Below the pieces are notes generated by a model. The model was not told where the DNA came from, did no database searches, and was given only the letters and a program-made list of their open reading frames with translations. From positions 34,162,001-34,226,000 of the forward strand of contig OX597828.1 of assembly GCA_951406725.2 (NCBI GenBank): a stretch of 64,000 bases of DNA, written 5' to 3'. Shown here piece after piece: positions 1-64,000 of the stretch. A program made the translations under genes and the position numbers. Source of the stretch: Octopus vulgaris (taxonomy: Eukaryota). Every line of letters starts with the position of its first letter. The first letter of the stretch is position 1.

Positions 1-115
1 TTCATTTCACATGATAGACTGATCATGTGAAACCAGTGTGGTTTGGTTGTGGTGTCTAACTGGTTAACTAGTGGTTTGGTTTCGAATCACTGCTACAAAA
101 ATATGGAATAATTAC

Positions 116-198
116 CTGTTTTAGAGCATCTGTAGTTCGGGCACCATCAGCAAATTCAGAATCTGTTTCCAAGGTTTCCAATGTCCTTGTCAATGTTC
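116..198 (-). CDS. DSTYK: DSTYK-like kinase, coding exon 5 (GTLTRTLETLETDSEFADGARTTDALKQ); gene continues beyond the left window edge
   Basis: Acceptor tgtgcag and donor GTAATT; 83 nt, phase 1 to 0. Matches DSTYK GTLERCLQSLE...LKQ. Confidence 0.88.
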
Positions 199-612
199 CT
201 GCACAATAGTAGTATCATCATCATCATCACCATATACACTTGTGTGTGAATATATATATGTGTGTGTGTGTGAGTCATCTAAAGAGACCATAAGTCAGGG
301 ACAAGATGCACTTGTATATGTCAGTAGAATGGGTATATTAACTGAATTTTATAGTATTAAATATTCATCACAGCTGATCTTACCAATCACCATATTTCCT
401 TCGAAATGGGCTATCTCTGATGAGCATAAAGTTATATGATTTGATTGTTAGCTAACACTCCATTGTATTCTTTACACAAAACTGATTGTTAAGCTCAGTC
501 ATGATAGATATTTAATACTATAAAATTCAGGTAATATATATATATATATATATATACACACGAGGTCGAAAATATTTTAGTGATGAAACACATGTGATTG
601 GATATATACAGA

Positions 613-967
613 AAGAGAAAAGATGAAAAAACACAGAAGACTTGTTTTACAGGATTAAGGAGTATATTAGAGTCATAATAACAAAGATATACAATTTTGT
701 ACAAAATAAGGTTTTGTTCTTTCAACATAAAGTAAGAACCGGTTTTGCATTGCTCATCAAGCTAAGGGTTGAAAAATAGACATAGTGCTAGGGGGAAGAC
801 ATATTACTAGGGCTCCTAGTAATGAGTAATGCAAAACCGGTTCTTACTTTAATTATATTGAAAGAACAAAACCTTATTTTATACAAAATTGTATAATATC
901 TTTATTATTATGACTCTATATATTCCTTAATCCTGTAAAACAAATCTGTTTCTTCATCTTTTCTCTT

Positions 968-968
<1 letters not shown>
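613..968. repeat. Long imperfect inverted repeat (fold-back element)
   Basis: About 613-757 is the reverse complement of about 822-968 (e.g. aagtaagaaccggttttgcatt / aatgcaaaaccggttcttactt). There is a small inner hairpin, attactagg...cctagtaat. Confidence 0.85.
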
Positions 969-1005
<37 letters not shown>

Positions 1006-1354
1006 CGAGAAAAACACCCCCACCCCCGTCCAATGGATGGTGTTGAATCATATATCTCTTATTATAAAAGGCAGATTTTATCTGCCTCCCTTTGGGAGTT
1101 ATACAAATCTACAATATAGGATTTCTTCAATTACAATTTACCTAGCATTTTTAAGAGTACAATGCATCGCGTCATGCCAGGTCCAGTTTTTAAAATTTAA
1201 ACTCCAATTAAGCAAAATTTACAGAAAAATCACATTCTGGTGTGTGTGTCAAATGCTTTTCTTAGTCTGGTTTACAGCACACGCAAACGCACACACACAG
1301 TGTGCAATGAATAAACTGAAACTAATTCACTGTGTGTTGACAGGTAGAAAATAG

Positions 1355-1453
1355 AATGCGATGGCGATGGCTATGGCGATGGCGATGGCTATGGCGATGG
1401 CTATGGCGATGGCTATGGCGATGGCTATGGCGATGGCTATGGCGATGGCGATG
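1355..1453 (+). repeat. (ATGGCG/ATGGCT)n hexanucleotide repeat inside the Helitron
   Basis: Direct reading; this is the source of the spurious poly-MA and poly-IA ORFs. Confidence 0.95.
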
Positions 1454-1789
1454 CAATATTTGTTTCTCTCTATGACGCTCATAAAAGCATTGATGTACAT
1501 GTGTGCGTGCGTGAGTGTGTGTGTGTCATTCCTCACACACACGCATACACATACATATATGAGAGTGGCAAACAAAAACGTTTCAAACAACTACATACAA
1601 ACACGTGTGTGTTTGTTATTAGTAAAAAAAGGCGCCAAATCACAACTCACTTATCATTCCAACACATTTGCAAAGACACACGGCCGGTCGAATAACAATA
1701 CAGAAAAGGTAAATTGGTTTTTATTTTACTTTGTATATATTTTATTATATAATATTATATATAGATATATGTATATATAATTGCACCAA

Positions 1790-2601
1790 ACCGCCCGAAA
1801 AAAATTTTGGTTAATGTGACCAAGCCGCCCGAATTTACCTATTCATATTTAAATGAGAATATCAGAGTAAATCTCTTTAGTACATTCGTGAAAACACGTA
1901 TTATACTTCGTAAACAGTTCAACTACAGTTTTGTACAAAAATCGAAGTGTAATTTTAATTCCGTGAATTATGGGAGATTTTTTTCCGAAATTTGTTCCTA
2001 TTGTGTTTTCAAAATTTGTAATTCTGACAAAAAATGGATACGAATTTCATTATATCAAGCAGCGAGTCAGAATTCGAAGGATTTTCTACTGAAGACCTTC
2101 ATAAATCTAACTCTATGACTGAAAAAAAAAAGCATGTGGTATTTGATCTCAACCTAAACAAAGCGAAAGAAACGATAGTTTGTTATTTCCCACAACCTTA
2201 AATGAAATTAAGGCCTATTTTGCCATAAATATTATTATGGGTATTAGAAAGTTACCCAGAATAACAAATTCTATCGTAAAATTTTGTTGTATACCCAATT
2301 GAATATTAGCTAATAACCCATTTTCTATAGCGATGTTTGAACAAAATTTTAATAATTTTATATATTGTTGAATTTACCTGTATCTACCTGCAATTAGAGT
2401 CACTTTGTGACAAAAATTAAAGTATAGAATTGGTTGAGAACATTTCACTAAATTATCTTCCAAAAATCAGATTAATGTATTCATAAATAAAAAAGTTATA
2501 GTTGTTTAATGAAATCAGACTAAATTTATGATTACGTTAGAAATTAATTGAAACACATAAGGGGTGTATTTTGGTCAGAAATATAGTAACGAAAGGGTTA
2601 A
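1790..2601. mobile_element. piggyBac-type derivative fragment carried inside the Helitron
   Basis: Ends in GTAACGAAAGGG-TTAA, the same terminal repeat as the MITE at 5036-5242. The left end is not clearly preserved. Confidence 0.5.
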
Positions 2602-3107
2602 GAAAAACCAAAAAATATTTTATTCTTTGTAAATGTTGTGTTCAAAATAACATTTTCTTTTAAGAATGTGTATATAACAAAGTATGTGTATATAACTACG
2701 TGGCTTATATCTTTATATATAAGAGTGAAGTTGTGTGTCTGTCTCCTACGATTTAGATTCGTAACTACTCCCACATTTTGCGGTGTAGTTTAACCAAAAG
2801 CGGGTATCTTATAGTCGTGATTCATATCGAGCCCTTCTGGGTATTAGCGCGCGTCTACGATGAGTCTACGATTTAAAAAAAATTTACCATCATATTTTTC
2901 CATTTTAATGCATATTTTTCGTTATTATATAAGGGAAGTAACTCTCTAAAAATATCTACGATGTGTCAACGATTTAAAAAAAAAATTACCTTAATTTTTT
3001 TTCAATTTTTAATGCATTTTTTTGCTATTTTTTGGCTATAACTCTCTAAAAATGCTTATATAGTTATTTCCCTTACAAACCCGAGCAACGCCGGGCGATA
3101 CTGCTAG

Positions 3108-3606
3108 TGCTGAATAAAAAGCAATCAGTGTTTTCTTTTCATTAAAAAATAATTAAGCATGCCTTTATTTCAATAAAAGTTTTGGTTTTGTTAAATGATG
3201 TTAAGGCAAAAAAAAAACTTCTTGAGAAACCAAATAGTCTTTCCTTCCTTCATGCCAAGTTTGAAGAAAATATTTCTTTTGCGTCTTACTTTTTTGGTCT
3301 CTTAAATATACTGCATTTTGTGGCATTATTTCAAGCCAGCCAGCTTTTTTTGCACAAACTACACGTGCATTTTTCTCACATATGCGCAGTATTGATTGCA
3401 ACAGCTGATGTACTTGTGCATACAAATGCATGTTCCCACGGCTTTATCGATCGCATTCTCACCTGAAATCGATTTTTGTAATTTTTTCAAGACTTATATA
3501 CGCCCTGATACCGTCAGTATCTACATACCAAATTTGAGCGCAATCGGATGGAGGATGCCCAAGATTCTATAAGACACACACACACAGACAGAACGGATTT
3601 TATATA
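3108..3606 (-). mobile_element. Non-autonomous Helitron-like repeat, copy 1 (its distal end is displaced to 1005-1054)
   Basis: Highly similar to 36765-37232. The minus strand begins TATATAAAATCCGTTCTGTCTGTGTG; a subterminal palindrome (ccgtccaatggaYgg) lies at 1026-1040. Confidence 0.7.
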
Positions 3607-3803
3607 ATAAATATATATACACATATATATATATATATATTCATCTTAGATATGGATGGGTGCATTCAACTATCACATCATTAAAATCTTGAAGCTACAA
3701 AATAATGCGTATTTCAAAACAATGGAAATAGATAAGCACTACATTTGTTATATTAACCTGAATGCTAAAAGGATAGTTTACCTGTATAAAAACTATAACT
3801 TAC

Positions 3804-3956
3804 CTGTATAAAGTTCTTTCAAGACATTCACAGAGTTTATTAGTTTATCGGCGATTGCTATATTCAACTCGTTAAGCACAAAGTTTTGGATTTCACTCGT
3901 GCATTGTTTTATATCAGCAGAGTTTTTCAGTTCTCCATCTTCAGAAATCTCGATTC
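3804..3956 (-). CDS. DSTYK: DSTYK-like kinase, coding exon 4 (GIEISEDGELKNSADIKQCTSEIQNFVLNELNIAIADKLINSVNVLKELYT)
   Basis: AG acceptor preceded by a CTAAC branch-like motif, GTAAGT donor; 153 nt, phase 1 to 1. Matches DSTYK [35 protein letters not shown]. Confidence 0.9.
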
Positions 3957-5035
3957 CTTCGAATGACAATGGATCGATGGAAATGTTAGGAGGGTGAAGC
4001 GAACAGTATTGTGAGGCATATTGTTTTTGAAATTAACATTTATAAATAAAAAAATAGTCTTATGGCTTTGTATCAACCATATTCTTTACTGATATGTATA
4101 TTGTGTGTGCATGTGTATGTATATATGTATGTGTGTGTGTGTGTATGTGTGTGTGTGTGTGTGTGTATACACACACTAGTATTGAATAGTGAGAATGAGT
4201 GCTCAACATTGCATTGGTAGATAAATATTCTTTATTTGTGGAGCAATAAGGCAACCAATGGTTTCATGTAGAAAGATCTCCACAATTATTTTTGGATACG
4301 AATACACAAGGTTACACAGGACTATACAGGATTTCAATGTATGTGAGTGTGTGTGTGTGTACGTGTACATACACACATGTATTATTTCTGGTTATTACTT
4401 TTGTACTAAGGTTTCATTTTAGTATCTAACACTTTGGATACACTGAACTTCAGCAGACTGTTGCAGTAGTTGAGGAAACAAAGGAAAGCCTCAACATAAT
4501 GAAAGGCATATTTATTTCTTTTCTTGATTTTCTGATGAATCATGTATTTGGAATAAAAAGAAAAAAAACTTATAATAATTTCTATGGTAAAATTTTAACC
4601 AACTAAAATTTCATATTATCATTCATGTAACAACAACACTTTTTTTATTCTTTTGCTTCAACCAACTGACTGTGGCCATGCTAGAGCACCACATTTTGGT
4701 CGGAAAAAATCAACCCCAGGACTTTAAGAATTTATCAAAATATGATGAATTTAAATGGAATGATTTAAGTAGGTTGGTAACAAGGAACATAAACAATGAG
4801 AGGTAGGTTGATACTGGAAACAACAATACCACTGTGAAGGTAACCTCTCTTGGAGAGAAGCAAGCAGCCATTCTGAAATATCATATTTCCTGGCATACAA
4901 ATAAAATTTTTCTGACCAAAATTTACAGTCAAAAAAGCAGATCAGCTTCAACACCAAGATAAGATCGGAGGACCAAAAATTCCATATGAAATGCAGCAGA
5001 ATTTGGAAAGAGAGTGATGCTGTTTGAATGCTTAA

Positions 5036-5242
5036 CCCTTTCGTTACTGTATCTATTTTGAGATGCTCTGTGTTTCTTTCAATTACTTTAAATATAACAA
5101 AGGATTTGGTTATCATGAAGCTAGTGTTAGGAACATAAATTGTGACTAAGGTTTGGTGGAAGATTTTAATTCAGAACTTATGAAAACAAGACATTGCTAC
5201 TCAGAGCCAGAGCTGGTTTCAGTCAGGCTGGTAACGAAAGGG
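5036..5242. mobile_element. piggyBac-type MITE (207 bp)
   Basis: TTAA on both sides; TIRs CCCTTTCGTTAC / GTAACGAAAGGG. Confidence 0.88.
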
Positions 5243-6022
5243 TTAAAGTTCATATATACATAATATACTATATTGATTTGTATGCTGGAAAATATGGAAA
5301 GAAAAAAAGAAAGTAATATAGGTTACAGAAATATCAGTTTTCAATAAGACAACCTCTATAGCACCAGTTAGAGTTGCCAGATTGGGCTAAAAGTTTTGGC
5401 ACTGCCGACTTGGCCCTACTGATTTCAAACAGACTTATTTGCAAGCAGACATGGTGTTACTCTCTCTTTTGCTCTGTGAGCATCAGGTTATGTTTGTATG
5501 TATGGGTAATGTCTGTATGTATATATTTCTGTGCACACATGCATGAGTTTACACCTCCAGTGCCAAAAACAGGTTGCATGTTCAGTCAACGATGCCACAT
5601 AATTAGCAGCAGCCAAACACCTGTGACCAATCATTGCATTTCATGCTTTTCAAAACAGCACACTTCATTTTTGTTTTTTAATTTACTTATTTACTTCTTT
5701 AGAATTTTCATTTCTACAGGTGAGGACCCAATTAAATATCATACTAAATTATCAAAGAAGTAAATTACAACTGATCTATAAGAAATGATTTTTAAAAATT
5801 TTCTTACAAAATTTTCATATTGAGCTATGTTCTGGAACAATCAACTCCTTTTGGAAAATTTTGTACTACTTTTCATAAAATTAGTCAGGTGACTTATGTA
5901 TCAATATCACAAATCATTCTAATTTGGTAAAGGTTGATGATAAGAAGAACATCTAGAGATAGAACTGTAACAAATGCCTATATGTAGTAATAACAATTGT
6001 CGGTTATTATAGTTTAACTTAC

Positions 6023-6614
6023 CAACAAAATGGTGTTGGACCATTTTCTCTTCAATATTCTCAATAAGACTGCTTATTGTTTCTTGAATAATGTCAGTGA
6101 TTTCTTTGTGCTTGGAAGCAGAAATATCTATTAGTTCTTGATAGAGCTCTTTCTCTTTTTTCTCAGCATATTCTAGCTTTTTAGGTGTCATCTGCAGATC
6201 TCTGGTCATCTCAAAAGCAGATAAAATGAAGGTACCAAGGCACCGTTCGTGTACATTGTAAAGTACAGTTGATGCATTAATTAGATATCGTTTCAGCATA
6301 TTTTCCACAAAACGTGACAGCATCTGACTAAAATCCTTCAAGTCCTCAACAAGGCAAGTTTCAACTTCAAAGTAATTTGTAGTTATATTCTTGGGACCAT
6401 CCAAATTGTCAGTGAAACCAAGTCTGTCTAACTGATACATTAGCGTCTCGGATATTCGCTCTGGCACACAGTTTGGTTCTTTACAGATAGGTTCATTAGG
6501 AGCACCATCAGGGGCATCTGTATCAATCGTCTGTTGCCAAGTAGGAGACACACGAGCGAACAGAATTGGCTCCAAACAAGATAAATGCTGAAGTATGGTA
6601 AGTTCCTCGATTTC
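6023..6614 (-). CDS. DSTYK: DSTYK-like kinase, coding exon 3 (EIEELTILQ...AFEMTRDLQMTPKKLEYAEKKEKELY...QHHFV)
   Basis: Acceptor tttgctgttttcacag and donor GTAAGT; 592 nt, phase 0 to 1. AFEMTRDLQMTPKKLEY matches the DSTYK signature AFDMQRDLQITPKRLEY. Confidence 0.93.
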
Positions 6615-7143
6615 CTGTGAAAACAGCAAAAAGCACAAAAGATAAAATTCATAGTTTATAATATTTTCTAGTTTATCATTTAAATTCTTGTTTACTAACC
6701 GAAACAAACAAAAGACACAAGGACATCTTAACTGCACCCCAATTTCAGAAGCACACATTCGGGCAAAATGGGTATTGTAGACGAAATTAGTTTCTGAAAG
6801 GCACAATTTTGCATAAAGGACCCAGGATGATCTTTTTTCAAACATTTTTGGTAAAAAAAATGTGCTTTATACATCAGCAAATAATGGTAATTACAATTTT
6901 CTACACAAGAAAGAGAATGAACATTAGATCCATTTAGTGGTAGGACAGAGTATTCTGTCACAGGGAATCTACCATGAACATTCTGCTTATCAAATTCCCA
7001 ACAATTAAAAGGAATTAAGGAAATTTAGAATTAAGTTTCCTACTCCAAAACTCAATAAATTGCTTGCAGCGGATTTAAACACTCCATTTTTGACAAGGGA
7101 ATGCAAAGCCATTATCTGTTTTATACAACAACAACAACGATAA

Positions 7144-7186
<43 letters not shown>

Positions 7187-7200
7187 GATAATAATAATAA

Positions 7201-7468
7201 CACCAGGAAACCCCAAAATGGCAGAAATTCAAAAGATAGTGCTCATGGGAACTGCTCATATCCTACGCAAAATACTTTCTTTGTAATCTCAAGTTTTAAA
7301 ACAAACATAATTTTCGTATGGTTTTTTAGGCATTCACTAAGTACAAAACCAAATATATGGCACCCTAGGCATAACACCAACATGAACTTCCAACTTGTTG
7401 TTTCTTGAGGTCTCTGGGTGAGACTTGGAGCCAGCTTGTGCAAATGTAAAGCAAAAGTCAAGCATAGA
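7201..7468 (+). mobile_element. R4/Dong-clade non-LTR retrotransposon, 3' fragment in (TAA)n
   Basis: PGNPKMAEIQKIVLMGTAHILRKILSL* is a typical C-terminus of RLE-type LINEs. (AAT)n on both sides. Confidence 0.75.
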
Positions 7469-7490
7469 ATAATAATAATAATAATAATAA

Positions 7491-8015
7491 TGCAATTATT
7501 GTGTGAAGTGCTCAGGTGCATTACAGCTCATCTAAGGTGCATGTACAGTATATAGAATTATATACAAAATACAGGAAAGTGAACAATGTAAGAGTCATGA
7601 TATACATGTGTGCATGTGTATGGAGGGGGGGAGATATCAGGTGTAGTGTTGGGGAATTTCAGGAAGAATGGAAGTTTTAAAGGATGCAATGTCTCGGCAA
7701 CTAACAACTGATGCAGGTAGTTTGTTCCATGTTTCATTAACTCTAAGTGTGAAAAAATGTTTCCAAAAGTCATGGGAGCCATGTTGTTTTCTGACTTTGT
7801 AAGGAATACCCACATGCATTCAAAAAGGTGCTCAAGGTGGTTGTTGGCACTTTGGTTAATAATTTTGAGGGTGTTTACTATGTCAGCTGCCAGACATTGA
7901 AGCTTCAATGTATCTATGCACAGGAAAGCAAGGTGTTCAGAATATGGTAGATGCCTGATGGAAGGTATTCACTTCATTGCACGTCTCTGAACAGTTTCCA
8001 GAAGGTCAATGACCT
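7491..8015 (-). mobile_element. CR1-group LINE 3' fragment (decayed)
   Basis: LLETVQRRA...LPYSE, then FFTLRVNETWNKLPASVV; (ATT)n tail. Confidence 0.8.
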
Positions 8016-8169
8016 AAGATCCATAAATAACAAGCTGTAAGCTTGCTTTCTTTGTGCAAAGCTGCCTGGTGGCTTTCTCTGTGGCTTCAGTTATGAAACA
8101 CAGACCTCCTCTCTTTGCTGCATCAGAGACTGCAAGCTTTGGAATTTTGTCTCAAATTTCAAAACGCTT

Positions 8170-8870
8170 ATACAAAATACAGTTCTACATTTAAGAGATG
8201 AGTAATTATATTATTTACATTTGACAGATATTTGTCCTCATCATTGTTGTTAATACGTTTCAGCTGATATACCCTCCAGCCTTCATCAGGTGTCTTGGGG
8301 AAATTTCGAACCTGGGTTCTCATTCCTAAGGTATTTTTTGATATTATTATAATTATTATTATTCAGGTTCCTGCCTTGAATCAAACTTGGAATCTTGGGG
8401 TTAGTAATCTGCGCTCTTAACCACAACACCATATGCCAGTGGGCAATTATGGAGTGAATTTTTAGGGCTTATAAATCTAATAGTTTCCTATCCTTCCTTA
8501 ATATTAGTTCCCATATGCTATTCATATCTACACTCGGTCTGCTTAGGAGGTTGTTGTGTCCTAGCATATGTGCTGCTTCTTTTAGTTTTCGTATTTTCCA
8601 GTGGTGTTCTCTGTCTATTATTTTAACTTCATCCCACAGGGGGAGGTGGTCTCCATTTTTCCATACGTGATCAACTATACCCAATTTATCAATATTTCCT
8701 CGTGTCACAGCTTTGCGATGTTCGTCTACCCTTATTTTGAGGGGGCGACATTTTTTGCCTTTGTATAACCTACCACAGCTGCATGGAATGGAGTACACAC
8801 AGTCTTTGGTCATATTCTCTTCTATTGGTGGTTTTACTCGAAGAAGATAATTGCAAAGTGTTGTATTAAA
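8170..8870 (-). mobile_element. Penelope-like element 3' fragment: GIY-YIG endonuclease, then a tRNA-like segment and a hammerhead-like motif
   Basis: ORF 8469-8813 reads CVYSIPCSCGRLYKG...LKIRVDEH...RKLKEA. A/B-box-like segment at 8366-8437. CTGATGA...GAAACGTA at 8254-8289 (minus strand). Confidence 0.85.
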
Positions 8871-9086
8871 AACATTGTATACAAAATGATGAAATGAATG
8901 CTAATTTTCAAATTAAAGAAAAAAAATCCTTTACTGAGTTTACAGTGCAGTTGAAAACAGCTGAAATTTAGTCTAATTAGTAACGTGTAATTAGTAACCC
9001 TTTATTAAAAATTTAAAATACATAGTTGATGTCACATTTGTCTAGATTCGGGGCTTATAATGTCTATAAGATTTTGTTTTGCTTAC

Positions 9087-9607
9087 CTTTTCAGAAAGTG
9101 TTTTACCCTTAAATGTGAATATAAATACAGGCAGAACATTTTCCATGTAATTCTTCAGTATTTCTTCCATTTCTTCCGTGGGGACATTGCTCGGTGCTAC
9201 GATGATTTGTGCTCCAGAGTTCAGTATTTTATCATCCAGCGTGATTTCAAGAGTACTGAATGTATCATTGTCTGTGGTAACCTCTTCTCTATTGATAACG
9301 ATGTCATCTTTGTGAACCTGCGTGTGGTGGCTGTCCTTCTTACCTTGGAGACCTTCAATAACGGTGTAACCATAGGAAAGAATGAAAGTGGCGCAAGCCA
9401 CCTCACCATACTTGATGAGGAGTTCCCGCGTGATTAGTTCATCGTCGTAATTGCAATCAAACGTTGGAAGGATGTCCTCTTCTATTATTTCATTGACAAT
9501 GCAGCTTTTGGTGTAGATGCTTTGCCCCAGGATCACAAATGTCAACGGCTTACAAGATACGGACATGATTTCTGCATTTTCTTCATTGAGCAGTAAAGTA
9601 TCGGGAC
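9087..9607 (-). CDS. DSTYK: DSTYK-like kinase, coding exon 2 (PDTLLLNEENAEIMSVSCKPLTFVILGQS...LPVFIFTFKGKTLSEK)
   Basis: Polypyrimidine tract plus AG acceptor (ttttctatcttgaag) and GTAAGC donor; 521 nt, phase 1 to phase 0. Motifs ILGQ..K, LEITL, IIVAPS and LPVF align with the DSTYK N-terminal region. Confidence 0.9.
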
Positions 9608-10020
9608 CTTCAAGATAGAAAAGAAAAAAAAAGGGTTACTTTTACTTGTTTCAGTCATTTGACTGTGGCCATACTGGAGCACCGCCTTTAATCAAGCAAA
9701 TTGACCCCAGGACATATTCTCTGTAAGCCTAGTACTTATTCTATTGGTCTCTTTTGCCAAGCTGCTAAGTTACGGGGACATAAACACACCAACATCGGTT
9801 GTCAAGCAATGGTGGAGGTGGTGGGGGGACAAACACAGACACACAAATATATACATACATACATATATATGGTGGGTTTCTTTTATAGTTTCTGTCTACC
9901 AAATCCACTGACAATGCTTTGGTTAGCCCAAGACTATAACAAAAGACACTTGCCCAGCCCAAGGCTCCATGCAGTGGGACTGAACCTGGAACCATGTGGT
10001 TGGGAAGCAAATAACATAAA

Positions 10021-10992
10021 TAACAGAAATTACTCAGAAACTTTCTGAGTCTAATTGCTCTTCTTTGCTGTCACATCTCACAAATGAACCTTTTTTGAAC
10101 TGAACAGTGACTGGTGANNNNNNNNNNNNNNNNNNNNNNNNNNNNNNNNNNNNNNNNNNNNNNNNNNNNNNNNNNNNNNNNNNNNNNNNNNNNNNNNNNN
10201 NNNNNNNNNNNNNNNNNACAAGAAATGGGTTCCCTATAAAAATGTCAAACACCGAAGACAGTGGATAAGGAAAGGAGAAACACAGGCACCCCAGGTTAAA
10301 GAAGGTCTTCACTCATGTAAGGTGTTGTTACCTGTTTGGTGGGATACGAAAGGTTAAGTCCACTTTGAACCCAAACCAAACAATAACAAAGGAAATATAC
10401 TGTGAGAAGCCTGAGCAGCTTCAGTCAGCGCAAGAAGAAGCACAACCATCTTTAGTTTTAAGATGTAAGGTGTTCTTCCATCAGGATAACGCTCGGCTGT
10501 GTACAGTGAGGGTGACATTTGAAAGGCTGGAGCAGTTTGAATGGCAAATGATGCCCCACCCACCATATTCGCTGGACTTTGCCCCATCAAATTATCATTT
10601 ATTCCACATTCTTCAAAAATCATTGTTTAGGCCCTCTAACAGCGCAGTAGCAGCAGTGCAGCCGCCCACTGACATGCCACTCTCGCCGCTGCTGCCGACT
10701 GCGCAACGCCCTGCCTGCGCCAGCCTGACATACATAGCGCTCGGCTGACAGTGCTGCATGCTTTGCAGCTCCATGACATTTAACTCCTCTCACTCATTCT
10801 GTAGAAGAAGTCAGATAAGTGCTGGAGGAGTATTTTTCATCACAGACAAGAGGGGCCTTGGAAGAGAGATGGAAGAGCATTGTAGCAAATGAAGGAGTGT
10901 ATATTTTAGATTAAAAAAGAACTTTGTTTATCATAATTTTGAAAAATAAAAGAAGTATAAAAAGGCTGCATTATTTATGGGATGACCCCAAT
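10021..10992 (+). mobile_element. Decayed mariner (DD34D-type) transposon spanning the assembly gap
   Basis: EPFL..VTGD before the gap; KKWV, HQDNAR and PHPPYSLDFAPSNYHLF after it. Right TIR-like end tatttatgggatgaccccaata followed by TA. Confidence 0.85.
10118..10217. other. Assembly gap (100 N)
   Basis: Run of N. Confidence 1.
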
Positions 10993-11304
10993 ATATGTTG
11001 ATTTATATTGGATAGATAAGTGTAACAAGGCTGGCCCTTTGAACTACAGATACAACTCATTTTTGCCAGCTGAGTGGACTGGAACAAAATGAAATAAAGT
11101 GTCTTGCTCAAGAACACAATACACAGCTGCGAATTGAACTCAATACCTTACAGTCAGGAGTCAAATACTAACCACTAAGCCACGCATACATTTACATGTA
11201 TACATTTCCCATCCATAAAGGGTATAGCTTTATAGCGTATCGTCAGATCCCATAAACCATTTTGGCCTCTGCTGCTATGCTTTGAAGAGGTCATGGGCCA
11301 ACAG

Positions 11305-11378
11305 GTTTTTGGGATCTGATGATATGCCATAAAGCTAAACCCTTTAGGGACAGGAAACCTAGAGGTTATCCCATAAAC
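11305..11378 (+). ncRNA. Candidate type I hammerhead ribozyme within an inverted repeat (11206-11357)
   Basis: Stem I gtttttgggat/atcccataaac; CTGATGA at 11316; stem II taaag/cttta; GAAA at 11354; stem III acc/ggt; cleavage triplet GTT. Confidence 0.55.
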
Positions 11379-11587
11379 TGGCCTTCTCCATTTTTAATAT
11401 ATACTGCTCTACATCTTAGAGTGTGCTTCTTTCGAATTTATGTTTTCTACAAATGATACACACACACACATTATATATATATACACACATACATATATAT
11501 ACTATATATAGATATACACACACACATACACATATATACTATATACACACACACACACACACACACACATACACATATATACTATAT

Positions 11588-11620
<33 letters not shown>

Positions 11621-12183
11621 CACACACATATATATACATACACACACATACACGCACACATATTACACTATACACACATATATACCCTCGTCTATATTAC
11701 ACCACACGCACACATATGTATACCCTGTATACATACACATGCACGCACGTACACACACACACACACACACATGCACGCACGCACATTCACACTGTAGATG
11801 TACATATTATATACATGTAATAACGAAAGACATGTGAGAGGGACAGATTGTGAGTCATTGTACACAAATGTTTTTCATTGTCATTTTATTTCCTAAGCAC
11901 ATCAATGTTTCACCACCTAAAAAAAAAAAAATTTTTTTTTTAATCCCTAATTCTTTAATAAGAAATACCTCCCCCCCCACCACCACCACCACCACCACCA
12001 CCACTGAATCAAACAGAAACATTGTTCTGTACAAGTGCTGTAGATGAGGAATATCCGAATACGTAATAATTATTCATTATATATACGAGTTACATTTTAG
12101 GCTCTGATGACATAAAAAGCAAAAAAATACATTAAACATTGAGTTTTTATATCCGGAATAGAAAGACAAAAGATTTGTATTAG

Positions 12184-12234
<51 letters not shown>

Positions 12235-14200
12235 CATAAGATTGAAGTTTTAAAGGCAGCGAGAATGAATGAATTAATTGTAATGAATAAAGTGAAATAA
12301 AAGGAAACCATTAAACAACAAAAAGATGAATTGTTAATAACAGGTATTCCGATATATTTTTCATTGTTAGTTGTTATTTTCGTGAGTGAAGTTTTTGTGT
12401 TAATAATTTGGTTCAGAATTACATGCAAGAGATTCCCATTGGGTGAGATTACAAAAGGATGAATGCATGTTCTGTTCATTTCTTTGTATAATATTGTTAT
12501 TGTGGCTTATAGTGGTAGGAAGGCGGGGGAGGGGGGGCGACGAAAAATGAAAAAAAGACACATCTTTCCATTATATTTTAATATTTCAAAAGAGCCAGGA
12601 CATTATCTGAAGGCAGTCTAGGGCATCAACAACTACATTCATTTTCAAAATAACAACAGATACTTTCTAAACGGAGTATAATGAAAACAAAGAACTAAAT
12701 AAAACACACATACAAAGAGGAAGAGTAAAAACATTCAGAAAATGTCTGACCAGATTTTTTTTTTTCAAAAAAATTCTTCACTATATTCTCTACTGTATTA
12801 TTTTTATCATTATCATTTATATTCTAGCTTTTATTTGTTTCAAGCACTGAACTGCGGCCATACTGGGGCACACAACCTGAAGCGGGGTTTTAGCCTAACA
12901 AACTGATCCATCAGAACTGAATTCTTAAATCTGGTACTTGTTCCAATGTCTCTCTTGTCAAACCACTAAGTTCCAGGGACATAAACAAACTAACACTGGT
13001 TGTCAAGCATCTGGTAGGAGGAGGATAATAAACATACAGACATGATGGGCTTCTACACAGTTTCTGTCTACGAAATTCACGCACAAGGTCTTGGTCAGCC
13101 CAGGGCTATAGAAGATTATAGCACATTTTGAACTAAAGTCTTGGGTCAGCCAAAGGCTTACAAGAAGATTTGGTAGGCCGAAACCAAAAGAAGCTCATTG
13201 CATATGTGTATGCATGTGTATTTAGTGTGTTCGTTTAGTGTGTGTGTGTTTAGAATGTGTGTGTTTAGAATGTGTGTATTTAGTGTGTATGTGTGTGTTA
13301 GTGTGTATGTGTGCCCATGTGTGTTTAGTGCATGTGTTTAGAGTGTGTGTGTGTGTGTGTGTTTAGTGTTGACCATGGAGTACTCAATATCACAGTGGAG
13401 ATTAATAACTATTTCAAATTTTTGCCACAAGGGCAGCTGGGGAGGGAGGGATTTGTTGATTACATCGACCCCAGTGTTCAACTGGCACTTAATTTATCGA
13501 CCTTCAAAGGATGAAAGGCAAAGTTGACCTTGGTGGAATTTGAACTCAGAACGTAGTGATGGGCAAAATACCACTAAGCATTTTGCCCGACGTGTTAACG
13601 ATTCTGTCATCTCACCACCTTACAATGGAGATTAATAACATTTTATTATGGTTGAGTTGAACTTGCCTGAAGACCTTGTGCACCCACAGCTGACAGAAAG
13701 AAAGAAAATAAATAAGAATATGTGTATGTGTGTGTAATTTTGCCCTCACGTCGCACAAAGTAAATGGGCAGCACCATCGTACTAGCTGTATCAGTCATTT
13801 TCAATCTACTACAAAAATATGTCAGGCCATGTGCAACCATGTTACCAAGCTTGTGTAAACAGGTGATGGTCAGCGACTGGAACATGTGGCTGAAGAAAAT
13901 CTGCTTCAATGATCCACCCAGGTATGGAAAAGTGAAAATTAATATGATGGTGGTGGTGATGACGATGACAACGATGATGATGATGATGATGATAACAGTG
14001 GTGATGACTATTTAAAAAAAAAAATTGATTACTTATGCAAAATAAATTATCTCTGAGATAAAGCAATGTTTGAAAGATTAACCTCAGAGCAAACTGGGTA
14101 TTGAGGTCATTTAGTGCTACTACTGGTTTTTAACCTTGGACATAGAACTACCATGCTATGATAGTAAGGTGGAGAATTCAAGTACACACACACACACACA

Positions 14201-14232
<32 letters not shown>

Positions 14233-15101
14233 TCCACATACGAACACATATATGAACATGCACACACATAAATATACAAAGAAGAGGCCACCTCTATGTG
14301 GCTTTTTAAACTGCTAGACAGAGAGGCTAAATCCCTTTCCAATTACACCTCACCTCAATGTCTTGGCAAGCCCATCAGATTATGTATCTTTACACAAACC
14401 ATATCTAAAAACAAAAATAAGGAGTGGTAAGCTGTTGATCATTGGCTCAGTCAAAAGGGTCAACTCCACTCAGAGTTAAGATAGTAACACGACACAAACG
14501 AGGTCAAACAGGTTTTTTTTTTTTTTTTATTCGATCTTAAGTATAAGTTAAGTTCACATCTTGCAAAAGTTGTAATAGAATTAATTAACTAATTAAGTCA
14601 TCTCTTCTCCTCACCACCACCACCACCACCATTCCCAAAAGAGGTAATTGAATTAATGAAAAGGGGCAGAGAGGTCATGTTCATTCATTTATTCATTCAT
14701 TCTGTCTTTAGTTGGTGGCAGAGAGGATTAAATCCTGTGGAAAATCTAAAATTAGTAATGATAGAATACATCACCATCATCATCATCATCATCATCATCT
14801 CTCACTACTGTTCTCCTAACTTAACCCCCACCCCTCCCACCCCGCAACCCCCCTACTCGAACACAAACACACTTAGGAATAAACTTGTAACAGCTGGAGC
14901 CAGAAAATTATAGTTCACTGCTTCTCCTTAAATGGACGAAAACCTCCTTCTCCTCACAACAGACAGCTTAATGGAACCCTTAACAATACAAAATCAAATG
15001 GTTGAGATGATGTAGGGATGCACAAAGGTCAGATGTCTATGATAAAGGGATCATTATTTGAACCCCAATGACATCGAATGAGATCAGTTTATATAATTTT
15101 T

Positions 15102-15185
<84 letters not shown>

Positions 15186-15814
15186 CAATAATGATGATGA
15201 TGGTATTCAAATAGCATTCACATGACAAAACTGAACAGAACCCAATACAATTTTCCTGTCTTTTTCTTTTATTTTTGGTTTTTGTTATCCAGTTATATTT
15301 TTTATTATGATTTTTATATACAAAATTCAGATCTGGTGCTCGGAGAAATCCACAATTAAATCAGAATCTGATGCTAAAAATAGAATAGGTGCAATTTTAT
15401 TAATCATCTTCGTTACCAATGGCCAGTGGGACTCAAACTTTTGAATCATGAAAGAGAAAAAGAAAAAAAAAATGAATGCTGAAATATGCTGGTCAATTTC
15501 TCCAGAAATTATTCATAAAATTTTTATGCGCAGGAGTGGCTGTGTGGTAAGTAGCTTACTTACCAACCATATGGTCCCGGGTTCAGTCACACTGCATGGC
15601 ACCTTGGGCAAGTGTCTTCTACTATAGCCTCGAGCCAACCAAAGCCTTGTGAGTGGATTTGGTAGAGAAAAACTGAAAGAAGCCCATCGTGTATATATAT
15701 CTATATATACATATATATACATACATATATAGATATATACATATATGCATTCATACATATATACATACATATATACATACATACATACATACATACATAC
15801 ATACATACATACGA

Positions 15815-16015
15815 CCGCGTGCGTTTCGTTGGCAATTTTCCTTCTCCGTCTTCCCTTCCTTGGACCTTTCCTTTTTCTATGTTTCTGATGAAGAGCTCCG
15901 CTCAAAACGTTAAATCCTCCTTTCTTTCCTTTCCTGAGCGTCCAATAACACTATACTTGTTCCACATCCTCGCGTTGTTGCGTTTTCTCATTGTGTTTTC
16001 ATGTTTGGATTAACT
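15815..16015 (+). mobile_element. Short Penelope/retrozyme-like repeat with a minimal hammerhead motif
   Basis: ttt-CTGATGA-A-GAGC-tcc-GCTC-aAAAC-GTT-aaa at 15882-15914. The downstream ttcctgagcg motif is shared with the copy at 38015-38170. Confidence 0.6.
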
Positions 16016-17173
16016 ATATAGATACATACATATACATATGTATATACATATATATATACATACATACATATATACACATACATACATACACATACATACA
16101 TACATATATAAAATAATGTGGTTGTGTGGGACAGTGGATCATTAAGTGGGTGGATATTGTTCCCCTGGTGGGGGGGGACTTTCAAGGGTGTACTGAAGAA
16201 AAATGGGGTGATAATGGGGTAACAATTCATGTAAAAACAACAAAATAATGAGTTCGTTAAGTCTTAATTGTGAAATACAGCTGCTTTGCATTTGCTTCAG
16301 AAAGAGGTGTATGTTTGTGATGGTTAGTTAGGGTGGGGACACTAAGAATGTGGCCTGGGTGTAAAGGGGGCAGAAATGCCAAAAAGTATGGAAATCACTG
16401 GTGTAGGACACATTCATCTCATCAGATGTTATGAGTAGAGTGAGAAATTCAAGATGTCTTCAAGGTAATGAACCTCTCTTGGTTGGTTTAGGTCACTTGG
16501 TGTACGTATGTAAAAATAGATACATGTATGAATGTTTTAAATATTTTTATTTGAAGCCAAAACAATGCAAATTATAAAAAATTAATAATACATGTTGATG
16601 ATTAGTAATATTACTAGTGCCTTGTATTTCAATATGTAATGGTTAAGACTCCCTTCTTCAGCTTTCAACACCTTTCTACTGTAGCTTTCCTGGAGAAGGG
16701 GTTCTGACCCTGAAATATTGAAATACTAGGTAATAGTAAATAACCATCAACCAGTATTATTAATTTTTTATAACTTTCATTAGTTTGGCTTTTAAAAATA
16801 TCAAAAACATTTATATATATTAGCAACATGTTTGTGGATAATTGATGGGTTGGATGTGGCACTGATGAGAGAGCAATAACTCCTGAAATATTCATATACA
16901 CTCATTTCTTATTTTTCCTTACACCCATTACTTATTTTTCCTATCTTCAATCACATTGTATATGCAATGTAACTTTAAGGTCTGGCTCTGAATTCTAGAG
17001 AAAATCTGTAGAGATAAACTTAAAAATAAGAACATTGCACTCTTAACACAAAAGTAAAGCAAAGTATTCACTTGTAAACCTTTAATATACTTGGTAATAC
17101 ATTAAGGTTGCAAAACGAAATACTATGTGCTTGCTAGCAATTAATATATCAGACAATGCTTCATGAAAACTAT

Positions 17174-17214
<41 letters not shown>

Positions 17215-17241
17215 ACAGACATTGATTAGCTTGTTATTTAA

Positions 17242-17463
17242 CCCTTTACTTACTAATATTTCTGTTCAAATACATTACTTTTGTTTCAATTTGTTTTCAA
17301 AATCATGAAGAATTTGATAGAATAACTTTGTCAGAGCTAAGCTGGTGTTTGGAGCATAAGTAAACATGAAATTTTGAGGGGGAGTTTAATGTAGATCACT
17401 TCACAACAGGAAGTTTTTATTGTAGAACCAAGAACAGTCTCAAGCGGTTTATTGACAAAAGGC
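17242..17463. mobile_element. Decayed piggyBac-type MITE related to 5036-5242
   Basis: TTAA-CCCTTT at the left end, aaaaggc-TTAA at the right end, and internal similarity (aagctggtgtttggagcataa). Confidence 0.7.
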
Positions 17464-17652
17464 TTAAAACAAGACAAACTCAAAGTTGAATAAAACTCAA
17501 TGTCTTCAAAGCAAAGTATTCTATAAAGATCTTAAAAATAATAGTTGATTGTTACAAAAGTGCAATTGTTTCACTCCTACCATGACAAACTTGTGGGAGT
17601 TAAACAACAAAACTTTTGTAGCAATCAACTATTATTTTGAAAATACTTTAAA

Positions 17653-17692
<40 letters not shown>

Positions 17693-19587
17693 CACACACA
17701 TATCTATATACATATATATATATATGAATGTTTGTCAAATAAAAGAAATTTATATAAATATATTTATATAGATGTTTTCTCATATTTTTTTAATGTTTTC
17801 CGTGCATTTTTGTAATGCCAGCATTATGAGTGGAATGGATTCTTTTTTGTTTCTATTTTGGATATTTGTATTATCTGTTAGGACCCGTAGGAAGGTACAT
17901 CTGATGACCCTGCCCTCACACCCACATAAGAGGAAGTGGGCCATGAAGACGGATGGATGAAAAGATGGATTGGATATTTAGAGATTCAAACAGAGATGTA
18001 CATCATGGCAAAGCCTCTCCAGCCTATTTTAGTAGAGATATATACAATGAGGACATTAGATTCCTTATTATTATTATTATTAAAAAAGAAATCATTATTA
18101 TTATTATTATTAAGGCAGCAAGCTGGCAGAATTGTTAGCACGCCAAGCAAAATGCTTAGCGGCATTTCATCTGTCTTTACATTCTGAGTTCAAATTCCAC
18201 CAAGGTTGAATGAGCCTTTCATCCTTTCGGGGATTTTGTCTGTCTTTACATTTTGAACTCAAAGGTTACCGAGGTCATCTTTGCCTTTCAGGATCAACAA
18301 AACAAGTACCTGTAGTGCACTAGGATCTACTTAATTGATCAACCCACCCCCACCAAATTTCAGGCCTTGTGCCTACAATAAAAAGGATTGTTATTATTAT
18401 AATTATGATGGTGATGAAGATGATGTTAAATCTACAGTGCTTTGTGTTCAGTTCCTAACACTGCAACATGTCTTTATCATGGCTCTGTCCACATGGTTCC
18501 ATGGGGGTACCACCATAAGCAGTAATAGCTTAGTAAAATTGGCAAGCATTATTGCTGTTTAACTGGGGGTCAGCACTGAATGATCTGATCAATAATCCAA
18601 TGCTTCCTAGTTTCGATAGCCCATAATTTTTTCCAGATATACCATATTTAGGATTATATTATCCAATGTATGTTTGCATTAGGAATGAAAAATAAAAACA
18701 TCAAAATGAGATTTCAGGGAGACTTAGTTGTTATTTTTAGCAAATCAAATAACCATGTAGAGGCTCTTTTGATGGCTTATAAACCAGTGTTCTATCCAAA
18801 TGGGGTTCTTACACAAATACAGTTAAGTTTAATTTCATGCAATTACACTACAGTTTACAAGACCTATGCTGTGGAAAGTAAACAAATGTAAATACATTTT
18901 CTTATTCTCTTTACACACAGAAGATAAAAGGAAACTGTTCAGACAAATTTCATGGCTGGTTAGTAACTCTTCAGAGAGCAAGCAACCCTCACCCTTCTAC
19001 TTACAAAGAGATCGCCATAACAATCACTGTTTAAATCAATCACAAACCAGTAACTAGCTGTAATGACTAGACTAATGTGTATACTATATGTTGTTGTTGG
19101 TGGTGTGATAATACAGCAATATTACAATATGACATAATCTGAACTAAGACGTGAACTTATGAACATGATCAATAACACAAAGATAAAAACACAGAATATA
19201 AATAAGTACTATTGTTCTCATGAGAGGTTGTGATAACTGGTGATTGCATCACTGCTTCATTTTCACCTTGACTTAAGAGCTTGTAAATGGGTGAATAGAA
19301 CTGTAACTACATACATATACACAAACATAAATGTGTGTGTGTGTTGTATGTATATATGCACACACAAACATACACATATATATTTCTCTGTATTGTGAGT
19401 TTTGTATTTTCTTAGAAATATATTAGTTTAAACCAGATATATTAGTTGTGATAAGGTGAATTCTTTTTTCTTAGAATTTTTTAAACTCAAATAATAGCTT
19501 TTTATTGATTATATACATAGATAAAAGATGAGTAACAATTCCCATATCATTCATCTTAGTCACTCTACCAAGATAATACTGTAGTAC

Positions 19588-19730
19588 ATACAAAGGAGTG
19601 CTGAAAAGGTCCTGGTTTTAAGGGTATCGTGAAAAGCCTGGTTGGAGGTCCAACCTTCCAAGTTCTTCTACCGAGCTTAAAAAAGCTGAAGGACTGCCAC
19701 AATAAGTGCATGAATTTGAGAGGGGAATAT
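19588..19730 (+). mobile_element. Internally deleted mariner-like fragment
   Basis: TIR-like tacaaaggagtgctgaaaaggtcctgg followed by LKKLKDCHNKCMNLRGEY, which resembles a mariner C-terminus. Confidence 0.55.
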
Positions 19731-20411
19731 TCTTTTATTTGTTTCAGTCATTTGACTGCAGCCATACTGGAGCACTGTTGCACTGCCTTTAGTCAAACAA
19801 ATCAACCCCAGTCTCTGTAAGCCTAGTACTTATTCTATCGATCTCTTTGCTGAACCACTAAGTTACGGAGACGTAAACACACCAGCATCAGTTGTCAAGT
19901 GATAGTGGGTGGACAAACACACACACACACATATATACATATATATATACAATGGGCTTTTTTCAGTTTCCCTCAACCAAATCCACTCACAAAGCTTTGG
20001 TCAGTGCGAGGCTATAGTATAAGACACTTGCCCAAGGTGCCACGCAGTGGGACTGAACTTAGAAATTAGAACCATGTTGTTGGTAAGCACTGAACTTAGA
20101 ACCATGTGGTTGGTAAGTTTGGGCATACCAGCTGATGGTTCTTACATCATTTTATATATAGTCACATATAGGCTATACAATCTGCCTCTGATACGGTTCA
20201 GGTATGTGATATTGATAAGTCACGAAAATGGTGAAACATTGATGTCCATCGTTCGTGAATGGGATTTAGGGTGAGCTGTCTCACCAGTCTATGACTGTAA
20301 CTACCAGGTGTTTTAACACCTGACACTCTAAGAGAGCCATCTCCTCTGCATCATTTCACAGCCGACCAGCAAACGAGCAAAGCACATGCATTGTGTGTGT
20401 ATGTGTGTGAA

Positions 20412-20446
<35 letters not shown>

Positions 20447-22418
20447 AAAATGGATCTTGGTCAGAATTTCAAGCTCCGAATTTTCGACTGATTGATTGAC
20501 TATCAGACTCATTGAATTAACATATAAGTGGATGAATATTCCACAGACACATACTTCCTTTTCATATAACTCTCAGGTGGAATTGATAATGACACGGTGT
20601 GTGACAAGGCTCAACGTCTGTATTACAGGTTCAGTATTTTTTCCATCCAGTTTCATTCACAAGATATGGTTTAACCCAAGGATATATAGAACATGATACT
20701 TGCCCAAGATGCTTCCCAACTACATGGTTCCGGGTTCAATCCCACTGCGTAGCACCTTGGGCAAATGTCTTCTACTATAACCTCAGGTTGACCAAAGCCT
20801 TGTGAATAGTTTTAGATGAAAACTGAAAGAAGCCCACTGAGTGTGTGTGAGTGCATGCATACCTATATTTGTCTACACCACCACTTCACAACCGGTGTTG
20901 GTGTGTTTACATCCTTGCAACTTAGTGGTTCAGCAAAAGAACTCAATAGAATAGGTACCAGGCTTTATAAAAAGTAAGTCCTGGGGTTGATTCCTTCAAC
21001 TAAAAATTCTTCACAATGGTGCTCCAGCATGGCCACAGTCAAATGACTGAAACAAGTAAAACATAAGCGATACATAATTTGACACAAAACACACACATGT
21101 ATATATGTGTGTGTGTGTGTGTATGAAATTGTTTGTGAGTATCTATGGGTGTGTGCATGCACTTATATGCAATGTCATAAAAGAGGTCTTTGATTTATTT
21201 TTAGGAAGTTTATCAAGTTCCTCAATATCTCTGTTCTACATCCTTATCACAGTTATTCCTATCAGTATTGATACTCCACAAAGCCACAAGGCCACGATCA
21301 AAAGAATCATTCTCAGTTCACGCTTTGTTACGTATTTTAATCAACAATGGAGGGCAGAAGCGTAAACACAATGTCAGGAAGATATGAACTTGAAACTTTT
21401 ATAAATGGATCTCAATCAGAATTTCAGACCATCAGTAGGCACAGTTGTGTAGTTATGAAGCCTGTTTTTCAACCATGTGGTTTTGGGTTCAATTCCACAC
21501 CACTGCATCTTGAGCAAGAGTTTTCTATAACAGTTCTGGACTGGCTATATATATATATATATGGGAGATGTACTTGCATAGCAAGTGACCTGATCTGAGA
21601 TCGTGAGCTGGAAAAAAAAAATTGCAATGTGGAGGGTGTTTATAATATAATAATTTCATTATTATTATTATAAGCCATTTAAGAAACACACAAAAACCAT
21701 TAGATTCACTTCAGCATTTAAATTTAATTTGTCAAAATATTTTCGTCACTTTGAGACTACGACCTGTTCAGCATGGAATTTTGTCAATGAACAGGTCGCG
21801 ATCTCAAATATTAGAAAGAATTAGGAATGAAGACAGAAACAGGTGCGCTACCACAAAGGAAATACATGGTTACCTAACCTGAAGGAAGTGCAAGAGAAGG
21901 AGAGAGAAAGTGGGAGACATCAGGATAGAGATGGTAGCAAAATGCCAGGCATACACACAAGGGTCAGGGATCAGAATATAAATGGGATGGTTGTTTGAGA
22001 TATAGATGGTGGCAAGGGCATACCTTTGAGGTTTGAATGCCTTAATATAAGTGGCAGGATATTGCAAAGGAAGTGTGATTAAAGAGTGTGAGGGAAGAGG
22101 AGTAGCAAAAACCTGGGTATATATAGAGTCGGGAGGGGGGGGAGCTACCGGATAGCAATGATACAGAGGAACAGGGCCATGAGGACAGGATTGGGGAATG
22201 AGAGCCAGACATAGTGTATGGAGGAGGAAGGGAAAGGATTTGGAGATGTAGGTTGGTTTGTTGGGGTAGGGTGAGTGACAAGTTTTCTTGTTACATGTGG
22301 GTAGAACACACATGTCGGGTGAGGGGCGCCAGCAGAAAGCAATGATACAGTGATACGGGGCCAAGATCACAGGCTTGGGGAGTGGGAGGTAAGCATAGTA
22401 CTTATTATTATTATCATC

Positions 22419-22980
22419 ATTGAGTGTGAGAGCAATGCATGCCATCAAAGTGACACTGGGGTAAAATTTACGAAGTCCAGTATACCCATCATAACTACCC
22501 GGCTGATAAGGGTACACCAGGAGCGTGCATCACAACCATATGTACATGACATAGTGATATGATATCAAGATAAACAGCACATGACCTTGCAGGTGGGGCC
22601 CAGTTAGGGCTTTCTTCAGGTCAAGTAGCCCATCCCTCTCAAAAGGTCATTGAATAAAGGCTGTTTAAGGATGTTGAACAAAACATTCATGTTTCCAGAG
22701 GTGAATTATTCAAACCTCTAAGAATCCCTCTCAACACATGGCTATGATGCTCCCCCACTACTTCTGCTTGTGATCAGAGATGCCCATATCGTCAGCCACT
22801 AAGGGACATGCTCAAATGGTTAAGGTCAAACAACTGACAAGCAAATCTGTGGTATTGAGCAGAATATTTGCTGTAGCCCATCTTTTATACCAAGACAAAA
22901 AACAATGTACATGATAACACTTCCAATCAGTTCAAATCTAAAGCCATGAGAGTCACTGTTTGGTACTACATCAGGGCATT
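22419..22980. mobile_element. About 560-bp non-coding interspersed repeat adjoining (TAA)n; other copies at about 41050-41530, 44716-45001 and 61191-61664 (inverted)
   Basis: Four closely similar copies share blocks such as aagcaaatctgtggtattgagcagaa; their preserved ends abut (TTA)n/(TAA)n. Confidence 0.85.
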
Positions 22981-24457
22981 TATTATTATTATTATTATTT
23001 CCAAAATTCCACTGAGATCAACTTTGCCTTTCATCCTTTCGGGCTCGATAAATTAAGCACCAGTGAAACACGGGGATTAATGTAATTGACTAATCCCCAT
23101 CAATTTCAGGCCTTGTGCCTTTAGTAGAAAGGGTTATTAATATTATTATTATTATTGATTTTGTTCCTTACTCAGGTAAACAATCGTAGACAAACGGTAC
23201 ACGAGACAATGCAAGGACGTAGGAGGAAAATATAGGAAAGTAAACCATATAATTAAATGCAAATTGGGACATAATTACAGATGAGAGACAACTGGCAGGA
23301 GTAGTGGAGGAAGTGGGGGTGGTGGAAAGGATTTATGATTATTATAAGAGGATTTATGTAGGGGGAGGTGTCATTTTTTAAGGGAGAGGGAGGAGTAAGA
23401 TAGGATAGAGGAGGAAAGGGGGAAGTTAAACTATGATGTTCATAAACATACATAATCCTGTGTGTGTGTGTGTGTGTAGACACAGAGTAACACACATACA
23501 TGGTTGCACAGAATCACACATACATATGTTTGTGAATCTACTGAGAAAGAAGAAAGACATGTATAGAAGGTGGAAGTTGCTGACACAGACAGTGACACAC
23601 ATACACACATATTTCTTTATAACACAAAAAAAGGAAACAGTACTCAATACATAAAGTAGAGCCAAATATAATAATGGTTTGAAACATTGACACAAGGCCA
23701 GCAATTTGGGTGGAGGGAGGTTGGTTAATCAATTACATCAACCCTAGTGCTCAACTGGTATTTATTTTATCGACCCTCCCCAAAAGGATCAAAGCCAAAG
23801 TAGACCTCAGCAGCATCTGAACTTAGGAGGTAAAGCTGAAGGAAATGCCACTAAGCATTTTGTCTGGTGTGCTAACGATTCTGCCAGCTCACCACCTTTA
23901 AAACCAAATATAAAAGAATGACTGGGTTTTTAACAACTGTTTACTCCGAGTTTTTGCTTTGCCTCTTTTCATTAGAACATTTCTGTTTCAATAAACTCTT
24001 AGACTAAGGTAGCAAGCTGGCAGAAATGTTAGCATGCCGGGCAAAATGCTTAGCGGATTTTCTTCTGTCTTTACATTCTGAGTTCAAAAACTGCCGAAGT
24101 TGACTTTGCCTTTCATCCTTTCAGGGTCAATAAATTAAGTACCAGTTGCATACTGGGGTTGATCTAATCGACTGGCTCCCTCCTCCAAAATTTTGGGCCT
24201 TGTGCCTAGAGTAGAAAAGGTGGACGTTATGACAATGAAGGTTCTCTTTCTCTGGTACTCTTTTATTCTTTTACTTGTTTCAGTGATTAACCCAACAAAT
24301 CCATTCCACTGCATATATCAAGACCGGTACTTTACTACCTTACCAAGCTCCTCTGGTTGAACCACGATGCTACATGGACATAAACAAACCAACACTGGCA
24401 AGTAGTGGGGTGATGAATACAAACACTACCTTCCCACACATAATATATGATTGGCTT

Positions 24458-24673
24458 CTAAGGCAGCAAGCTGGCAGAATCATTGGCACTCCGGACAAAA
24501 TACCTAGTAGTATTTCGTCTGTCTTTATGTTCGGAGTTCAAATTCTGCCAAGATCGACTTTCCCTTTCATCCTTTTGGGATCGATAAATTAAGTACCAGT
24601 TGCATACTGGGGTCAATCTAATCGACTGGCCCCCTCTCCAAAAATTTTGGGCCTTGTGCCTAGGGTAGAAAAC
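24458..24673 (+). mobile_element. tRNA-derived SINE family B with 16-bp TSD. Others at about 13415-13622(-), 18112-18390, 23000-23135, 23680-23898(-), 24006-24220, 32060-32272(-), 33410-33612(-), 54550-54700(-) and 60905-61112(-)
   Basis: Head aaggcagcaagctggcagaa, B-box-like gagttcaaatt, core gactttgcctttcatcctttcggggtcgataaa. TSD aatatatgattggctt at 24442-24457 and 24674-24689. Confidence 0.9.
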
Positions 24674-25003
24674 AATATATGATTGGCTTATGGTACTGAA
24701 CTCAACATGTGTTTTTTTCATTCTCTCTCTATTTATTTCTTCTTATACCATTCTGCCAAAGAGTGTAAGCTCAAAATGTAAAAGACTTCTCCATTTTTCC
24801 CCGGCATCAAACTAATACACCTGCATGTTGTTCATACACCTGTCTTCATCTTTGTGTGGTAAGTAGCTTGCTTACCAGCCACATGGTTCCAGGTTCAGTC
24901 CAACTGTGTGGCACTTTGGGCAAGTGTCTTCTACTATAGCCTTGGGCCAACCAAAGCCTTGTGAGTGGATTTGGTAGACAGAAACTGAAAGAAGCCCATC
25001 ATA

Positions 25004-25041
<38 letters not shown>

Positions 25042-25679
25042 AAAAAGCACCATCCGATCAGGGTCAATACTAGCTCCTCTGGCCCCTGTGCCAGTGGCAT
25101 GTAAAAAGCACCCACTACACTCTCGGAGTGGTTGGCATTAGGAAGGGCATCCATCTGTAGAAACACTGCCAGATCAGATTGAACCCTGGTGCAGCCTCCT
25201 GGCTTCCCAGACCCCAGTCAAACCTTCCAACCCATGCCAGCATGGAAAACAGATGTTAAACGATGATGAACATGATGACAACGATGATGATGACGATGTA
25301 TGTGTTTGTGTGTCTGTGTTTGTCCTCCACAATAGCTTGACATCCGATGGTGGCGTGTCTACGTCCCCGTAACTTAGCGGTTCGGCAAAAGAGATTGATA
25401 GAATAAGTACTAGGCTTACAAAGAATAAGTCCTGGGGTCAATTTGTTCGACTAAAGGTGGTGCTCCAGCAAAATGACTGGAACAAATAAAAGAATAAAAG
25501 AATATATATATATATATATATACAACAACAATTGAGGAACGACCACAATAGGCCGTTTGACCCACTAGAAAGAGCAGCCAGGGCTCCAACCGCAAATAGT
25601 AGTAATTCCGAAATTTAAGGAAAAATAAAAAAACATTTACCCTATTCATCTTTAGACAATGCATTGTTTCGGCATTTTA

Positions 25680-25713
<34 letters not shown>

Positions 25714-26354
25714 ATCATCATCATCGTTTAGTGGACGCTAAACAATGATGATGATGATATATATATATATACATATATAAAATGATATGTAAAAGTAAGA
25801 TTTAAGGATCCAAGTGTAGGAAGTTAGTAAACTTCAAGCAGTCTATAGAAGGTGTAAAAACAACTTCCAGGGACAATAGTGGTTTATTGGCAGAGAGGGT
25901 CGTAAATTTCTCCCTTATGGAAGTTTGATAAGCTGAAATAAGTTATTTTATAGTTCATGGTTAGCAACTGGAGACAATATACACACACATACATGTTTAT
26001 ATATATACACACACACACTGATAGATAGACAGATATATGACAGATAAGATAGATTGATACGTATAGTGATAAAGCAGATACATGGACAATTATAGAAAAT
26101 TAATTTACTGATCTCGGTATATTATTGGTATTTTGTTTCCCTGGTTACTATGAATAAAGTGCCGACCGAAGCCAAATGAGAGCTCAAGGATTAACCAGGA
26201 TAATCTAAATACTGAAAGTCATTTAATCTATTGTTCTAACATTTTAGCCAACTCACTAACATACCTATAATAAATAAATATTTTGGGTGAGAGTGGGGGT
26301 GGGGGAAAGCAAGAAAAAGTCAACAAATAATCATTTATATTTATATTATATATA

Positions 26355-26757
26355 GGCGCAGGAGTGGCTGTGTGGTAAGTAGCTTGCTAACCAACCACAT
26401 GGTTCTGGGTTCAGTCCCACTGCGTGGCATCTTGGGCAAGTGTCTTCTGCTATAGCTCTGGGCCGACCAATGCCTTGTGAGTGGATTTGGTAGACGGAAA
26501 CTGAAAGAAGCCTGTCGTATATAAGTATGTATATATGTGTGTATGTGTTTGTGTGTCTGTGTTTGTCTCCCTAACATTGCTTGACAACTGATGCTGGTGT
26601 GTTTACGTCCCCGTCACCTAGCGGTTCGGCAAAAGAGACCGATAGAATAAGTACTGGGCTTACAAAGAATAAATCCTGGGGTCGATTTGCTCGACTAAAA
26701 GGCGGTGCTCCAGCATGGCCGCAGTAAAATGACTGAAACAAGTAAAAGAGTAAAGAG
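26355..26757 (+). mobile_element. tRNA-derived SINE family A, full-length copy. Others at about 9637-10010(-), 15527-15690, 19730-20120(-), 20715-21062, 24853-25500, 27075-27490(-), 28257-28662(-), 34405-35085(-), 38235-38436, 50445-50815(-) and 59700-60437(-)
   Basis: A-box-like TGGCTGTGTGG, B-box-like GGTTCAGTCC, an internal TA/TG microsatellite, and the tail tgactgaaacaagtaaaagag. Confidence 0.92.
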
Positions 26758-27277
26758 ATTTAATAAAATACCAGACAGTTCTTTGAATTACTAGAATTTT
26801 GGAATTTACCAGGTTAGTTTAAAGAGATGACCGACTGTTTGTTTACACTGAGTTTCACAGTCGTGTCTGAGATATAAATTGGATTTTCCAGTCATAAAAA
26901 AAACAAAACAGCTTTGTTAACACCCACCCGTCTGAAATTTACAGGAAATTCAGTACATAGGAATTAAATATATATAATGTTATCATTTTTATCTGTCTGG
27001 TTTTATCACTGCTAAGATACATGGCTTATTCTTTTCTTTTGTTTGTAAACATGACAAGTAGGGCCTGATTATTTCTCTTTTATTCTTTTACACGTTTCAG
27101 TCATTTGACTGTGGCCATACTGGAGCACTGTCTTTAGTCAAACAAATCGACCCCCAGGACTTATTACTTGTAAGCCTAGTGCTTATTCTAACGATTTCTT
27201 TTGCTGAACTGCTAAGTTATGGGTACGTAAACACACCAACATCGGTTGTCAAGCAATGGTAGAGGGAACAAACACAG

Positions 27278-27333
<56 letters not shown>

Positions 27334-27870
27334 CAGGCTTCTTTCAGTTTCCATCTACCAATTCCATCACAAAGTTTTGGTTGGCCTGAGGCTATAGTAG
27401 AAGACACTTGCCCAAGGTGCCACACAGTGGGACTGAAACCAGAACCATGTGGTTGGGAAGCAAGCTTCTTACCACACAGCCACTCCTGTGTTTGCTATTT
27501 AAGTTTACATCATCATTACCATGATCATTTAGTATCTGCTTTCCATGCTGGCATGGGTTGGATAGTTTGATTGAAGCTGGCACAGTCAGGAGCAACACTA
27601 GGCTCCATCATCTATTTTGGCTTGGCTTCAACAGCTTGATGCCCTTTCTAATGCCAACCACTTTACAGAGTGTACTGGGTGCATTTTATGTGGCACCAGC
27701 ACAGGGGCTTTAACATGGCACCAGTAGGGTCACGTGGTAAAGGCCTTACAGCTGAGAGGGGGAGTGGAACCAAGGGAAGTGGCTGAGAGCCAGGTGAGAG
27801 TATAATAGAGGGACAGAGATAGTTATCTTACTATAGTGGGTGTATTAGGCTATCTTAGGAGAGGAAAGGA

Positions 27871-27901
<31 letters not shown>

Positions 27902-28460
27902 GACAGAGAGACAGTCAGAGAGAGAGAAAAAAACCAGATGCAGTATGGTGGAATAGGAAAGACTGTCACTTTCCAATCACAAAGTCCAGGTTCAAACCTA
28001 ATGTGTGATGGAAATCTTTGTTGAAGTTCTCCTATGTAAAATTTGTTGGGGATTTGGTATGTCAATGTACAGGTATGGCTGTAGGTGCAAGCATGGCTCT
28101 GTCATTAAGAAGGTCACTTAGCAAATATCTGGTTTTGGGTTCAATCTCATTGTGCACCACTTTGCACTAGTGTTTTCTACAATAGTCCTGTGGCAACTAA
28201 TGCCTTGTAAGTGAATCTGATAGATGGAAACTGTGTGGAAACCTGTCACACACATGTTCTTTTACTCTTTTATTTGTTTCAGTCACTTGACTGCGACCAT
28301 GCTGGAGCATTGCCTTTAGTCCAGCAAATCAATCCCAGGACTTATTCTTTGTAAGCCTAGTACTTATTCTATCGGTCTCTTTTGCCAATCCAGTTGTCAA
28401 GCGATGTTGGGGGGGGGGGGAGACAAACACAGACATACAAACATGTACACACACATACAT

Positions 28461-28508
<48 letters not shown>

Positions 28509-29380
28509 ACACACACACAACAGGCTTCTTTCAGTTTCCGTCTATCAAATCTACTCACAAGGCATTGGTCGACCTGAGACTATAATAAAAGACACAGCGG
28601 GACTGAACTCCGGACCATGTGGTTGGTAAGCAAGGTACTTACCACACAGCCACTCCTGCACCTATATATATAATTCTTAAATAAGAATGCTGTTGACAGG
28701 GACTTCAAAGTTTCGGCCAGCTAAACTATCGTTGGACTTAGCTGGTCAATGATGGCTTGACTGGCTGAAATTTTGAAGTTACTGTCAACAACATTCTTAT
28801 TTAAGAATAATAAATTTGTGCTCAACAAAAATATAGAGTAATCCATCGGATTATGTAAAATGGTGAGATAACAAAAGACTGAGATGCCTGGTGCCTTTGC
28901 TGTACTCAAGAAGAGCCTTCCTCCACAGCAGAAATGTTAAGACCAATCCCTCTGGTGATGTAAAGCACTTGTGGAAGTACTATGTAAAAGCACCCATGCG
29001 ATGCCATATACAAGTACCCAGCACACTCTGTAAAGTGGTTGGAATTAGGAAGGGCATCCAGCCATAGGAACCATGCCAAATCAGACTGGAGTCTGGTACA
29101 GCTCCTCAGCTTGCCAGCTTTGATCAAACTGTCCAACCCATGCCAGCATGGACAACGGATGTTAAATGATAATGATATATGGATAGACACACACACACAT
29201 ATACATACACACGTGCATGTGTGTCTGTCACCTCTGCCACTGTTTGTTAATAAGTGTTGATTTGTTTACATCCAGGTGACTTAGTGGTGTGGCAAGAGAG
29301 AACCAAGAAAATGAGAACAAAACTTCATTAAAAAAAAGGAACATAACAACTGAGGTCAATTTGCATGACAAAGCTCTTTC

Positions 29381-29569
29381 AAACTGAAGGGTGGGCCCAG
29401 GGGTGACAAACTGAAGGGCAGGCTTGGGGGGTGATAAACTGAAGGGTGGGCCCAGGAGTGACAAAGTGAAGGGCAGGCCCAGGGGTGACAAATTGAAGGG
29501 CAGGCCCAGGGGTGACAAACCGAAGGACGAGCCAGGGGGTGATAAACTGAAGGGCTGCCCCAGGTGGCA
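29381..29569. repeat. 27-bp GC-rich minisatellite, about 7 copies (aaactgaagggcaggcccaggggtgac)
   Basis: Direct reading. Confidence 0.92.
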
Positions 29570-29679
29570 CACACTCTAGCTATGCTAGCGGCTACCACAC
29601 ATCAATAGTAGAAGATATTCTTGCCTGAATGCACTATTCTTTTAATTTCACTCTGAAATAAATATACTACTATTACAAT

Positions 29680-29712
<33 letters not shown>

Positions 29713-31123
29713 ATTATCATCATTAGCAAGAACAACAGTAATTTTGTCTGCTTATTGATGTTGGGATAGTTTGGTTCTGTTCCAAAATCCAGCACTTTTA
29801 GTACAACACACCATCATATTCCTAAATTATTTATTCAGATTACTTCCTTTATTATTAACTTAATTAACTGTTTGAAAAAAAAATTTTTGCAACATATCTT
29901 ATTGACATAATTTTAATCCCAGAATTTATCAGTCTTTATTCTTTACTGCTACATTCACAGTTCCAATAGTAACTTTAAATGTCAAAAGTAATTTCAAAGG
30001 GATTGAGGTCCTTAAAAACTAATTCATTAATGAGAAAAAAAATTGTTAGTTGGTCATTCTAAGGCAATTATAACAACTCTTTTTAACCCTATAGGACCAA
30101 AATTTAAATTCTTTAATAATATCCAGATTACTGAAGCATTATTTGAATACAAATTAGTGAAATGGATGCAGGTATGGCTATGTGGTTAAGAAATTCATTT
30201 CCAGATCACAAGGTTTTGGGTTCAGTTCCACTGCAAGGTACTTGGGCGAGTGTTTTATGCAAGATCTTCAGCCTTGTGAGTGGATTTATTAGACAAAAAC
30301 TGAAATAAGCCTATGTGTGTGTGTGTTAGAAAGAGAGAGCTTGTATTTCCTTATGTACACATGTTCGTTCTCCAACTGTAAACAGTGCAGTCCACCATAA
30401 AAGTTTGTTTAGGCTTCTTGAGTTGTTTTAACATGTTGTGTGCGATCTTCGCAAACAAAAGGCTCATTTATTGGGTGTCATTTGCTTCTCTTTGTAAACA
30501 TGGATGGGCTATTTATTTGATAGACTAGGAGACTTACTTCACATGGAAATAAGTGGTGGCGGTTGTGGTGACAGGGAGAGCATCTGGCTGTAGAAAACTC
30601 TCACCACCACCACATCCTCCTCAACAACAACACCAGCAGCAGCAATTTTGTTTGTTTTTCAACGTTGGAACTACTAAGCTTTTACTGCAGCACTTCCATT
30701 ATAAATAGAATAAATCTGAAAAAAAATCATACTCTCATCAGATCCATGCAAGAATGGAAAAGTAGACGTTAAAACTACAAGGCTTATAGATGGCATTCAA
30801 AGTTCATTACATACCACTTTGCTAACACTGTCTCAGAACAAACCAACAGATTTAAAGTAGACTCTTATACATTGTATGTTTTACCATGCTAAATAGTCAT
30901 TAAGTCAATAATCTTCACTGATTAGTTAATATATTCTCCACTGCATGGCATTCATGGCAATGTGAATTTTATGTCCAAGTCAATCTCCTTTCTGACAATA
31001 TACTTAACCTAGTTCTGATGTGGCAACTCTGATTCATATTTCGGGCATCTCACTGTAAGATATATAACACAGAGGTGTAGAGACAAAAACTTCCCTTCCT
31101 AATTACTCACATGAGAGGACGGG

Positions 31124-31343
31124 GCTAAGGGGAAGGCCATACTGTGCTAAGGGGAAGGCCATGCTGTGCTAAGGGGAAAGCCATACTGCACTAAGGGGAA
31201 GGCCATACTGTGCTAAGGGGAAGGCCATACTGCATTAAGGGGAAGGCCATACTGCATTAAGAGGAAAGCCATACTGTGCTAAGGGGAAGGCCATAGTGCG
31301 CTAAGGGGAAAGCCATACTGCACTAAGAGGAAGGACATACTGC
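31124..31343. repeat. 22-bp minisatellite, 10 copies (ctaaggggaaggccatactgtg)
   Basis: Units start at 31125, 31147 and so on up to 31323. Confidence 0.95.
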
Positions 31344-32605
31344 TATGAAGAACGACGCACACAAAAGCATACACACGCACACAAGAATACACACACAGAC
31401 ACACATACGCAAACGCATGTGCACATAAGCATACACATATAAGAAGAGCAAAATGTAAGTGGAGCTAGAGCACACAGGAAAAGAAAAAAGTGTCACTGAA
31501 GAGGTCACAGATGTGTGACGAAAGATTTACGGACAATGGACATGAGTGGGAATAAGAACAGTAATAAAAGAGTGAAGAACGAATATACAGTGTGTGTGTT
31601 TATTTGGCAAAGAACAAAAAAAAATAAGCCATGAAACAATGTCTGTTTCAACACAATTTCACATCAGGAGTTTTGCAACACAAATTCATAAGCACAAATA
31701 CTCAAACATACTTTTCCCAATTATATTCAAATAGAAAAAGGGTCCCCTACAAAACTAAAACTCCCTTCTTCCACTCCTCTACTATTTCTATGTCATTCAG
31801 ATCTTTTATCTTTTATTTGTGTCAGTCATTAGACTATGGCCATGCTGGGGCATCCATCGCCTTGAATTTTTTACAGTCGAATGAATTGACCCCACTCCAG
31901 TACTCATTATTTTTAAACCTGGTATTTATTCTATCAGTTTATTTTGCCAATCAGCTAAGTTATGGGGACATATCCAACACTGGCTGCCATCTATCTATCT
32001 ATCTATCCATCATTGGATACATAGATAGATAGATAGATGGATGGATACCTGTCATTTTTTTTTCTACTCTAGGCACAAGGCCCAAAATTTTGGGAGAGGG
32101 AGCCAGTCGATTAAATCAACCCCAGTATGCAACTAGCACTTAATTTATCGACCCCAACTGGATGAAAGGCAAAGTCGACCTCGGCGGAATTTGAACTCGG
32201 AACGTAAAGACAGACAAAATACCGCCAAGCATTTTGCCTGGCATGCTAACGATTCTGCCAGCTTGCTGCCTTCCTACCTGTCACTGTTTTACCTTCATCT
32301 CCCATCACATATACAAACAGCCTAGCAGACTCACAGGCACTGTCTGCTTCAGTTTTCTATATTCAATCTTTTCAGAAAGGACTGGAAGGATTATTTTCCT
32401 TACAGCCATTTTAAAATATATTCCATCAATGAAAAGTTTGTCATGAATGAAGTATGTGCACAAGAGGTGTCCCAATTATAAAAATATCAAATTCTCAAAA
32501 TATTGTATACAGATATTTGTTTGATTCCAAAAGTTTCTTGTCTGTGGTTTGTTGCATATAATGTTAGATACAGAAATGAAAACACAAAACAAAAAACAGT
32601 TTAAA

Positions 32606-32663
<58 letters not shown>

Positions 32664-33390
32664 GAGATTGAAACTATAGACCACCTAATCTCACGGTGTA
32701 GAGTCTTAGCACCTGTAGAATATAAAGCAAAACATGACAGAGTCGGCTAGTATTTACACTGGACAATATGTCGGCATTATAAAATCCAAACTGCTGACAA
32801 ATGGTATAAACACCATCCTGAAGCTGTGACTGAGGGAGAAAATGTGTTGATTCTCTGGGACTTCCCCGTACATACCAACAAAACTATAAAAGCTAATAAA
32901 CTGGATATTATTATAAAAGATCAGTCAAAAAAGGTGTGTTTGTTAATTGACATGGGTATTCCTCGCGATCACAATATAGCAGTGAAAGAATTTGACAAGA
33001 TCAGTAAATATAAAGACTTGCTAATAAAAATTGAAAACATGTGGCATCTCAGTGACTACAGTACCAGTGATTGTAAGATCTCTAGGAATGATAAAAAAAG
33101 GTACTGAAACCTATTTGAAAATGATACTAGGCTTACCATCCCTACAGGAAGTGCAAAAAATTGTGTTAACTGGAACGGCTCATGTACTGAGAAGAGCATT
33201 ATCGGTGTGAAATCAACATCCGTTCATGAATTTATTTATTTATTAATTTTTTAAATGCATATTTTACCTGTGAATTTGAGTGTGTAATTTGGGAATGCAT
33301 ACAATGAGCTTCTCTGCCCTAGGTGTACAGAAAACACTCGGCAAGAAATATTCAGAAGAAAATTTGAAGAAAGAAGGAAAAAAAAAAAAC
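32664..33390 (+). mobile_element. R4/Dong-clade non-LTR retrotransposon 3' fragment (zinc knuckle and restriction-like endonuclease) in (TAA)n
   Basis: ETIDHLISRC...KHDRV, ILWDFPVHT...NKLDIII...LLIDM...KISKYKDL and VQKIVLTGTAHVLRRAL*, with a stop and a frameshift. (AAT)n on both flanks. Confidence 0.88.
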
Positions 33391-33738
33391 AATAATAAAT
33401 AATAATAATCCTTTCTGCTATAGGTACAAGGCCTGAAATTGGGGAGAGGGAACTAGTCGATTACATCAACCCCCAGTGGTACTTAATTTATCGACCCCGA
33501 AAGGATGGAAGGCAAAGTTGACCTCGGTGGAATTTGAACTCAGAACATAGCAAAGGGTGAAATGTCGCTCAGTATTTTGGCTGGCATACTTACAATTCCG
33601 CCAGCTCACACTTTCTTAATAATGATAATAATTATAATAATAAATTATGTAATTTTTTATTCATATTCAGAAATGCATCGTTGTCTTTTGTAAGAATTAT
33701 AATTACAGAGTAATTTATAAAAAAAAACATTATACATA

Positions 33739-33900
33739 GGCGCAGGAGTGGCTGTGTGGTAAGTAGCTTGCTAACCAACCACATGGTTCCAGGTTCAGTC
33801 CCACTGCGTGGCACCTTGGGCAAGTGTCTTCTGCTATAGCCTCGGGCCGACCAAAGCCTTGTGAGTGGATTTGGTAGACGGAAACTGAAAGAAGCCTGTC

Positions 33901-33938
<38 letters not shown>

Positions 33939-34150
33939 TTGTGTTTGTCCCCCTAGCATTGCTTGACAACCGATGCTGGTGTGTTTACGTCCCCGTCACT
34001 TAGCGGTTCGGCAAAAAAAGAGACCGATAGAAAATAGATACTGGGCTTACAAAGAATAAGTCCCGGGGTCGAGTTGCTCGATTAAAGGCGGTGCTCCAGC
34101 ATGGCCGCAGTCAAATGACTGAAACAAGTAAAAGAGAAAAGAGAGAAAAG
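33739..34150 (+). mobile_element. tRNA-derived SINE family A, young full-length copy
   Basis: Near-identical to 26355-26757, with CpGs retained. Confidence 0.92.
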
Positions 34151-34557
34151 ATACTCCACAGTTTTTGTGTGTGCGTGTGTGTGTGTGAAACCGTTTATTT
34201 ATATGCGTAAAAGTATGTATCCGTTTCAGAGATAAAAGTATGAAGATACATGCGCACATGTGCACCCACATTTCTGCGATTGCTGCATTCATAACACACA
34301 ATTATGCAAATATCAGTTGTTTCTCTGTGTACAGATATGATTATATCAAACAGTGTGTGTGTGTGTGTGTGTGTGTGCGGATGAGATTTTAATTAATCTT
34401 TCATATTTTACTGGTTTTAGTCATTAGACTGTGGCCATGCTGGAGCATTGCACTGAAGGGCTTAGTCAAACAAATTGACCCCAGTACTTTTTTTGCTATT
34501 TTAAAGGTCTGGTACTCATTCTATTGGTCTCTATTTAGCCAAACCTCTAAGTTACAG

Positions 34558-34875
34558 GGACATAAACAAACCAACACCAGTTGCTGGTATGTAAACGAAC
34601 CTATACCAGTTGTCGGGATGTAAACAAACCGACACCAGTTGCTGGGACATAAACAAACCAACACAAGTCATCGGGATGTAAACAAACTAACACCAGTTGC
34701 TGGGACGTAAACAAACCAGCATCAGCTGTCATGATGTAAACAAACCAACACCAGTCATTGGGATGTAAACAAACCAATGCCAGTTGCTGGGACATAAACA
34801 ATCCAGCACCAGGTGTCAGGATATAAACAAACCAACACCAGTTGTCAGGACATAAACAAACCAACACCAGTTGCC
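34558..34875. repeat. 29-bp minisatellite, about 11 copies, amplified from an internal SINE-A segment
   Basis: The unit gggacataaacaaaccaacaccagttgct is single-copy in other SINE-A elements. Confidence 0.92.
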
Positions 34876-35129
34876 AAGTGGTGGTGATGGGAGACAAGCA
34901 TAAACACTCATAGACATATACATATATGACTGGCTTCTTTCAGTTTCCATTTACCAAATCCTCTTACAAGGCTTTGAGCGGCCCAAGTCTAAAGCAGAAG
35001 ACATTTACCCAAGGTCCCACTTACACAGTGGGACTGAACCCGGAACCATGTGATTGGAAAGCAAGTTTCTTACCACACAGCCAGCCATGCCTGACATGTA
35101 TGACTGGCTGTTTGTGTCTTTAACCAACC

Positions 35130-36230
35130 AATCAGCAACTACAACAGCAACTGCAACAATCACAACTACAATCATCACCACATCAACTACTACCGCCACA
35201 ACCACAATTACCAATATTTCTGCTGCCATAAAAAAGAAACAACCAGAACCATCACAACTACCACCACCACCACCACAACCACCACCACCACCACCACATC
35301 ACAATTACCAGAACCCCAAAAGCACAATTACAACCACCACTAGATCTGCTACCACTGCAACTACAATTGCCACCACCACTACTACCGCAAGACTACAACA
35401 ACCATCACAGCTAGTTACAACCACCTCAGCTACAATTACCAATGCTACTGCCATCACTCTAAAAACACCAAACACCAGAACTACAACCTAAGCACAATTA
35501 ACCTCAGTTATTGCAAACACCACTACCACCATCACAACTACCACAACCACTACCACTACTACCACCGCCACTACTACTACCACTACCACCACCACTACTA
35601 CCACCACCACCACCACTACCACTACCACCATCACCACTACCACCACCACTACTACTACCACCACCACTACTACTACAACTACTACTACTACTACCACCAC
35701 CACCACGAAGTGCATGGAGGAGATTAACATTAAACAAGTCAGGAACCTGTTGATGCAGCCATCAACAACAAAGAGAACAATGTTGAGGCCACAGCTGGAG
35801 GGAGGTCTCTTTGTGTGTCTTCTCTTAGCTACACCACCACCAACACCACCATCGCCACCATCCCCCCCTCCTCATCCACCATCAGTCTGCCTTGAAAATG
35901 AAAACTAAGCAGTGTGACTACCTGCTTAAGACAAAAGACAAAATATCATCATCGTCATCATCATCACCACAACCATCATCATAATCCTCATTGCCACCAC
36001 CATCACCACCACTATCATCATCATCATCATCATCATCACAATCACCATCACTGTCATTATCATCTACCTGTTTCTCCTCCTCATCATCATCATAACCATC
36101 ACCATTACTATCATGATCATGATCATCATCACCATCACTATCACTACTACCACCACTGTCACTATCTTCCCATCACCATCATCATCACCACCACCACCAC
36201 CACCATCACCATAACCATCATCACCATTTT
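35130..36230. repeat. Compound low-complexity trinucleotide region (CAC/CAT/TAC/CAA)
   Basis: Direct reading; gives poly-T/P/H/V/G pseudo-ORFs in several frames. Confidence 0.9.
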
Positions 36231-36717
36231 ATGTCTAATTTTTATTTTCGCTATCCATGCATGACCTGGATGTGTCCCACAGCATCTTACCATTTGTTCT
36301 GGCCTTTCATCAACATCATCATCATCAACAAACACACACACACACACACACACACAGAGGCTTCTTTCAGTTTCTGTTCACAAGGTTTTGGTCGGTCCAG
36401 AGATATAGTAGAAGCCACTTGCCCAAGGTGCCACGCAGTGGGACTGAACCCTGACACACGTGCTTGGGAAGCAAATTTCTTGTGGCTGTGTGCTTTGCAA
36501 CCACTTTCTCTTTCTTTCCTACCACCGCTTGACAACCGGTGTTGGTTTGTTTATGTCCCTGTAACTTAGTGGTTCAGCAAAAGACCTTGATAGACTAAGT
36601 ACCAGGGTTGATTCATTCGACTAAAAATTCGTTGAGGTGGTTGGTGTTCCAGCATGTCTTCTACAATAGCTTTGTGAGTGGATTTGGTAGTCAGAAGCTG
36701 AAAGAAACCAGTCATAT

Positions 36718-37232
36718 ATACGAGCAAAACGCTCCCTGTCCAATGGACGGTGCTGAATCATATCTGCTGAATAAAAAGCAATCAGTGTTTTCTTTTCATT
36801 AAAAAATAATTAAGCATGCCTTTATTTCAATAAAATTTTGGGTTTTCTTAAACGAAGTTAAAAAAAAAAAAAACTTCTTGAGGAACCAAGTCTTTCCTTC
36901 CTTCATGCCAAGTTTGAAGAAAATATCTCTTTTGCATCTTACTTTTTTGGTCTCTTAAATATACTGCATTTTGTGGCATTATTTCAAGCGAGCCAGCATT
37001 TTTTGCGCAAACTGCATGCGTATTTTTCTCGCTTACGCATAGTATCGATCGCAACAGCTGGTGTACTTGCACATACAAATGCATGTTCCCACAGCTTTAT
37101 CAATCACATTCTCACCTGAAATCGATTTTTGTAATTTTTTCAAGACTTATACACAACCTGATACCGTCAGTATCTACGTATCAAATTTGAGCGCAATCAG
37201 ATGGAGGATATCCGAGATCCTAGAAGTCACAC
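36718..37232 (-). mobile_element. Non-autonomous Helitron-like repeat, copy 2 (uninterrupted)
   Basis: Colinear with 1005-1054 joined to 3108-3580; same subterminal palindrome. Confidence 0.7.
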
Positions 37233-37998
37233 ATCATTATTCAGCAAGATGGAGCATTTCCACATTATGCATTGACAGTAAGAGACTACCTTAATCAATC
37301 CTTTTCACAGCATTGGTTTGGAAGATGGGACAGCATTGAATGGCCACCACATTCACCTGACCTGACACCAATGGATTTCTCTTTTTGGGGTTGTTTGTAA
37401 AGAACAAGGTTTGTGAGAATAATCCCAAAACAGTTTAATGAATTGAAAGATTACATTTCTGACACATTCACTGAAATTGATGAAGATCAGAATTTGTGTC
37501 GGACTGTGTATCAGAGTGTTCTGAAGAGGTTCGAAGAAGGTTGCAATGTTGAAGGAGGACATTTTGAGCATCTGAGAGATTAAACATTGTCTGTTTATGT
37601 TAGTTAGTTAGTTAGTTAGTTAATTTGGCTCAAAAGCAAATAGCAAGGCCATGTAGGGGGACATGGAGTTAAGTACAGGGTGGTGTTCATGTAAAGAGTT
37701 CAGGCCACTTGAGGTCCAGGGAGGCTTTGAACAAAGCGGTCGTCGGCATCTTCACCATCTCGTCTGGCAGCTTGTTCCACGGATCCGCAACCCGGACGGA
37801 GAAAGCTCCTCTCCTTCGATTGAAATGAAATCGTCGCAGGTAGAGCTTTTCGGAATGACCCCGCAGCCGACGCTCCGGAGCAGGAGTGATGTGCGTAAAC
37901 AATATAATTGTAAGGTAGAAATTTAAATATAATAAAATATTTTAAAAGAAATTTAAAGTGCCTACGAGATAACTGTAAACCTACTTTTGGGCCACTAT
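37233..37998 (+). mobile_element. Tc1/mariner-superfamily transposase 3' fragment (WPPxSPDL type), interrupted by a CR1-group LINE
   Basis: QQDGAFPHY...WPPHSPDLTPMDFSFWG...GGHFEHL*; terminal acttttgggccac followed by (TA)n. Confidence 0.82.
37600..37897 (-). mobile_element. Young CR1-group LINE 3' fragment with (TAAC)n tail
   Basis: RLRGHSEKL...FSVRVADPWNKLP; CpG-rich. Confidence 0.85.
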
Positions 37999-38014
37999 AT
38001 ATATATATATATAT

Positions 38015-38168
38015 TGTTTCTCTCCTGGTTTTTTTCTGTGTATCTTTCTGTCGAAGAGCGAAGGCTCGAAACGTAAAAGACTTTTTCTATTCCTGAGCGC
38101 TATACTAATACATTTGTTTGTTTGTACTTCACCTGCCTTCGTCTTTTGTTTATTTTCGTAAACTTTCT

Positions 38169-38170
<2 letters not shown>
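38015..38170 (+). mobile_element. Short Penelope/retrozyme-like repeat with a minimal hammerhead motif
   Basis: TCTTT-CTGtCGA-A-GAGC-gaag-GCTC-GAAAC-GTA-AAAGA at 38043-38080, flanked by (TA)n. Further copies at about 24715-24855 (+) and 53240-53355 (-). Confidence 0.65.
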
Positions 38171-38234
<64 letters not shown>

Positions 38235-39667
38235 ATGTTTCTATTCCCCCCTTTCCCCCTGCCACCACATGAGAACCGGTGTTATATCCCTGTAACTTAG
38301 CGGTTTGGCAAAAGGGACTGATAGAATAAGTACTAGGCTTACAAAGAATAAGTCCTGGGATCGATTTGTTCCACTAAAGGCAGTGCTCCAGCATGGCCGC
38401 AGTCAAATGACTGAAACAAGTAAAAGAGTAAGAGAGTGATATATAAACTTCTTCAAAGCCGACGTTGTGTCGTAAGATGTTTAGCATCTTATTTAGGGAG
38501 GTCTGTTTCATAGAAGAGGCTGAAAATAAGTGATGTCCCTGGTTGGCTGTTTTGCTATCAACGTGTCCATTTTGTCATCTATGACAGATAACAAACAGGT
38601 CGGTAACGACATAATAAAAGGCGTATCCATATGGTCACCTGTTTAGAAATAGCAGCTAAATCTTTCAGATTCCATCCTGCCACTGTCTGAAAAACGACAG
38701 GTTGTTTACAACGAAAAACGACCCAGCTGCCAGGAGGATTTTTATTTCTTTGTATAACTTTTTTTTTTTATTTTTAATGTGCTAACCCACTTACAATGCA
38801 CACTCTTAATTAATTTGCTACACTCATGTGTACCTCCCGAGGCTAGGCTACGTACTGAGAGAGAGAGAGAGAGAGAGAGAGAAGAGAGGAGGAGAGAGAG
38901 AGATAGAAAGAGGAGAGGAAGGAGAGAGATAATCTATGTGTATTTGTTTAAATAGGATTATCAACGAGAAGACATTGCTACTACCCTCGACCACCATCAC
39001 CGACATAGAACAATTTAATGTGTCAAGAAAGGAAGTCCCTACATAGTAGCAGGTGCTGTTAGAAATAGCAGTTAAAAGTACCCTCAATTCACATCCCAAA
39101 ATCTCAGAAAAAGACAAGAAGAATGTGCTCCCAAGGTCCCTCAACGTAAGAAAAAGATGGAATGGTCATGAATGGAATGCCTTTGAACACAGGTTTGCAA
39201 ATTGATGAAAGCAAACTTGGAGCTAAATGACAACAACAACAGCAACAACTTGATTAACCAATGTGGAATTTTGTACAGGGTCATTCAGCCTGCGAGAAAT
39301 AACAGCCAAACACCTGCAAATCACACATTACTGTTTTTAAAAGGGACACATCAGATAATATAATCCAAGGTATACAATGTTTGAAAAAGACAAGATGGTC
39401 ATGGCTGGAATGCCTTTGGTCATAAATTTACTTAGAGTTGACTGGAATGGGATGGAGCTATTTTTTATGTATTTCAGTTATGGGACTGTGGCCATGCTGG
39501 GGCGCTATTTTCAAGGGTTTTAATCAAAGAAATTGACCCTAGGACTTATCTTACAAGCCTGGTACTAATTTTATTGGTCTCTTTTGTTGAGCTGCTAAGT
39601 TACAGGAATGTTAACAAACCAACATTGGCTATCAAGTAATGGTAGTAGAAGAGACTAAGATATACAC

Positions 39668-39717
<50 letters not shown>

Positions 39718-40944
39718 TATGACCAATGCCAGTGCCACCTGACTGGCTCCTGTGCCAGTGGCACATAAAAAGCACCCACTACACTGTCGGAGTGGTTGGC
39801 ATTAGGAAGGGCATCCAGCTGTAGAAACCTTACCAAATCAGACTGGGACCTGGTTGCGGCCTCCAGGCTTGCCAGTCCCCAGTCAAACCGTCCAACTCAT
39901 GCCAGCATGGAAAGATGATGTTAAATGACGATAATGAGATATATATGTATGTATGTGTATACACACACACACAAATATATAAACACAAAGGGGGCTTCCA
40001 CACAGTTTCCACCTACCAAATTCACTCACAATGTATTGCTTGGACTGGGCCAATAGAAGACCCTTGCCCAAGGTGCCATGCAGTGGGACTTGAAACCAAA
40101 ACCACAGTCAAGCCTTTGCCTATATGTGAAATTTTCATTCACAACACATTTGTAGTGGTATTGTTAGTAGTAATAGTAGTAGTAGCAGCAGCAAAGGCAT
40201 TAGTGGTGATAACAGTATTAGTGATAGCAGTGGTGGTGGTGGTGGTAGTAGTTATGGTGAGGGTAGCGGTGGTAGTACTTGTGGCAATAGTGATAGTAGC
40301 AGTAGTCCTGCTGTATGAGGAAACATCTAAACAAGCTCATATTTTCAGGAAGTAAATAGATGTTACTGCCTGAATTAGAGATGACACAAGGCCACCTCGG
40401 AGAAAGAAAAACAATGCGAACAGGAGGTATGTGTCAGTAAGGAGGTTAGGGTGGGGCCTTGACACTGTGTTCCTAAAAATAATCCTGTCCCTAAGCACAA
40501 AATTCCAGGTCACAGTCATCAGAGGGTTGTTATTATTATTGTTTTTGTTTAACCCTAGGTCAGTCCTGTCTAAGTAGATCTATGATCAAGAGCATTTCAG
40601 TTGAGACCAGATGCTGAGATGGCTGTGTGGTTAAGAAGCTTGCTTTACAACCACATGGTTTGGGGCTCAGTCCCACTGTGTGGGCCCTTGTGCAAGTGTC
40701 CGCAACTAGGGTCTCAGGCAAGCCTATGCTTTATGCATTAATATGGTCGATGGAAACTGTCTGGAAGCCCATTATATATATATGTATGCATGCATGTATG
40801 CATGTACGTATACACGCATGCGTGCACGTATATATGTATGCATGTATGAATGAATGTATGCATGCATGTACATATGCATGCATGTATGTACATATGCTTG
40901 AATGTATGTATGCATGTACATGAGTACATACATACGCATGTATG

Positions 40945-40989
<45 letters not shown>

Positions 40990-42191
40990 ACATGTATGTG
41001 TGAATGTATGTATGCATGTACATATGTACATACACATGTGCATATGTATGCGTCTGATAAGGGTACACCAGGCACATGCATCACAACCATATGTGCACAA
41101 CATGGAGATCTCATATCAAGATAAACAGCGCATGACCTTGCAGGTGGGGCCCAGTTAGAATTTTCTTCTAGTCGAGTAGCCCATCCCGTTTAAATGGTCC
41201 CTGAATAAGGATTGTTTAAGGATGTTGAACCAACCACCCATGTTTCCAAAGGTGAATTATCTAAACCTCGAAGAATTCCTTTCGATACATGGCTATGATG
41301 CTCCCCCACTACTTCTGCTCGTGGTGAGAGATGCACATATTGTCAGCCACCAAGGGACATGCTCAACTGGTTAAGGTCAAACAACTGACAAGCAAATCTG
41401 TGGTATTGAGCAGAATATTTGCTGTAGCCCATCTTTTATACCAAGAGAAAACAATGTACATGATAACACTTCCAATCAGTTAAGATTAGAAGCCATGAGA
41501 GCCACTGGCTGGTACTGCATCAGGGCAGGTTATTATTATTATTATTATTATTATACATACATGTATGCATGCATACATGTGTACGTACATAAATATGTAC
41601 ATACTTACATGCATACATGTGTACGTATATATGTACATACATACATGTATGTATGCATGTACATATATACGTACACATGTATGTATGCATGTATGTATGT
41701 ACATATTCATGTACGTACACATGTATGCATGCATACATGTATGTATGTGTCTTTTTGTTTCCTGCCGCACAACTGCTCAACAACCGGTTTTGGTTTGTTT
41801 ACATCCTCAAAACCTAGCAGTTTATAAAACAATAAGGTGTGATTGGAGGGAGAATTTGGTTGCTATTTCTAGCAGATTGAACGACCATGTAGAGGATCTC
41901 TCCCTGGGTCACGGTGTTAAGAGGTTGAGGTGGGAGGCAGGTCTCACCCCGGCATCTAAATCAAATGCACAGGATCAGCAGATCAAGCAGCTGGCAGAAG
42001 ATGACGACTGCCTAAGCTGCCAACAAAGAACCACAACAACAACAACAAGTAGTAGTAGTAGTAGTAGTAGTAAAAGACCAGAGGTCAAATTTGTCTTGGA
42101 TCTTTCCAGGAGTCAATAAAATCAATTTCCAATTAAGTACTGGGATTCATGAAATAAGGGAACAGAAAATTATTATTATCATTATTATTAT

Positions 42192-42470
42192 CACAGGTGC
42201 CAGATGAGGCTGGCAAATGGCCGCGATCGGATGGTAAAAAGCACCATCCGATCGTGGCCGTTTGCCAGCCTCGTCTGGCACCTGTGCCGTGGCATGTAAA
42301 AAGCACCCACTACACTCACAGAGTGGTTGGCGTTAGGAAGGGCATCCAGCTGTAGAAACATTGCCAGATCAGACTGGGCCTGGTGCAGCCTTCTGGCTTC
42401 CAAGATCCCAGTTGAACCGTCCAACCCATGCTAGCATGGAAAGCGGACGCTAAACGATGATGATGATGAT
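42192..42470 (+). mobile_element. Repeat module ending in (GAT)n, probably an RTE-type 3' tail, with a 5' inverted duplication. Others at about 25035-25300, 27510-27720(-), 28975-29175, 39720-39935, 56285-56905(-) and 59915-60190(-)
   Basis: Shared ggagtggttggcgttaggaagggcatccagctgtagaaac...ccaacccatgctagcatggaaa followed by (GAT)n. Confidence 0.8.
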
Positions 42471-43280
42471 CACATACACACACACACATATATATACGCA
42501 CACAGAGACACATACACATATATATATATATACATACATATATATACATACACACATACACCACACGCATCTATGTTGCACTCATTAATGGGTGCAGCTG
42601 ATTATTGTCAACTGTACAAAGACGTAATGTATGAAGAAATATTTTGGTTGAGACAACCATCACACGTCTTGTGCACGTGAAGAACATTGCATTTTTGCAT
42701 GAAAACACTACAAACACACACATGTCTGCATGCATGCGTGTATATGTATACGAAATACAAAATTGAAAATGTCCAGTCCAACTGACGCAAACACGGAAAA
42801 AGTGAACTTAAAATAACTATGATGATAATCAAGTGTCAAACGGTTTATGATGAGTAAAAATTAGCCGATTCATCTTTATAGGAGTTGACACAAATAAAAG
42901 AGAAACTAAAAAATAAACACACACTCACATGCATTTATGCATACATACATACGCATGTGTGTGTGTGTGTGTGTGTGGGTGTGGGTGTGCTTAATCACAT
43001 TACAAAATCAACCTCACAATAGATTGCTCCTTCTTGTAGATGGAAGGCAACACTTGACAGAAACGGATACAACTTATTCAATCATGAAGTAGCTTCACTG
43101 TCAGAATATTTCCTAGCATTTTAAACATATTACAGACATGTGACATGACAGGACAGACGTAGACATGGAACACAAAAACAACCCCCCCCCCACCCGAAAA
43201 AAATACAGTATTTAAACACTGCAAATAACATTGCTAATACAAGGTAGATCTGGGCAAGGCTATGTAAATAGGCCAAGGAT

Positions 43281-43866
43281 ATTCTTTTCTACTCGAGGCA
43301 AAAAAACCTGAAATTTTGTGGAGAAGGGGCCAGTCGACTAGATTGACTCTAACATACAACTGGTATTTAATTTATTGACCCCCGAAAAGATGAAAGGCAA
43401 AGTCAACATCAGTGGAATTTGAATTCAGAACGTAAAGACTGATGAAATACCTATTTCTTTACTACTCACAAGGGGCTTAACACAGAGGGGACAAACATGG
43501 ACAGACACACGGATTAAGTCGATTATATCGACCCCAGTGCGTAACTGGTACTTATTTAATTGACCCCGAAAGGATGAAAGGCAAAGTCGACCTCGGTGAT
43601 ATTTGAACTCAGAACGTAACGGCACACGGAATACCTATTTCTTTACTACCTACAAGGGGCTACACACAGAGAGGACAAACATGGACAGACACACGGATTA
43701 AGTTGATTATATCGACCCCAGTGCGTAACTGGTACTTATTTAATTGACCCCGAAAGGATGAAAGGCAAAGTCGACCTCGGTGGAATTTGAACTCAGAACG
43801 TAGCGGCAGACGAAATACCGCTAAGCATTTCGCCCGGCATGCTAACGTTTCTGCCAGCTCGCCACC
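43281..43866 (-). mobile_element. Nested SINE-B array: two 184-bp units with a Tx1-like tail (43452-43635, 43636-43819) within a SINE-B copy
   Basis: On the minus strand both units start ggtatt and end agccccttgtRRgtagtaaagaaata. The remainder (43281-43451) carries the ordinary SINE-B tail. Confidence 0.85.
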
Positions 43867-45010
43867 AATAATTTTGAGGGAGAAGGGGGGGGGGGAGAGG
43901 TTGGAGATAGAAACCATCCAGTGAGTGACAAGAAAGTGCCATGTGATATTTAGTTATATAATCTTATGTTCTGTGTTCAAGTCCCATTGAGGGAGGCACA
44001 AGCTGTATGATGGAGAATTTTGCTTCCACACCTCATGGTTCTGGTATCAATCCTACTGCATGGCACCTTGGGGGGGGGGGGGTCAAGTGTGTTCTACTAT
44101 ACTGCCAACTGAATGGATTTGGTAAATGAAAACTGAAAGAAGCCTGTCTTATATATATTTGTGTGTGCGTGTGTGTGCGCATGCGCACATATGGGCATGT
44201 GTGTGTGTGTGTTTGCATGAATGCGTGTACGTGTGCATGTGTGCACATGTGTATGTGTGTGTGCATGGTGAGTGTGTGTGTTTGTGTCTCCTTCTTTTGA
44301 AATCATGTGATAATTGGAAACAAACGAGCGTCACCATCGTACAAGCAGTGTCGCTCATTTCCAATCTTCCATGGAAACATGTCTGGCCATGTAGAAGCAT
44401 TACTTTGCTTACAAATAAGTGAAGGTTGGGAACAGGGAGGGCATCCGGCTGTAGAAAATCAATAAGCCTCAACAAACTCTGTCCAACCCACCATGCAAGC
44501 ATGGAAAAGAAGACGTTAAAGTGATGGTGATGGTGACAATGATTTTGCATTTTCTTCATCCTGGAACCAATAAGATAAGTACGTATCAGTCAAGTGTTAC
44601 AATTAATGTAATTAACGATGTCATCTCTCTCAAATATGAGGCCTTGTGTTGACATTAGAAACGTTGTTGTTAGTTTTGGTAAATTGGTGCAGTTGTGGAC
44701 GTGTCTGAAAAAATACCATGTTTCCAAAGGTGAATTATCCAAACCTCTAAGAATTCCTCTCAACACATGGCTATGATGCTCCCCAACTACTTCTGCTCAT
44801 GATCAGAGATGCACATATCGTCAACCACTAAGGCACATGCTCAACTGGTTAAGGTCAAACAACTAACAAGCAAATCTGTGGTATTGAGCAGAAAATTTGC
44901 TGTAGCCCATCTTTTATACCAAGACAATGTACATGATAACACTTCCATTCGGTTAAAATGAGAAGCCACGAGAGCCACTGTCTGGTACTGCATCAGGGCA
45001 TTATATTATT

Positions 45011-45043
<33 letters not shown>

Positions 45044-45260
45044 GTCATTGTATTGGGCCAATATACAACCATTATGTGAACCACACAACTGCACAGACAC
45101 ACCTCTTTGTACTACAATCCATACGACAATGGATGAATGAAATTATGCAATTCATTCTGAGAGTGTAGTGGTGGAGAGGATGGTGGTTATGCTTGCAGTA
45201 ATGATGGTGGTGGTGGTGGTGGTGGTAGTGTTGGTGGTCATGACTAAAAATGCTTCTTAG

Positions 45261-45480
45261 CCCTTTAGCATTCAGATGAATCCATCAAATGCAATGCCTG
45301 TGTATTCATGTTGTTTTGAATCAATCATTTATTACTTTGCAGCTTCACAATTTCAGTGACGTGGTTATTTACGTTTAGAAATACATTGTGAGGTAGGCCC
45401 GAGAGGCTGGATCTGGCCAGATTCAAGATAAAACAGGTAAATATTTAGGTTGGAAGTAGCCGGTTTAAATGCTAAAAGGG
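45261..45480. mobile_element. piggyBac-type MITE, second subfamily
   Basis: TIRs CCCTTTAGCATT / AATGCTAAAAGGG with degenerate TTAA flanks; a related fragment lies at about 3660-3775. Confidence 0.65.
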
Positions 45481-46994
45481 TTGAAGTTTTCCCTTCGACA
45501 TTTCAATCCACAGGCACCATGCAAAGGTGTTAGGGGTAGGGTAAATAAAGACACGTTATTGGGGTTGTCTAGGGACAGAATGGCTAAACTTTGTCAGGTA
45601 TGCACTTATTAGACACAAAGTGAAGGAGGAGAAGTGAGAGGAGAGGAATCCATTGTTGCATCCTGTACATTATGCAACACTGCACTGCAGACGTACACTT
45701 GCAGCCAAGTTGCACAAATATGTGCAAAAGCAGTACTATATGAAATGAGGTTAAATATAAGATGTTGTTGCAGTTGACATTATTGTGATTATTTAGCCCC
45801 AGGTCAGTTCTGATTCAAAAGATCTTTGATCAAAGGTATTCTAGCCATGACCATCTATTTCCGAGAGTGCTATACATCCTGGGGCATATTGCCCGGTGTG
45901 TCTTTTTGTAAGATGATAAGGTGTCATTTGAATGAGATCTGGCTCCCTCATTAGCTCCAAATTTAAGATGTAATATTTAATTATTGAAGCAATAACTGAT
46001 TACTAATTGGTAATTAACAGTAATGTAAGATTAATATGTTTAACAAGGCACAACCCTGCACCCGCCAAAAAATCTCTTCAGGGTAGGGTTGATTAAATCA
46101 ATCCTAGTATTTGACTGGTACATTATTTTATTGACAGCTTCAGAAAAACCATCCCAGCCATGCCAGTATGGGGAAAATGAACATAAAACACTAATGACGA
46201 TGATGATGATTGCATCCTATCATTTCTTACAAATACCCAGGTAAAACAGATGGCGATGTAAGGTAGAGGGTACTCTTCAATGTTATTAGAGAGACAACAA
46301 CTCTATATGTGTGTGTGTGTGTGTTTGTTCCACCATCTCTTGACAACTGGTGTTGGTGTGCTTACATCCCTGTAACCTAGTAGTTCAGCAAAGAGAGACT
46401 GATAGAATATGTACCAGGCTTTAAAAAAACAAAAAAAAGCACTGGGGTCGATTCATTCACCTAAAAATTCTTCAAAGTGGTGCTCCAGCATGGCCGCAGT
46501 CTAATGACTGAAAGGATACAATTACATTCTCCAATGTCTTCTTTTTTTTTAAGCTGGTAGGGTGAGGAGAATTGGGGTTGGGAGACTTGGCTGCTATTTC
46601 TAGCAGAGTGTGTGACCACATGGAAGCTCTTCCATTGACTTGTCCATGTTTATTAAGTCAATGCAAATAATAATAATAATAATAATAACACACAAGCATA
46701 TATGCACACACTGTGTCCCAAGGCTCTAGCAGGTTCTCAAACATAAAACTGAACAAATGCCACCTAAAAATAAACAGATGCACACATGAATGCACACAAC
46801 ACACACTGTATACCACAGCTCTATTTGGTTCCTGGATATAAAACTTGTTTGAGTGCTACCTTACTTATGCAATATCTTAACCTGGGTTGCAAGAGTATGT
46901 GAATGCAGGTATTTCTGTGCACCATTTTGAGTGTAATAGCTGAACATGACACAATGGGATGTGGGGTGAATGGGCAGGTAAGTAAAAAGATACA

Positions 46995-47271
46995 CAGGCA
47001 TACAGGTAAGACAGACAGACAGACAGAGATAAATATGTAGGTAGAAAAGTACATAGATAGACAGGTAGGGAGACAAGTTGATAGACATATAGATAAGTAG
47101 ATAGATAGATAGGTAGGTAGGTAGGTAGGTAGGTAGGAAGATAGATAGATGGATAGATAGATAGATGGATAGATAGATAGATAGGTAGATAGATAGGTAG
47201 ATAGATAGACGGACAGACGGACGGACGGACGGACGGACGGACGGACGGACGGACGGACGGACGGACGGACG

Positions 47272-47302
<31 letters not shown>

Positions 47303-47437
47303 AGATATGTAGATAGATAGGTAGATAGATAGATAGATAGATAGGTAGATAGATAGGTAGATAGATAGGTAGATAGATAGGTAGATAGGTAGGTAGATAG
47401 ATAGATAGGTAGATAGGTAGGTAGATAGATATAGATA
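46995..47437. repeat. Compound tetranucleotide microsatellite (GATA/GGTA/GACG/GACA), continuing at 49288-49470
   Basis: Direct reading. Confidence 0.97.
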
Positions 47438-49287
47438 TGTTTCTTTATTAGCCACACAGGGCTGCACACAGATAGAACAAATTACAAGGTAGAGATTTTC
47501 TTTTGAAGGTTTAAGAAAAAAAAAAAAAAAAAAAAAAGGAAGGGGGAGTTTCGATCAAAAGGGATCGTAAAAGGAGAGAAAGAGGACAAAAAAAGGGGGG
47601 GTTAAAAAAAAAGGGGGAGGAAAAAAATTGATCAATAGGGATCGTTAACACAGAAATGTCAATATGAAGTGTAAAGGGGAGGACAGGTGAGGTTTACCCG
47701 TGCAAAGAAAAGCCTACGGAAAAGACCACGGTAACCTCGGTCAATGATGTCACATTTTATATTTCTTTTTTTTTTTTTTTGCAAATAAGCAACTCTCTGT
47801 TTTCGATTTCTGGGTTCATAGGACTATGCTCAAGGTGGCTTCGTCATTCATACGTGCCATTCTTGCTACATTCACCCATCTTTTTTTAAAACATTCGCTA
47901 GACAAAACTTGCCTCTCTACTCTCACTTTCCTTTTCAAGTGGTACTTGAAGAAGTTGATGAGAGATTGACCAGAGAGGAAAGTGTTTGTCTCCAATCCTT
48001 TCAGACGCGTCCACCAGATACATTCTTTCGCCATAGCCACAAGGATGATGAAAATAGCTCTTCCTTCCCGTTTGAAGGAAGGAGGCGTGACAATATTGAC
48101 GATAGACTCAGCTGATAAACCGACTCGTCCCACACGTGACAGCAGTTGTTCGACATAAGCCCACAGGTCGGAAATTGTTGGACACTGAACGAGTGCGTGC
48201 AGAACGGTTTCGTCGCTCTGACCGCATCTCGGGCAGGTCGGCCCCGTGTTTCTCGAGCCGTGTCTGTAGAGCTTATCCCGAACGGGTAGCGCTTCTCGGT
48301 AGCACTGCCAGGCCAGGGATCTCTGGAAGTTGTCCATGGGCCCTGGCCCGAAAGTCGTCCTGAACAGGCGGGTCAGGTACTCCTCGTCGACGTCCAGGTT
48401 CGCCCCGAGCTCGTCGTCGTACCTCCCCTCCACTAAACCCCTATAGAATGCTTTGCTTGTGTTGAAGTCACTTAAGGTCGACCCAGGACGGCAGAGTTGC
48501 TTGAGAGCAACGCGACACTCGCGGTGCCATTCGCCCTTCCTCGGCCTCTTTTTGATCCACGACTGCAGTTCGGTCATGGAGACGAGCTGCGGGAAAGCGT
48601 GCCTCACAAACGGCGACCACACCTGTTCACCGTCGTCTACATAGAGCCAGAGATGCCGCAGTCTCAGCGCGTGTCTGCGCATCATCAACCACGGCATGCC
48701 CAGCCCTCCTTTTAACGGGTGTTGACAGCAAATGGATCGCCTGACCATCGGGACGCATCCTTTCCACAAGAAGCGAAAGAGGATGCGTTGTAGTTTGGTG
48801 ATGGTAGGGTCGGGACAAGGTACGACGGTCAGGCGGTAGTAGATGACGGACGCGATGTACGTGTTCGCCACCTCCGCTCGACCTTTTAGGGACAGTTTCC
48901 TCTCGGCCGATTGCCGGGCGAGAGTGACCACCCTACTCGTTATCTCGTTCCAGTTCTTCTCCACTTGGAGGTCCGGACCAAACCAGACCCCGAGCAACTC
49001 AACCGGGCCGTCGGTCCAGCGTCCCACGACGGAGGCGCTGGTGGACGGCATGGGCTTGCTTCTCCAGGTGCCTAGTCGCAAGCCCACTGACTTTTCCCGG
49101 TTGATTTTCGCTCCTGTCACCGCTTCGTAGTTTTTCAGTGTCTCGCCGACCAGCTCGATGTGCTCGTGGCTAGACACTATGACGGTGACGTCGTCCGCGT
49201 ATGCAGACACGCTCGTCCCGCATCCCAATTCTCGCGGGATGCCCCTTAGAGTCGCCAGCTTCCGCAGTAGTGGCTCAAGAGTCAAGA
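47438..49287 (-). mobile_element. 5'-truncated Tx1/L1-group non-LTR retrotransposon in a (TATC)n compound microsatellite, with a 28-bp TSD
   Basis: TSD tagataggtaggtagatagatatagata at 47410-47437 and 49288-49315. The 3' UTR ends AATAAAgaaac. Confidence 0.9.
47816..49285 (-). CDS. Tx1-like ORF2, C-terminal half (RT YADD motif, thumb, CCHC zinc finger); uninterrupted but 5'-truncated
   Basis: [38 protein letters not shown] and [18 protein letters not shown]; 489 codons without a stop. Confidence 0.9.
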
Positions 49288-49325
49288 TAGATAGGTAGGT
49301 AGATAGATATAGATAGATAGGTAGG

Positions 49326-49385
<60 letters not shown>

Positions 49386-51464
49386 CGGACGGACGGACAG
49401 ACAGACAGACAGACAGACAGATAGATAGATAGATAGATAGATAGATAAAAGGGTAGGTAGGTAGGTAGACAAATAAGAAGATAAAATCATCAGAGCTTGC
49501 GATATGTAAAAGATGCTTATTCTAGAAGAAGCTTTTCCTGGACAAAACATCTTGCAAGTTGAGAGAGAGAGAACATTCCCAGGATCCCACTCAAATAAGC
49601 CTCTTCAGATTGAACCGAGATTTCCTATTCCTGGTGGATGACCCCTTTGCACCACTCAAGTGACAGTCCTCCAACTCAACCTGTCCTCCATGGATTTCTC
49701 TGTTTGGCAGATGGGGGTCCCATCAACTTTGCCTTGGTCACTTCATGCAATGTGCCTTATAGGCAGTTGAGGCATTTTCCCTAATGAGAATTTTAGGGGT
49801 TTGCACAAGAGGCTGTTGCTGGTGAGGCTTTTACAAGGACAGAGAGCAGATCCTACCTTGTCCTCTTTTAACTGTCTTCTTTGATACAGAGGGGATGCTG
49901 GGTCAATCCTTTGATGTGCCAGTCCCTACAGAGCATGTGATAGTTGAAAAATGTGCATCATCATCATCATCATCATACAAAAAGGTTTGCTTGTTTTCTG
50001 TTTTTCGTGAACAACATATCTGGCCACAAGGAAATATTGCCTTGCTCTGTTACAGGTGAGAATTGGCAACAGGAAGAGCATCCGGCTGTAGAATATCTGC
50101 CTCAGCAAATTCAGGGTGATACATGCAAACATGGAGAACATGGATATTAAATGATGAAGATGTGAATGCATAAGTGTGTGTGTGTGTGTGTATCTGCAAT
50201 AATTTGTACGAGAGTTGTAGTGGAAGGTGTTGTTGTTGTTGCTCGTTATTGCCAGGTCACTTTGAAACTGTGTGCAATAAAAGATCCCTTGATTGAAAAA
50301 CAGTTAAGGCTCAGTTCCAGAGCATCCATCTGTAAAACAACACCTCAAATAACATATTCTTCCAACCCATGCAAACATGGAAAAACAGATATAACAGACA
50401 AATTGTGTGTGCGTGCGTGTCCTTTATACTTATTTTGCGCGTGTTTCATTCATTGGACTGCAGCCATGCCGGGATACCACACTGGAGGGTTTAGTTGAAC
50501 AAACTGTCCCAAGGACTTACTTTTGTAGTCTAGTACTCATTCTATCGGTCTTTCTGCCGAACCGCTAAGTTACAAGGACGTAAACAAACCAACAGCGGTT
50601 GTCAAGCAGTGAAGGGCACAAACACAAAGATATACATGCAAACACATAAAGACGTACGAAAGGCTTCTCACAGTTTCCATCTACCAAACCCACTAATAAG
50701 TCATTGGTCAGTCCAGGGCTGTAGGCTATGGTAAAAAGACACTTGCCTAAGGTGCCACGCAGTGTGACTGAACCCGAGACCACATGGTTGCAAAGCAAGG
50801 CTTCTTAACCACACCTGTGTCTATATAAAGCTAATAGGCTCATTTACTCCAGTGAGAATAAATACGTATTTTGACAGCTGGGGATGGAGATCCAGATGAC
50901 CTGTTTTATTTTCATTTCGCAACTCATCGGGTTTCACTCACATTTCCCTCCCATGCAGACGACATGTAATGAAAATCTCTCGATTAAAACAAACAAGTAC
51001 GTGCTTGAGCATAAACTCACACTGCGTAATGATACAAGGGTGACAGCGAAGATAGGGGACGTGAAAAGGCTGCAAAGAAATGAAGCAAGCATGCCCAGCT
51101 GGATGCATTACGCCGGGGAGTATAAAGGATGAGACAGACGAATTGCGAGAAGAGATAGGTTTAAGCGGAATCAAAAGTAGAGTCGGGAAATCCAAGTGGA
51201 AAGGGGGAACAGTGGGTAAGCTGGAAGAAAGTACTTGAAAGCTGATCTTGGAAGGATGTACTTCATGAAATAGACAACAAACGAATGCAACAACAGGCAG
51301 GACAGTGTCTTGGATAGGATCCAGCCAAACCACAAAACCATAGAAAAATGTATGTAGGAACGATGAGCTTACAGAGTTCACAGTTTGACATAAATTATGA
51401 GTTTTAAGACAGAAGGGATTATATAAACATATACATAGGGGCATACACATATACTATATATGTA

Positions 51465-51511
<47 letters not shown>

Positions 51512-51552
51512 ACATACATATATATGTAGTGAGGTAACCGTATTTTATATAT

Positions 51553-51773
51553 ATGGTCGCCTATTACATAGATTATTCTATGAAAAACATACCAATACCA
51601 TCAAGGGAACTATATTCAAAGAAACTTTTAGAGAAAATTACTGATCTAATTAAGTGCATGAGATGGAAAGCTTTCGTTTTTTAATACAGAAGTGGACACC
51701 ATGGAAAATACTTTCTATCGTATAAAATCTAAAAAATTCCCTCCCAAGATCAAAGGCTTGGAAGATTTCGAAC

Positions 51774-51775
<2 letters not shown>
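51553..51775 (+). mobile_element. Penelope-like element ORF, N-terminal fragment
   Basis: YSMKNIPIPSRELYSKKLLEKITDLIKCMRWKAF, then a frameshift to FYRIKSKKFPPKIKGLEDFE; this resembles the conserved PLE N-terminus. Confidence 0.65.
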
Positions 51776-51822
<47 letters not shown>

Positions 51823-51828
<6 letters not shown>

Positions 51829-51935
51829 AAGGAGCTTCTACAGGACTAGAAGTGTTTCATTCAAATGAAATCATCAGGAACTGATGATTTCATTTGAATG
51901 AAACAGTTCTAGTCCTGTAGAAGCTCCTTCTATAA
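51823..51935. repeat. Near-perfect palindrome (55-bp arms, 3-nt loop, 1 mismatch) containing hammerhead-like core boxes
   Basis: 51823-51877 is the reverse complement of 51881-51935. Confidence 0.95.
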
Positions 51936-52007
51936 AATAAATTAATTTACTCTGCTATGTATTGAGTACCTTATTTACTGTGGTTAACCCCGACTCAACC
52001 CGGGACC

Positions 52008-52041
<34 letters not shown>

Positions 52042-52050
52042 GGTAAGCGC

Positions 52051-52100
<50 letters not shown>

Positions 52101-52770
52101 CAGATCGACAGATAGATAGATATGGTGATGCAAAGAGGCAAAATAGAACTCAAAATATGAGTATATGTATATTTCTATTAATATTTAGCGGAAGCAACAG
52201 AGTGACTCAAAATATGAGAATTTTGTGCGTTGAGAATGAGAGAGGGGGAATGATAAATCGCGCCCAATACACTGTAAAGTTGCTGACGTTAAGGCCGGCA
52301 TCCGATTTGATTATAGTGACCAAGACAATAGTTGGTTGCGTGAGCGAGACATGATCTTAAACCCGCCTAAGGGTGTAATAACTCCAAATAAGAACGGACT
52401 CTGACTGTGACCGTCTTTTTAACCCATTCCATCAAAGGAAACAAGACTTAAAACGATGACGTTTCTGGATATATATTGTTATTGTTACTAGGTCTAACTC
52501 ATCGCAAAGCAAATGCCAACGATGAGTGATATCCAGGCTACAATGGAGAAGGCAAGCCTCTGGATTCGGTTAAAAAGAGGCAATAGGATGGAAGAATATT
52601 GGGCGAAACCTAATAACCAGATGATCTAGCTAGCAAGCAGGGTCACATCTCAGGTGGTGCCCCAATAATGCCGTCGGGAGGAAGGCCTCGAAACGGCGTG
52701 CGTGCTCTCCTGATGACCCCATAAGCTTGCAAGCATCCAGTATGCAGAGCTTTTGACTGGTAGCACTTGC

Positions 52771-52806
<36 letters not shown>

Positions 52807-54241
52807 CACACACACACACACACACCTATATATGCGTGAGAGAGAGAGAGACGGGGGGCAATTATGCGGATAAACAAATTAAATATACACGATGGTTATG
52901 ATATACAAATTAAATAATTGCAAATATACTAATAGATCAAACTTGCACGGAGTACAAACGACAGAAGAAAATTAGGTAAATTTACCAAAAATTAAAGGGG
53001 AGGAAGTAAGGTGTTATAAGTCCAATAGCTGTTTCTGGGGGTTCGGAGATCCATCATCATGTTGGTAAATGTAGTTCACCAAAATATGCAACCAGTAACG
53101 GAAGCAATAAACATTGGATAAATCGAACCTCCGTCATCAAAGTAGGAAAAAAAATCTTATATTTCAGATCATGATGCGAAGAAGTTTAAACGTGGAACCA
53201 TTATGTATGTATGTGTGTGTGTGTGTGTGTGTGTATTAGTTCAAATTTACAGAACAAAAGATGAAGACAGGTGAAGGAACAACAAACAGGTGTGTTAGTT
53301 TAACGCTCGGTAGAAATGGAAAAGTCTTGTACGTTTCGAGCCTACGCTACTCAGCATTTATCTGTCAAATTACGTTAATTTGCTTTCGATGAATGAAATG
53401 AAATGAAATGGCTCTGAAGAACAACTCTCAGGTGCAAAGGGAAAAACCTAACAAGCGCTTCGATAGGTTGCAGTGGGTTAGTTCAGTTCTTCCCGCTTGC
53501 TTGGGGAAGCGTACGGAGACGATAGAAGTGGAGGGCTCAAACCCAGCGTATCCCGTTTGATTCGTTCTGCTTTGCGACTGGGATTGGTTGTGGTTTGTAA
53601 CAAATGTACACAAACAGACGAGATGTTCAAGGTCGGTGCACCTTTGATCATAGGTCTGTCAGATCAAGGTGGACCTGAGGCCAAACAATGGCAACAACAA
53701 CAACAATAAATGATGAGCTATTGAGAAACATCTACGTGAGCACTCGAATTGCTAGAAATAGTAGTTGTAATTCCTTCAAACAACATCCAAATAATCTCCG
53801 GAATGGAAGGTATGATACATCATACGCGATCTTAGATATATGCCAGCAAAAAGAGGGGATGATATGGTGGTCACCGTTGGATTGCTTTTTAACTATAAGT
53901 GTGCAGCTCAAACAGTAGAATTGGTAATGACGATTTCTTAGAAAGAACAGTGTTCTGGATTTATAAGGAAACAAACTGGGCCAGCAAAGTGAAAGAAGCA
54001 AACATTTTCGTTTTCTTCAGGGCAAAATGAAACAGCTTTTCGATCGAGAATGGAGACCGTTGTCTCAGGCTTGATTCACAGCTAAAGAAATCCTCTCTAC
54101 CCTAATGATATCACACCGGAATAGTAACAGACAATAGAAGATATGAAAGGAAAGAAAAGCTAGTAAAACAAAACATAACTAATAAAAACGGTGATTTGTG
54201 TGTGTAAATGTATACATCTATCTATCTGTCTATCTATCTAT

Positions 54242-54371
54242 TTTTTTTTTCCTTTTACGATCCCTTTTGATCGAAAACCTACGCCACCTTTTTTTTTCTT
54301 CCCCAAAAGTAAAGCTCTACCTTGTAACTTGTCCCATCTGTGTGCAGCCCTGTGTAGCCAATAAAGAAACT
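54242..54371 (+). mobile_element. Second, heavily 5'-truncated copy of the Tx1-like 3' end in (TATC)n
   Basis: ccttttacgatcccttttgatcgaaa and tgtgtgcagccctgtgtagccaataaagaaac match the reverse complement of 47438-47575. Confidence 0.9.
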
Positions 54372-55013
54372 TATCTATCTATCTATCTATCTGCATATAG
54401 ATATAAATACACACACTAATGCACATCATTTTAATGACCTCAAGAAATATTTATAAACATTGCACAATCATGATACATCTCTCAATAAGTCTGAGAACCT
54501 CGAACCTGTTATTGTAGAGAAATCGATAATTTGCGAAACAATAACAAGCCTTTCTATTATAGGCACAACACCTGAAAATTTGAGGGAGGAGGGAGTTAGT
54601 AAATTATATCGATCCAATGCTTGACTTGTACTTTATTCTATCCACTCCGAAAGGACGAAGGTAAAGTTGACCTCAGAGGAATTTGAACTCAAAACGTGAA
54701 TAGTCATAAGAGACAACAACAATAATAATGTGTTTTTTAAAGTGATGTGATGTTCATTCATCATAGCGTTAAGAAAGGGGATATCAGCTATGTTATGCGT
54801 GTATGTAAATGTATACATTTATCTATCTATCTACAAATATATATATATATACGCACACAAATGCACATCATTTTAATGCCTTCGAGAAATATATATAAAC
54901 ATTACACAATCACGATACATCTCTCAATAAGTCTAAGAACAACCATATAGATATTAGTTGCTATTGATGTTCCCGTAATTAATTAATTAATTAATTAATC
55001 AATTAATACTTAC

Positions 55014-55179
55014 TGTCTTGTTGGTCGATATTGGCCGTTTTAATTTTGATGTCTTCGTATAAACTTTTCGTTTCTTCCAGAATTTGTTTGAGTCTTTGAG
55101 AGTTCTCAGTGAAGTTCTGTATTTCCTCGACCAGGGCCATTGTTGTTTGGGGCAGCGCATTATCCACTTTATCAGACAT
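55014..55179 (-). CDS. DSTYK: DSTYK-like kinase, first coding exon (MSDKVDNALPQTTMALVEEIQNFTENSQRLKQILEETKSLYEDIKIKTANIDQQD)
   Basis: ATG at 55179; 55 codons plus 1 nt, then a canonical GTAAGT donor. Phase 1 matches the acceptor at 9607. The peptide resembles the DSTYK N-terminal helix (RLRQNLRETQKFFRDIK). Too short for the ORF track. An upstream non-coding exon cannot be excluded. Confidence 0.8.
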
Positions 55180-56984
55180 AAGAGCTACTTTTAAAAAGAG
55201 AATTCCTCCGAAAATTTGAGAATAAGGACAACCAAAACGAAATTAAATTAAATAAACTATAATGTGTGTGTGTATGGAAGTGGGTTTTCTTTTTTTACTT
55301 CACTATCCACTTCTGTGGACAGTGTGCTTCGTAGAGAAAAGCATGAAAGAATGACAAGTCTAAGGACAATGCGTATCTTATATACACATGTGTATGAACG
55401 TGTTCACTTCTGAATATGTGTATATGTGTGTGTGTGTGTGTGTGTGACTGTAGGAGAACTTTTCTTGTCAGCTATATAGTTCATGCATATTTTTGTTTTG
55501 GTGACTTTCCCCCCCGCGGACACAAATCCTAACAGATTTTCACTGTTATATTATATTAGTATCTAAAATCCAGTAAATTTCTTTCTTCTGTTTTTTGGCG
55601 TAATCTAATTACTCTAAGAAGTACAGGTCTTCAATTCAATTGGTCAGCCATAATTTTTGTTTTGGGTCATCCTGAAAGTTTCTTTTCTTTTCTCTCTCTC
55701 TCCCTCTCTCTTCCTCTTTCTCTCTCTTCCACGTTATCAATCGATTTATCAACCCAGTGCTTGTTGCATATATATTTTGCTAGATAACTATACATCAAGC
55801 TATCTATCTTGCACTGTTACTCTCTGTATCGCCTGTCACACATACACATAAGCTTTTATAATAAAACAACAGACAGAATAGGCGTGTCGGTCTTTTTTTT
55901 AGTTAGTTTTTCTCTTTATATAGACTTCTTTTGGAAGTGGGTGTCAACAGAAGCTATACACATTCACACATATACAGCGGACACGAGTATTTTTATATCC
56001 TCTCTCGTAAATAAGTCCAGCCGGATTAAAAACTTTACTACACTGAAAACGGATTTTTAAATAAATTACTTTTTCTTTTCGTTCCTTTTACTCGTTATAT
56101 TTTTTTGGTCTGTTAATTTTTTTAATATTTGGGTCTCTTTTCCCTCGTTTTTCTGTTTGTTTTCTTAGTTACGAGAACAAATTAAGAAATCTTAATGTGT
56201 TAAATTTATTCATATCCAAATTTATTATATGCAAACGCGCGCACACACGCATATCTACATACATAAATACATACATACACATATCATCATCATCATCATT
56301 TAACGCCTGTTTTCCATGCTAGTATGGGTTGGACGGTTTGACAGGAACCAGCCAGGTAGAAGGCTGCTTCAGGCTACTGTGTCTATTTTGGCATGGGTAG
56401 ATGTCCTTCCTAACAACAGCTGCCCTGTAGAGTACACTGGATACTTTTTACATGGCACCAGCACAGATTAGGTCAGTTTTGGCACGATTATCAAACTGGA
56501 TGTCCTTCAAATGCCAACTGCTTCACTGTGTGGACTGGATGCTTTTCACGTGGCACTAGCACTCAGGTCAGTTTTGGCATGGTCACTCACACACACACAC
56601 ACACACACACACATGTACGCACACATACATATATATAAAATATATAACATGTATATCATCATCGTCATCGTCGTTTAACGTCCGATTTTTACACTGGCAT
56701 GGGTTGGACGATTTGACTAAGGGCTGACAAGCCAGAAGGCTGCACCAGGCTCCAATCTGATTTAGCAAAGTTTCTACAGCTGGATGCCCTTCCTAACGCC
56801 ACCCACTCTGAGAAGGTTGTGGGTACTTTTTCGTGCCACCGGCATGGGGGCCAGTTAGGTGGTACTGGCATTGACCATGATTGAATGATGCTTTTTACGT
56901 GCCACACATGTATGTGTGTGTCAGTAACTACACGCACACACATATACACACACATGTGCATGCACATATGCACACACATTCACA

Positions 56985-57020
<36 letters not shown>

Positions 57021-57833
57021 CATAGAGGTATACTAGTAATATTGCATGCCAAAGAAAGTTTGACCTTGGTCAAAAACAAACAGACCCAGAAAGCTCCTTT
57101 GGTGTGGCAATGAGAGCATTCTGATATGTGGCTACCTATGATTTCAGAGAAATATTTACATTAGGCACTAAGAAATTCCTTTAACATGCTTTAGGGACAA
57201 TGCTTCAGCCATTTCTAGAGGCACAAATGGGCACACCCTGAACAGGCATTTGGGAATGACCTGGTTCACACTCTACTTAAGATTTAGAATTACCAAAGAG
57301 GCTAACACCTTAACATGATGAATTTCTTAGACCATATCACACAGACTCTACTGCAAACCTAATGAAAGGTCATACATCAATGCAGCCACCTGATACCAAA
57401 CTGTAATCTTGAAAGAAAATTCCTTTTGGCAATATGGTCTTCCCCTTTTTTAAGGAACAGAAAACATAACTGCAAGCACTGATGACCCCTTTTGGTCAAA
57501 GCTGAAATCATACCATGGGAGGCAACTCTTCTTTGTGTCCCAGAAAATGTTATAACCTGTCACCTTTTTTTTTCCAGCTTTTTATTACCACCAAATGAAC
57601 TAGGACAGTATATTCATCTCCAGCATATAAAAGGCTTATGCACTTCTAGCTATCATATCTGAAGAGTCATCAATATTACCAAATGCAATAGAACGCATGA
57701 GAGGCGTGAAACCAATGGTTAAGAAGCTGGTTTGGGGTTCAGTCTTTGTGGGCTCATGGGCAAGCTCTGGGCCAGTCAAAGCCTTGTGGGTTGGATTTGA
57801 TTGACAGAAGCTGAAAGAGGCCAGTTGTCTGTT

Positions 57834-57865
<32 letters not shown>

Positions 57866-57917
57866 TGTATGTATGTATGTATGTGTGTATGTCTCTTCTA
57901 TTTTTTAATTATTAAAA

Positions 57918-58152
57918 TGGGACGCATTTTACAGAAATCTGTTTTCAGCATTATAAAGCAAGGCCTCTGATGAACCCTTAAAGGGAGACACACGAATGGC
58001 AGATCAAAAACAACATGGGAAAGGTCCACAGAAACTGTAATACTGGCAGTTGGCTTCACCTGGGGACAACTGCAATCCATTGCCAAAGATGGAAACAAGT
58101 TGAGTTGTCTTGTTGTCACCCTGTGCACCATGGAGTTAAAGAATTTAGAAGA
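57918..58152 (+). mobile_element. RTE-clade LINE 3' fragment (decayed)
   Basis: GRSKTTWERS...FTWGQLQSIAKD...LVVTLC. Another RTE-like relic lies at about 51020-51190 (RLQRNEASM). Confidence 0.6.
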
Positions 58153-58374
58153 AGAATCATTATCACTAGCAGACATACTTACAAAATAAATAAAAAATTA
58201 GATAAAATTAAATTAAATTTAAAAAAAAAAAAACCCAACTCAGCATCCATGATTTTCAGAAATATATTTTCAGAAATATATTTTCTGTCCAACCCATGCT
58301 AGCATGGAAAACGGATGCTAAATGATGATGATGATGATGATGATGTTCAGAACTGTTGACACATGGAATCATCA

Positions 58375-58756
58375 TCGTGGCACTCCGTCAGTTACAATGG
58401 CAAGAGTTCCAGTTGATCCGATCAATGGAACAGCCTGCTCGTGAAATTAACATGCAAGTGGCTCAACGCTCCACAGACACGTGTACCCTTAATGTAGTTC
58501 TCGGGGAGATTCAACGTGACACAGAGTGTTACAAGGCTGGTCCTTTGAAATACAGGTACAACAGAAACAGGAAGAAAGGGTGAGAGAAAGTTGTAGTGAA
58601 AGAGTACAGCAGGGTTCGCCACAAGCCCCTGCCGGAGCCTCGTGGAGCTTTTGGTGTTTTCGCTCAATAATCACTCACAACGCCTGGTCTGGAAATCGAA
58701 ACTGCGATCCCACAACCGCGTGTCTGCTGCCCTAACCACTGGGCCATTGCACCTCC
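58375..58756 (-). mobile_element. tRNA-derived SINE family C
   Basis: Head ggaggtgcaatggcccagtggttagggcagc...gtttcgatttcc (A/B boxes). Partial related pieces at about 11020-11185 and 20480-20640. Confidence 0.75.
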
Positions 58757-59070
58757 ACATGCATGGAATGAACTGCACACATTCCATGTTCACTGTCAGG
58801 AAACTCTTTTCTTCAAGAATTCCATGCTTCCCCAGATTTACCAACACTGAACCTAATGTACCTATGCACTCTTTCCTTTTTATGGATCTTTCACTCTTCC
58901 CTTCTCTGTCTAATCCTGTTCCCAGTGCATGTTTTGTTTGGTTAACATTGCTATCTTTCTTTACATGTTTTATTGCTGCTTTCTGTCCCATTTTTTACCC
59001 TTTGCCAACAAGTTGTTGTGTGTTGTAGACAATATGTATATAACCACTATTATAAGCCACAGATAAGGAA

Positions 59071-59525
59071 ATAATTTTAATCTCAAACACAGGATAATGC
59101 TAATAATATAGCATGAACAGGATAAACTGTCCATATTTTGCAGAAAAATCCATCAGCAGCCAGCCATGAGACACAAACTCACATCCCTGTAATTACATGT
59201 CTAAGCATTATCCTGCGTTTGAGAATAAAATTATTTCCTTATCTATATCTTTCAATACATCTCAATGCTTCTGTTGACTTTCAACGTAAGTTGAATTTAA
59301 TGTGTGATAGTGTCTTATAAAGCTAGATTTATATATCCTAAATTTGCAGAAGAATTTGTCATTAGGGCAGTTTAGCTTAATGGTAAAGCACTTGACACGT
59401 AGTCACAGGGATGTGAGTTTGAGTCTCATGGCTGGCTGCCAACAGCTATTTCTGCAAAACATGGATAGTTTATCCTGTTCATGCTATAGTATTAGCATTA
59501 TCTTGCATTTGAGAATAAAGTTATT
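59071..59525. mobile_element. Partial tandem plus inverted-arm repeat with a tRNA-like segment (Penelope-like architecture)
   Basis: 59071-59210 is the reverse complement of about 59381-59523. agcattatcYtgcRtttgagaataaa recurs directly at 59203 and 59494. tRNA-like segment at 59364-59436. Confidence 0.6.
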
Positions 59526-60554
59526 ATATTTAACCACAGCAAGAAGGAAGAAAGAACAAGGAAAAGCAACAGTAGAAATGCTAATAAGAACAAGAACAAG
59601 AGGAACAACAATAATAATGTCTTTGAGATGTAAGAACACAATGCCAAATGGTGGGTCATTGGTTGAATTATGTCATTGTTTTATTATTACTTATACGCTT
59701 TTTGCTCTTTTACTCTTTTACTTGTTTCAGCCAGTTGACTGTGGCCATGCTGGAGCAACGCTTTTGTCAAACAAATCAACCCTAGTATTTATTCTAATGG
59801 TCTCTTTTGCTGAGCCACTAAGTTACAAGGATGTAAACACACATCAGTCATCAACCGATAGTGGGGGTGGACAAACACGGACACACAAATGCATATATAT
59901 ATATATATATTTATCATCATCATCATCATCATCATCATTTAGCGTCCGCTTTCCATGCTAGCATGGGTTGGACGGTTCAACTGGGATCTGGGAAGCCAGA
60001 AGGCTGCACCAGGCCTAGTCTGATCTGGCAATGTTTCTACGGCTGGATGCCCTTCCTAACGCCAACCACTCCGTGAGTGTAGTGGGTGCTTTTTACGTGC
60101 CACCGGCACAGGTGCCAGATGGGGTTGGCACTGGCAACTGCCACGTTCGGATGGTTCACTTATGTGCCACCGGCACTGGTATCACAGCTACAATTTCCAT
60201 TATTCTTGATCAATTTCGATTTCCACTTGCCTCAATAGGTCTTCACAAGTAGAAAATTATATATATATATTTATATATGATGGGCTTCTTTCAGTTTCTA
60301 TCTACCAAATCCACTCACAAGGCTTTGGTCAGCCTGAGACTATAGTTGAAGACACTTTCCCAAGGTGTCACGCAGTGGGATTGAACCCAGAACCATGTGG
60401 TTGGGAAGCAAGCTTCTTACCACACAGCCATCCTGCACCTTATGCATTGTTGAGGAATAAAAAGGATATTTAAAGATGTTGATGATGATGATGATGATGA
60501 CGATGATAATGATGATGATGATGACGACGACAGTGATGATGATGATGATGATGA

Positions 60555-60890
60555 TAATTGACATAGCATGTCCCAAAGACAACAGGATCAAAGAGAAAGA
60601 AGAAAAACTGAACAACTACGATGATTTGAAATGGGAAATACAAAGGTTGTGGTCAATGTAGAGAGTAGATGGAAGTATCAGCACTCAGCTACCGACATGA
60701 CTGAAAAAGATTGGTGCGAGTGTGAAGGTAGAACACCTACAAAAATCAGCATTGCTTGGAATCGCAAGAATTCTTCACAGGATTCTTGAAGCAAGACCAG
60801 TAAACAAGTGTCACCTGAGTCTGCTGGCTGTGGACAGCTGACCCTTTCCATCGTACCCAGCAAAATAAGGTGTAAATTTTCATCAAATGA
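60555..60890 (+). mobile_element. R4/Dong-clade LINE 3' fragment
   Basis: IIDIACPKDNRIKEKEEKLNNYDDLKWEIQRLW...LQKSALLGIARILHRIL; ends in (TAA)n. Confidence 0.8.
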
Positions 60891-61116
60891 TAATAATAAT
60901 AATAATCCTTTCTACTAAATGCACAAGGCCTGAAATTTTGTGGGAAAGGACTAGTTGAATACATTGACCCTAGTGTTTCACCGGTAGTTAATTTATTGAC
61001 CCCGAAAAGATGAAACGTAAAGTTGACCTCAGCGGAATTTGAATGTAAAGATGGATGAAATACCACTAAGTATTTTGCCCGACATGCTAAAAATTCTTCC
61101 AGCTCGTTGCCTTATC

Positions 61117-61193
<77 letters not shown>

Positions 61194-61702
61194 ATTGTTT
61201 TGTCTGGGTGTAAAAGATGGGCTACAGCAAATATTCTGTTCAATACCACAGATTTGCTTGTTAGTTGTTTGACCTTAACCAGTTGAGCATGTCCCTTAGT
61301 GACTGATGATATGGGCATCTCTGATCATGAGCAGAAGTAGTCTGGGGGAATCATAGCCATGTTTTGAGAGGAATTCTTTGGGGTTTGAATAATTAACCTC
61401 TGTAAACATGAGTGTTTTGTTCATCATCCTTAAAACAAACCTTTATTAGGGACTTTTTGAGTGGGATGGGCTACTCAACCTGAAGAAAATTCTAACTGGA
61501 CCCCACCTGCAAGATCATGTGCTGTTTATCTTGATATGAGATCACCATGTCATGCACATATGGCTGGGTTGCATTTTTCAGATGGGTAGTCATGATGGGT
61601 ATATTAGGCTTTGTATATTTGTACCCCAGTGTCACTTTCATGGCATGTGCTGCTCTCTCACTCAATAATAATAATAATAATAATAATAATGATAATAATA
61701 AT

Positions 61703-62016
61703 GAGAGCACTCAGAGAGTGCAAACCTCTGCCAAAGCAGCACCAATGTCCTCTCAATGATTGGCCAGAGATGATTTTCAAAACGAGAATATCTGAAATAA
61801 ACTCGACTGTTCTCACAAATGAGAATACTAAAAATGAGCCCAACTGCTCTCAAAAATTAAGTAAAAGAACAGGAAAAATAGTCCAGAATCAGTTCATGCC
61901 AGTCACAAGGCGAAACATCCCTGAATCCATCCAGCAGTTCTTGAGATATCTTATCCACAGACAGACAAACAAACAAACACGACTGAAAACAATACCTCTG
62001 CCTTCGCTAAGGTGGA

Positions 62017-62019
<3 letters not shown>
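61703..62019 (-). mobile_element. Non-autonomous Helentron (DINE-1/HINE-like)
   Basis: Palindromic subterminal repeat acctctgcc..ggtggaggt, a (GTTT/GTCT) microsatellite, a second acctctgcc, and a gcactc..gagtgc hairpin; inserted in (TTA)n without a TSD. Confidence 0.72.
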
Positions 62020-62058
<39 letters not shown>

Positions 62059-62529
62059 GAAACAGTGACTGCAAAAATTGCATAGTAACACAAACATCGC
62101 ATTATCAATAAATTATCTATTTTGGTAAAATTGTTCTTGTTTTGTTATGTTTTTGGATGGGTGGGTGTTTTTTCCCCCTTTTTTTTCTTTTATTGAAATC
62201 TAAAAAAAAAAAAGCAAGAAACAAAACAAAACCAGGGTGGAGATGTAATTCCAAAGTTTCTGACAAACTTTTATTTCTTATAAATTCCAGAGGGAATTTT
62301 AGACAATTAGATAATTGCCATGGTTTGCTGATTATGTCTTTTATTTATTCATTTCTGTTTTGTTTCTTTGACAATGGTGCTTCTCCCACTCAACCAGACA
62401 ATTGACACAGAGACAAACAGCCAGTCATCTATCAAATTCTCTAGTTCCTATCCATTCATCATCTATTTATAAACAGATAAATAAATACCCACATGCACAC
62501 ACACACAAACATATGCACGCTCACACAAT

Positions 62530-62720
62530 AATAATAATAATAATAATAATAAAGCAAGAGAAGAAAGTACTTGTGGACTAATAGATGTCACATGACCACA
62601 ATAGTACCAACTATAAGCACACATATGCAGAAAGCAGTGTGATGATAATAAATATATGTTTTGGTGAAAGTGCAGATAATTTTTGACTTCCCCGTGTTAC
62701 AGACTTGCAGATTAAAAGTA

Positions 62721-62754
<34 letters not shown>

Positions 62755-63121
62755 TCTTTTTATTGGCCACAAGGGCTGACAAACATGATTGGAAAACATA
62801 AAGGGACAAAACAGGACGAAAGGTTACAAAAGGTTTTGTCTGTTTTTCGAAAGAAAAAAGTCCGTGTAAACAAGCTTTACAACAACGTAAAAAATTCAAC
62901 AATTTACAAAACTCCCAATAGAGGAGACGCTTCGAAAAAAAGAAAGGGTCTCACGTGGAAATAATAATAAACCAGAGAAGAAAATATTTGTGGACTGATA
63001 GATGTGGACTAATAGATGTCACATGACCACAATAGTACCAACTATAAGCACACTACGCAGAAAGCAGTGTGATGATAATTAATATATGTTATGGTGAAAG
63101 TGTGGATAATTTTTGACTTCC
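62530..63121 (+). repeat. About 160-bp local direct duplication (62530-62691 and 62961-63121)
   Basis: The block gtggactaatagatgtcacatgaccacaatagtaccaactataagcacac is present twice. Confidence 0.92.
62751..62959 (-). mobile_element. Tx1-like 3' end of a related family in (ATT)n
   Basis: Ends cagcccttgtggccAATAAAaagaatt followed by (ATT)n; (AAT)n is also present at the other junction. Confidence 0.6.
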
Positions 63122-63468
63122 TCTTGTATATTAGCAACAAAAGCAGAGTTAATACTGGGAGGTAACATTTAACCACACTTAATCATAGCTGTTCTGTTAG
63201 AACAAACATTACGGCAGAAGAAGACACCATGGGAGAAAATCTCATATTGGCTTTTGGTGTAAAATACATGCTTGTTTACATCGGTTTGGTTGGCCTGAGG
63301 CTATAGTAGAAGACACTTGCCCAAAGTGCCACACAAAAGGACTGAACCCAGAATCAGGTGGTTGGGAAGCAAGCTCCTTACCACACAGTCACACCTGTAT
63401 GGAGAATTTCTTGTTTCTTCATGAACTCTGGCAAGTCAATGGAAACAACAACACAAACAACAAAAATC

Positions 63469-63572
63469 ACCAAAAGTAAAATACTGAGAGAAGGAAATTA
63501 ACCAAAAGTAAAATACTGAGAGAAGGAAATTAACCAAAAGTAAAATACTGAGAGAAGGAAATTAACCAAAAG
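63469..63572. repeat. Perfect 32-bp tandem repeat, 3.25 copies
   Basis: accaaaagtaaaatactgagagaaggaaatta at 63469, 63501 and 63533. Confidence 0.95.
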
Positions 63573-63923
63573 CTTCTTGTGTTTTATTGCGTTTGCTATC
63601 TTTAACAGTTTTCCATAGATAACGAGCACCTATTCATTAACTAATCTCAACAGGACACATGCAATGCTTACATAAAATCCGAACTGAGCTCAGCTTTCTT
63701 TGGTATTAAGGGGATCGACAATAAGTTCTATTGTTCCTCGATCATGTCATTGTATATCACAGGTGTAATTGTCCAGAAATTCTGTTACCTATTTGTAACA
63801 GCCAGGTGAAAATTATGCTATGGTGATTTTAAAGTGTTTTGCCAAGAGAAAAACAACAAAAGTTTCCAAACAGAAATGACTTAGCGACCAATCAATTAGT
63901 ACATTAGTATATAATATCCGTGC

Positions 63924-63924
<1 letters not shown>

Positions 63925-64000
<76 letters not shown>
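63925..64000. repeat. (CT)n microsatellite
   Basis: Direct reading. Confidence 0.98.

Follow-up and report, generated by a model that had tools for sequence, protein, structure and literature searches.

Nearly the same 3' tail occurs five times in a 64,000-nucleotide stretch of Octopus vulgaris DNA (contig OX597828.1, positions 34,162,001 to 34,226,000; hereafter the window), and it runs into three different kinds of sequence. How do elements that end almost alike come to lie at such different sites? A first-pass annotation had proposed that sister Tx1 lineages divide the most abundant repeats of the genome among themselves, with SINEs as passengers. When the letters of the window were checked, all five tail motifs were found at the claimed places: (TATC)n follows the A-type tail at 47438 (minus strand) and at 54371 (plus strand), (ATT)n follows the B-type tail at about 62752 (minus strand), and GGTATT follows the SINE-type tail at 43452 and 43636 (both on the minus strand). 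The five are the 3' ends of LINEs of the L1/Tx1 group and of one SINE. Genome-wide, the core shared by the A and B tails was matched exactly 13,242 times and its reversed control once; for the core of the SINE-type tail and its control the figures are 82,880 and 23. The reading favored here, to which we give a probability of roughly two in three, is that sister L1/Tx1-type LINEs insert into different sequences, with (TATC)n as the target of family A, (ATT)n as that of family B and fixed sites of transposons as those of other families, the site probably being chosen jointly by the endonuclease nick and by pairing of the element RNA with the nicked DNA.

The LINE Families

Family A is represented in the window by a 5'-truncated, TATC-targeting copy at 47438..49285 (minus strand), which comprises the last 489 codons of ORF2 (47816-49285, minus strand, no internal stop), the 3' UTR and the tail, and matches bases 4218-6072 of a full-length copy at locus L135 with 99.2% identity. 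Microsatellites of the (GATA/TATC)n type adjoin it at 47080..47437 on the 3' side and at 49286..49447 on the 5' side, and the 28 letters that open the former recur exactly at the 5' junction of the copy. An older A subfamily has left a short 3'-end copy (54243..54371, plus strand; 74% identical to L135) with TATC repeats on both sides, and a short 3'-end copy of the ATT-targeting family B (62752..62959, minus strand; 79% identical over 192 columns to a B copy at L139) lies between ATT repeats. Both short copies have an empty local paralog that holds the repeat: the site at 54795..54930 (plus strand), identified by pairwise alignment, carries about three TATC units without the A element, and that at 62501..62700 (minus strand) lacks the B element and has an (ATT)n run at 62527-62552.

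From a structural perspective, full-length family A is about 6.07 kb long, with an ORF1 of 680 aa and an ORF2 of 1145 aa that holds APE, RT and zf-RVT domains. The corresponding Pfam models (PF03372, PF00078, PF13966) scored above cut-off in families A, D, E, F, and G, and in family B they are spread over two partial ORFs. The best solved relative was human L1 ORF2p (E 3.5e-53 over residues 4-873), compared with 3.7e-20 for R2, in a library that held only L1 and R2 types and therefore gives a narrow comparison. An N-terminal APE, an RT, a C-terminal cysteine motif and a separate ORF1, all features of the L1 group, are present. No named Tx1 protein was among the matches of a database protein search, in which the nearest relatives were proteins of 1,150 aa without names (40-41%). 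ORF1 of the Tx1 clade carries a zinc knuckle; that of family A gave no Pfam match, and an ORF1-only partner gave zf-CCHC at 19.3 bits, below the cut-off of 20.8. Family A is very young. Of 87 scored copies, 85 match the window protein at 100% identity. In an expression check, contigs of four runs cover the element; these are silent on RNA ends and level.

The LINEs lack poly(A) and end about 6 letters after AATAAA, and the same tail is carried by ORF1-only elements and by a very abundant SINE. The hairpin of the consensus tail is weak (-2.35 kcal/mol), with a two-sided change in one of four pairs. The ORF2 proteins of the sister families are 57-95% alike, with near-identical tails. In a quick tree without bootstrap, A and B are sisters (SH-aLRT 100), C1, G, E, and D/F form a second clade (SH-aLRT 100), and all 33 genomic rows fall into one group together with one database protein; there are, in other words, two clades within one genome-specific group.

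Microsatellites as Pre-existing Targets

The repeats were taken at the outset as targets rather than as tails encoded by the elements, and this holds, since the repeats occur at 5' junctions and also in paralogous sites that are empty. Of 36 A copies, 28 have TATC at the 5' junction, at many different truncation points, and of 11 B copies 5 have ATT there; at the six B junctions without ATT there were neighboring copies, an inversion or alignment ends. Both 5' truncation and target-site duplication, the signature of target-primed reverse transcription (TPRT), are present in these LINEs, with duplications of about 9-17 bases, and of 28 in the long A copy of the window. The opposite reading, that the elements themselves made the microsatellites as repeat tails by template slippage, draws on the fact that the repeat is commoner on the 3' than on the 5' side (family A, 32 vs. 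28 of 36; family B, 11 vs. 5 of 11, with one ATC run counted), so that some of the 3' repeat may be element-made. However, long TATC runs adjoin 5' truncation points along the whole A element, the empty paralogs of the window hold the repeat, and irregular units of the repeat occur in duplicate, one copy on each side, as with the 28 letters in the window and at L031, L234, and L221. As a general explanation, an element-made origin is hardly credible and already largely refuted.

The expectation that the tail variant predicts the downstream sequence was borne out in genome searches, the A and B tails leading mostly into TATC and (ATT)n, respectively. The A tail followed by TATCTATC has 8,027 genome matches, against 9 matches at 7 places for the B tail followed by TATCTATC, all of them with A-type last letters. 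In hand counts among the matches listed, 77 of 90 A-type tails ran straight into TATC and none into (ATT)n, and 100 B tails ran into ATT (70), ATC (6) or other sequence (24), never into (TATC)n. Target preference has been defined as one sequence type adjoining more than 20% of copies (Kojima, 2015; PMC4494074); the shares of family A (77/90), family B (70/100) and family D (38/100), by hand count among the matches listed, exceed that value, as do those of C1 (10/37) and E (5/8) in non-random samples. Separate families specific for TTC and for ATC were considered and rejected: the single TTC example (L146) is a tail of B type where ATT borders on TTC, and all three ATC examples have one flank in common.

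Sister Families in Other Transposons

Beyond microsatellites, the hosts are two Helitron-like elements, an R2-like LINE and LTR-like hosts. Helitrons are marked by a 5' TC, a 3' hairpin with a CTAG end and the lack of a transposase, and ends of this appearance were seen by eye in L322, L321, and L334-L338, among the hosts of D and E. In samples of C1, D, and E that were non-random, 38 of 100 tails (hand count, among the matches listed) placed family D at a single site of one Helitron-like element, and family E was found at one site of the second Helitron-like element in 5 of the 8 copies seen, with 2 more stacked on another E. Family C1 lies in the C-terminal coding region of the R2-like LINE in 10 of 37 copies, including 7 with distinct 5' ends and host sequence upstream; it is partly specific only, the other 27 copies being elsewhere. 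The same R2-like LINE is represented in the window by a fragment at 52476..52770 (plus strand; 83% identical to the host sequence in L331), here without a C1 copy. HAL1 ("half-L1") elements are ORF1-only passengers with a LINE tail, and the ORF1-only elements of the octopus resemble them in general description; here they are stacked at the target site of the autonomous element.

Fixed sites of this kind could also arise by hitchhiking, if a single insertion into a Helitron-like element or a LINE had afterwards been copied with its host. Helitron-like elements do copy internal cargo, most D copies seen are long, and some loci are local duplicates. Nevertheless, D is younger than its hosts, its copies being 98.8% alike vs. 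94.7% for the hosts (68 pairs); different elements, including a 5'-truncated D, are stacked at the same site with a duplication between them (L347/L348); and the 7 different 5' ends of C1 lie within its R2-like host. Copying with the host is thus a very improbable source of the pattern, and insertion at fixed sites remains the preferred reading.

The SINE Family and Its Arrays

While the use of different repeats by sister LINE lineages with one tail stands, "SINE-B" as the target of a third lineage is not supported in the form proposed. The elements at 43452 and 43636, previously read as insertions into "SINE-B," are units of that SINE family. The array at 43281-43866 consists of three units, all on the minus strand: a full-length one at 43637..43866 (SINE positions 1-229) with head, body and LINE-type tail, one at 43453..43636 (positions 49-229, with tail, 184-base period) and one at 43281..43452 (body positions 49-166, followed by a second kind of tail). 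In multimers, the SINE tail joins position 49 of its own body at 71 of 87 internal junctions, and true self-insertions with a visible duplication are few (about 10 of 31 interruptions). No LINE was found at SINE position 49 or 15 in 1.93 Mb or in 20 further tails, nor at position 49 among the 31 interruptions after a position-49 duplication. What had looked like a third "target" is in the main the tailed SINE, and most of its arrays would be inherited or seamlessly resolved multimers.

The head of the SINE shows A/B-box-like motifs by eye; ARAGORN found no tRNA gene in it and Rfam gave no match at E up to 5. Its tail, judged by alignment, is LINE-derived. Target duplications were found in 52 of 95 copies, vs. 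1 of 95 mismatched pairs. None of the 95 copies starts with TATC, and for this reason family A, the most active one, is not evidently the carrier of the SINE.

A Probable Role of the RNA End Beside the Endonuclease in Site Choice

The SINE duplications have a sharp start 6 letters past the AATAAA-like hexamer, with matches averaging 1.5 of 6 letters before this boundary and 10.8 of 12 after it (50 copies). With self sites filtered out, SINE tails of the T variant are followed 5,713 times by GGTA and 457 times by AGAA, those of the C variant 143 and 2,028 times, an odds ratio of 177 between tail variant and site outside SINE copies. GGTA and AGAA are the letters that follow the T and the C variant, respectively, in SINE arrays. 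GGTA is present in the 5' copy of the duplication in 10 of 15 cases, and AGAA on the 5' side gave 1 match among only 2 duplications checked. The hairpin loop of the endonuclease, which tunes the specificity of the L1 enzyme (PMC1950540) and alone does not transfer specificity (Repanas et al.), is the same in A and B, and D, F, and G likewise agree among themselves in this loop. Since the one-letter T/C variant of the SINE tail predicts the site and the loop is shared by A and B, pairing of the RNA end likely contributes; on this sequence evidence, the RNA end probably helps to choose the insertion site.

The same partition would follow from the endonuclease alone, if each family had its own nicking preference and the SINE variants were carried by different LINE families at different times; the T/C effect would also be expected if two SINE subfamilies were moved by two LINE enzymes. 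Targeting set by the enzyme is the standard view for Tx1 (PMC4494074; PMC3812793), and the Tx1L endonuclease, when purified, nicks almost no site but its own (PMC1950540). Between the A and B endonucleases, identity is only 69%, and the 35 fixed differences that lie beyond the hairpin loop are enough for enzyme-only specificity; between families the APE is less alike than the RT (69 vs. 81 for A/B; 74 vs. 90 for D/E). The APE is, however, usually less conserved than the RT anyway, the hairpin loop is identical in families with different sites, and D and F lie at different sites although their APEs are 90% identical. Moreover, each of the two SINE variants favors the very letters that stand behind it in the arrays, and under an enzyme-only model this would be a coincidence. 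An endonuclease acting alone is, in our judgment, unlikely.

In the joint mechanism preferred here, a loosely specific endonuclease nick and base pairing between the nicked DNA and the few terminal letters of the RNA would together set the site. The tail with its small hairpin would serve as the recognition signal of the reverse transcriptase, and transcripts may run a few letters past it into the flanking target, so that a family or a SINE variant would tend to re-land on the letters that follow its source copy; the GGTATT junction of the SINE would be one such self-reinforcing site. A stronger version, in which these LINEs act as RNA-steered integrases with a weakly specific nick at many sites, the read-through RNA letters deciding and the target being inherited from the flank of the source copy and retargetable by a few letters, is proposed as a tentative possibility.

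Relation to Known Systems

The closest precedent is found in the crocodilian Tx1 families and SINEU, whose targets are (TTCC)n/(TTTC)n, Mariner-N4, Harbinger and LTR elements (Kojima, 2015; PMC4494074). As in the octopus, several Tx1 families per genome use different targets, SINE passengers have the same preference, and tandem insertions occur around a duplication. Unlike the crocodilian families, which are old (85-87% to consensus) and spread over three distinct lineages of Tx1 (PMC4494074), one compact lineage here spans microsatellites and transposons, with A very young, and the targets are TATC, ATT, Helitron-like elements and an R2-like LINE; the SINE differs from SINEU in its more than 80,000 exact tail matches and in joining its own body. 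Kibi, specific for (TC)n, and Koshi, specific for (TTC)n, of teleosts are likewise APE-type and microsatellite-specific, with repeat units that differ from TATC and ATT; in the accessible parts of the published target lists, TAA appears for Dong only and GATA/TATC is absent (PMC4494074; PMC3812793). Xenopus Tx1L, which like D and E has a fixed insertion site in its host, lies in the non-autonomous DNA transposon Tx1D; this host is of the piggyBac type rather than Helitron-like, and the specificity of Tx1L has been shown to reside in the enzyme (PMC4494074; PMC1950540). In the I factor, R1Bm, R2Ol, and RTE, priming at TPRT initiation is helped by letters of the RNA 3' end that pair with the nicked strand, and pairing aids or sharpens insertion at a site (PMC6007223), whereas here it may separate sites among near-identical tails.

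A study of O. vulgaris repeats lists 80 L1-Tx1 families, 13 of them recently active, and the word "target" is absent from its accessible text (PMC13282606). The open literature gave no match for a target-specific Tx1 non-LTR element inserted into a Helitron, nor for a retrotransposon of GATA microsatellites in octopus; Repbase, Dfam or subscription papers may hold a prior description.

Biological Significance

The target system is wider than was seen at first, extending to Helitron-like elements, the R2-like LINE and LTR-like hosts, and a recently active element has interrupted thousands of GATA microsatellites in the octopus genome. How APE-type LINEs gain or switch target specificity is not well understood for microsatellites (PMC3812793). 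The octopus genome holds young, intact sister families that combine near-identical tails and ORF2 proteins 57-95% alike with clearly different sites, and its tens of thousands of SINE insertions are a natural readout of site choice. Such families allow direct tests of enzyme versus RNA control, a question that bears on LINE-based tools for targeted insertion.

Tails, Targets and LINE Families

All five of the related 3' tail motifs reported for this window by the first-pass annotation are present where it had placed them, and the system behind them is real and larger than was seen at first. Genome-wide, the core of the family A and B tails gives 13,242 matches against 1 for a reversed control, and the SINE-type core 82,880 against 23. 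Two of the three proposed targets, (TATC)n and (ATT)n, are confirmed, while the third, a "SINE-B" sequence, has to be reinterpreted, since both elements, at 43452 and at 43636, are themselves units of the tailed SINE family.

The tail predicts the insertion site, as the annotation had supposed: family A tails followed by TATCTATC give 8,027 matches, compared with 9 for family B tails, at 7 places and with A-type last letters in all. Downstream sequences were also counted by hand in the first 100 matches listed for each tail. Among these, 77 of 90 A-type tails run directly into TATC and none into (ATT)n, while the 100 B-type tails run into ATT (70), ATC (6) or other sequence (24, including several SINE or family C tails), and never into (TATC)n.

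The microsatellite is the target and not a tail made by the element, because it is found at 5' junctions and in empty local paralogs. Among copies with a minimum of 380 bases and 88% likeness to a reference, TATC stands at the 5' junction in 28 of 36 of family A, their truncation points ranging from base 1 to 5563 (several of the other 8 are alignment ends rather than junctions), and ATT stands there in 5 of 11 of family B. For both short copies of the window an element-free local paralog retains the repeat. The long copy, a 5'-truncated family A LINE with 489 open codons (47438-49285), carries on its two flanks a 28-letter stretch of irregular repeat units in exact duplicate; other family A duplications measure 9-17 letters.

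Full-length family A copies of ~6.07 kb encode an ORF1 of 680 aa and an ORF2 of 1145 aa with APE, RT and zf-RVT domains, whose best relative of solved structure is human L1 ORF2p. The family is young, the protein of the window copy being matched at 100% in 85 of 87 scored copies (the best of 40,648 candidates). The ATT-type tail is that of family B, with an ORF2 69% (APE) and 81% (RT) identical to that of A, frequent head-to-tail arrangements and numerous older lineages. Poly(A) is absent, and the elements terminate ~6 letters past AATAAA.

Family A copies at L134, L136 and L138 have an ORF2 99% like that of locus L135 but diverge in the ORF1 region upstream of base 1542, giving two ORF1 types with one ORF2. 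At L143-L145, a triplicated B-type copy has on its upstream side a 63-base tandem array derived from a portion of another SINE. Sequence of family A is also found, at 99% or more, in sequencing runs X16 and X19, which are labelled as other organisms; thus, either relatives share it or the run labels differ. The window also holds a short element with inverted halves (51777-51984, halves at 51826-51930) between (TA)n runs.

Further Families and Their Host Repeats

Searches with tail and protein revealed additional families with the common tail. Ten of 37 family C1 copies lie in an R2-like LINE, within the region that codes for its C terminus, and 7 of these differ in their 5' ends and have host sequence upstream; the remainder occupy scattered, mostly GGAT-starting sites, partly an effect of sample selection. 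Among the 100 family D tails in the matches listed, 38 occupy one site of a Helitron-like element and ~10 more a second site of it, D copies being 98.8% alike versus 94.7% for these hosts. Five of 8 family E copies share one site of another Helitron-like element, with 2 more stacked. Family C2 lies in an LTR-like repeat at 6 of 14 loci, and no ORF2 was seen within the 1.5 kb examined. C2 elements are seen in a short LTR-like repeat at L260, L265, L267, L270, L271 and L285, and at L271 a primer-binding-site-like motif follows it.

ORF1-only elements of ~1.8 kb carry the common tail and stack at the site of D, head to tail upstream of it (L334, L337, L338, L340, L349-L352, L362-L369). At L335:6617-7000, the D insertion point falls inside a decayed ORF1-like fragment of the Helitron-like host. 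D/F-type copies are found at several close positions within a single repeat that bears CTGA...GAA motifs (L325, L418, L420), and family G occurs twice at a single site of a repeat, ~25-30 bases behind a TATA-like motif (L329:1480 and 6575, L406), with an 18-letter duplication at L329.

A quick maximum-likelihood tree, built from 33 genomic copies together with 10 database proteins, groups A and B together and puts C1, G, E, D and F into a second clade (SH-aLRT 100 for both), the TATC lineage being sister to the ATT lineage rather than nested within it.

SINE Arrays

The 134 loci of the tailed SINE (~229 bases) that were examined comprise 72 monomers and 62 multimers, and 71 of 87 internal junctions fall at position 49 and 11 at position 15. 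One duplication often flanks an entire array, and most arrays are seamless; insertion into a SINE with a visible duplication is seen at L373 and in ~10 of 31 cases of a further set. A LINE at a fixed position of the SINE did not turn up in 1.93 Mb of sequence, in 20 further tails or among 31 interruptions behind the position-49 duplication, although such an element may exist. Dispersed copies show duplications in 52 of 95 cases against 1 of 95 in the control, starting with GGTA at 24 of 95 ends, TATA at 16 and TATC at none.

The same SINE head and body occur with a second, faintly LINE-tail-like tail (window 43281-43331 and 60905-60952; L050, L221, L223, L316), with duplications of similar length starting AAT/ATT; L194 and L189 carry a third tail.

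Choice of the Insertion Site

The insertions bear the TPRT signature at family-specific sites; the onset of the duplication is sharp, 6 letters past the hexamer, directly before which lies a weak 4-pair hairpin. In the SINE arrays, a one-letter difference in the tail goes with the site: by hand count among the matches listed, the T variant is followed by GGTATT in 88 of 100 and the C variant by the position-15 site in 93 of 100. Outside self sites, GGTA and AGAA follow the T variant 5,713 and 457 times and the C variant 143 and 2,028 times (odds ratio 177, 95% interval 146-215). In 10 of 15 cases the 5' copy of the duplication also contains GGTA, which is thus mostly target sequence; for AGAA this was checkable in 2 cases only.

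Pairing at the RNA end probably contributes to the choice: the RNA would extend a few letters beyond the tail and pair with the nicked strand, as described for I factor, R1Bm and R2Ol (PMC6007223). In a bolder reading, to which we give a probability of about 0.3, the read-through letters at the RNA 3' end choose the site among the nicks of a weakly specific endonuclease. In L1, grafting of the endonuclease loop between T192 and S202 alters nicking (PMC1950540); the matching loop, as placed by alignments, is identical in A and B, and likewise in D, F and G. Against RNA pairing stand 35 fixed differences between A and B in the rest of APE and the finding of Repanas et al. that in L1 the loop alone does not transfer specificity. 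Two carrier enzymes could also be the source of the T/C split of the SINE.

Relation to Known Elements

The families belong to the L1 group, and their target preference and architecture agree with the Tx1 clade. TATC, Helitron-like or R2-like-LINE targets of such elements were not found in the open literature that was searched. The octopus system works like that of the crocodilian Tx1 with SINEU (PMC4494074) and like Kibi and Koshi.
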